The notes under the pieces were generated by a model. The model searched no databases and was not told the origin of the DNA. It worked only from the letters and a program-made list of their open reading frames with translations. From Nemertoderma westbladi (Eukaryota; Animalia; Xenacoelomorpha), in the NCBI GenBank assembly GCA_032718475.1, contig JAUCBJ010002094.1, positions 8,367-72,366 on the forward strand: 64,000 nt of DNA, given 5' to 3'. Numbering within the stretch: the first letter of the stretch is position 1; every line of letters starts with the position of its first letter. The translations under genes and the position numbers were made by a program. Of the stretch, positions 1 to 64,000 are shown piece by piece.

Positions 1-3000
1 GGAGCTGAAGTTAACTCATAATACAATAATTCACCTCAAATATCTCAGCTATTTCATGAACATAATGAAGTATTAAAACCATGTCAAAATCCTTGGTATT
101 TTTCTGCAATAATTTATCAAAATATCCTCTGATTCTTTACTATAACCATATCGATTTTAATATTTATAACTTCTAACCCACTCCACGAGATAGAGAATCT
201 TAAATGAAAGTCAAAAGAACAGGTAACACTTACATTTATAGACAGTAATCAGCTGTTATATGCTACGTATTTCCGCTGGAGATGAATGAATTTTGATTGT
301 GTCAGAACACCCCCTATCTATGGTTGTATGAGTGGAGAGATAAGTAGCCTATCTCCCTATTAATATTGTTGTGTTCTAGAATATTTTTTATAGTTTCATC
401 GTATTGCCAAAGTGACTGGAGCTGAAGTTAACTCATAATACAATAATTCACCTCAAATATCTCAGCTATTTCATGAACATAATGAAGTATTAAAGCCATG
501 TTAAAATCATTGGTGTTTTTCTGCAATAATTTATCAAAATATCCTCTGATTTTTTTCAAAAACCATATCGATTTTCATATTTATAACTTCTATCCTACTC
601 CACGAGATAGAGAATCTTAAATGAACGTCAAAAGAACAGGTAACACTTACATTTATAGAAGTAATCAGCAATTATTTGCTACGTCTTTCCGCTGGAGATG
701 TATGAATTTTGAATGTGTCAGAACACCCCCTATCTGTGGTTGTATGAGTGGAGAGATAAGTAGCCTATCTCCCTATTAATATTGCTGTGTTCTAGAATAT
801 TTATTATTGTTTCATCGTATTGCTAAAGTGGCTGGAGCTAAAGTTATTATGTAATGCAATAATTCACCTCAAATATCTCAGCTTTTTCATGAACATAATG
901 AAGTATTAAAGCCATGTCAAAATCATTGGTGTTTTTCTGCAATAATTTATCAAAATATCCTCTGATTTTTTTCAAAAACCATATCGATTTTCATATTTAT
1001 AACTTCTATCCCACTCCACGAGATAGAGAATCTTAAATGAACGTCAAAAGAACAGGTAACACTTACATTTATAGAAGTAATCAGCTGTTATTTGCTACGT
1101 CTTTCCGCTGGAGATGGATGAATTTTGATTGTGTCAGAACACCCCCTATCTGTGGCTTTCTGAGTGGAGAGATAAGTAGCCTATCTCCCTATTAATATTG
1201 TTGTGTTCTAGAATATTTTTTATAGTTTCATCGTATTGCCAAAGTGACTGGAGCTGAAGTTAACTCATAATACAATAATTCACCTCAAATATCTCAGCTA
1301 TTTCATGAACATAATGAAGTATTAAAGCCATGTCAAAATCATTGGTGTTTTTCTGCAATAATTTATCAAAATATCCTCTGATTTTTTTCAAAAACCATAT
1401 CGATTTTCATATTTATAACTTCTATCCCACTCCACGAGATAGAGAATCTTAAATGAACGTCAAAAGAACAGGTAACACTTACATTTATAGAAGTAATCAG
1501 CTGTTATTTGCTACGTCTTTCCGCTGGAGATGAATGAATTTTGATTGTGTCAGAACACCCCCTATCTGTGGCTTTATGAGTGGAGAGATAAGTATCCTAT
1601 CTCCCTATTAATATTGTTGTGTTCTAGAATATTTTTTATAGTTTCATCGTATTGCCAAAGTGACTGGAGCTGAAGTTAACTCATAATACAATAATTCACC
1701 TCAAATATCTCAGCTATTTCATGAACATAATGAAGTATTAAAGCCATGTTAAAATCATTGGTGTTTTTCTGCAATAATTTATCAAAATATCCTCTGATTT
1801 TTTTCAAAAACCATATCGATTTTCATATTTATAACTTCTATCCTACTCCACGAGATAGAGAATCTTAAATGAACGTCAAAAGAACAGGTAACACTTACAT
1901 TTATAGAAGTAATCAGCAATTATTTGCTACGTCTTTCCGCTGGAGATGTATGAATTTTGAATGTGTCAGAACACCCCCTATCTGTGGTTGTACGAGTGGA
2001 GAGATAAGTAGCCTATCTCCCTATTAATATTGCTGTGTTCTAGAATATTTATTATTGTTTCATCGTATTGCTAAAGTGGCTGGAGCTAAAGTTATTATGT
2101 AATGCAATAATTCACCTCAAATATCTCAGCTTTTTCATGAACATAATGAAGTATTAAAGCCATGTCAAAATCATTGGTGTTTTTCTGCAATAATTTATCA
2201 AAATATCCTCTGATTTTTTTCAAAAACCATATCGATTTTCATATTTATAACTTCTATCCCACTCCACGAGATAGAGAATCTTAAATGAACGTCAAAAGAA
2301 CAGGTAACACTTACATTTATAGAAGTAATCAGCTGTTATTTGCTACGTCTTTCTGCTGGAGATGGATGAATTTTGATTGTGTCAGAACACCCCCTATCTG
2401 TGGCTTTCTGAGTGGAGAGATAAGTAGCCTATCTCCCTATTAATATTGTTGTGTTCTAGAATATTTTTTATAGTTTCATCGTATTATTGACAAAGTGACT
2501 GGAGCTGAAGTTAACTCATAATACAATAATTCACCTCAAATATCTCAGCTATTTCATGAACATAATGAAGTATTAAAGCCATGTCAAAATCCTTGGTATT
2601 TTTCTGCAATAATTTATCAAAATATCCTCTGATTCTTTACTATAACCATATCGATTTTCATATTTATAACTTCTATCCTACTCCACGAGATAGAGAATCT
2701 TAAATGAACGTCAAAAGAACAGGTAACACTTACATTTATAGAAGTAATCAGCAATTATTTGCTACGTCTTTCCGCTGGAGATGTATGAATTTTGAATGTG
2801 TCAGAACACCCCCTATCTGTGGTTGTATGAGTGGAGAGATAAGTAGCCTATCTCCCTATTAATATTGCTGTGTTCTAGAATATTTATTATTGTTTCATCG
2901 TATTGCTAAAGTGGCTGGAGCTAAAGTTATTATGTAATGCAATAATTCACCTCAAATATCTCAGCTTTTTCATGAACATAATGAAGTATTAAAGCCATGT

Positions 3001-4157
3001 CAAAATCATTGGTGTTTTTCTGCAATAATTTATCAAAATATCCTCTGATTTTTTTCAAAAACCATATCGATTTTCATATTTATAACTTCTATCCCACTCC
3101 ACGAGATAGAGAATCTTAAATGAACGTCAAAAGAACAGGTAACACTTACATTTATAGAAGTAATCAGCTGTTATTTGCTACGTCTTTCCGCTGGAGATGT
3201 ATGAATTTTGAATGTGTCAGAACACCCCCTATCTGTGGTTGTATGAGTGGAGAGATAAGTAGCCTATCTCCCTATTAATATTGCTGTGTTCTAGAATATT
3301 TATTATTGTTTCATCGTATTGCTAAAGTGGCTGGAGCTAAAGTTATTATGTAATGCAATAATTCACCTCAAATATCTCAGCTTTTTCATGAACATAATGA
3401 AGTATTAAAGCCATGTCAAAATCATTGGTGTTTTTCTGCAATAATTTATCAAAATATCCTCTGATTTTTTTCAAAAACCATATCGATTTTCATATTTATA
3501 ACTTCTATCCCACTCCACGAGATAGAGAATCTTAAATGAACGTCAAAAGAACAGGTAACACTTACATTTATAGAAGTAATCAGCTGTTATTTGCTACGTC
3601 TTTCTGCTGGAGATGGATGAATTTTGATTGTGTCAGAACACCCCCTATCTGTGGCTTTCTGAGTGGAGAGATAAGTAGCCTATCTCCCTATTAATATTGT
3701 TGTGTTCTAGAATATTTTTTATAGTTTCATCGTATTATTGACAAAGTGACTGGAGCTGAAGTTAACTCATAATACAATAATTCACCTCAAATATCTCAGC
3801 TATTTCATGAACATAATGAAGTATTAAAGCCATGTCAAAATCCTTGGTATTTTTCTGCAATAATTTATCAAAATATCCTCTGATTTTTTTCAAAAACCAT
3901 ATCGATTTTCTATATTTATAACTTCTATCCCACTCCACGAGATAGAGAATCTTAAATGAACGTCAAAAGAACAGGTAACACTTACATTTATAGAAGTAAT
4001 CAGCTGTTATTTGCTACGTATTTCCGCTGGAGATGAATGAATTTTGATTGTGTCAGAACACCCCCTATCTATGGTTGTATGAGTGGAGAGATAAGTATCC
4101 TATCTCCATATTGTTGTGTTCTAGAATATTTTTTATAGTTTCATCGTATTGCCAAAG
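1..4157 (+). repeat. Satellite array, ~416-bp AT-rich monomer, ~10 copies, + orientation
   Basis: GGAGCT(G/A)AAGTT recurs at 1, 418, 834, 1250 and 1666 (spacing 416-417). The array ends at ...CGTATTGCCAAAG (4157). Confidence 0.98.
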
Positions 4158-4169
4158 AAGATAACTTCG

Positions 4170-4630
4170 ATAACTAGGTCGAGAAGATAACTTTTAATAA
4201 GTGCAACAGCATTCGATTGGAATCCAATTTCTATTAATTTATCTAGGAGAATGTCGTGCTGGAGGGAGTTGAAAGCTTTAGAGAGATCTAGTACTCCAAT
4301 AGCAATATATTTTTTTTCGTTAAGTTCGCGTTTCCAAGACTCGGTTGCAAATAAAACGGCGTCTGCTGTAGAATACCCTTTTCTGAAACCAAATTGCTTA
4401 CTTTGTAGTATTTTATTGTTGTGTAGATATTTTGTAATTTGGTGATATATGACTGTTTCAATTATTTTTTCGAATGTTGATGTGACAGAAATAGGTCTAT
4501 AATTAGATGGTTCATCTCGAGACCCTTTTTTGAATACCGGAGTAATAAAGGTTGATTTTCGCCGAGAAGGAAAAGTGCTTGACGTTAGGCATAAGTTTGT
4601 GATGTGAGTTAGTGGTATGGTAATATACGG
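4170..4630 (-). pseudogene. LINE ORF2 continuation: N-terminal half of the RT domain (not in the ORF track)
   Basis: Manual translation gives PYITIPLTHITNLCLTSSTFPS...ITPVFKKGSRDEPSNYRPISVTSTFEKIIE...QFGFRKGYST...LDLSKAFNSLQHDILLDKL. It joins the 6626 part once the RTE and one TSD copy are removed. Confidence 0.9.
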
Positions 4631-6614
4631 ACAACAAAATTCAGAAGTGCCGAAATGACCTTCATAAGGCGCAGAAAGAGTCCCGACTCAAACAGACTAC
4701 AGTGGCCAAGAATGCAGTTAAAGCTGCATCTAGGTCCCTGAACAGGCAGTACTCTGTTAATCTACAGGAGCTAATAAACCAACAGGTTGATGCCATCAAT
4801 GATGCTGACGACAGCAGGCAATCATCCCAGGCATGGAAATCGATCAATCTGCTTACTGGGCGGAAAAGCCAACCAACCACCAAGGTTAAGGCTGAATCAC
4901 CAGCCGATCGCCTCAATGGTTGGAAAGCCCACTTTGAAAAGCTCCTCAATAATGACAGGGTATTGCCTGATAACTTTATAGAAGTAAAAGTGTCTGAGTC
5001 TGTACTCCCAGATATTCCCATTGGCGATATCTCCTTTGCAGAAGTGAAGGCTGCTGCAAAGAGCATTAAGACCAATCGTGCCAGTGGAGTAGATGGTGTT
5101 CCCCCTGAGGTCTTTAAAATACCTGAGTGTTTAAAGCTCATCTATCCCATCATAGTAGACATGTACCGTACAACAAGAGTCCCACAAGAAATGAAAACAA
5201 ATAAGTTGGTGCCAGTTCCCAAGAAGGGCAACCTAACACTCTATGGTTCTTTTCGGGGAATCTCATTGATCTCGATTGCTGCAAAACTATACAATAGAAT
5301 TCTATTAAATCGCATCAGGGATCCCATTGAGAGACTGCTACGTGGAAATCAGAATGGGTTCCGTAAAGGTCGTGGGACCATGGAGCCCATTTTGGCACTT
5401 AGAAGGATAATTGAAGAGTTATCAAAAAAGAAAGACAGGCATCTGGCTGTTATCTCTGTTGACTTCTTCAAGGCCTTTGATTCAGTCTCTCGCTCACGTA
5501 TGTTCAGCATACTTTCATTATATGGGATTCCTGATGAAATTATTGCAGCAATCAGATCAGTATACGATGGTTCGACAACATTTGTGTCTACTGTTGACGG
5601 TGACACAGAACCATTTGAAGTGTTATGGGGCGTCCTCCAAGGAGACACACTTGCACCATTCTTGTTCATTATTGTGGTTGACTATGTTCTACGCATGTCC
5701 TTAGATCATCATAATGATGATGGGGTGATGATAACTCCACCTACTGGCTCCAGAAGTCGAGGAAATCCTGCCAAGTACCTAACTGATCTAGACTTTGCTG
5801 ATGACTTAGGAGTACTCTCAGAATCATTAGAGGGAGCCCAGCGGCTCCTCAGCTCATTAGAACATGCTGCTTCTAGTGTTGGTCTTTTTATTAACTCCAG
5901 AAAGACCAAAATTCTGACAGTTAACTTTGAAAGTCCTCAGCAAGTCTCTGATCGGATGAGCATAAGCTCAAAGGATGGTATGCTTGTGCATGTGGACGAC
6001 TTCTGTTACCTGGGATCATGGATCCGGAAGTCAGGTGAGGACCTTCGAATACGTAAGGGAAAGGCATGGGCAGCCTTGAATAGGCTTTCCAGGATTTGGA
6101 AGTCACCTAGAATTAATCGGAAACTTAAGGTCCGATTATTTAGAGCAGCAGTAGTTCCAGTACTCCTCTACGGGAGTCCATGCTGGGCTCTAACTGCTGA
6201 GGACACCAAATCTCTGGATGGCACATTCACAAGAATGCTACGCCGGGTACATTGTGTCAAGTACAATGCACACATCTCCAACCAGACACTATATAACATT
6301 GGAGGTGTCTCATTGGTTCCCCCAAGCTTGACACTAGAACAAAATCGCCTCCGCTTTGCAGGACATTGCTTTCGCCGTGAGGACCAGCCAGTGCATAATC
6401 TTGTACTTTGGCAGCCTCATGGAGTGAATAAGCATGGTGGACAGCCCATGACTTTCTTGAGACGCATCTTAAAGGACACTGGCCTTAAAGATGCGGATGA
6501 TCTAGCAAATGTCATGGGTGATAGGGAGTTGTGGCGGTGCAATTTTGTTGACAAGCCGGCACAGCATTCTTAAAAATGCAGCTGCAATGCAGCATGCCGA
6601 TCCTAGTAGTAGTA
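4631..6614 (+). mobile_element. 5'-truncated RTE-clade LINE with (TAG)n tail and 11-bp TSD
   Basis: TSD GTAATATACGG at 4620-4630 and 6615-6625. Short 3'UTR AATGCAGCTGCAATGCAGCATGCCGATCC is followed by (TAG)4. Its composition differs from the flanking AT-rich LINE. Confidence 0.93.
4702..6573 (+). CDS. RTE-type reverse transcriptase (endonuclease lost by 5' truncation; frame open back to the junction)
   Basis: Motifs VPKKGNL..FRGISL, QNGFRKGR, VDFFKAFDSV, GVLQGDTLAPFLF, DLDFADD (5794-5805), FCYLGS, and RTE-like C-terminus RLRFAGHCFRR. No stops or frameshifts. Confidence 0.93.
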   Translation: MAKNAVKAASRSLNRQYSVNLQELINQQVDAINDADDSRQSSQAWKSINLLTGRKSQPTTKVKAESPADRLNGWKAHFEKLLNNDRVLPDNFIEVKVSESVLPDIPIGDISFAEVKAAAKSIKTNRASGVDGVPPEVFKIPECLKLIYPIIVDMYRTTRVPQEMKTNKLVPVPKKGNLTLYGSFRGISLISIAAKLYNRILLNRIRDPIERLLRGNQNGFRKGRGTMEPILALRRIIEELSKKKDRHLAVISVDFFKAFDSVSRSRMFSILSLYGIPDEIIAAIRSVYDGSTTFVSTVDGDTEPFEVLWGVLQGDTLAPFLFIIVVDYVLRMSLDHHNDDGVMITPPTGSRSRGNPAKYLTDLDFADDLGVLSESLEGAQRLLSSLEHAASSVGLFINSRKTKILTVNFESPQQVSDRMSISSKDGMLVHVDDFCYLGSWIRKSGEDLRIRKGKAWAALNRLSRIWKSPRINRKLKVRLFRAAVVPVLLYGSPCWALTAEDTKSLDGTFTRMLRRVHCVKYNAHISNQTLYNIGGVSLVPPSLTLEQNRLRFAGHCFRREDQPVHNLVLWQPHGVNKHGGQPMTFLRRILKDTGLKDADDLANVMGDRELWRCNFVDKPAQHS

Positions 6615-6625
6615 GTAATATACGG

Positions 6626-8248
6626 TGCAATTAGTTTTATTAATTTTGGACTTAATATTGACGGACCAGTTGGTTTATTTGTGTTTATTTTAGATATTAT
6701 TTCAAATATTTCTAATTCGGTTACGTTCTTAAAGCTGTAACTAGAGTGAACAGTACAATGTCTTTTTATATAGCCAGTGCTTTGAAAGTTACCCAGATTT
6801 AGATATGTGTCATTAAGTAGGTTCGCCATTGGTAATATGTTATAAATAATAGAGCCTGTTGCGTGATTAATTAAGGACGATATAGTTTGCTCGGTTTTTT
6901 TATTATTATTAGTGATTTTATTTAATATTGCCCATTTGTCTTTTATTGCAGTTGCATCAATTAGTTTTGATTTTATATATTTATTCTTTAGGTTTTTATT
7001 TAGTGAGTTAAATTTATTTCGAATTGTTTTATAGTCTGCAAAGTCACTTTCACTTTTTGAATGTCTCCACCTGATTAATTTTTGCTGTTTTTCAATATTT
7101 TGGGATGATAGTTCTGAGTTCCACCATAGTGATATGTTGTGCAAGTTGCTTTTGATATTATTGCTAGATCGTATGCATTTAGTTTTAATTGGTGCATGCT
7201 TATCATATATTTCATTTAATTTATTTTCGAAGTTGTCATAAACGTAATCTACATTGCTTGTAAAATAATTATTCGTCCAGTCAATTTTACTAATTTCATT
7301 AAGAAAATCAGATTCATTGAAATGTGATAGATCGCGGAATTTAACTGTAGACTATACTGGTTTCGTGTTTTGTGGTGGTTGTGAAATTACTTGTTTGGAT
7401 TTCAGTACTATAAATTCGTGATCGGAAAATTCAGCCGGAAATGTATTGCATTCAATATAGTTATCTGTATTATTTGAGATGGTTATGAACATGTCTATAA
7501 GAGAGCTGGTTTTTGCTTTATATCTAGTGGGGTGCTCGGTATTTAGGATTTGTAAGTTGTATGTCGTTAGTATTTCCAGGAATTGCTTGTTTTTATAATA
7601 TGCAGAGTTATTTTTTGATTGGGGGTCATATGTGGATTGAATATTAACATTGAAATCACCCATTAGAAGGACATTTTGAGATGCATTGGTAGCATTCTCC
7701 ATTTCCTCGGCCAGGTCATCCCAAATATTATTAGCATGTGGTGGTATGTAGAATACACCTACTAGAGTATCGCCTATATTGATCCACAATGAGTCATATT
7801 TTTTATTTTCTTTCTTATAATTGCTTGTATTGCTTTTATTATTATTCGTTGTAGTGCTATTGTTCCCTAATTTAATATCCCCCCTTGTATTGTATTTAAT
7901 GCCACTAGGTATGTAAAATAAGACACCTCCCCCTTTCTTCTTTCTCCTATCCTGCCTTTCAATGTTGTAACCTGATAATTGTATTGATTTTGATGATATG
8001 CGGCGTTTCAACCATGTTTCCGATATACTGATTATTGTGTTAGTCGTTATTTTGGGATCAGTTTGAAGAAGGTCTTTAATATCATTGTAGTGTTTCACGT
8101 GACTTAAAGCGTTAATATGAATAAATTTTAGTTCGTTTGGATTATTGACTAGATACTGGCGTAATTGGTACATGTTGCTCCATAACGGCCCTTGAGGCAA
8201 TATTGCAGGCCCTGGATTTGGGTGAACGTCACCACATTTTAGTAACAT
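6626..8248 (-). pseudogene. LINE ORF2 5' part: 2A-like motif, APE endonuclease, linker; one in-frame TAG at 7352-7354
   Basis: ORFs 7352..8248 and 6512..7144 share a frame and read through the stop (...KPV*STVKFRD...KHAPIK...WWNSEL...LIKLIAPYIT). Confidence 0.88.
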
Positions 8249-9380
8249 AATGTTAATTGTTAGGCTAATTATAATTAGTGTGTCGATGCCGGAGGTTATA
8301 TATAAGTATGCAATGTACAGTATCAGTTTGGTTGCCTGAGTTGCATTAATATATGCTCTATGCGTTCTGTATGTTTTGTATATTTTTTTTTAAATTTGAT
8401 ATGTGAGTGATCCCTTAGAATTGTTTGAATATGTCAATGAATTCCACCACACTGCGTTATACATAATAGCAAGAGTTAAATTAAAATTGTTTGAAAGTGC
8501 TGGCCTAGTATTATTACAGGAAACAAAAAGGGATATTGAAATTATTAAAAAAGGCAAAGCTAGAAAAAATATGAAAATATATTTCTGAATGAATAACTCG
8601 AGAGATTGATATGTTGAAATCTTGCTATACAATGATATTATTAGAAGTAAAGTATAACCACTGGAACAGGTGATATTGAATTTAAGATTTTGTCTTCGTG
8701 AAGTTTTATTTTGATGTAAGCATAAGGGTAGTCTATTATACTTATTCTGTCTTTGTCGTCTGCTGAGGAGGTTCAGTCGGGGTTGGGGGGCTGTAGTTGT
8801 TTTGCTGCGCAAAAAATGACTGTCACATATTTGTTTTACCAATATGCATAAACATAGACACAACCCACTGAGCATGGCCTTGGCTATTCCATGCATATGT
8901 TAAACAATATTGTTCAAATAAAAATATATTAAATAGAAGCATTTCATTAATGAATAAATTGCACAATTTATTAGGACTAGTGAATTGCGTGTGAAAAAAT
9001 ACATTATCGTGCTCAGCCCGCTGAACTTTGACATAACTACGATATATATGATATATAGGCTTAGTAATATATTGAACATAAAAACCCTGTAAATATTATA
9101 TATATTCGATCGGAAGTTAAAACCCAAATGGGTATTACGCAAAGAATTTGCCTTCAGAGTTAAGCATAATTTGAAATACAGTAGGGCTAACGATACAAAC
9201 CAGATAAAATCAAGTAGAAGGTACTTGAATGTTATTAGTGCGAATAAAAAAAAAAGTGGTACTCATTAGTTTGGACCTAATATTTACCCCTGTATATCAT
9301 CTGGATTTATAACTTGCAGTAGGTCTATTAGAGCCGATATCATACCTCGTTTCTTTGCGAGCGGATCAATCTGTACGATC

Positions 9381-12300
9381 ATGTTCATGAAATAGCTGAG
9401 ATATTTGAGGTGAATTATTGTATTATGAGACAACTTCAGCTCTAGTCACTTTGGCAATACGATGAAACTATAAAAAATATTCTAGAACACAACAATATTA
9501 ATAGGGAGATAGGATACTTATCTCTCCACTCAGAAAGCCACAGATAGGGGGTGTTCCAACACAATCAAAATTCATCCATCTCCAGCGGAAAGACGTAGCA
9601 AATAACAGCTGATTACTTCTATAAATGTAAGTGTTACCTGTTCTTTTGACTTTCATTTAAGATTCTCTATCTCGTGGAGTGGGTTAGAAGATATAAATAA
9701 GAAAATCGATGTGGTTTTTGAAAAAAATCAGAGGATATTTTGATAAATTATTGCAGAAAAACACCAATGATTTTGACATGGCTTTAATACTTCATTATGT
9801 TCATGAAATAGCTGAGATATTTGAGGTAAATTATTGTATTATGAGTTAACTTCAGCTCTAGTCACTTTGGCAATACGATGAAACTATAAAAAATATTCTA
9901 GAACACAACAATATTAATAGGGAGATAGGATACTTATCTCTCCACTCAGAAAGCCACAGATAGGGGGTGTTCCAACGCAATCAAAATTCATCCATCCCCA
10001 GCGGAAAGACGTAGCAAATAACAGCTGATTACTTCTATAAATGTAAGTGTTACCTGTTCTTTTGACGTTCATTTAAGATTCTCTATCTCGTGGAGTGGGA
10101 TAGAAGTTATAAATATGAAAATTGATATGGTTTTTGAAAAAAATCAGAGGATATTTTGATAAATTATTGCAGAAAAATACCAAGGATTTTGACATGGATT
10201 TAATACTTCATTATGTTCATGAAATAGCTGAGATATTTGAGGTGAATTATTGCATTACATAATAACTTTAGCTCCAGCCACTTTAGCAATGCGATGAAAC
10301 TATAATAAATATTCTAGAACATAACAATATTAATAGGGAGATAGGCTACTTATCTCTCAACTCATACAACCACAGATAGGGGGTTTTCTGACACAATCAA
10401 AATTCATTCATCTTCAGCGGAAAGACGTAGCAAATAACAGCTGATTACTTCTATAAATGTAAGTGTTACCTGTTCTTTTGACTTTCATTTAAGATACTTT
10501 ATCTCGTTGAGTGGGATAGAAGTTATAAATATTAAAATCGATATGGTTTTTGAAAAAAATCAGAGGATATTTTGATAAATTATTGCAGAAAAATACCAAG
10601 GAATTTGACATGGATTTAATACTTCATTATGTTCATGAAATAGCTGAGATATTTGAGGCGAATTATTGTATTATGAGTCAACTTCAGCTCTAGTCACTTT
10701 GGCAATACGATGAAACTATAATAAATATTCTAGAACACAACAATATTAAACAGGGAGATAGGCTACTTATCTCTCCTCTCAGACAGCCACAGATAGGGGG
10801 TGTTCCAACGCAATCAAAATTCATCCATCTCCAGCGGAAAGACGTAGCAAATAACAGCTGATTACTGCTATAAATGTAAGTGTTACCTGTTCTTTTGACG
10901 TTCATTTAAGATTCTCTATCTCGTGGAGTGGGATAGAAGTTATAAATAAGAAAATCGATGTGGTTTTTGAAAAAAATCAGAGGATATTTTGATAAATTAT
11001 TGCAGAAAAACACCAATGATTTTGACATGGATTTAATACTTCATTATGTTCATGAAATAGCTGAGATATTTGAGGTGAATAATTGTATTATGAGTTAACT
11101 TCAGCTCTAGTCACTTTGGCAATACGATGAAACTATAAAAAATATTCTAGAACACAACAATATTAATAGGGAGATAGGATAATTATCTCTCCACTCAGAA
11201 AGCCACAGATAGGGGGTGTTCCAACGCAATCAAAATTCATCCATCTCCAGCGGAAATACGTAGCAAATAACAGCTGATTACTGCTATAAATGTAAGTGTT
11301 ACCTGTTCTTTTGACGTTCATTTAAGATTCTCTAGCTCGTGGAGTGGGATAGAAGTTATAAATAAGAAAATCGATGTGGTTTTTGAAAAAAATCAGAGGA
11401 TATTTTGATAAATTATTGCAGAAAAATACCAAGGATTTTGACATGGATTTAATACTTCATTATGTTCATGAAATAGCTGAGATATTTGAGGTGAATTATT
11501 GCATTACATAATAACTTTAGCTCCAGCCACTTTAGCAATGCGATGAAACTATAATAAATATTCTAGAACATAACAATATTAATAGGGAGATAGGCTACTT
11601 ATCTCTCAACTCATACAACCACAGATAGGGGGTTTTCTGACACAATCAAAATTCATTCATCTTCAGCGGAAAGACGTAGCAAATAACAGCTGATTACTTC
11701 TATAAATGTAAGTGTTACCTGTTCTTTTGACTTTCATTTAAGATACTTTATCTCGTTGAGTGGGATAGAAGTTATAAATATTAAAATCGATATGGTTTTT
11801 GAAAAAAATCAGAGGATATTTTGATAAATTATTGCAGAAAAATACCAAGGAATTTGACATGGATTTAATACTTCATTATGTTCATGAAATAGCTGAGATA
11901 TTTGAGGCGAATTATTGTATTATGAGTCAACTTCAGCTCTAGTCACTTTGGCAATACGATGAAACTATAATAAATATTCTAGAACACAACAATATTAAAC
12001 AGGGAGATAGGCTACTTATCTCTCCTCTCAGACAGCCACAGATAGGGGGTGTTCCAACGCAATCAAAATTCATCCATCTCCAGCGGAAATACGTAGCAAA
12101 TAACAGCTGATTACTGCTATAAATGTAAGTGTTACCTGTTCTTTTGACGTTCATTTAAGATTCTCTAGCTCGTGGAGTGGGATAGAAGTTATAAATAAGA
12201 AAATCGATGTGGTTTTTGAAAAAAATCAGAGGATATTTTGATAAATTATTGCAGAAAAACACCAATGATTTTGACATGGCTTTAATACTTCATTATGTTC

Positions 12301-15300
12301 ATGAAATAGCTGAGATATTTGAGGTGAATTATTGTATTATGAGTTAGCTTCAGCTCTAGTCACTTTGGCAACACGATGAAACTATGAAAAATATTCTAGA
12401 ACACAACAATATTAATAGGGAGATAGGATACTTATCTCTCCACTCAGAAAGCCACAGATAGGGGGTGTTCCAACGCAATCAAAATTCATCCATCTCCAGC
12501 GGAAAGACGTAGCAAATAACAGCTGATTACTTCTATAAATGTAAGTGTTACCTGTTCTTTTGACGTTCATTTAAGATTCTCTATCTCGTGGAGTGGGATA
12601 GAAGTTATACATATGAAAATTGATATGGTTTTTTAAAAAAATCAGAGGATATTTTGATAAATTATTGCAGAAAAACACCAATGATTTTGACATGGCTTTA
12701 ATACTTCATTATGTTCATGAAATAGCTGAGATATTTGAGGTGAATTATTGTATTATGAGTTAACTTCAGCTCTAGTCACTTTGGCAATACGATGAAACTA
12801 TAAAAAATATTCTAGAACACAACAATATTAATAGGGAGATAGGATACTTATCTCTCCACTCAGAAAGCCACAGATAGGGGGTGTTCCAACGCAATCAAAA
12901 TTAATCCATCTCCAGCGGAAAGACGTAGCAAATAACAGCTGATTACTGCTATAAATGTAAGTGTTACCTGTTCTTTTGACTTTCATTTAAGATTCTCTAT
13001 CTCGTGGAGTGGGATAGAAGTTATAAATATGAAAATCGATATGGTTTTTGTAAAAAATCAGAGGATATTTTGATAAATTATTGCAGAAAAACACCAAGGA
13101 TTTTGACATGGCTTTAATACTTCATTATGTTCATGAAATAGCTGAGATATTTGAGGTGAATTATTGCATTACATAATAACTTTAGCTCCAGCCACTTTAG
13201 CAATACGATGAAACTATAATAAATATTCTAGAACACAACAATATTAATAGGGAGATAGGCTACTTATTTCTCAACTCAGACAGCCACAGATAGGGGGTGT
13301 TCTGACACAATCAAAATTCATCCATCTCCAGCGGAAAGACGTTGCAAATAACAGCTGATTACTTCTATAAATGTAAGTGTTACCTGTTCTTTTGACTTTC
13401 ATTTAAGATTCTTTATCTCGTGGAGTGGAATGGGAATTGATATGGTTTTTTAAAAAAATCAGAGGATATTTTGATAAATTATTGCAGAAAAATACCAAGG
13501 ATTTTGACATGGATTTAATACTTCATTATGTTCATGAAATAGCTGATTTATTTGAGGTGAATTATTGCATTACATAATAACTTTAGCTCCAGCCACTTTC
13601 GCAATGCGATGAAACTATAATAAATATTCTAGAACACAACAATATTAATAGGGAGATAGGCTACTTATCTCTCAACTCAGACAGTCACAGATAGGGGTGT
13701 TCTGACACAATCAAAATTCATCCATCTCCAGCGGAAAGACGAAGCAAATAACAGCTGATTACTTCTATAAATGTAAGTGTTACCTGTTCTTTTGACTTTC
13801 ATTTAAGATACTTTATCTCATTGAGTGGGATAGAAGTTATAAATATGAAAATTGATATGGTTTTTGAAAAAAATCAGAGGATATTTTGATAAATTATTGC
13901 AGAAAAATACCAAGGAATTTGACATGGATTTAATACTTCATTATGTTCATGAAATAGCTGAGATATTTGAGGTGAATTATTGTATTATGAGTCAACTTCA
14001 GCTCTAGTCACTTTGGCAATACGATGAAACTATAATAAATATTCTAGAACACAACAATATTAACAGGGAGATAGGCTATTTTTCTCTCCTCTCAGACAGC
14101 CACAGATAGGGGGTGTTCCAACGCAATCAAAATTCATCCATCTCCAGCGGAAAGACGTAGCAAATAACAGCTGATTACTGCTATAAATGTAAGTGTTGCC
14201 TGTTCTTTTGACGTTCATTTAAGATTCTCTAGCTCGTGGAGTGGGATAGAAGTTATAAATAAGAAAATCGATGTGGTTTTTGAAAAAAATCAGAGGATAT
14301 TTTGATAAATTATTGCAGAAAAACACCAATGATTTTGACATGGCTTTAATACTTCATTATGTTCATGAAATAGCTGAGATATTTGAGGTGAATTATTGTA
14401 TTATGAGTTAACTTCAGCTCTAGTCACTTTGGCAATACGATGAAACTATAAAAAATATTCTAGAACACAACAATATTAATAGGGAGATAGGATACTTATC
14501 TCTCCACTCAGAAAGCCACAGATAGGGGGAGTTCCAACGCAATCAAAATTCATCTATCTCCAGCGGAAAGACGTAGCAAATAACAGCTGATTACTGCTAT
14601 AAATGTAAGTGTTACCTGTTCATTTGACGTTCATTTAAGATTCTCTATCTCGTGGAGTGGGATAGAAGTTATAAATATGAAAATTGATATGGTTTTTGAA
14701 AAAAATCAGAGGATATTTTGATAAATTATTGCAGAAAAATACCAAGGATTTTGACATGGATTTAATACTTCATTATGTTCATGAAATAGCTGAGATATTT
14801 GAGGTGAATTATTGTATTATGAGTTAACTTCAGCTCTAGTCACTTTGGCAATACGATGAAACTATAAAAAATATTCTAGAACACAACAATATTAATAGGG
14901 AGATAGGATACTTATCTCTCCACTCAGAAAGCCACAGATAGGGGGTGTTCCAACGCAATCAAAATTAATCCATCTCCAGCGGAATGACGAAGCAAATAAC
15001 AGCTGATTACTGCTATAAATGTAAGTGTTACCTGTTCTTTTGACGTTCATTTAAGATTCTCTATCTCGTGGAGTGGGATAGAAGTTATAAATATGAAAAT
15101 CGATATGGTTTTTGTAAAAAATCAGAGGATATTTTGATAAATTATTGCAGAAAAACACCAAGGATTTTGACATGGCTTTAATACTTCATTATGTTCATGA
15201 AATAGCTGAGATATTTGAGGTGAATTATTGCATTACATAATAACTTTAGCTCCAGCCACTTTAGCAATACGATGAAACTATAATAAATATTCTAGAACAC

Positions 15301-16076
15301 AACAATATTAACAGGGAGATAGGCTACTTATCTCTCCTCTCAGACAGCCACAGATAGGGGGTGTTCCAACGCAATCAAAATTCATCCATCTCCAGCGGCA
15401 AGACGTAGCAAATAACAGCTGATTACTGCTATAAATGTAAGTGTTACCTGTTCTTTTGACGTTCATTTAAGATTCTCTATCTCGTGGAGTGGGATAGAAG
15501 TTATAAATATGGAAATTGATATGGTTTTTGAAAAAAATCAGAGGATATTTTGATAAATTATTGCAGAAAAATACCAAGGATTTTGACATGGATTTAATAC
15601 TTCATAATGTTCATGAAATAGCTGAGATATTTGAGGTGAATTATTGTATTATGAGTCAACTTCAGCTCTAGTCACTTTGGCAATACGATGAAACTATAAT
15701 AAATATTCTAGAACACAACAATATTAACAGAGAGATAGGCTACTTATCTCTCCACTCAGACAGCCATAGATAGGGGGTGTTCCAACGCAATCAAAATTCA
15801 TCCATCTCCAGCGGAAAGACGTAGCAAATAACAGCTGATTACTGCTATAAATGTAAGTGTTACCTGTTCTTTTGACGTTCATTTAAGATTCTCTATCTCG
15901 TGGAGTGGGATAGAAGTTATAAATAAGAAAATCGATGTGGTTTTTGAAAAAAATCAGAGGATATTTTGATAAATTATTGCAGAAAAACACCAATGATTTT
16001 GACATGGCTTTAATACTTCATTATGTTCATGAAATAGCTGAGATATTTGAGGTGAATTATTGTATTATGAGTTAAC
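9381..16076 (-). repeat. Same ~416-bp satellite, reverse orientation (~16 copies)
   Basis: Reverse complement of the monomer (ATGTTCATGAAATAGCTGAGATATTTGAGGTGAATT...) starts at 9381 and breaks at GAGTTAA (16076). Confidence 0.98.
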
Positions 16077-16921
16077 CCAGCAGCGCCCAGCGTCTACATT
16101 TGTAACCCCATTAAAGACTGTTTTCAAATCAATTGTAGTTACCAAATATATCCTATAACTATTATAATGCTATAATATGATTAATTAAAGGTGCATCTAT
16201 ATGACTGAAACTTAAAAAACGGTAAATTTTAAAAATTTGCATTTCTAAATTGACTCTAAAAATCGGAAATATTTTTTTTCAGACATCGATTGGCATTACT
16301 TCATTCTATGTAACTATATGGTTATAGACAATAGGGATTGTGGCATATTTTTATTATCAGATAATGGGAGATTTAATAAAACAATAAAATATTATGTAGT
16401 CTGTCCTCTTTAGTCTAGCAAATTCAACTTATTTACAGAAGACTACATTTGTAGTGCTTGGGCACTACATAGTGATTGATACTTTTAGACACAATCTGTA
16501 TGTGATACCAGAGGTACCGGTACCGAGAATATTACTACAGTACGGCCTGACAGTAGGTACTACACCTTCCACTGTCAGACTGTACCACTTTCCTAATGCA
16601 GGAGTTACTGGTACCAGTATAGCAGTAACAATACAGCAATAGGCTACACTAGCTCGCTAGCATTCCAAGGCATTATAATGATTGACTGTGCCTGTCTCAA
16701 AGTCTGGAAATTTCTGAACGCAGGAATTTTTGTAAATAAAATATAATTGCTGCTTCTAACAGCAGAACAGTCTGAACTCTATTTTAAATACCACTGAATC
16801 ATTGCCCTGTACTCTGCGCGCTGCGCTACAAATGCACTCCCTTCACCCCAAGTCTAAACACTACACGCGCACATGCACATGCCCACTTAAGATTGTTGCT
16901 GTGATTGTGACGCTCACCACA

Positions 16922-16941
16922 TGGTGCATTGGCCTGGAATC
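16922..16941 (+). other. Primer-binding site complementary to the 3' end of tRNA-Gly, directly after an LTR-like ...CA end
   Basis: TGGTGCATTGGCCTGGAATC matches 19/20 nt of the reverse complement of the eukaryotic tRNA-Gly(GCC) 3' end plus CCA as I recall it (TGGTGCATTGGCCGGGAATC). It is preceded by CACCACA. Confidence 0.8.
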
Positions 16942-16989
16942 TACTCCACTTCACCCAACACCTACTAATAAACTTGCAGTTCAGCTAGG

Positions 16990-18125
16990 ACTATGGATTC
17001 CGATGCCGACTCTGTGGCTGATCGCTATTCCTTTTGACGGCTTTCCCAGGTCACTGGCTGACTGGTGGATGTCAAGGAAATGCAAACCAAACATCAACAG
17101 ATCAACCCACCCCCAGTTCAGCAGTTGACGTTGTGGAAGAAGAGCCCCTGCGCCCTGCCAGTCCGCAACTCGATCAAGTTGAACTTGAAGCCTACAGTCT
17201 TACAGTCTCAGCGGCAGTGCTGCTAGTATCAGCAGAACCAGAAGTAACCGATACCAGTAGACTTTCTCAAACAAAACCGGACGACAGCAAAATCCCATGT
17301 AACACGACTCAAACCAAGTAAGCAACCACATTGAAGGACAGGGCAGCTGCAGTACCTACGCTAAAGCTGCTACTGGAAGACCTAAATGACATCATTCTGA
17401 AGTTCGCCGCCATCGATGCACATGAAAACTCTCCAAACAGTCAGTCGGTCGGCCACTCCGGGAGAACATGGCGATGTGGATCTTCTCAGTGTGCAATGCA
17501 GCTAATGCATGCCGCTGCAGCACTGCTGCGTAAACCTACCTATTCACCCGCTCCGGTACATAGTCCATTGTCTCGGGTGCGAGTTTTCGAATGGCTGCCC
17601 AATTGGCCTGTCAAGAACTCTTCACGAACGAACATTTCGACAAAACTCAGTCATCACACGATCGTGAAGGCGAACTGGCCACATTTGCCGCTCGGCAGGC
17701 TGCTGACCGAGCTGCCCAAAACCTATAACTCCAGTCTGAGTGCCGCAAGCTGACGCTATGAAACTTTCAAAGAACTTGAACTGAGAGTGGAGCTTTCCAG
17801 TCTCGCTTCTCGCTCTACTCCCGATCAGGAGAACGATGACAGCACGTCCAACATTGGAGTGAATCCCGATGTTCCTGAGCCCCCGGCTGCCCCGCTCGCA
17901 GTCTCATCGACAACTGGAAACCCGTTATTCCTAGCCCCTTCCAGTTGGGTGACCTTGGCTCTTGTGAACCTGTTGCCGTCCTCCATCGGGACTCTATTTC
18001 CTCTCACCTACCTGTCCATTCCGCGCTCTCTCAGCAGTGTGAACTCGCCGGAGTTCTTTTCGACTTCAGCGCTTGGCTTCACATCGATAACTGCCGCTTC
18101 CAATTGGCCAATCGCCACTCGTTGA
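16990..18125 (+). pseudogene. Decayed gag-like reading frame of an LTR retrotransposon (BEL/Pao or Gypsy)
   Basis: GC-richer block after the PBS. Frameshifted peptide FLKQNRTTAKSHVTRL / NQVSNHIEGQGS / LKLLLEDLNDIILKF resembles helical gag N-termini. ORFs 17034, 17331 and 17787 share one frame. Confidence 0.5.
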
Positions 18126-18586
18126 GAAACTGCCCCTGTTTAGCGTCCCCAGCCAGGCCGACACCGAGAGTTCCCGGCTTCCTCCTGGATTCTTACTATC
18201 CTTACAATTACTGTTTGAAGTAATGGACCCTGGGGGGTGGACACTACAAATACTACATTATCTTGAAATTTTTAACTCAATTTTAAATTAAAAACATTTG
18301 TAAAACCATTTTTTACATATGCTTTTGTGTATACTCCATTCTACACCCACCAAAGTAGTTAATAAGTTATATTATCCTTTATAAACAAATTGGTGTTATT
18401 TTTATGAATATATAAATACCTCCATAGCGCCCAAGTACTACATTTGTACCCTACCTAATAAATTGAGATTGGTTAAAGTTTTGATACTGGTGTTGAAACT
18501 ATGTTTAAGTTAGACCATTTGGACTTAGTTCTGAAAATATGAATAAATTACCTCGAGTTTTTAGAAGTCTGGGTTTTGCTGGGTTA

Positions 18587-21500
18587 TTAACTTCAGCTCT
18601 AGTCACTTTGGCAATACGATGAAACTATAAAAAATATTCTAGAACACAACAATATTAATAGGGAGATAGGATACTTATCTCTCCACTCAGAAAGCCACAG
18701 ATAGGGGGTGTTCCAACGCAATCAAAATTAATCCATCTCCAGCGGAAAGACGTAGCAAATAACAGCTGATTACTGCTATAAATGTAAGTACCTGTTCTTT
18801 TGACTTTCATTTAAGATTCTCTATCTCGTGGAGTGGGATAGAAGTTATAAATATGAAAATCGATATGGTTTTTGTAAAAAATCAGAGGATATTTTGATAA
18901 ATTATTGCAGAAAAACACCAAGGATTTTGACATGGCTTTAATACTTCATTATGTTCATGAAATAGCTGAGATATTTGAGGTGAATTATTGTATTATGAGT
19001 TAACTTCAGCTCTAGTCACTTTGGCAATACGATGAAACTATAAAAAATATTCTAGAACACAACAATATTAATAGGGAGATAGGATACTTATATCTCCACT
19101 CAGAAAGCCACAGATAGGGGGTGTTCCAACGCAATCAAAATTCATCTATCTCCAGCGGAAAGACGTAGCAAATAACAGCTGATTACTGCTATAAATGTAA
19201 GTGTTACCTGTTCATTTGACGTTCATTTAAGATTCTCTATCTCGTGGAGTGGGATAGAGGTTATAAATATGAAAATTGATATGGTTTTTGAAAAAAATCA
19301 GAGGATATTTTGATAAATTATTGTAGAAAAATACCAAGGATTTTGACATGGATTTAATACTTCATTATGTTCATGAAATAGCTGAGATATTTGAGGTGAA
19401 TTATTGTATTATGAGTCAACTTCAGCTCTAGTCACTTTGGCAATACGATGAAACTATAATAAATATTCTAGAACACAACAATATGAACAGGGAGATAGGC
19501 TACTTATCTCTCCACTCAGACAGCCACAGATAGGGGGTGTTCCAACGCAATCAAAATTCATCCATCTCCAGCGGAAAGACGTAGCAAATAACAGCTGATT
19601 ACTGCTATAAATGTAAGTGTTACCTGTTCTTTTGACGTTCATTTAAGATTCTCTATCTCGTGGAGTGGGATAGAAGTTATAAATAAGAAAATCGATGTGG
19701 TTTTTGAAAAAAATCAGAGGATATTTTGATAAATTATTGCAGAAAAACACCAATGATTTTGACATGGCTTTAATACTTCATTATGTTCATGAAATAGCTG
19801 AGATATTTGAGGTGAATTATTGTATTATGAGTTAACTTCAGCTCTAGTCACTTTGGCAATACGATGAAACTATAAAAAATATTCTAGAACACAACAATAT
19901 TAATAGGGAGATAGGATACTTATCTCTCCACTCAGAAAGCCACAGATAGGGGGTGTTCCAACGCAATCAAAATTAATCCATCTCCAGCGGAATGACGAAG
20001 CAAATAACAGCTGATTACTGCTATAAATGTAAGTGTTACCTGTTCTTTTGACGTTCATTTAAGATTCTCTATATCGTGGAGTGGGATAGAAGTTATAAAT
20101 ATGAAAATCGATATGGTTTTTGTAAAAAATCAGAGGATATTTTGATAAATTATTGCAGAAAAACACCAAGGATTTTGACATGGCTTTAATACTTCATTAT
20201 GTTCATGAAATAGCTGAGATATTTGAGGTGAATTATTGCATTACATAATAACTTTAGCTCCAGCCACTTTAGCAATACGATGAAACTATAATAAATATTC
20301 TAGAACACAACAATATTAACAGGGAGATAGGCTACTTATCTCTCCTCTCAGACAGCCACAGATAGGGGGTGTTCCAACGCAATCAAAATTCATCCATCTC
20401 CAGCGGCAAGACGTAGCAAATAACAGCTGATTACTGCTATAAATGTAAGTGTTACCTGTTCTTTTGACGTTCATTTAAGATTCTCTATCTCGTGGAGTGG
20501 GATAGAAGTTATAAATATGAAAATTGATATGGTTTTTGAAAAAAATCAGAGGATATTTTGATAAATTATTGCAGAAAAATACCAAGGATTTTGACATGGA
20601 TTTAATACTTCATAATGTTCATGAAATAGCTGAGATATTTGAGGTGAATTATTGTATTATGAGTCAACTTCAGCTCTAGTCACTTTGGCAATACGATGAA
20701 ACTATAATAAATATTCTAGAACACAACAATATTAACAGGGAGATAGGCTACTTATCTCTCCACTCAGACAGCCATAGATAGGGGGTGTTCCAACGCAATC
20801 AAAATTCATCCATCTCCAGTGGAAAGACGTAGCAAATAACAGCTGATTACTGCTATAAATGTAAGTGTTACCTGTTCTTTTGACGTTCATTTAAGATTCT
20901 CCATCTCGTGGAGTGGGATAGAAGTTATAAATAAGAAAATCGATGTGGTTTTTGAAAAAAATCAGAGGATATTTTGATAAATTATTGCAGAAAAACACCA
21001 ATGATTTTGACATGGCTTTAATACTTCATTATGTTCATGAAATAGCTGAGATATTTGAGGTGAATTATTGTATTATGAGTTAACTTCAGCTCTAGTCACT
21101 TTGGCAATACGATGAAACTATAAAAAATATTCTAGAACACAACAATATTAATAGGGAGATAGGATACTTATCTCTCCACTCAGAAAGCCACAGATAGGGG
21201 GTGTTCCAACGCAATCAAAATTAATCCATCTCCAGCGGAAAGACGTAGCAAATAACAGCTGATTACTGCTATAAATGTAAGTGTTACCTGTTCTTTTGAC
21301 GTTCATTTAAGATTCTCTATCTCGTGGAGTGGGATAGAAGTTATAAATATGAAAATCGATATGGTTTTTGTAAAAAATCAGAGGATATTTTGATAAATTA
21401 TTGCAGAAAAACACCAAGGATTTTGACATGGCTTTAATACTTCATTATGTTCATGAAATAGCTGAGATATTTGAGGTGAATTATTGCATTACATAATAAC

Positions 21501-24500
21501 TTTAGCTCCAGCCACTTTAGCAATACGATGAAACTATAATAAATATTCTAGAACACAACAATATTAATAGGGAGATAGGCTACTTATTTCTCAACTCAGA
21601 CAGCCACAGATAGGGGGTGTTCTGACACAATCAAAATTCATCCATCTCCAGCGGAAAGACGTTGCAAATAACAGCTGATTACTTCTATAAATGTAAGTGT
21701 TACCTGTTCTTTTGACTTTCATTTAAGATTCTTTATCTCGTGGAGTGGAATGGGAATTGATATGGTTTTTGAAAAAAATCAGAGGATATTTTGATAAATT
21801 ATTGCAGAAAAACACCAATGATTTTGACATGGCTTTAATACTTCATTATGTTCATGAAATAGCTGAGATATTTGAGGTGAATTATTGTATTATGAGTTAA
21901 CTTCAGCTCTAGTCACTTTGGCAATACGATGAAACTATAAAAAATATTCTAGAACACAACAATATTAATAGGGAGATAGGATACTTATCTCTCCACTCAG
22001 AAAGCCACAGATAGGGGGTGTTCCAACGCAATCAAAATTAATCCATCTCCAGCGGAAAGACGTAGCAAATAACAGCTGATTACTGCTATAAATGTAAGTG
22101 TTACCTGTTCTTTTGACGTTCATTTAAGATTCTCTATCTCGTGGAGTGGGATAGAAGTTATAAATATGAAAATCGATATGGTTTTTGTAAAAAATCAGAG
22201 GATATTTTGATAAATTATTGCAGAAAAACACCAAGGATTTTGACATGGCTTTAATACTTCATTATGTTCATGAAATAGCTGAGATATTTGAGGTGAATTA
22301 TTGCATTACATAATAACTTTAGCTCCAGCCACTTTAGCAATACGATGAAACTATAATAAATATTCTAGAACACAACAATATTAATAGGGAGATAGGCTAC
22401 TTATTTCTCAACTCAGACAGCCACAGATAGGGGGTGTTCTGACACAATCAAAATTCATCCATCTCCAGCGGAAAGACGTTGCAAATAACTGCTGATTACT
22501 TCTATAAATGTAAGTGTTACCTGTTCTTTTGACTTTCATTTAAGATTCTTTATCTCGTGGAGTGGAATGGGAATTGATATGGTTTTTTAAAGAAATCAGA
22601 GGATATTTTGATAAATTATTGCAGAAAAACACCAATGATTTTGACATGGCTTTAATACTTCATTATGTTCATGAAATAGCTGATATATTTGAGGTGAATT
22701 ATTGTATTATGAGTTAACTTCAGCTCTAGTCACTTTGGCAATACGATGAAACTATAAAAAATATTCTAGAACACAACAATATTAATAGGGAGATAGGATA
22801 CTTATCTCTCCACTCAGAAAGCCACAGATATGGGGGTGTTCCAACGCAATCAAAATTAATCCATCTCCAGCGGAAAGACGTAGCAAATAACAGCTGATTA
22901 CTGCTATAAATGTAAGTGTTACCTGTTCTTTTGACGTTCATTTAAGATTCTCTATCTCGTGGAGTGGGATAGAAGTTATAAATATGAAAATCGATAATGG
23001 TTTTTGTAAAAAATCAGAGGATATTTTGATAAATTATTGCAGAAAAACACCAAGGATTTTGACATGGCTTTAATACTTCATTATGTTCATGAAATAGCTG
23101 AGATATTTGAGGTGAATTATTGCATTACATAATAACTTTAGCTCCAGCCACTTTAGCAATACGATGAAACTATAATAAATATTCTAGAACACAACAATAT
23201 TAATAGGGAGTTAGGCTACTTTTTTCTCAACTCAGACAGCCACAGATAGGGGGTGTTCTGACACAATCAAAATTCATCCATCTCCAGCGGAAAGACGTTG
23301 CAAATAACAGCTGATTACTGCTATAAATGTAAGTGTTACCTGTTCTTTTGACGTTCATTTAAGATTCTCTATCTCGTGGAGTGGGATAGAAGTTATAAAT
23401 ATGAAAATTGATATGGTTTTTGAAAAAAATCAGAGGATAATTTGATAAATTATTGCAGAAAAATACCAAGGATTTTGACATGGATTTAATACTTCATTAT
23501 GTTCATGAAATAGCTGAGATATTTGAGGTGAATTATTGCATTACATAATAACTTTAGCTCCAGCCACTTTAGCAATACGATGAAACTATAATAAATATTC
23601 TAGAACACAACAATATTAATAGGGAGATAGGCTACTTATTTCTCAACTCAGACAGCCACAGATAGGGGGTGTTCTGACACAATCAAAATTCATCCATCTC
23701 CAGCGGAAAGACGTTGCAAATAACAGCTGATTACTTCTATAAATGTAAGTGTTACCTGTTCTTTTGACTTTCATTTAAGATTCTTTATCTCGTGGAGTGG
23801 AATGGGAATTGATATGGTTTTTGAAAAAAATCAGAGGATATTTTGATAAATTATTGCAGAAAAACACCAATGATTTTGACATGGCTTTAATACTTCATTA
23901 TGTTCATGAAATAGCTGAGATATTTGAGGTGAATTATTGTATTATGAGTTAACTTCAGCTCTAGTCACTTTGGCAATACGATGAAACTATAAAAAATATT
24001 CTAGAACACAACAATATTAATAGGGAGATAGGATACTTATCTCTCCACTCAGAAAGCCACAGATAGGGGGTGTTCCAACGCAATCAAAATTAATCCATCT
24101 CCAGCGGAAAGACGTAGCAAATAACAGCTGATTACTGCTATAAATGTAAGTGTTACCTGTTCTTTTGACGTTCATTTAAGATTCTCTATCTCGTGGAGTG
24201 GGATAGAAGTTATAAATATGAAAATCGATATGGTTTTTGTAAAAAATCAGAGGATATTTTGATAAATTATTGCAGAAAAACACCAAGGATTTTGACATGG
24301 CTTTAATACTTCATTATGTTCATGAAATAGCTGAGATATTTGAGGTGAATTATTGCATTACATAATAACTTTAGCTCCAGCCACTTTAGCAATACGATGA
24401 AACTATAATAAATATTCTAGAACACAACAATATTAATAGGGAGATAGGCTACTTATTTCTCAACTCAGACAGCCACAGATAGGGGGTGTTCTGACACAAT

Positions 24501-27500
24501 CAAAATTCATCCATCTCCAGCGGAAAGACGTTGCAAATAACTGCTGATTACTTCTATAAATGTAAGTGTTACCTGTTCTTTTGACTTTCATTTAAGATTC
24601 TTTATCTCGTGGAGTGGAATGGGAATTGATATGGTTTTTTAAAGAAATCAGAGGATATTTTGATAAATTATTGCAGAAAAACACCAATGATTTTGACATG
24701 GCTTTAATACTTCATTATGTTCATGAAATAGCTGATATATTTGAGGTGAATTATTGTATTATGAGTTAACTTCAGCTCTAGTCACTTTGGCAATACGATG
24801 AAACTATAAAAAATATTCTAGAACACAACAATATTAATAGGGAGATAGGATACTTATCTCTCCACTCAGAAAGCCACAGATATGGGGGTGTTCCAACGCA
24901 ATCAAAATTAATCCATCTCCAGCGGAAAGACGTAGCAAATAACAGCTGATTACTGCTATAAATGTAAGTGTTACCTGTTCTTTTGACGTTCATTTAAGAT
25001 TCTCTATCTCGTGGAGTGGGATAGAAGTTATAAATATGAAAATCGATAATGGTTTTTGTAAAAAATCAGAGGATATTTTGATAAATTATTGCAGAAAAAC
25101 ACCAAGGATTTTGACATGGCTTTAATACTTCATTATGTTCATGAAATAGCTGAGATATTTGAGGTGAATTATTGCATTACATAATAACTTTAGCTCCAGC
25201 CACTTTAGCAATACGATGAAACTATAATAAATATTCTAGAACACAACAATATTAATAGGGAGTTAGGCTACTTTTTTCTCAACTCAGACAGCCACAGATA
25301 GGGGGTGTTCTGACACAATCAAAATTCATCCATCTCCAGCGGAAAGACGTTGCAAATAACAGCTGATTACTGCTATAAATGTAAGTGTTACCTGTTCTTT
25401 TGACGTTCATTTAAGATTCTCTATCTCGTGGAGTGGGATAGAAGTTATAAATATGAAAATTGATATGGTTTTTGAAAAAAATCAGAGGATAATTTGATAA
25501 ATTATTGCAGAAAAATACCAAGGATTTTGACATGGATTTAATACTTCATTATGTTCATGAAATAGCTGAGATATTTGAGGTGAATTATTGTGTTATGAGT
25601 CAACTTCAGCTCTAGTCACTTTGGCAATACGATGAAACTATAATAAATATTCTAGAACACAACAATATTAACAGGGAGATAGGCTACTTATCTCTCCACT
25701 CAGACAGCCACAGATAGGGGGTGTTCCAACGCAATCAAAATTCATCCATCTCCAGCGGAAAGACGTAGCAAATAACAGCTGATTACTGCTATAAATGTAA
25801 GTGTTACCTGTTCTTTTGACGTTCATTTAAGATTCTCTATCTCGTGGAGTGGGATATAAGTTATAAATAAGAAAATCGATGTGGTTTTTGAAAAAAATCA
25901 GAGGATATTTTGATAAATTATTGCAGAAAAACACCAATGATTTTGACATGGCTTTAATACTTCATTATGTTCATGAAATAGCTGAGATATTTGAGGTGAA
26001 TTATTGTATTATGAGTTAACTTCAGCTCTAGTCACTTTGGCAATACGATGAAACTATAAAAAATATTCTAGAACACAACAATATTAATAGGGAGATAGGC
26101 TACTTATTTCTCAACTCAGACAGCCACAGATAGGGGGTGTTCTGACACAATCAAAATTCATCCATCTTCAGCGGAAAGACGTTGCAAATAACTGCTGATT
26201 ACTTCTATAAATGTAAGTGTTACCTGTTCTTTTGACTTTCATTTAAGATTCTTTATCTCGTGGAGTGGAATGGGAATTGATATGGTTTTTTAAAAAAATC
26301 AGAGGATATTTTGATAAATTATTGCAGAAAAACACCAATGATTTTGACATGGCTTTAATACTTCATTATGTTCATGAAATAGCTGAGATATTTGAGGTGA
26401 ATTATTGTATTATGAGTTAACTTCAGCTCTAGTCACTTTGGCAATACGATGAAACTATAAAAAATATTCTAGAACACAACAATATTAATAGGGAGATAGG
26501 ATACTTATCTCTCCACTCAGAAAGCCACAGATATGGGGGTGTTCCAACGCAATCAAAATTAATCCATCTCCAGCGGAAAGACGTAGCAAATAACAGCTGA
26601 TTACTGCTATAAATGTAAGTGTTACCTGTTCTTTTGACGTTCATTTAAGATTCTCTATCTCGTGGAGTGGGATAGAAGTTATAAATATGAAAATCGATAA
26701 TGGTTTTTGTAAAAAATCAGAGGATATTTTGATAAATTATTGCAGAAAAACACCAAGGATTTTGACATGGCTTTAATACTTCATTATGTTCATGAAATAG
26801 CTGAGATATTTGAGGTGAATTATTGCATTACATAATAACTTTAGCTCCAGCCACTTTAGCAATACGATGAAACTATAATAAATATTCTAGAACACAACAA
26901 TATTAATAGGGAGTTAGGCTACTTTTTTCTCAACTCAGACAGCCACAGATAGGGGGTGTTCTGACACAATCAAAATTCATCCATCTCCAGCGGAAAGACG
27001 TTGCAAATAACAGCTGATTACTGCTATAAATGTAAGTGTTACCTGTTCTTTTGACGTTCATTTAAGATTCTCTATCTCGTGGAGTGGGATAGAAGTTATA
27101 AATATGAAAATTGATATGGTTTTTGAAAAAAATCAGACGATAATTTGATAAATTATTGCAGAAAAATACCAAGGATTTTGACATGGATTTAATACTTCAT
27201 TATGTTCATGAAATAGCTGAGATATTTGAGGTGAATTATTGTGTTATGAGTCAACTTCAGCTCTAGTCACTTTGGCAATACGATGAAACTATAATAAATA
27301 TTCTAGAACACAACAATATTAACAGGGAGATAGGCTACTTATCTCTCCACTCAGACAGCCACAGATAGGGGGTGTTCCAACGCAATCAAAATTCATCCAT
27401 CTCCAGCGGAAAGACGTAGCAAATAACAGCTGATTACTGCTATAAATGTAAGTGTTACCTGTTCTTTTGACGTTCATTTAAGATTCTCTATCTCGTGGAG

Positions 27501-30500
27501 TGGGATATAAGTTATAAATAAGAAAATCGATGTGGTTTTTGAAAAAAATCAGAGGATATTTTGATAAATTATTGCAGAAAAACACCAATGATTTTGACAT
27601 GGCTTTAATACTTCATTATGTTCATGAAATAGCTGAGATATTTGAGGTGAATTATTGTATTATGAGTTAACTTCAGCTCTAGTCACTTTGGCAATACGAT
27701 GAAACTATAAAAAATATTCTAGAACACAACAATATTAATAGGGAGATAGGATACTTATCTCTCCACTCAGAAAGCCACAGATAGGGGGTGTTCCAACGCA
27801 ATCAAAATTAATCCATCTCCAGCGGAATGACGAAGCAAATAACAGCTGATTACTGCTATAAATGTAAGTGTTACCTGTTCTTTTGACGTTCATTTAAGAT
27901 TCTCTATCTCGTGGAGTGGGATAGAAGTTATAAATATGAAAATCGATATGGTTTTTGTAAAAAATCAGAGGATATTTTGATAAATTATTGCAGAAAAACA
28001 CCAAGGATTTTGACATGGCTTTAATACTTCATTATGTTCATGAAATAGCTGAGATATTTGAGGTGAATTATTGCATTACATAATAACTTTAGCTCCAGCC
28101 ACTTTAGCAATACGATGAAACTATAATAAATATTCTAGAACACAACAATATTAACAGGGAGATAGGCTACTTATCTCTCCTCTCAGACAGCCACAGATAG
28201 GGGGTGTTCCAACGCAATCAAAATTCATCCATCTCCAGCGGAAAGACGTAGCAAATAACAGCTGATTACTGCTATAAATGTAAGTGTTACCTGTTCTTTT
28301 GACGTTTATTTAAGATTCTCTATCTCGTGGAGTGGGATAGAAGTTATAAATATGAAAATTGATATGGTTTTTGAAAAAAATCAGAGGATATTTTGATAAA
28401 TTATTGCAGAAAAATACCAAGAATTTTGACATGGATTTAATACTTCATTATGTTCATGAAATAGCTGAGATATTTGAGGTGAATTATTGTATTATGAGTC
28501 AACTTCAGCTCTAGTCACTTTGGCAATACGATGAAACTATAAAAAATATTCTAGAACACAACAATATTAATAGGGAGATAGGATACTTATCTCTCCACTC
28601 AGAAAGCCACAGATAGGGGGTGTTCCAACGCAATCAAAATTAATCCATCTCCAGCGGAAAGACGTAGCAAATAACAGCTGATTACTGCTATAAATGTAAG
28701 TGTTACCTGTTCTTTTGACGTTCATTTAAGATTCTCTATCTCGTGGAGTGGGATAGAAGTTATAAATATGAAAATCGATATGGTTTTTGTAAAAAATCAG
28801 AGGATATTTTGATAAATTATTGCAGAAAAACACCAAGGATTTTGACATGGCTTTAATACTTCATTATGTTCATGAAATAGCTGAGATATTTGAGGTGAAT
28901 TATTGCATTACATAATAACTTTAGCTCCAGCCACTTTAGCAATACGATGAAACTATAATAAATATTCTAGAACACAACAATATTAATAGGGAGATAGGCT
29001 ACTTATTTCTCAACTCAGACAGCCACAGATAGGGGGTGTTCTGACACAATCAAAATTCATCCATCTCCAGCGGAAAGACGTTGCAAATAACAGCTGATTA
29101 CTTCTATAAATTTAAGTGTTACCTGTTCTTTTGACTTTCATTTAAGATTCTTTATCTCGTGGAGTGGAATGGGAATTGATATGGTTTTTTAAAAAAATCA
29201 GAGGATATTTTGATAAATTATTGCAGAAAAACACCAATGATTTTGACATGGCTTTAATACTTCATTATATTCATGAAATAGCTGAGATATTTGAGGTGAA
29301 TTATTGTATTATGAGTTAACTTCAGCTCTAGTCACTTTGGCAATACGATGAAACTATAAAAAATATTCTAGAACACAACAATATTAATAGGGAGATAGGA
29401 TACTTATCTCTCCACTCAGAAAGCCACAGATAGGGGGTGTTCCAACGCAATCAAAATTCATCCATCTCCAGCGGAAAGACGTAGCAAATAACAGCTGATT
29501 ACTGCTATAAATGTAAGTGTTACCTGTTCTTTTGACGTTCATTTAAGATTCTCTATCTCGTGGAGTGGGATAGAAGTTATAAATATGAAAATTGATATGG
29601 TTTTTGAAAAAAATCAGAGGATATTTTGATAAATTATTGCAGAAAAATACCAAGGATTTTGACATGGATTTAATACTTCATTATGTTCATAAAAAATAGC
29701 TGAGATATTTGAGGTGAATTATTGTATTATGAGTCAACTTCAGCTCTAGTCACTTTGGCAATACGATGAAACTATAATAAATATTCTAGAACACAACAAT
29801 ATTAACAAGGAGATAGGCTACTTATCTCTCCACTCAGACAGCCATAGATAGGGGGTGTTCCAACGCAATCAAAATTCATCCATCTCCAGCGGAAAGACGT
29901 AGCAAATAACAGCTGATTACTGCTATAAATGTAAGTGTTACCTGTTCTTTTGACGTTCATTTAAGATTCTCTATCTCGTTCGAGTGGGATAGAAGTTATA
30001 AATAAGAAAATCGATGTGGTTTTTGAAAAAAATCAGAGGATATTTTGATAAATTATTGCAGAAAAACACCAATGATTTTGACATGGCTTTAATACTTCAT
30101 TATGTTCATGAAATAGCTGAGATATTTGAGGTGAATTATTGTATTATGAGTTAACTTCAGCTCTAGTCACTTTGGCAATACGATGAAACTATAAAAAATA
30201 TTCTAGAACACAACAATATTAATAGGGAGATAGGATACTTATCTCTCCACTCAGAAAGCCACAGATAGGGGGTGTTCCAACGCAATCAAAATTAATCCAT
30301 CTCCAGCGGAAAGACGTAGCAAATAACAGCTGATTACTGCTATAAATGTAAGTGTTACCTGTTCTTTTGACGTTCATTTAAGATTCTCTATCTCGTGGAG
30401 TGGGATAGAAGTTATAAATATGAAAATCGATATGGTTTTTGTAAAAAATCAGAGGATATTTTGATAAATTATTGCAGAAAAACACCAAGGATTTTGACAT

Positions 30501-33500
30501 GGCTTTAATACTTCATTATGTTCATGAAATAGCTGAGATATTTGAGGTGAATTATTGCATTACATAATAACTTTAGCTCCAGCCACTTTAGCAATACGAT
30601 GAAACTATAATAAATATTCTAGAACACAACAATATTAATAGGGAGATAGGCTACTTATTTCTCAACTCAGACAGCCACAGATAGGGGGTGTTCTGACACA
30701 ATCAAAATTCATCCATCTCCAGCGGAAAGACGTTGCAAATAACAGCTGATTACTTCTATAAATGTAAGTGTTACCTGTTCTTTTGACTTTCATTTAAGAT
30801 TCTTTATCTCGTGGAGTGGAATGGGAATTGATATGGTTTTTTAAAAAAATCAGAGGATATTTTGATAAATTATTGCAGAAAAATACCAAGGATTTTGACA
30901 TGGATTTAATACTTCATTATGTTCATGAAATAGCTGATTTATTTGAGGTGAATTATTGCATTACATAATAACTTTAGCTCCAGCCACTTTAGCAATGCGA
31001 TGAAACTATAATAAATATTCTAGAACACAACAATATTAATAGGGAGATAGGCTACTTATCTCTCAACTCAGACAGCCACAGATAGGGGTGTTCTGACACA
31101 ATCAAAATTCATCCATCTCCACCGGAAAGACGAAGCAAATAACAGCTGATTACTTCTATAAATGTAAGTGTTACCTGTTCTTTTGACTTTCATTTAAGAT
31201 ACTTTATCTCATTGAGTGGGATAGAAGTTATAAATATGAAAATTGATATGGTTTTTGAAAAAAATCAGAGGATATTTTGATAAATTATTGCAGAAAAATA
31301 CCAAGGAATTTGACATGGATTTAATACTTCATTATGTTCATGAAATAGCTGAGATATTTGAGGTGAATTATTGTATTATGAGTCAACTTCAGCTCTAGTC
31401 ACTTTGGCAATACGATGAAACTATAATAAATATTCTAGAACACAACAATATTAACAGGGAGATAGGCTACTTATCTCTCCACTCAGACAGCCATAGATAG
31501 GGGGTGTTCCAACGCAATCAAAATTCATCCATCTCCAGCGGAAAGACGTAGCAAATAACAGCTGATTACTGCTATAAATGTAAGTGTTACCTGTTCTTTT
31601 GACGTTCATTTAAGATTCTCTATCTCGTGGAGTGGGATAGAAGTTATAAATAAGAAAATCGATGTGGTTTTTGAAAAAAATCAGAGGATATTTTGATAAA
31701 TTATTGCAGAAAAACACCAATGATTTTGACATGGCTTTAATACTTCATTATGTTCATGAAATAGCTGAGATATTTGAGGTGAATTATTGTATTATGAGTT
31801 AACTTCAGCTCTAGTCACTTTGGCAATACGATGAAACTATAAAAAATATTCTAGAACACAACAATATTAATAGGGAGATATGATACTTATCTCTCCACTC
31901 AGAAAGCCACAGATAGGGGGTGTTCCAACGCAATCAAAATTAATCCATCTCCAGCGGAAAGACGTAGCAAATAACAGCTGATTACTGCTATAAATGTAAG
32001 TGTTACCTGTTCTTTTGACGTTCATTTAAGATTCTCTATCTCGTGGAGTGGGATAGAAGTTATAAATATGAAAATCGATATGGTTTTTGTAAAAAATCAG
32101 AGGATATTTTGATAAATTATTGCAGAAAAACACCAAGGATTTTGACATGGCTTTAATACTTCATTATGTTCATGAAATAGCTGAGATATTTGAGGTGAAT
32201 TATTGCATTACATAATAACTTTAGCTCCAGCCACTTTAGCAATACGATGAAACTATAATAAATATTCTAGAACACAACAATATTAATAGGGAGATAGGCT
32301 ACTTATTTCTCAACTCAGACAGCCACAGATAGGGGGTGTTCTGACACAATCAAAATTCATCCATCTCCAGCGGAAAGACGTTGCAAATAACAGCTGATTC
32401 CTTCTATAAATGTAAGTGTTACCTGTTCTTTTGACTTTCATTTAAGATTCTTTATCTCGTGGAGTGGAATGGGAATTTACATGGTTTTTTAAAAAAATCA
32501 GAGGATATTTTGATAAATTATTGCAGAAAAACACCAATGATTTTGACATGGCTTTAATACTTCATTATGTTCATGAAATAGCTGAGATATTTGAGGTGAA
32601 TTATTGTATTATGAGTTAACTTCAGCTCTAGTCACTTTGGCAATACGATGAAACTATAATAAATATCCTAGAACACAACAATATTAACAGGGAGATAGGA
32701 TACTTATCTCTCCACTCAGACAGCCATAGATAGGGGGTGTTCCAACGCAATCAAAATTCATCCATCTCCAGCGGAAAGACGTAGCAAATAACAGCTGATT
32801 ACTGCTATAAATGTAAGTGTTACCTGTTCTTTTGACGTTCATTTAAGATTCTCTATCTCGTGGAGTGGGATAGAAGTTATAAATAAGAAAATCGATGTGG
32901 TTTTTAAAAAAAATCAGAGGATATTTTGATAAATTATTGCAGAAAAACACCAATGATTTTGACATGGCTTTAATACTTCATTATGTTCATGAAATAGCTG
33001 AGATATTTGAGGTGAATTATTGTATTATGAGTTAACTTCAGCTCTAGTCACTTTGGCAATACGATGAAACTATAAAAAATATTCTAGAACACAACAATAT
33101 TAATAGGGAGATAGGATACTTATCTCTCCACTCAGAAAGCCACAGATAGGGGGTGTTCCAACGCAATCAAAATTAATCCATCTCCAGCGGAATGACGAAG
33201 CAAATAACAGCTGATTACTGCTATAAATGTAAGTGTTACCTGTTCTTTTGACATTCATTTAAGATTCTCTATCTCGTGGAGTGGGATAGAAGTTATAAAT
33301 ATGAAAATCGATATGGTTTTTGTAAAAAATCAGAGGATATTTTGATAAATTATTGCAGAAAAACACCAAGGATTTTGACATGGCTTTAATACTTCATTAT
33401 GTTCATGAAATAGCTGAGATATTTGAGGAGAATTATTGCATTACATAATAACTTTAGCTCCAGCCACTTTAGCAATACGATGAAACTATAATAAATATTC

Positions 33501-36500
33501 TAGAACACAACAATATTAACAGGGAGATAGGCTACTTATCTCTCCTCTCAGACAGCCACAGATAGGGGGTGTTCCAACGCAATCAAAATTCATCCATCTC
33601 CAGCGGAAAGACGTAGCAAATAACAGCTGATTACTGCTATAAATGTAAGTGTTACCTGTTCTTTTGACGTTCATTTAAGATTCTCTATCTCGTTGAGTGG
33701 GATAGAAGTTATAAATATGAAAATTGATATGGTTTTTGAAAAAAATCAGAGGATATTTTGATAAATTATTGCAGAAAAATACCAAGGATTTTGACATGGA
33801 TTTAATACTTCATTATGTTCATGAAATAGCTGAGATATTTGAGGTGAATTATTGTATTATGAGTCAACTTCAGCTCTAGTCACTTTGGCAATACGATGAA
33901 ACTATAATAAATATTCTAGAACACAACAATATTAACAGGGAGATAGGCTACTTATCTCTCCACTCAGACAGCCATAGATAGGGGGTGTTCCAACGCAATC
34001 AAAATTCATCCATCTCCAGCGGAAAGACGTAGCAAATAACAGCTGATTACTGCTATAAATGTAAGTGTTACCTGTTCTTTTGACAAGACAAAAAATACCA
34101 AGGATTTTGACATGGATTTAATACTTCATTATGTTCATGAAATAGCTGAGATATTTGAGGTGAATTATTGTATTATGAGTCAACTTTAGCTCTAGTCACT
34201 TTGGCAATACGATGAAACTATAATAAATATTCTAGAATACAACAATATTAACAGGGAGATAGGCTACTTATCTCTCCACTCAGACAGCCATAGATAGGGG
34301 GTGTTCCAACGCAATCAAAATTCATCCATCTCCAGCGGAAAGACGTAGCAAATAACAGCTGATTACTGCTATAAATGTAAGTGTTACCTGTTCTTTTGAC
34401 GTTCATTTAAGATTCTCTATCTCGTGGAGTGGGATAGAAGTTATAAATAAGAAAATCGATGTGGTTTTTGAAAAAAATCAGAGGATATTTTGATAAATTA
34501 TTGCAGAAAAACACCAATGATTTTGACATGGCTTTAATACTTCATTATGTTCATGAAATAGCTGAGATATTTGAGGTGAATTATTGTATTATGAGTTAAC
34601 TTCAGCTCTAGTCACTTTGGCAATACGATGAAACTATAAAAAATATTCTAGAACACAACAATATTAATAGGGAGATAGGATACTTATCTCTCCACTCAGA
34701 AAGCCACAGATAGGGGATGTTCCAACGCAATCAAAATTAATCCATCTCCAGCGGAAAGACGTAGCAAATAACAGCTGATTACTGCTATAAATGTAAGTGT
34801 TACCTGTTCTTTTGACGTTCATTTAAGATTCTCTATCTCGTGGAGTGGGATAGAAGTTATAAATATGAAAATCGATATGGTTTTTGTAAAAAATCAGAGG
34901 ATATTTTGATAAATTATTGCAGAAAAACACCAAGGATTTTGACATGGCTTTAATACTTCATTATGTTCATGAAATAGCTGAGATATTTGAGGTGAATTAT
35001 TGCATTACATAATAACTTTAGCTCCAGCCACTTTAGCAATACGATGAAACTATAATAAATATTCTAGAACACAACAATATTAATAGGGAGATAGGCTACT
35101 TATTTCTCAACTCAGACAGCCACAGATAGGGGGTGTTCTGACACAATCAAAATTCATCCATCTCCAGCGGAAACACGTAGCAAATAACAGCTGATTACTG
35201 CTATAAATGTAAGTGTTACCTGTTCTTTTGACGTTCATTTAAGATTCTCTATCTCGTGGAGTGGGATAGAAGTTATAAATATGAAAATCGATATGGTTTT
35301 TGTAAAAAATCAGAGGATATTTTGATAAATTATTGCAGAAAAACACCAAGGATTTTGACATGGCTTTAATACTTCATTATGTTCATGAAATAGCTGAGAT
35401 ATTTGAGGAGAATTATTGCATTACATAATAACTTTAGCTCCAGCCACTTTAGCAATACGATGAAACTATAATAAATATTCTAGAACACAACAATATTAAC
35501 AGGGAGATAGGCTACTTATCTCTCCTCTCAGACAGCCACAGATAGGGGGTGTTCCAACGCAATCAAAATTCATCCATCTCCAGCGGAAAGACGTAGCAAA
35601 TAACAGCTGATTACTGCTATAAATGTAAGTGTTACCTGTTCTTTTGACGTTCATTTAAGATTCTCTATCTCGTGGATTGGGATAGAAGTTATAAATATGA
35701 AAATTGATATGGTTTTTGAAAAAAATCAGAGGATATTTTGATAAATTATTGCAGAAAAATACCAAGGATTTTGACATGGATTTAATACTTCATTATGTTC
35801 ATGAAATAGCTGAGATATTTGAGGTGAATTATTGTATTATGAGTCAACTTCAGCTCTAGTCACTTTGGCAATACGATGAAACTATAATAAATATTCTAGA
35901 ACACAACAATATTAACAGGGAGATAGGCTACTTATCTCTCCACTCAGACAGCCATAGATAGGGGGTGTTCCAACGCAATCAAAATTCATCCATCTCCAGC
36001 GGAAAGACGTAGCAAATAACAGCTGATTACTGCTATAAATGTAAGTGTTACCTGTTCTTTTGACAAGAAAAAAAATACCAAGGATTTTGACATGGATTTA
36101 ATACTTCATTATGTTCATGAAATAGCTGAGATATTTGAGGTGAATTATTGTATTATGAGTCAACTTCAGCTCTAGTCACTTTGGCAATACGATGAAACTA
36201 TAATAAATATTCTAGAACACAACAATATTAACAGGGAGATAGGCTACTTATCTCTCCACTCAGACAGCCATATATAGGGGGTGTTCCAACGCAATCAAAA
36301 TTCATCCATCTCCAGCGGAAAGACGTAGCAAATAACAGCTGATTACTGCTATAAATGTAAGTGTTACCTGTTCTTTTGACGTTTATTTAAGATTCTCTAT
36401 CTCGTGGAGTGGGATAGAAGTTATAAATATGAAAATCGATATGGTTTTTGTAAAAAATCAGAGGATATTTTGATAAATTATTGCAGAAAAACACCAAGGA

Positions 36501-36806
36501 TTTTGACATGGCTTTAATACTTCATTATGTTCATGAAATAGCTGAGATATTTGAGGTGAATTATTGCATTACATAATAACTTTAGCTCCAGCCACTTTAG
36601 CAATACGATGAAACTATAATAAATATTCTAGAACACAACAATATTAATAGGGAGATAGGCTACTTATTTCTCAACTCAGACAGCCACAGATAGGGGGTGT
36701 TCTGACACAATCAAAATTCATCCATCTCCAGCGGAAAGACGTAGCAAATAACAGCTGATTACTGCTATAAATGTAAGTGTTACCTGTTCTTTTGACGTTC
36801 ATTTAA
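18587..36806 (-). repeat. ~416-bp satellite, reverse orientation (~44 copies, with 401-bp and 316-bp deletion monomers)
   Basis: Continuous monomers in register with the previous segment. Measured spacings are 416, 401 (21473 to 21874) and 316 (33841 to 34157). Confidence 0.98.
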
Positions 36807-38369
36807 CCCTATTAAACCCGGGGGGGGGGGGGGGGGTCAATATGACCCCCCCGTGGTTTTTTTATTATAATTCTGAAACAAACGCAGTTGGGTATCTGAA
36901 ATTTTATGACTTTTCCTAAAAATCTATTGTCTTCATGGTAGTGAAAACCGTTTTCAAAAATATTGGGTACTTTTCGAGTTATAGCACCATTTTTTAACCC
37001 TACTTTTGGCACTTTTTTTGAGACGTTTTTTGAAAATTACATTTCATTAAATATGAATTGTAACATCTCTATTTTTGATTTACACCGGTTTTTTGGTGTT
37101 AGAAATTGGATGGAATTCATATAAATTTATTTAGAAATTTCAAACTTGTTTTTTTCGATGGGTGCCAAATTTTGGTGCCAGCACCAAACTTTGAAATAAG
37201 TCAATTTTGTAAATTGATTGTTTGAAACTTGTTTTTACGCAATTGGGGTTTTTTGGGGTTCTGGATTCGATGAAATATATATGAGTTGCACCAAGCGTAT
37301 CAAACTTGTATTTTTCGGTGCTGTGTGCAAATTTTGGTGCTAGCACGAAATTTTGAAAATCCATTCAATATATAAAATTGCTTGTGACAATTTATTTCTT
37401 GCGTTTTAGAGGTTTATGGCTGTTCTGAATTCAATGGAAAATATAATTATCGAACTAGACATCTCAAACTTGTATTTTTCGGAAGTGGGTGCAAAATGTG
37501 GTGCTAGCACCAAATTTTGAAAACCATCAAATATATCAATTGATTGTGTCACCTTGTTTCTTGCGTTATACGGGTTTGTGATGGTTCTGAATTCAATGGA
37601 ATCAGTAAAAATTTCATAAGAGTTCTCAAACTTGTATTTTTCGCCGGTGGGTGAAAATTGTTGTGCCAGCACCAAATTTTGGAAAATATGCAAATTGATA
37701 AGAAGATAGTATCACCTTGATTCTTGCGTCATACGGGTTTACGAGGGTCCTGAATCCGATGGAATCAATAAAAACAGCACTGGACATCGCAAACTTGTAC
37801 TTTTTGGTGATGGGTACGAAATTTGGTGCTAGCACCAAAATTTGCCAAATTACGCCGAAAAATACAGGTAGCAATGATCTGGTATATTAGAAATGTATTC
37901 CATTAGAATCAGCGCCGAATCTAAAACCTGAAAATGTGAATTTATAGCATCGTATAAGTGAATTACAAATTTTGTGTTCTAAGTGAAAAGTGCTGGTTAC
38001 TTGTTTTTTTCATTTTTTTCCTACGCAGAGAGGACTAAACAGCCATTTATAGTAATCATATCATTTTTAAATATTTTCCAATGTATTTTGCACCCCAAAA
38101 AACCTGTATTAAAAATAATTAGCCGAAAATGTAACTTTCAAATTTTGTGAAAATTGTGCACTACTTTTAATTTTGGTGCTGCAATATAACCACCCCAGTA
38201 CATTTTTTCGAAAATTTTTTTTTTCGGTCGGATCCAGACAAGTGATACCTACGTACAAACAAAAAAATCAGACGTTTTCGTAAATATTTGTAGATTTTAG
38301 AGGGGGGGGTCAATATGACCCCCCCCCCCCGGTATTTGTACAACATTTTATAGCCCGGTACTAATAGGG
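36807..38369. mobile_element. piggyBac-like non-autonomous element (MITE), 1563 bp
   Basis: Perfect TTAA duplication (36803-36806, 38370-38373). TIR CCCTATTAaacCCGGG / CCCGGtacTAATAGGG. Subterminal hairpin GGGGGTCA-ATA-TGACCCCC near both ends. No credible ORF. Confidence 0.9.
37141..37850. repeat. ~162-bp diverged tandem repeat (~4.5 copies) inside the MITE
   Basis: CAAACTTGT anchors at 37141, 37301, 37465, 37627 and 37790. Each unit has the palindrome-like TTTGGTGC(T/C)AGCACCAAA. Confidence 0.88.
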
Positions 38370-41300
38370 TTAAGATTCTCTATCTCGTGGAGTGGGATAG
38401 AAGTTATAAATATGAAAATCGATATGGTTTTTGTAAAAAATCAGAGGATATTTTGATAAATTATTGCAGAAAAACACCAAGGATTTTGACATGGCTTTAA
38501 TACTTCATTATGTTCATGAAATAGCTGAGATATTTGAGGAGAATTATTGCATTACATAATAACTTTAGCTCCAGCCACTTTAGCAATACGATGAAACTAT
38601 AATAAATATTCTAGAACACAACAATATTAACAGGGAGATAGGCTACTTATCTCTCCTCTCAGACAGCCACAGATAGGGGGTGTTCCAACGCAATCAAAAT
38701 TCATCCATCTCCAGCGGAAAGATGTAGCAAATAACAGCTGATTACTGCTATAAATGTAAGTGTTACCTGTTCTTTTGACGTTCATTTAAGATTCTCTATC
38801 TCGTGGAGTGGGATAGAAGTTATAAATATGAAAATTGATATGGTTTTTGAAAAAAATCAGAGGATATTTTGATAAATTATTGCAGAAAAATACCAAGGAT
38901 TTTGACATGGATTTAATACTTCATTATGTTCATGAAATAGCTGAGATATTTGAGGTGAATTATTGTATTATGAGTCAACTTCAGCTCTAGTCACTTTGGC
39001 AATACGATGAAACTATAATAAATATTCTAGAACACAACAATATTAACAGGGAGATAGGCTACTTATCTCTCCACTCAGACAGCCATAGATAGGGGGTGTT
39101 CCAATGCAATCAAAATTCATCCATCTCCAGCGGAAAGACGTAGCAAATAACAGCTGATTACTGCTATAAATGTAAGTGTTACCTGTTCTTTTGACGTTCA
39201 TTTAAGATTATCTATCTCGTGGAGTGGGATAGAAGTTATAAATATGAAAATCGATATGGTTTTTGTAAAAAATCAGAGGATATTTTGATAAATTATTGCA
39301 GAAAAACACCAAGGATTTTGACATGGCTTTAATACTTCATTATGTTCATGAAATAGCTGAGATATTTGAGGTGAATTATTGCATTACATAATAACTTTAG
39401 CTCCAGCCACTTTAGCAATACGATGAAACTATAATAAATATTCTAGAACACAACAATATTAATAGGGAGATAGGCTACTTATTTCTCAACTCAGACAGCC
39501 ACAGATAGGGGGTGTTCTGACACAATCAAAATTCATCAATCTCCAGCGGAAAGACGTAGCAAATAACAGCTGATTACTGCTATAAATGTAAGTGTTACCT
39601 ATTCTTTTGACGTTCATTTAAGATTCTCTATCTCGTGGAGTGGGATAGAAGTTATAAATATGAAAATCGATATGGTTTTTGTAAAAAATCAGAGGATATT
39701 TTGATAAATTATTGCAGAAAAACACCAAGGATTTTGACATGGCTTTAATACTTCATTATGTTCATGAAATAGCTGAGATATTTGAGGAGAATTATTGCAT
39801 TACATAATAACTTTAGCTCCAGCCACTTTAGCAATACGATGAAACTATAATAAATATTCTAGAACACAACAATATTAACAGGGAGATAGGCTACTTATCT
39901 CTCCTCTCAGACAGCCACAGATAGGGGGTGTTCCAACGCAATCAAAATTCATCCATCTCCAGCGGAAAGACGTAGCAAATAACAGCTGATTACTGCTATA
40001 AATGTAAGTGTTACCTGTTCTTTTGACAAGACAAAAAATACCAAGGATTTTGACATGGATTTAATACTTCATTATGTTCATGAAATAGCTGAGATATTTG
40101 AGGTGAATTATTGTATTATGAGTCAACTTCAGCTCTAGTCACTTTGGCAATACGATGAAACTATAATAAATATTCTAGAACACAACAATATTAACAGGGA
40201 GATAGGCTACTTATCTCTCCACTCAGACAGCCATATATAGGGGGTGTTCCAACGCAATCAAAATTCATCCATCTCCAGCGGAAAGACGTAGCAAATAACA
40301 GCTGATTACTGCTATAAATGTAAGTGTTACCTGTTCTTTTGACGTTCATTTAAGATTCTCTATCTCGTGGAGTGGGATAGAAGTTATAAATATGAAAATC
40401 GATATGGTTTTTGTAAAAAATCGGAGGATATTTTGATAAATTATTGCAGAAAAACACCAAGGATTTTGACATGGCTTTAATACTTCATTATGTTCATGAA
40501 ATAGCTGAGATATTTGAGGTGAATTATTGCATTACATAATAACTTTAGCTCCAGCCACTTTAGCAATACGATGAAACTATAATAAATATTCTAGAACACA
40601 ACAATATTAATAGGGAGATAGGCTACTTATTTCTCAACTCAGACAGCCACAGATAGGGGGTGTTCTGACACAATCAAAATTCATCCATCTCCAGCGGAAA
40701 GACGTAGCAAATAACAGCTGATTACTGCTATAAATGTAAGTGTTACCTGTTCTTTTGACGTTCATTTAAGATTCTCTATCTCGTGGAGTGGGATAGAAGT
40801 TATAAATATGAAAATCGATATGGTTTTTGTAAAAAATCAGAGGATATTTTGATAAATTATTGCAGAAAAACACCAAGGATTTTGACATGGCTTTAATACT
40901 TCATTATGTTCATGAAATAGCTGAGATATTTGAGGAGAATTATTGCATTACATAATAACTTTAGCTCCTGCCACTTTAGCAATACGATGAAACTATAATA
41001 AATATTCTAGAACACAACAATATTAACAGGGAGATAGGCTACTTATCTCTCCTCTCAGACAGCCACAGATAGGGGGTGTTCCAACGCAATCAAAATTCAT
41101 CCATCTCCAGCGGAAAGACGTAGCAAATAACAGCTGATTACTGCTATAAATGTAAGTGTTACCTGTTCTTTTGACGTTCATTTAAGATTCTCTATCTCGT
41201 GGAGTGGGATAGAAGTTATAAATATGAAAATTGATATGGTTTTTGAAAAAAATCAGAGGATATTTTGATAAATTATTTTCAGAAAAATACCAAGGATTTT

Positions 41301-44300
41301 GACATGGATTTAATACTTCATTATGTTCATGAAATAGCTGAGATATTTGAGGTGAATTATTGTATTATGAGTCAACTTCAGCTCTAGTCACTTTGGCAAT
41401 ACGATGAAACTATAATAAATATTCTAGAACACAACAATATTAACAGGGAGATAGGCTACTTATCTCTCCACTCAGACAGCCATAGATAGGGGGTGTTCCA
41501 ATGCAATCAAAATTCATCCATCTCCAGCGGAAAGACGTAGCAAATAACAGCTGATTACTGCTATAAATGTAAGTGTTACCTGTTCTTTTGACGTTCATTT
41601 AAGATTCTCTATCTCGTGGAGTGGGATAGAAGTTATAAATATGAAAATCGATATGGTTTTTGTAAAAAATCAGAGGATATTTTGATAAATTATTGCAGAA
41701 AAACACCAAGGATTTTGACATGGCTTTAATACTTCATTATGTTCATGAAATAGCTGAGATATTTGAGGTGAATTATTGTATTATGAGTCAACTTCAGCTC
41801 CAGCCACTTTAGCAATACGATGAAACTATAATAAATATTCTAGAACACAACAATATTAATAGGGAGATAGGCTACTTATTTCTCAACTCAGACAGCCACA
41901 GATAGGGGGTGTTCTGACACAATCAAAATTCATCCATCTCCAGCGGAAAGACGTAGCAAATAACAGCTGATTACTGCTATAAATGTAAGTGTTACCTGTT
42001 CTTTTGACGTTCATTTAAGATTCTCTATCTCGTGGAGTGGGATAGAAGTTATAAATATGAAAATCGATATGGTTTTTGTAAAAAATCAGAGGATATTTTG
42101 ATAAATTATTGCAGAAAAACACCAAGGATTTTGACATGGCTTTAATACTTCATTATGTTCATGAAATAGCTGAGATATTTGAGGAGAATTATTGCATTAC
42201 ATAATAACTTTAGCTCCAGCCACTTTAGCAATACGATGAAACTATAATAAATATTCTAGAACACAACAATATTAACAGGGAGATAGGCTACTTATCTCTC
42301 CTCTCAGACAGCCACAGATAGGGGGTGTTCCAACGCAATCAAAATTCATCCATCTCCAGCGGAAAGACGTAGCAAATAACAGCTGATTACTGCTATAAAT
42401 GTAAGTGTTACCTGTTCTTTTGACAAGACAAAAAATACCAAGGATTTTGACATGGATTTAATACTTCATTATGTTCATGAAATAGCTGAGATATTTGAGG
42501 TGAATTATTGTATTATGAGTCAACTTCAGCTCTAGTCACTTTGGCAATACGATGAAACTATAATAAATATTCTAGAACACAACAATATTAACAGGGAGAT
42601 AGGCTACTTATCTCTCCACTCAGACAGCCATATATAGGGGGTGTTCCAACGCAATCAAAATTCATCCATCTCCAGCGGAAAGACGTAGCAAATAACAGCT
42701 GATTACTGCTATAAATGTAAGTGTTACCTGTTCTTTTGACGTTCATTTAAGATTCTCTATCTCGTGGAGTGGGATAGAAGTTATAAATATGAAAATCGAT
42801 ATGGTTTTTGTAAAAAATCAGAGGATATTTTGATAAATTATTGCAGAAAAACATCAAGGATTTTGACATGGCTTTAATACTTCATTATGTTCATGAAATA
42901 GCTGAGATATTTGAGGTGAATTATTGCATTACATAATAACTTTAGCTCCAGCCACTTTAGCAATACGATGAAACTATAATAAATATTCTAGAACACAACA
43001 ATATTAATAGGGAGATAGGCTACTTATTTCTCAACTCAGACAGCCACAGATAGGGGGTGTTCTGACACAATCAAAATTCATCCATCTCCAGCGGAAAGAC
43101 GTAGCAAATAACAGCTGATTACTGCTATAAATGTAAGTGTTACCTGTTCTTTTGACGTTCATTTAAGATTCTCTATCTCGTGGAGTGGGATAGAAGTTAT
43201 AAATATGAAAATCGATATGGTTTTTGTAAAAAATCAGAGGATATTTTGATAAATTATTGCAGAAAAACACCAAGGATTTTGACATGGCTTTAATACTTCA
43301 TTATGTTCATGAAATAGCTGAGATATTTGAGGAGAATTATTGCATTACATAATAACTTTAGCTCCAGCCACTTTAGCAATACGATGAAACTATAATAAAT
43401 ATTCTAGAACACAACAATATTAACAGGGAGATAGGCTACTTATCTCTCCTCTCAGACAGCCACAGATAGGGGGTGTTCCAACGCAATCAAAATTCATCCA
43501 TCTCCAGCGGAAAGACGTAGCAAATAACAGCTGATTACTGCTATAAATGTAAGTGTTACCTGTTCTTTTGACGTTCATTTAAGATTCTCTATCTCGTGGA
43601 GTGGGATAGAAGTTATAAATATGAAAATTGATATGGTTTTTGAAAAAAATCAGAGGATATTTTGATAAATTATTGCAGAAAAATACCAAGGATTTTGACA
43701 TGGATTTAATACTTCATTATGTTCATGAAATAGCTGAGATATTTGAGGTGAATTATTGTATTATGAGTCAACTTCAGCTCTAGTCACTTTGGCAATACGA
43801 TGAAACTATAATAAATATTCTAGAACACAACAATATTAACAGGGAGATAGGCTACTTATCTCTCCACTCAGACAGCCATAGATAGGGGGTGTTCCAATGC
43901 AATCAAAATTCATCCATCTCCAGCGGAAAGACGTAGCAAATAACAGCTGATTACTGCTATAAATGTAAGTGTTACCTGTTCTTTTGACGTTCATTTAAGA
44001 TTCTCTATCTCGTGGAGTGGGATAGAAGTTATAAATATGAAAATCGATATGGTTTTTGTAAAAAATCAGAGGATATTTTGATAAATTATTGCAGAAAAAC
44101 ACCAAGGATTTTGACATGGCTTTAATACTTCATTATGTTCATGAAATAGCTGAGATATTTGAGGTGAATTATTGTATTATGAGTCAACTTCAGCTCCAGC
44201 CACTTTAGCAATACGATGAAACTATAATAAATATTCTAGAACACAACAATATTAATAGGGAGATAGGCTACTTATTTCTCAACTCAGACAGCCACAGATA

Positions 44301-46291
44301 GGGGGTGTTCTGACACAATCAAAATTCATCCATCTCCAGCGGAAAGACGTAGCAAATAACAGCTGATTATGCTATAAATGTAAGTGTTACCTGTTCTTTT
44401 GACGTTCATTTAAGATTCTCTATCTCGTGGAGTGGGATAGAAGTTATAAATATGAAAATCGATATGGTTTTTGTAAAAAATCAGAGGATATTTTGATAAA
44501 TTATTGCAGAAAAACACCAAGGATTTTGACATGGCTTTAATACTTCATTATGTTCATGAAATAGCTGAGATATTTGAGGAGAATTATTGCATTACATAAT
44601 AACTTTAGCTCCAGCCACTTTAGCAATACGATGAAACTATAATAAATATTCTAGAACACAACAATATTAACAGGGAGATAGGCTACTTATCTCTCCTCTC
44701 AGACAGCCACAGATAGGGGGTGTTCCAACGCAATCAAAATTCATCCATCTCCAGCGGAAAGACGTAGCAAATAACAGCTGATTACTGCTATAAATGTAAG
44801 TGTTACCTGTTCTTTTGACGTTCATTTAAGATTCTCTATCTCGTGGAGTGGGATAGAAGTTATAAATATGAAAATTGATATGGTTTTTGAAAAAAATCAG
44901 AGGATATTTTGATAAATTATTGCAGAAAAATACCAAGGATTTTGACATGGATTTAATACTTCATTATGTTCATGAAATAGCTGAGATATTTGAGGTGAAT
45001 TATTGTATTATGAGTCAACTTCAGCTCTAGTCACTTTGGCAATACGATGAAACTATAATAAATATTCTAGAACACAACAATATTAACAGGGAGATAGGCT
45101 ACTTATCTCTCCACTCAGACAGCCATAGATAGGGGGTGTTCCAACGCAATCAAAATTCATCCATCTCCAGCGGAAAGACGTAGCAAATAACAGCTGATTA
45201 CTGCTATAAATGTAAGTGTTACCTGTTCTTTTGACGTTCATTTAAGATTCTCTATCTCGTGGAGTGGGATAGAAGTTATAAATATGAAAATCGATATGGT
45301 TTTTGTAAAAAATCAGAGGATATTTTGATAAATTATTGCAGAAAAACACCAAGGATTTTGACATGGCTTTAATACTTCATTATGTTCATGAAATAGCTGA
45401 GATATTTGAGGTGAATTATTGCATTACATAATAACTTTAGCTCCAGCCCCTTTAGCAATACGATGAAACTATAATAAATATTCTAGAACACAACAATATT
45501 AATAGGGAGATAGGATACTTATCTCTCCTCTCAGACAGCCACAGATAGGGGGTGTTCCAACGCAATCAAAATTCATCCATCTCCAGCGGAAAGACGTAGC
45601 AAATAATAGCTGATTACTGCTATAAATGTAAGTGTTACCTGTTCTTTTGACGTTCATTTAAGATTCTCTATCTCGTGGAGTAGGATAGAAGTTATAAATA
45701 AGAAAATCGATGTGGTTTTTGAAAAAAATCAGAGGATATTTTGATAAATTATTGCAGAAAAACACCAATGATTTTGACATGGCTTTAATACTTCATTATG
45801 TTCATGAAATAGCTGAGATATTTGAGGTGAATTATTGTATTATGAGTTAACTTCAGCTCTAGTCACTTTGGCAATACGATGAAACTATAAAAAATATTCT
45901 AGAACACAACAATATTAATAGGGAGATAGGATACTTATCTCTCCACTCAGAAAGCCACAGATAGGGGGTGTTCCAACGCAATCAAAATTAATCCATCTCC
46001 AGCGGAAAGACGTAGCAATTAACAGCTGATTACTGCTATAAATGTAAGTGTTACCTGTTCTTTTGACGTTCATTTAAGATTCTCTATCTCGTGGAGTGGG
46101 ATAGAAGTTATAAATATGAAAATCGATATGGTTTTTGTAAAAAATCAGAGGATATTTTGATAAATTATTGCAGAAAAACACCAAGGATTTTGACATGGCT
46201 TTAATACTTCATTATGTTCATGAAATAGCTGAGATATTTGAGGTGAATTATTGCATTACATAATAACTTTAGCTCCAGCCACTTTAGCAAT
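38370..46291 (-). repeat. ~416-bp satellite, reverse orientation, with a ~2.4-kb 6-monomer higher-order repeat
   Basis: Diagnostic CCAATGCAAT variant at ~39101, ~41498 and ~43894. The 316-bp monomer junction occurs at ~40024 and ~42421 (period ~2397). Confidence 0.95.
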
Positions 46292-46400
46292 GATTATAAT
46301 AAGAAAATATATTAGCCAAATATAGTAGATATAAAACACCTTATAGCACAAAGTACAAATTGCACCACTCTAAAGGGCCCAACACCAAGCGGGGGGGAGA

Positions 46401-49400
46401 TCAATACCGATCCGATAGGTCAGATCCCCGTAAACCTGCGCCGTCCCCAAATCCAAGACCCCGCCACGGCCGACGACCACCGCGCAGACAGAGTGAGTTG
46501 GAACGGAGTAAGGAAAACTGGAGGCGCCTCCGAACTCCACCCAAGACACAGGCGAGGCCGCGTTCCCTCATGCTTTGCCGTCGCGAGACTAAGGTCTCGG
46601 CGAGGTGGCGAATAAGGATTTCGGCCTCCTTGCACCACACCCCGTCGGTGGTTCCGACTAGTGGGGTGAAGGAGATCCGACGATCCTCACACACCGCGCC
46701 ATAGTGGACCTTCTTAGCACGGACCCTCTGCTGGAGGACGGAGTCTAGAGACCGATTAACGTATGAGGGGGCGTCAGCGTTAACAATCGCAATGTCGAAA
46801 GACGCCACCCTCTGTTCGGCCCAAACTCCCCTCGCCAGGAGGTCCGCCCTTACACCACCCACCTCGCGGCCATGTCTATCCAGGTAGCCGGTGGCCAGCG
46901 TGACCTCACGCTGGACACACGACCCCCCGAACGCTGTCGCTATCAAGTCCCCGAACACCTCCCGCACCTCGTCGTGACGCCTAATAATAAGCCCACCCGA
47001 CTTACAGTTCAGGGCGTGCGAGGTCGTAAAAGGTCCCCCACACCCCTCGCAGCTCGCTGGCAGACTAGGTGGCGTCATTCCGTACCTCAGATTGAGGTTG
47101 TCGCGGAACACCTCCGGGTCCAGATCGGTGTGATCAACAATGGAGGGCTGCGCAGACAACCACCCACCTGTCTTGTGGGTGACAGTTCTCTCTACTGTAC
47201 GACGCCGTCCAGTTGGGACGCCAAGGAGAGCGGACTCCTGCCTCGCCTTGTACAAGGCGTCCTGGGAGATGCGGCTCGCAGCCAAGGCGGAGGCGAGGCA
47301 CGCGGCGTGGTCTGCTACCTGAAGTGGGCGTCCGTTCAATAAAGCGTCCACAACCCCCACAGTCCCTGCAATCGAAGCTTCCCGGGCAGGTCCCTGTCGC
47401 ATCAACGGGTCCCGGGTCCCGATGCCGCCATGACGAACCGGAAGAAGGACCAACTCCTCGTCGACCGTACCCGGAAGAGTTCCGAACACAGCCGGAATGA
47501 ACTTGGCCAACAAAGCCTCCCGGATCGGCGCCAGGTCTCTCTCCTCTGTCTCCACCACACGAAGCAGAAAATCCCACTCTGCCTGGAGACACCGGCTCAT
47601 ACCTGTATGGGCAGTCTGGGGGTATTCCACTGCCACCTCTGCCAGGCACTCAATGCTCCTGACCCAACCCCGCCACCTTCTCCGCTATAAAGTCTCTGAG
47701 ACCCTGAGCCTCCCCGACATACCCACCCAGGAAGCGCTGTCCAGAAACTATTTGGACTCCCGAGTCCCCAAACACCTCCTGCGCCCTCTGCGAGAACTCG
47801 GGTTTCACCACCAAGTAACTCTTTGTTGGCTGAGGGTTGTATCCGATACGAGGCCCACAGCGTAGCAGCTCAGTCCACCAACACCAAACATCGGGTACAG
47901 AACCAGCAGATGAAGCATCATCTGCATACCAACACTGGGTCTGACCGAGGGCAGGTGGCGAAATGGAACCGGGTTGAGCCGAAGTGGCAGAACCGGATTG
48001 AGTTGAAGTGGCAGAACCGGGTTGAGTCGGTGCGGCAGAACCGGGTTGAGTCGGTGTGGCGGAACCAGGTTGAGTTGTTGCGGCGGAACTGAGTTGAGTT
48101 GGTGTCGCGGAACCGGGTTGAGTCGATGTGGCAGAACCAGGTTGAGTCATTGTGGCAGACCCGGGTTGAGTTGGTGTGGCGAAACCGGATTGAGACGGTG
48201 TGGCAGAACCGGATTGAGTCAGAGTGGCGGAACCGGGTTGAGTCGGTGTGGCGGAACCGGGTTGAGTCGGTGTGGCGGAACCGGGTTGAGCCAAAGTGAC
48301 GGAACCTGGTTGAGACATTGTGGCGGATCCGGGTTGAGTCAATGTGGCGGAACCGGGTTGAGTCGATGTGACGGAACCGGGTTGGGTCGGTGTGGCGGAA
48401 CCGGGTTGAGTCGGTGTGGCGGAACCGGGTTGAGTCGATGTGACGAAACCGGGTTGAGTCAGTGTGGCGGAACTGGGTTGAGTCGGTGTGGCGAATCCGG
48501 GTTGACTTTGTGTGTCGGAACCGGGTTGAGTCGGTGTGGCGGAGCCGGGTTGAGTCGGTGTGGTGAAACCGGATTGAGTCGGAGTGGCGCAACCGGGTTG
48601 TGTTGCCGCCAATGGGGACTCCCGGACACCAAACTCACGCAAAGACCGTACCATGGGAAGCGTCCCACAGCCATATCCCAGCATGGCTACCGGGTCACCC
48701 TGAGTGTACCCCTCCGCACTCCACAACGGGCTGTCTGACCCTTGAAGATAAAGAGCGGCGTGTCCATTGTAAGCGTTATAGAGGTAGCGAGAGCAACGGT
48801 GCCAATACACACGCGAATTCCATAATGCCACCGGGCGGCTCAGACAGTTGAATGCATTGGAAGCATCGACTAACAACATACACTCCGTCGTCTCATGTTT
48901 GTACATCGACGTCATCGCGTGAATGGCACCTTCGATTCCTGCTTTAACCCCCGCACAAAGCTGATTAGCCCCACACTCCATAATGAAATCCGTTTTAGTG
49001 ATGTTAGTGACACAATTAGTTAGTAATCGGTACAAAACCTCACCAATTCCGATAGGCCGAACCCCGGGCTTCTTGTCGATTGCGATGAGGCGGCACGCTC
49101 TAAGGGCCCGTATCTCGCCCCATGGAACCACGGTGTTGGCCAGTCGGCGGGCCAAACCAGCGACGGCTTCACGGAGACGAGCGCTGTGGGCCTCGTAGCG
49201 GGTGAGAAGCGCACTCCATAGCTCGGCGTCTCCACCGATCGGACCTGCTCCGCCTCGCAACCACCGTGAAACCTTCAGAACCGTTTGCCCCGTAATATCA
49301 ATAGCTTCAAAGGGGGGAAGCTCGTCACACAGTTCAAACGTATCGGGCGGCACATCCATCTGGGGTGGGTGTTTGGAAGCGAGAACGTCACGTACCGTAA

Positions 49401-50280
49401 CCCCTGGCGGATGACCCTCCGCCAGATCCCCGGGATCCAACACCCCTCCACAGTCTCTGTCCGTCACCGCTCGGACCGCGGACCGATTCTGTCCGGACAG
49501 GATCTTTCTATTATACCTCCTGGCCGTGTTCACAGGAGCCGAGCCGCAGTGTTTTGCGAATTTCGCATTGCAGCGCTCAGCTTCAGCTACCAATTGAGAG
49601 AATTCCTCGCGCTCCCACATGCCGACCCTACGTAGGATTGTACGACGAATATCCGGACTCCTTACCACTTCAGGATCCCGCTGAAAGGTCGTGGCAATGA
49701 AACACAGCGGACGTTCGGAAGGGCAAACACCCTCGGTCAACCGCTGAATCTCATGGGCGACCATATCCGCAACCTTCCGTCCTACATTGCCACCAGGAAC
49801 AATATATAGGTTGCCAGACAGGCGCGTGAGGCGGGCGTGTCGGGATTCCCAGACAGGGTCGGTAGAAGACCCCGGCGAGTTGAGCCAGGGACCCCCAAAG
49901 GCCGTCTCAAGACGTTCGGCCGTCGATTGTGAGGAGGACGCCATTTCCGAGGTGGACGACAAACCGGTTGCCACGCTGGCAGATAAGGAAGGACTCGGGA
50001 TGATCCATTGAGGTATCTGGGTTATGACTGCGCTAGAAAAAGAGTCAGTGTCTGACTCTGATCCGCCATCGATTCCGGCCACTCTGTCTGAGGGAGCTAC
50101 CACCGTGTCATCCACTGCGCTACCAACTGTCCCAGAATACGAATGTGGGTTTAAACATCCTCCGGTAGACATCGACGAGCACCCGGTGCACGGACGGCCT
50201 TCACGGACGCAACGACACCGGCTGGTGGGGCAGCACGCCCGTGCTGCACACTGGCAACAACGCTGGGAACTTTGTGACAT
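46401..50280 (-). CDS. CRE-type polyprotein: CXC-like Cys cluster, RT with repeat insert, CCHC, RLE; one frameshift at ~47668-47671
   Basis: CRE-like motifs LIAIDKKPGVRPIGIGEV, LVDASNAFNCL, QGDP, WYADD, RFLGGYVG, C..C......HALNC..GG..IRRHDEV, RADL, FDIAIVN, KKVHY. Removing one G joins the 886-aa and 411-aa ORFs (KVAGWVRSIECLAEVAVEYPQ). The first ATG is at 50280. Confidence 0.88.
47965..48609 (-). repeat. 24-bp coding minisatellite, ~27 units, encoding (ATPTQPGS)n
   Basis: Plus-strand unit GGAACCGGGTTGAGTCGGTGTGGC. There are 26 full octapeptides plus one degenerate unit in the RT frame. Confidence 0.97.
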
Positions 50281-50461
50281 TCCGGAAACAGCAAAACAGC
50301 AAACCAACAAACGTGGAAGTTATCAACGATATCGAAGAAAGAAACCAATTATAAAATTTATATTACACCAATAAACTCGTAAAATCGTAAAATTTGTGGT
50401 AAAGCAATAGGCCTAACTGTACAAACCAATACTATTTAGCATATTTAACATACCAATAATA

Positions 50462-53400
50462 TTTAGCAATACGATGAAACTATAATAAATATTCTAGAAC
50501 ACAACAATATTAATAGGGAGATAGGCTACTTATTTCTCAACTCAGACAGCCACAGATAGGGGGTGTTCTGACACAATCAAAATTCATCTATCTCCAGCGG
50601 AAAGACGTAGCAAATAACAGCTGATTACTGCTAGAAATGTAAGTGTTACCTGTTCTTTTGACGTTCATTTAAGATTCTCTATCTCGTGGAGTGGGATAGA
50701 AGTTATAAATATGAAAATCGATATGGTTTTTGTAAAAAATCAGAGGATATTTTGATAAATTATTGCAGAAAAACACCAATGATTTTGACATGGCTTTAAT
50801 ACTTCATTATGTTCATGAAATAGCTGAGATATTTGAGGAGAATTATTGCATTACATAATAACTTTAGCTCCAGCCACTTTAGCAATACGATGAAACTATA
50901 ATAAATATTCTAGAACACAACAATATTAACAGGGAGATAGGCTACTTATCTCTCCTCTCAGACAGCCACAGATAGGGGGTGTTCCAACGCAATCAAAATT
51001 CATCCATCTCCAGCGGAAAGACGTAGCAAATAACAGCTGATTACTGCTATAAATGTAAGTGTTACCTGTTCTTTTGACGTTCATTTAAGATTCTCTATCT
51101 CGTGGAGTGGAATAGAAGTTATAAATATGAAAATTGATATGGTTTTTGAAAAAAATCAGAGGATATTTTGATAAATTATTGCAGAAAAATACCAAGGATT
51201 TTGACATGGATTTAATACTTCATTATGTTCATGAAATAGCTGAGATATTTGAGGTGAATTATTGTATTATGAGTCAACTTCAGCTCTAGTCACTTTGGCA
51301 ATACGATGAAACTATAATAAATATTCTAGAACACAACAATATTAACAGGGAGATAGGCTACTTATCTCTCCACTCAGACAGCCATAGATAGGGGGTGTTC
51401 CAACGCAATCAAAATTCATCCATCTCCAGCGGAAAGACATAGCAAATAACAGCTGATTACTGCTATAAATGTAAGTGTTACCTGTTCTTTTGACAAGACA
51501 AAAAATACCAATGATTTTGACATGGATTTAATACTTCATTATGTTCATGAAATAGCTGAGATATTTGAGGTGAATTATTGTATTATGAGTCAACTTCAGC
51601 TCTAGTCACTTTGGCAATACGATGAAACTATAATAAATATTCTAGAAAAACAATATTAACAGGGAGATAGGCTACTTATCTCTCCACTCAGACAGCCATA
51701 GATAGGGGGTGTTCCAACGCAATCAAAATTCATCCATCTCCAGCGGAAAGACGTAGCAAATAACAGCTGATTACTGCTATAAATGTAAGTGTTACCTGTT
51801 CTTTTGACGTTCATTTAAGATTCTCTATCTCGTGGAGTGGGATAGAAGTTATAAATAAGAAAATCGATGTGGTTTTTGAAAAAAATCAGAGGATATTTTG
51901 ATAAATTATTGCAGAAAAACACCAATGATTTTGACATGGCTTTAATACTTCATTATGTTCATGAAATAGCTGAGATATTTGAGGTGAATTATTGTATTAT
52001 GAGTTAACTTCAGCTCTAGTCACTTGGGCAATACGAAGAAACTATAAAAAATATTCTAGAACACAACAATATTAATAGGGAGATAGGATACTTATCTCTC
52101 CACTCAGAAAGCCACAGATAGGGGGTGTTCCAACGCAATCAAAATTCATCTATCTCCAGCGGAAAGACGTAGCAAATAACAGCTGATTACTGCTATAAAT
52201 GTAAGTGTTACCTGTTCTTTTGACGTTCATTTAAGATTCTCTATCTCGTGGAGTGGGATAGAAGTTATAAATATGAAAATTGATATGGTTTTTGAAAAAA
52301 ATCAGAGGATATTTTGATAAATTATTGCAGAAAAATACCAAGGATTTTGACATGGATTTAATACTTCATTATGTTCATGAAATAGCTGAGATATTTGAGG
52401 TGAATTATTGTATTATGAGTCAACTTCAGCTCTAGTCACTTTGGCAATACGATGAAACTATAATAAATATTCTAGAACACAACAATATTAACAGGGAGAT
52501 AGGCTACTTATCTCTCCACTCAGACAGCCACAGATAGGGGGTGTTCCAACGCAATCAAAATTCATCAATCTCCAGCGGAAAGACGTAGCAAATAACAGCT
52601 GATTACTGCTATAAATGTAAGTGTTACCTGTTCTTTTGACGTTCATTTAAGATTCTCTATCTCGTGGAGTGGGATAGAAGTTATAAATATGAAAATCGAT
52701 ATGGTTTTTGTAAAAAATCAGAGGATATTTTGATAAATTATTGCAGAAAAACACCAAGGATTTTGACATGGCTTTAATACTTCATTATGTTCATGAAATA
52801 GCTGAGATATTTGAGGAGAATTATTGCATTACAGAATAACTTTAGCTCCAGCCACTTTAGCAATACGATGAAACTATAATAAATATTCTAGAACACAACA
52901 ATATTAACAGGGAGATAGGCTAATAATCTCTCCTCTCAGACAGCCACAGATAGGGGGTGTTCCAACGCAATCAAAATTCATCCATCTCCAGCGGAAAGAC
53001 GTAGCAAATAACAGCTGATTACTGCTATAAATGTAAGTGTTACCTGTTCTTTTGACAAGACAAAAAATACCAAGGATTTTGACATGGATTTAATACTTCA
53101 TTATGTTCATGAAATAGCTGAGATATTTGAGGTGAATTATTGTATTATGAGTCAACTTCAGCTCTAGTCACTTTGGCAATACGATGAAACTATAATAAAT
53201 ATTCTAGAACACAACAATATTAACAGGGAGATAGGCTACTTATCTCTCCACTCAGACAGCCATATATAGGGGGTGTTCCAACGCAATCAAAATTCATCCA
53301 TCTCCAGCGGAAAGACATAGCAAATAACAGCTGATTACTGCTATAAATGTAAGTGTTACCTGTTCTTTTGACGTTCATTTAAGATTCTCTATCTCGTGGA

Positions 53401-56400
53401 GTGGGATAGAAGTTATAAATATGAAAATCGATATGGTTTTTGTAAAAAATCGGAGGATATTTTGATAAATTATTGCAGAAAAACACCAAGGATTTTGACA
53501 TGGCTTTAATACTTCATTATGTTCATGAAATAGCTGAGATATTTGAGGTGAATTATTGCATTACATAATAACTTTAGCTCCAGCCACTTTAGCAATACGA
53601 TGAAACTATAATAAATATTCTAGAACACAACAATATTAATAGGGAGATAGGCTACTTATTTCTCAACTCAGACAGCCACAGATAGGGGGTGTTCTGACAC
53701 AATCAAAATTCATCCATCTCCAGCGGAAAGACGTAGCAAATAACAGCTGATTACTGCTATAAATGTAAGTGTTACCTGTTCTTTTGACGTTCATTTAAGA
53801 TTCTCTATCTCGTGGAGTGGGATAGAAGTTATAAATATGAAAATCGATATGGTTTTTGTAAAAAATCAGAGGATATTTTGATAAATTATTGCAGAAAAAC
53901 ACCAAGGATTTTGACATGGCTTTAATACTTCATTATGTTCATGAAATAGCTGAGATATTTGAGGAGAATTATTGCATTACATAATAACTTTAGCTCCAGC
54001 CACTTTAGCAATACGATGAAACTATAATAAATATTCTAGAACACAACAATATTAACAGGGAGATAGGCTACTTATCTCTCCTCTCAGACAGCCACAGATA
54101 GGGGGTGTTCCAACGCAATCAAAATTCATCCATCTCCAGCGGAAAGACGTAGCAAATAACAGCTGATTACTGCTATAAATGTAAGTGTTACCTGTTCTTT
54201 TGACGTTCATTTAAGATTCTCTATCTCGTGGAGTGGGATAGAAGTTATAAATATGAAAATTGGTATGGTTTTTGAAAAAAATCAGAGGATATTTTGATAA
54301 ATTATTGCAGAAAAATACCAAGGATTTTGACATGGATTTAATACTTCATTATGTTCATGAAATAGCTGAGATATTTGAGTTGAATTATTGTATTATGAGT
54401 CAACTTCAGCTCTAGTCACTTTGGCAATACGATGAAACTATAATAAATATTCTAGAACACAACAATATTAACAGGGAGATAGGCTACTTATCTCTCCACT
54501 CAGACAGCCATAGATAGGGGGTGTTCCAATGCAATCAAAATTCATCCATCTCCAGCGGAAAGACGTAGCAAATAACAGCTGATTACTGCTATAAATGTAA
54601 GTGTTACCTGTTCTTTTGACGTTCATTTAAGATTCTCTATCTCGTGGAGTGGGATAGAAGTTATAAATATGAAAATCGATATGGTTTTTGTAAAAAATCA
54701 GAGGATATTTTGATAAATTATTGCAGAAAAACACCAAGGATTTTGACATGGCTTTAATACTTCATTATGTTCATGAAATAGCTGAGATATTTGAGGTGAA
54801 TTATTGCATTACATAATAACTTTAGCTCCAGCCACTTTAGCAATACGATGAAACTATAATAAATATTCTAGAACACAACAATATTAATAGGGAGATAGGC
54901 TACTTATTTCTCAACTCAGACAGCCACAGATAGGGGGTGTTCTGACACAATCAAAATTCATCCATCTCCAGCGGAAAGACGTAGCAAATAACAGCTGATT
55001 ACTGCTATAAATGTAAGTGTTACCTGTTCTTTTGACGTTCATTTAAGATTCTCTATCTCGTGGAGTGGGATAGAAGTTATAAATATGAAAATCGATATGG
55101 TTTTTGTAAAAAATCAGAGGATATTTTGATAAATTATTGCAGAAAAACACCAAGGATTTTGACATGGCTTTAATACTTCATTATGTTCATGAAATAGCTG
55201 AGATATTTGAGGAGAATTATTGCATTACATAATAACTTTAGCTCCAGCCACTTTAGCAATACGATGAAACTATAATAAATATTCTAGAACACAACAATAT
55301 TAACAGGGAGATAGGCTACTTATCTCTCCTCTCAGACAGCCACAGATAGGGGGTGTTCCAACGCAATCAAAATTCATCCATCTCCAGCGGAAAGACGTAG
55401 CAAATAACAGCTGATTACTGCTATAAATGTAAGTGTTACCTGTTCTTTTGACGTTCATTTAAGATTCTCTATCTCGTGGAGTGGGATAGAAGTTATAAAT
55501 ATGAAAATTGATATGGTTTTTGAAAAAAATCAGAGGATATTTTGATAAATTATTGCAGAAAAATACCAAGGATTTTGACATGGATTTAATACTTCATTAT
55601 GTTCATGAAATAGCTGAGATATTTGAGGTGAATTATTGTATTATGAGTCAACTTCAGCTCTAGTCACTTTGGCAATACGATGAAACTATAATAAATATTC
55701 TAGAACACAACAATATTAACAGGGAGATAGGCTACTTATCTCTCCACTCAGACAGCCATAGATAGGGGGTGTTCCAACGCAATCAAAATTCATCCATCTC
55801 CAGCGGAAAGACGTAGCAAATAACAGCTGATTACTGCTATAAATGTAAGTGTTACCTGTTCTTTTGACGTTCATTTAAGATTCTCTATCTCGTGGAGTGG
55901 GATAGAAGTTATAAATATGAAAATCGATATGGTTTTTGTAAAAAATCAGAGGATATTTTGATAAATTATTGCAGAAAAACACCAAGGATTTTGACATGGC
56001 TTTAATACTTCATTATGTTCATGAAATAGCTGAGATATTTGAGGTGAATTATTGCATTACATAATAACTTTAGCTCCAGCCACTTTAGCAATACGATGAA
56101 ACTATAATAAATATTCTAGAACACAACAATATTAATAGGGAGATAGGCTACTTATTTCTCAACTCAGACAGCCACAGATAGGGGGTGTTCTGACACAATC
56201 AAAATTCATCCATCTCCAGCGGAAAGACGTAGCAAATAACAGCTGATTACTGCTATAAATGTAAGTGTTACCTGTTCTTTTGACGTTCATTTAAGATTCT
56301 CTATCTCGTGGAGTGGGATAGAAGTTATAAATATGAAAATCGATATGGTTTTTGTAAAAAATCAGAGGATATTTTGATAAATTATTGCAGAAAAACACCA

Positions 56401-59400
56401 AGGATTTTGACATGGCTTTAATACTTCATTATGTTCATGAAATAGCTGAGATATTTGAGGAGAATTATTGCATTACATAATAACTTTAGCTCCAGCCACT
56501 TTAGCAATACGATGAAACTATAATAAATATTCTAGAACACAACAATATTAACAGGGAGATAGGCTACTTATCTCTCCTCTCAGACAGCCACAGATAGGGG
56601 GTGTTCCAACGCAATCAAAATTCATCCATCTCCAGCGGAAAGACGTAGCAAATAATAGCTGATTACTGCTATAAATGTAAGTGTTACCTGTTCTTTTGAC
56701 GTTCATTTAAGATTCTCTATCTCGTGGAGTAGGATAGAAGTTATAAATAAGAAAATCGATGTGGTTTTTGAAAAAAATCAGAGGATATTTTGATAAATTA
56801 TTGCAGAAAAACACCAATGATTTTGACATGGCTTTAATACTTCATTATGTTCATGAAATAGCTGAGATATTTGAGGTGAATTATTGTATTATGAGTTAAC
56901 TTCAGCTCTAGTCACTTTGGCAATACGATGAAACTATAAAAAATATTCTAGAACACAACAATATTAATAGGGAGATAGGATACTTATCTCTCCACTCAGA
57001 AAGCCACAGATAGGGGGTGTTCCAACGCAATCAAAATTAATCCATCTCCAGCGGAAAGACGTAGCAATTAACAGCTGATTACTGCTATAAATGTAAGTGT
57101 TACCTGTTCTTTTGACGTTCATTTAAGATTCTCTATCTCGTGGAGTGGGATAGAAGTTATAAATATGAAAATCGATATGGTTTTTGTAAAAAATCAGAGG
57201 ATATTTTGATAAATTATTGCAGAAAAACACCAAGGATTTTGACATGGCTTTAATACTTCATTATGTTCATGAAATAGCTGAGATATTTGAGGTGAATTAT
57301 TGCATTACATAATAACTTTAGCTCCAGCCACTTTAGCAATACGATGAAACTATAATAAATATTCTAGAACACAACAATATTAATAGGGAGATAGGCTACT
57401 TATTTCTCAACTCAGACAGCCACAGATAGGGGGTGTTCTGACACAATCAAAATTCATCTATCTCCAGCGGAAAGACGTAGCAAATAACAGCTGATTACTG
57501 CTATAAATGTAAGTGTTACCTGTTCTTTTGACGTTCATTTAAGATTCTCTATCTCGTGGAGTGGGATAGAAGTTATAAATATGAAAATCGATATGGTTTT
57601 TGTAAAAAATCAGAGGATATTTTGATAAATTATTGCAGAAAAACACCAAGGATTTTGACATGGCTTTAATACTTCATTATGTTCATGAAATAGCTGAGAT
57701 ATTTGAGGAGAATTATTGCATTACATAATAACTTTAGCTCCAGCCACTTTAGCAATACGATGAAACTATAATAAATATTCTAGAACACAACAATATTAAC
57801 AGGGAGATAGGCTACTTATCTCTCCTCTCAGACAGCCACAGATAGGGGGTGTTCCAACGCAATCAAAATTCATCCATCTCCAGCGGAAAGACGTAGCAAA
57901 TAACAGCTGATTACTGCTATAAATGTAAGTGTTACCTGTTCTTTTGACGTTCATTTAAGATTCTCTATCTCGTGGAGTGGAATAGAAGTTATAAATATGA
58001 AAATTGATATGGTTTTTAAAAAAATCAGAGGATATTTTGATAAATTATTGCAGAAAAATACCAAGGATTTTGACATGGATTTAATACTTCATTATGTTCA
58101 TGAAATAGCTGAGATATTTGAGGTGAATTATTGTATTATGAGTCAACTTCAGCTCTAGTCACTTTGGCAATACGATGAAACTATAATAAATATTCTAGAA
58201 CACAACAATATTAACAGGGAGATAGGCTACTTATCTCTCCACTCAGACAGCCATAGATAGGGGGTGTTCCAACGCAATCAAAATTCATCCATCTCCAGCG
58301 GAAAGACATAGCAAATAACAGCTGATTACTGCTATAAATGTAAGTGTTACCTGTTCTTTTGACAAGACAAAAAATACCAAGGATTTTGACATGGATTTAA
58401 TACTTCATTATGTTCATGAAATAGCTGAGATATTTGAGGTGAATTATTGTATTATGAGTCAACTTCAGCTCTAGTCACTTTGGCAATACGATGAAACTAT
58501 AATAAATATTCTAGAACACAACAATATTAACAGGGAGATAGGCTACTTATCTCTCCACTCAGACAGCCATAGATAGGGGGTGTTCCAACGCAATCAAAAT
58601 TCATCCATCTCCAGCGGAAAGACGTAGCAAATAACAGCTGATTACTGCTATAAATGTAAGTGTTACCTGTTCTTTTGACGTTCATTTAAGATTCTCTATC
58701 TCGTGGAGTGGGATAGAAGTTATAAATAAGAAAATTGATGTGGTTTTTGAAAAAAATCAGAGGATATTTTGATAAATTATTGCAGAAAAACACCAATGAT
58801 TTTGACATGGCTTTAATACTTCATTATGTTTATGAAATAGCTGAGATATTTGAGGTGAATTATTGTATTATGAGTTAACTTCAGCTCTAGTCACTTTGGC
58901 AATACGAAGAAACTATAAAAAATATTCTAGAACACAACAATATTAATAGGGAGATAGGATACTTATCTCTCCACTCAGAAAGCCACAGATAGGGGGTGTT
59001 CCAACGCAATCAAAATTCATCTATCTCCAGCGGAAAGACGTAGCAAATAACAGCTGATTACTGCTATAAATGTAAGTGTTACCTGTTCTTTTGACGTTCA
59101 TTTAAGATTCTCTATCTCGTGGAGTGGGATAGAAGTTATAAATATGAAAATTTATATGGTTTTTGAAAAAAATCAGAGGATATTTTGATAAATTATTGCA
59201 GAAAAATACCAAGGATTTTGACATGGATTTAATACTTCATTATGTTCATGAAATAGCTGAGATATTTGAGGTGAATTATTGTATTATGAGTCAACTTCAG
59301 CTCTAGTCACTTTGGCAATACGATGAAACTATAATAAATATTCTAGAACACAACAATATTAACAGGGAGATAGGCTACTTATCTCTCCACTCAGACAGCC

Positions 59401-59768
59401 ACAGATAGGGGGTGTTCCAACGCAATCAAAATTCATCCATCTCCAGCGGAAAGACGTAGCAAATAACAGCTGATTACTGCTATAAATGTAAGTGTTACCT
59501 GTTCTTTTGACGTTCATTTAAGATTCTCTATCTCGTGGAGTGGGATAGAAGTTATAAATAAGAAAATCGATGTGGTTTTTGAAAAAAATCAGAGGATATT
59601 TTGATAAATTATTGCAGAAAAACACCAATGATTTTGACATGGCTTTAATACTTCACTATGTTCATGAAATAGCTGAGATATTTGAGGTGAATTATTGTAT
59701 TATGAGTTAACTTCAGCTTTAGTCACTTTGGCAATACGATGAAACTATAAAAAATATTCTAGAACACA
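50462..59768 (-). repeat. ~416-bp satellite, reverse orientation (~23 copies)
   Basis: Resumes in register after the CRE element and ends at ...CTAGAACACA (59768), where the hAT element begins. Confidence 0.98.
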
Positions 59769-61061
59769 CAGGCCCGTATCGTGCGGGGGGGCTTTGGGGG
59801 CACTGCCCCCCAGACAAGTCTCATTGCCCCCCCAGACAAGTTTCACAGTAACCCAAAAAGAAGCCCAACTATAACCACTGCTTGAGTTTATGCAAATGTT
59901 CAGCAGACGGAATCGTTTTGTTCACATTCACAATGATTAATAATAATATTTGGTGGTTACGCACGCACATACCACTTCTACCCACTGACATCCCATTTGG
60001 CCCAATTATAATGGCTGCTGGCAGGTACTGGTATTGCCCCCTCCCCAACCCAGTCTAGCCTGAGCCTGTCCTGAGCCGAATTACATTGCATGGTTTTGTG
60101 TATATTAATTATGTTGTTGGCAGCCTCTGCTCTTCTTTATTGGTTGTGATTCAATTCAATTCAACTATGTGTTGCAGCTCAATATAATTATTACTATACA
60201 AGCTCAAAGGTCTCTCATCTCATTGGCTACCAGGGGCTGTTCGATATTCAATGGTGGGTGACTAATTGGTCTCTAGTTTAGAAGCCAGCTAAGTGTTGAG
60301 TGTTCTTGGGCTGTTACATTACAGTGTTATCCAAGTGTGCAACTTCCCATATTACACACAAATATTGATTACTGGATTATACCTGTTATACTGGCCATCT
60401 TACTTCATAAAAATAACTCTCACTTCAGCACTTACTGACTTAGCAGCTTAGCTTCATATTGTTTATTGCTTGCCTTGACACTTTTCTGCATTTTGTTTCT
60501 CAGATTCTGTTATTTCTATTTCTATTAATTTCTTACCGTGTACTACTACTGGACTATCAATGTCGATTTTAAATTATTTTTCACCTTTACGTGTATCTGT
60601 TGCTGAGGCTGTGCATGCGCAATCGTTATCGGTGCCATCGTTATCATCTGAGACACCTCCCCAAACAACGCTTGTTGAACAGGAAGCTGATGATTTGGGA
60701 AGTTCTAAACCTTCGCAGCCACTGCCAAACAACGGCCAGAAATTCCCATCCACACAATTTGGTAAGATTTCCCGTTCCTTTCTACCACAGTGGTATAATG
60801 GGCGACCTTGGCTTGAATACTCCGTTACTAAAGACGCGGCATTTTGTTTCTGTTGTCGGATATTCCCACAGGGTAATAAAGATATGCGAGGTGGACTTTA
60901 TGATAATGCCTTTAAGTTGGGTTATCGAAATTGGAAAAAAGCTTTGGAATGTGGAAGAGGTGAGTAGCGATAATAGTAATAACATGAGAAAGTTTGGTAA
61001 CTTTACATGGACTAATATGCTGATTTAATTAATTTATCTACAGATCTACGCTGCTGTATCA

Positions 61062-61220
61062 TAATAATTATTTATTATATTGGAAAAAAAAGTAGAATAT
61101 TTTTTCACTATTCTCGAGGCATTTTATTTACCGAGCGCCAGCGAGGTTAATAAAGGGTCGAGAGAATATTGAAAAAAAACTCAATGTTAATGTTAATTAC
61201 TCAATGTTAAATAATTTAGT
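61062..61220. repeat. Palindromic MITE-like element in the hAT intron
   Basis: Imperfect arms TTTTTTCACTATTCTCGA...TTATTTACC and GGTTAATAA...TCGAGAGAATATTGAAAAAA around the core GAGCGCCAGCGA. Confidence 0.6.
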
Positions 61221-61719
61221 GTTCTCGAATATTTATTACGTAACTAGAGACCCACTTAACAACATAAACCAATATTGGATATTGAGTTCCGTTTTGGAGA
61301 ACGCTGTGCAGACACTAAGTTACAGTAACTTCTGAGTGTCTGAATGGATTTTGCTGATGACGTGTAAACCTTTTCTACGTCAATGCTCTTTCAACACATT
61401 TAACCCTTTCAACCCTATGTCTCAACTGTTGAGACATGAGTTCCTATCGTTTCCTGTCCAGTGCCAGTCAATCCAGCCCATTCTATAGATGATTTTTGAA
61501 TACTCCGTGCATTTAGATGTGTTAATGGTGCAAAATGGCCCTCTGTCTGGCAACTGCAGGCAGTAGCCAGTCTACTTACATACTACTATAATTAGACCTT
61601 ATTTATTTTATTTATTATATATTGATTTATCTTATTTATTTATTATTCTGATTATACTGATGTATTGCATTAGTTCATTATTCAGATACAGACTGTAGAA
61701 ACATATATAATATTGGATA

Positions 61720-62055
61720 TAATATGCTTCCTTATTTTTTGACAGACAGACTGACAGACAAACAGACATACATACAGACAAAGACAGATACATCCTAGTG
61801 TTGGTCAGTCGTGGAAACTGACATCAGAAATGAAATCAGCGACCTGGAAAACCCCCATGGCGAATGTTTTTATTACATAATATGCCTCCTTATTTTTTGA
61901 CAGACAGACTGACAGACAAACAGACATACATACAGACAAAGACAGATACATCCTAGTGTTGGTCAGTCGTGGAAACTGACATCAGAAATGAAATCAGCGA
62001 CCTGGAAAACCCCCATGGCGAATTTTTTTATTACATAATATGCCTCGTTATTTTC
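61720..62055. repeat. 158-bp tandem duplication containing a (GACA)n-like microsatellite (HINE/DINE-1/pearl-like core)
   Basis: GACAGACAGACTGACAGACAAACAGACATAC... starts at 61741 and 61899. The units are near identical, with a partial third start at ~62036. Confidence 0.8.
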
Positions 62056-62064
62056 TAACCAAAG

Positions 62065-62175
62065 CAATGACCGAAATTTGTGCCATTTTGTCGACAAGCA
62101 TTCTTATTATATGTCATCTACCTGTAATGCAGCTGCAATGCAGCATGCCGATTGCCGCTCCTAGTAGTAGTAGTA
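62065..62175 (+). mobile_element. Short 3'-end fragment of a related RTE LINE
   Basis: Shares AATGCAGCTGCAATGCAGCATGCCGAT...CCTAGTAGTAGTAG with 6575-6615. Upstream it translates DRNLCHFVDKHS, against DRELWRCNFVDKPAQHS in the RTE. Confidence 0.8.
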
Positions 62176-64000
62176 TGTGAACACATACCTCTACTCCTAC
62201 TGTATTACCGTTATAAAAAATATATTTTACGGTATAAAAAATATATTTTAATGTGTTTTTTTTTATCTCTATAGGCTTTGCTCAACATGAGTGCTCTGTG
62301 GAGCATGTTGGTGCAATGGCTGCGTGGTCAGAGCGACAGTTGCGTGAAAAGAGCAACCTATCAGTGAGTACGTTAGTCAATGACGCCCAGTTGGAGAAGA
62401 ATCGGTACTACCTTTCTTCCATTATAGACATTGTGCGATTTCTTACGGTAAATGGTCTCCCCTTGCGCGGTGATAAGGAAGATAATATAAGACAATGTAT
62501 AACTACATTAGACTGCGACACTGGAGAATTGGACAGCAATGGATTGCCATGTGGTTTATTCCTCCGTCTTTTTGAATTCACTATGAGAAAAGATGATAAG
62601 TTGAGAGATATATACAAGACAATCCCCAACGTGGCCACATACACTTCGCCAGGAATTCAAAATGAGGTTATTAATGTAATGGCAAACCTGGTTAAGGAAC
62701 ATATAGTAGATATGGTAAAGACAGCAGATGTGCCATACTTTACTTTGAAAGTCGATGGAACACGTGACCCAACTGGAATTGAGGATTTGAGTATTGTTGT
62801 GCGTTTCGTTAAGGTTGGCGTGGTTGAGGAGCACCTCCTGGAAATTGCAAAGGTTGTCGAACTTGATGCCAAGTCGTTAACTAATGCCATTATGGAGGAA
62901 CTGAAGTCATCTGGTTTAGATCCGAGTAATATTATCAGTCAGTGTTACGGTGGGGCTGCTGTAATGTCTGGTTAGCATGGAGGGGTGCAGGCATTACTGC
63001 AGGATGCTGTAGGTAAAAGCATTCCATATGTACACTGCTATAATCACCAATTGCACTTGGTGGTTGTGCATGCACTGCAAGAGAATCTATGGGCTAGAAA
63101 TTACTTTGAACTTTGTTCAGTCTTGTATAACTTCACTAGGAAGCCCAAGGTCGCTGCTCTGTATGATGGTGCTAAACTCCATCGCCTTCTCGAACAGAGG
63201 TGGTCTGGACATTTAAAGACAACTAAGACTATATTAGACAATTTTGAAGAGATAACCAATCTTCTCAAATCCTGTGCCGACTGCTCAGAAACTGATATTT
63301 CTGTGGAGGCTACTGGTCTACTAATGAAGATCAGAGAATCTAAGTTCATGTTCATGTCTAAACTGTGCTTCAAGATTCTTAGCTTATTGAAACCAGCCAA
63401 TGATGCTCTACAGTCAAAGTCAATGGATTTGCTCTCAGGTTCCGAAGTTGTTCTAGAATGCCTGAAATGCATTAAGGATCTACGCAACAGTAAATTCTTC
63501 AGCGAGATTTATGTCCCAACCAATGACGATGATTGCAGATCAAGAAAAAGGCGCGTCCATGTAACTAGCACAAGGTTAGACATTTTTGTAATTGTTGATT
63601 ACGTTCCACATGGTGGACCTTTGAATCATTTATAGTCATATTTCTGATTTGAATTTTCACAATTTTATTAATAATAAATTTAAAAATGTTAAGGCATTAA
63701 CGGGAATGTGGGTTAATTTTATAAAAATGATTTTTAAGGAACACATCTATATTTGTGAGTGCGAATCTGAGGAGGGTCACCTAAATAAACCCTAGTGAAG
63801 CCCACCTCTAGTAATATTACAAAACATGAGGTTAATAATTTAAATGTAAAATGTATTTGTAGATTATCGGACTCTGTTGCGTATGAGACTCTAGGATCCG
63901 GATCCAGACCAAGTTCGCATTGTTCCCGTGATGTCTCTGCGAAGGGATAATTTCAAGCCAGACCTATAGTGAAATTCTAGACCTCATTATTACGGAGATG

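What the first reader, a model, noticed from the sequence alone, without database searches (positions are those of the whole stretch)
47965..48609. ~215-aa octapeptide repeat inserted in frame inside the RT palm of a CRE retrotransposon
Seen: about 27 diverged 24-bp units encoding (ATPTQPGS)n lie between QGDP (48691-48702) and the catalytic YADD (47917-47928), ending ~12 residues before YADD, with no stop or indel. Known: this loop is normally a few tens of residues (about 30 in the RTE in this same window). Inference: the units differ at many positions, yet the element sits with a clean TSD in a recently duplicated satellite block. So the array is probably older than this insertion and was carried through retrotransposition. 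That would mean an RT tolerating or using a long T/P/Q/S low-complexity loop (spacer, phospho-acceptor or condensate module), or an RNA mobilised in trans. Caveat: two other frames of the repeat are also open, so openness alone is not evidence of selection.
Basis: partly seen in the sequence, partly recalled or inferred. Interest (0 to 1): 0.85.

Follow-up and report, generated by a model that had tools for sequence, protein, structure and literature searches.

The report
Stretchable loop in CRE reverse transcriptase
A jumping gene carries about 27 copies of an eight-amino-acid repeat, in frame, between two catalytic motifs of its copying enzyme; relatives have repeatedly lengthened the same loop (one with a whole RNase H domain), so the loop is likely a tolerant surface site and the repeat likely a harmless passenger, although enzyme activity is untested and this copy is frameshifted.

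Summary
The array is real: about 27 units of 24 bp (82% alike) make the QGDP-to-YADD stretch 254 residues, against 25-30 in 111 of 114 measurable first hits. Contigs of another sample lack that base and run into the array, so an in-frame, array-bearing allele likely exists. The site is the RT4-RT5 ('4a') loop. It is long in 15 of 342 CRE-like proteins. The window's nearest relatives all have long but unrelated loops, several in complete ORFs. Long loops arose several times (one clade rejected, p-AU 1e-8), and one lineage has a full RNase H there. AlphaFold folds the RT confidently around a low-confidence insert. The units show no significant protein-level selection. Best reading: a tolerated, probably disordered passenger in an insertion-permissive loop, carried through retrotransposition. 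A specific function is not supported. 4a insertions are described for group II intron RTs and Prp8; ten paper searches found none for LINEs. New variant of a known kind.

The parts
46292..50461 (-). CRE-clade RLE non-LTR retrotransposon, 4170 bp, no poly(A) tail seen; only copy in the window
   Evidence: (self-BLAST)
50462..50470 (-). 5' copy of 9-bp target-site duplication
46283..46291 (-). 3' copy of 9-bp target-site duplication
47650..50280 (-). ORF part 1 (876 aa from ATG): Cys-rich N-terminus, RT with the array, ends at a premature stop
50149..50259 (-). N-terminal Cys-rich motif shared with P0001 and P0002
48850..48867 (-). RT motif 3/A (D-x-x-N-A-F, CRE type)
48691..48702 (-). RT motif 4/B' QGDP, followed by a predicted helix that ends just before the array
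47965..48612 (-). Array of about 27 x 24-bp units, (ATPTQPGS)n, in the RT4-RT5 (4a) loop; predicted disordered
47917..47928 (-). RT motif 5/C YADD, intact
47660..47670 (-). +1 frameshift (extra base near 47666), present in the X1 contig, absent from X2 and X3 contigs
46401..47665 (-). ORF part 2: thumb/linker, zinc knuckle, RLE
46794..47051 (-). C-x2-C-x7-H-x3-C-x8-RHD-x21-E-x18-RAD-x15-D knuckle and restriction-like endonuclease core; K..Y motif at 46715
   Evidence: compared with the pattern in PMC12857005 section 16
42431..46291 (.). 416-bp satellite array, host of the insertion; it continues from 50462

Best explanation
This is a CRE-clade retrotransposon whose RT carries a 24-bp tandem array in frame in the loop between motifs 4 and 5, a loop predicted to lie on the surface and likely to accept almost any in-frame sequence, so the array is most likely a tolerated, disordered passenger. 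Shown: the array, intact catalytic motifs on both sides, long unrelated loops at the same site in relatives with complete ORFs, and several separate origins of long loops. Inferred: the loop was already long and P/S/T-rich in this lineage; one 24-bp unit then expanded by slippage or unequal exchange; changes in multiples of three survive because frameshifts would cut off YADD and the endonuclease; in-frame copies make a protein of about 1292 aa that would copy its own RNA, array included, by target-primed reverse transcription. The window copy gained (or was inserted with) a 1-base frameshift and is non-autonomous.
For: Nearest relatives by RT tree all have long loops: P0001 113, P0002 98, P0214/L001 110, P0020 59, P0043 163 residues QGDP-to-YADD. 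P0001, P0002, P0214 and P0043 are single ORFs from the N-terminus through the RLE with motifs A and C and the knuckle present. Within one family the loop length differs (59, 98, 110, 115) with shared ends. 15 of 342 measurable proteins have a loop of 30 or more residues against 318 at 16 or fewer on the profile measure. Nine long-loop rows are rejected as one clade (p-AU 1.1e-8). P0286/P0358 hold an RNase H fold in the same loop (PF13456, E 1e-10). AlphaFold with 150 sequences gives pLDDT mostly above 90 on both flanks and below 50 over most of residues 310-525; the model matches R2Tg at Z 25.9, rmsd 3.1, 335 aligned. X2 and X3 contigs span 47666 without the extra base and continue into the array. 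Of 11 displayed substitutions between the window and the near copies, 7 are silent and none is a stop (expected silent fraction 0.25-0.30, p 0.008-0.02). The array itself shows no significant selection.
Against: No activity or expression data. The window copy is frameshifted. X2 and X3 are one sample by record, their contigs are unphased pieces, and cover is thin inside the array, so a whole intact copy was not seen. The 11 substitutions are only the rows that the tool displayed (204 further rows hidden). The array is about twice as long as any other low-complexity loop found, so tolerance at this length is extrapolated. Low pLDDT over the insert is expected from lack of alignment depth, and the flanks' fold is driven by short-loop relatives. 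Support for the window's group as one clade is unstable: SH-aLRT 91, 94 without P0043, 36/86. The survey is biased upward because later searches were seeded with long-loop sequences.
Confidence: 0.65

Rival explanations
1. The array inactivates or cripples the RT, and array-bearing RNAs are moved in trans by another CRE family of the same genome, or the array grew after the last active round.
For: The window copy is frameshifted yet has a perfect TSD in satellite blocks 97-99% alike. Other CRE families are present in the same runs at 80-90% local identity. A second, about 5% diverged set of contigs carries several indels.
Against: An in-frame allele with mostly silent differences exists in X2/X3. 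No array-less sibling contig joins across the array. Units are 82% alike while near copies differ by 0-7 bases per 200-700 bp of flank, so the array is older than these copies. Complete ORFs with 98-286-residue loops exist.
Confidence: 0.16
2. The long loop has a job, for example a disordered spacer, phosphorylation or glycosylation platform, or a protein-binding surface, kept by selection in this lineage.
For: All five nearest relatives keep a long, hydrophobic-poor loop; none was seen to revert to the short form. The QPG part of the unit is nearly invariant while other positions vary. A folded enzyme (RNase H) can sit at this site.
Against: Loops do not align and differ in charge from -21 to +3 and in length from 38 to 233. 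No significant silent excess among units (p=0.28). 318 of 342 relatives do without it.
Confidence: 0.14
3. The array is an intron removed from the RNA, which restores a normal RT.
For: One GT-AG pair (48627 with 47940) would leave exactly 25 residues between QGDP and YADD.
Against: That donor matches 3 of 9 consensus positions, below the median of GT sites in the element; similar in-frame pairs occur in 3 of 4 other loci tested. The two better donors give a loop of 15-17 residues or no in-frame acceptor. A spliced RNA would leave array-less DNA copies; no such joint is listed.
Confidence: 0.04

Closest known systems
CRE clade non-LTR retrotransposons, nearest by eye Cre-1_HM of Hydra (RT row in supplementary file 6 of PMC5678591); also SLACS, CRE1, CRE2, MoTeR/FoTeR
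   Same: Single ORF with RT then CCHC knuckle and RLE; D-x-x-N-A-F-N motif A, RPIGIGEV, TQGDP, W-x-ADD; RAD-type endonuclease core as in MoTeR/FoTeR; TSD.
   Different: The Cre-1_HM, Cre-1_BM, SLACS, CRE1 and CRE2 rows that I saw have a loop of about 24-28 residues (counted by eye); here it is 254. Trypanosomatid CREs have internal repeat regions (PMC12278014 legend) whose position relative to the RT I did not check. No spliced-leader or other Rfam target was found at the insertion site.
'4a' insertion of group II intron RTs (LtrA) and Prp8
   Same: Same position, between RT4 and RT5. PMC5678591 lists 4a for group II intron RTs and Prp8, and its LtrA row shows a long stretch after the motif-4 helix. 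That LtrA is an active RT is recalled.
   Different: That paper lists only 0, 2a, 3a and 6a for LINEs. The LtrA stretch is non-repetitive (helical by recall); here the insert is a tandem, low-complexity array.
R2 (R2Tg 9dou/9nl3, R2Bm 8gh6) and L1 ORF2p structures
   Same: Closest solved folds, Z 22-26.
   Different: About 30 residues between QGDP and the catalytic motif in R2Tg.
RNase H-bearing non-LTR elements (oomycete Utopia, plant L1, I group)
   Same: The relative P0286 has an RNase H with Arg at the His position, as described for archaeal-like RNase H (PMC4640811 passages).
   Different: Utopia's RNase H lies upstream of the RT; P0286's lies inside the RT, in the 4a loop. The window element has no RNase H.

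Membership tests
CRE clade | Single ORF, RT followed by CCHC knuckle and PD-(D/E)xK-type RLE | tested here: met
   The ORF is split by one base in this copy; spacings x8 and x15 fall one residue outside the published SLACS/CRE ranges.
CRE clade | RT groups with named CRE elements in a phylogeny | tested here: inconclusive
   No named CRE was in my trees. Motif-by-motif likeness to Cre-1_HM by eye; ESM Atlas places P0001 near a cluster auto-named SLACS protein, score 0.95, 204 of 256 features.
CRE clade | Target-site duplication on insertion (PMC3636483 passage) | tested here: met
   9-bp TSD
CRE clade (trypanosomatid members) | Insertion at a fixed site in spliced-leader RNA genes | tested here: inconclusive
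   The site is a 416-bp satellite with no Rfam match; only one insertion site is known here, and an undescribed SL gene would not be in Rfam.
R2 clade | 28S/18S rDNA target and R2-type motif A (D-x-x-K-A-F-D) | tested here: not met
   Satellite target without rRNA match; motif is DASNAFN versus KAFD in R2 rows.
Active autonomous retrotransposon | Intact ORF, transcription, TPRT activity | not testable with these tools
   Window copy frameshifted; in-frame allele inferred from unphased contigs; no assay possible.
Spliceosomal intron | Consensus donor and acceptor in frame; spliced product | tested here: inconclusive
   Only a weak donor fits; no RNA run was available.

The most novel reading that the evidence does not exclude
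The 4a loop of CRE-clade RTs is a plug-in site in the palm of active enzymes: lineages have filled it with acidic or Pro/Ser/Thr-rich disordered tails, a 27-unit octapeptide array and a complete RNase H, and these modules are selected (the array as an interaction or modification platform, the RNase H for removing template RNA during TPRT).
Probability: 0.2. Interest if true: 0.75.

Novelty: new variant of a known kind. Interest (0 to 1): 0.5.

Why it matters
If the in-frame allele is active, a LINE RT palm tolerates more than 200 extra residues 12 residues from YADD. That marks a natural internal fusion site for RLE retrotransposon proteins now used for gene insertion, and adds a 4a insertion to the LINE list, where it was not counted. 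It also matters for annotation: Pfam RVT_1 misses the window protein and scores below its cut-off for all 8 long-loop relatives scanned, so such families are easy to overlook.

Tried and rejected
No whole genome is held for this window, so copies could not be counted. No RNA holder listed; this says nothing on expression. Run X5 gave almost no cover over 46930-49400; a hole proves nothing. The first AlphaFold job (5 sequences) failed, mean pLDDT 40. A search for shorter proteins found no close sibling of this family; best identity 68% over a short stretch. The 80 metagenome loci added one long-loop member (L001) and a separate set with 43-46-residue loops. ESM Atlas gave no hit at 0.9 or more for the RNase H-in-RT region of P0286. 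The unit has no source elsewhere in the window (best match 9 of 24 mismatches). Rfam over 45000-51500 gave one chance-level match. The careful mixture-model tree did not finish (quick tree used). P0272, P0286, P0329 and P0240 were left out of the AU test for long branches. Assembly artefact rejected (junctions in contigs of two studies). Earlier-findings look-ups by sequence, words and relatives gave nothing on this element.

Full report
Observation. The minus strand of 46292-50461 is a GC-rich (57%) element between 9-bp duplications, set in a 416-bp satellite. TRF reports 26.5 units of 24 bp at 47965-48600. In register there are 27 units, 23 distinct, 82% alike on average. Two corrections: the loop of the window's RTE is 48 residues, and the element has a +1 frameshift near 47666, after the RT core, so the RT frame stops at 47650 while the thumb, knuckle and endonuclease lie in 46401-47684.

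Identity. The C-terminal part reads C-x2-C-x7-H-x3-C-x8-RHD-x21-E-x18-RAD-x15-D with a K..Y motif, close to the SLACS/CRE and MoTeR patterns in PMC12857005 (section 16 read). The RT resembles the Cre-1_HM row of supplementary file 6 of PMC5678591 motif by motif (passages seen, compared by eye). ESM Atlas puts the nearest complete relative beside a cluster auto-named SLACS protein (0.95). I file it as CRE clade; a tree with named CREs was not run.

Is the array private to this copy? No genome is held, so I laid contigs of 4 of the 6 listed runs. X1 matches the window, frameshift included. X2 and X3 (one sample by record, a different study from X1) each have a contig that lacks the extra base and runs into the array (47392-48066; 47432-48041), and another that covers the upstream junction. 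Their displayed differences are 7 silent, 4 replacement and no stop, against 25-30% silent expected; these are only the rows displayed, 204 were hidden. An in-frame ORF would be 1292 aa. No joint skipping the array is listed at 80% likeness. Variant contigs inside the array differ at 6-9 of 115-175 bases; they may be other copies or shifted units. One X3 contig leaves the element at 50336 into other sequence, hinting at a copy in another context. All pieces are unphased, and depth is no copy number. Loose ends of other CRE families in these runs translate to DVHPRPTHP after the motif-4 helix and EPGSPTVSQK before QCWYADD, a hint that sibling families also have Pro/Ser/Thr loops.

Relatives. 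In the first search (best 120 of 539 hits), 114 gave both motifs by pattern: 111 had 25-30 residues and three had 59, 98 and 113; a looser pattern added P0043 (163) and P0118 (42). The two best-scoring hits were long-loop ones. L001, one of 80 metagenome loci, is a complete 1122-codon frame with a 110-residue loop. After profile searches, 342 of 358 proteins could be measured with half-profiles: 318 have 16 or fewer loop residues, 9 have 17-29 and 15 have 30 or more, including the window (237 on this measure) and one near-duplicate pair. These later searches were seeded with long-loop rows, so 15 of 342 overstates the frequency. The long loops do not align and range from strongly acidic to Pro-rich. 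In one family, partly labelled Vitrella brassicaformis by its sources, lengths of 59, 98, 110 and 115 share their ends. P0286 and P0358 carry 269 residues there, including an RNase H fold with its acidic motifs (PF13456, E 1e-10).

Trees, on RT columns with the loop dropped by occupancy. The window groups with P0001, P0002, P0020 and P0043 at SH-aLRT 91 among 120 rows; at 81 in FastTree on 313 of 342 rows; at 94 without P0043 among 48 rows; and at only 36/86 among 30 rows. So the nearest rows by path are consistently long-loop, but a single clade is neither shown nor rejected. All nine long-loop rows in the 30-row set are rejected as one clade (p-AU 1.1e-8), with four long-branch rows left out. 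Long loops therefore arose several times at this site.

Structure. With 5 sequences AlphaFold failed. With 150, ORF residues 250-876 gave mean pLDDT 72.9, mostly above 90 on both flanks and below 50 over most of the insert, which leaves after the motif-4 helix and returns at the strand before YADD. The model matches R2Tg (Z 25.9, rmsd 3.1, 335 aligned) and L1 ORF2p (Z 25.1) across the insert. The insert had no alignment depth, so this shows compatibility, not disorder or activity; composition (about 89% P, S, T, A, G, Q) points the same way.

Selection on the array. Against the consensus there are 24 silent and 38 replacement differences (pN/pS about 0.7). Distinct variants show no significant silent excess (p=0.28), and only one possible single change makes a stop.

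Mechanism. Most likely (0.65) the 4a loop is a permissive surface linker, already long in this lineage, in which one 24-bp unit expanded; in-frame copies would still fold, and would copy their own RNA with the array. Rivals: crippled RT moved in trans (0.16), a selected function (0.14), an intron (0.04; one in-frame GT-AG pair leaves 25 residues but has a 3-of-9 donor).

Print. PMC5678591 (passages; supplement file 6 passages) says LINE RTs have insertions 0, 2a, 3a and 6a, and gives 4a for Prp8 and group II introns. PMC4640811 (passages) places Utopia's RNase H upstream of the RT. Also seen as passages only: PMC12278014, PMC3636483, PMC12222951, PMC5348765. Ten full-text searches found no description of long 4a loops in CRE or other LINE RTs; subscription journals, Repbase entries and preprint supplements were not searchable and may hold one. 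Unreviewed notes of this scan mention a Tudor-like domain between two catalytic motifs of a HERO-like RT; I did not test it.

Verdict. Function and activity are unproven. New variant of a known kind; interest 0.5.

Noticed in passing
P0286 / P0358 (1401 aa), residues about 600-870: CRE-like protein with a complete RNase H fold (acidic motifs present, Arg at the His position) inside the RT4-RT5 loop, with YADD-type motif and RLE intact. Deserves its own follow-up.
   Followed up: partly
window 46593-46930: The RLE-coding part draws contigs at 10-50 times the depth of the rest of the element, with shared loose ends before 46593: probably an abundant related family or non-autonomous derivative.
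   Followed up: no
window 50149-50259: N-terminal Cys-rich motif (about nine Cys) conserved in P0001, P0002, P0034, P0085 and L001; no Pfam match. A CXC-like metal-binding module by recall.
   Followed up: no
window 4157-9381: An RTE element (4624-6573, plus strand) nested in an APE-RT element of the opposite strand, both inside the satellite.
   Followed up: no
window 1-59768: 416-bp satellite with recurring 316-bp shortened units and multi-unit blocks 97-99% alike; extremely deep in runs X1-X3 but barely covered in X5, which has the same species label.
   Followed up: partly
window 59768-64000: Broken DNA-transposon-like frames (hAT-like by recall, not tested) at 60479-63635.
   Followed up: no
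L004, L011, L014, L018, L031: A separate set of CRE-like loci with a 43-residue QGDP-to-YADD stretch.
   Followed up: no
P0043 residues about 880-930: A second long, charged insertion inside the RLE between the E motif and RAD, like the long MoTeR spacer.
   Followed up: no
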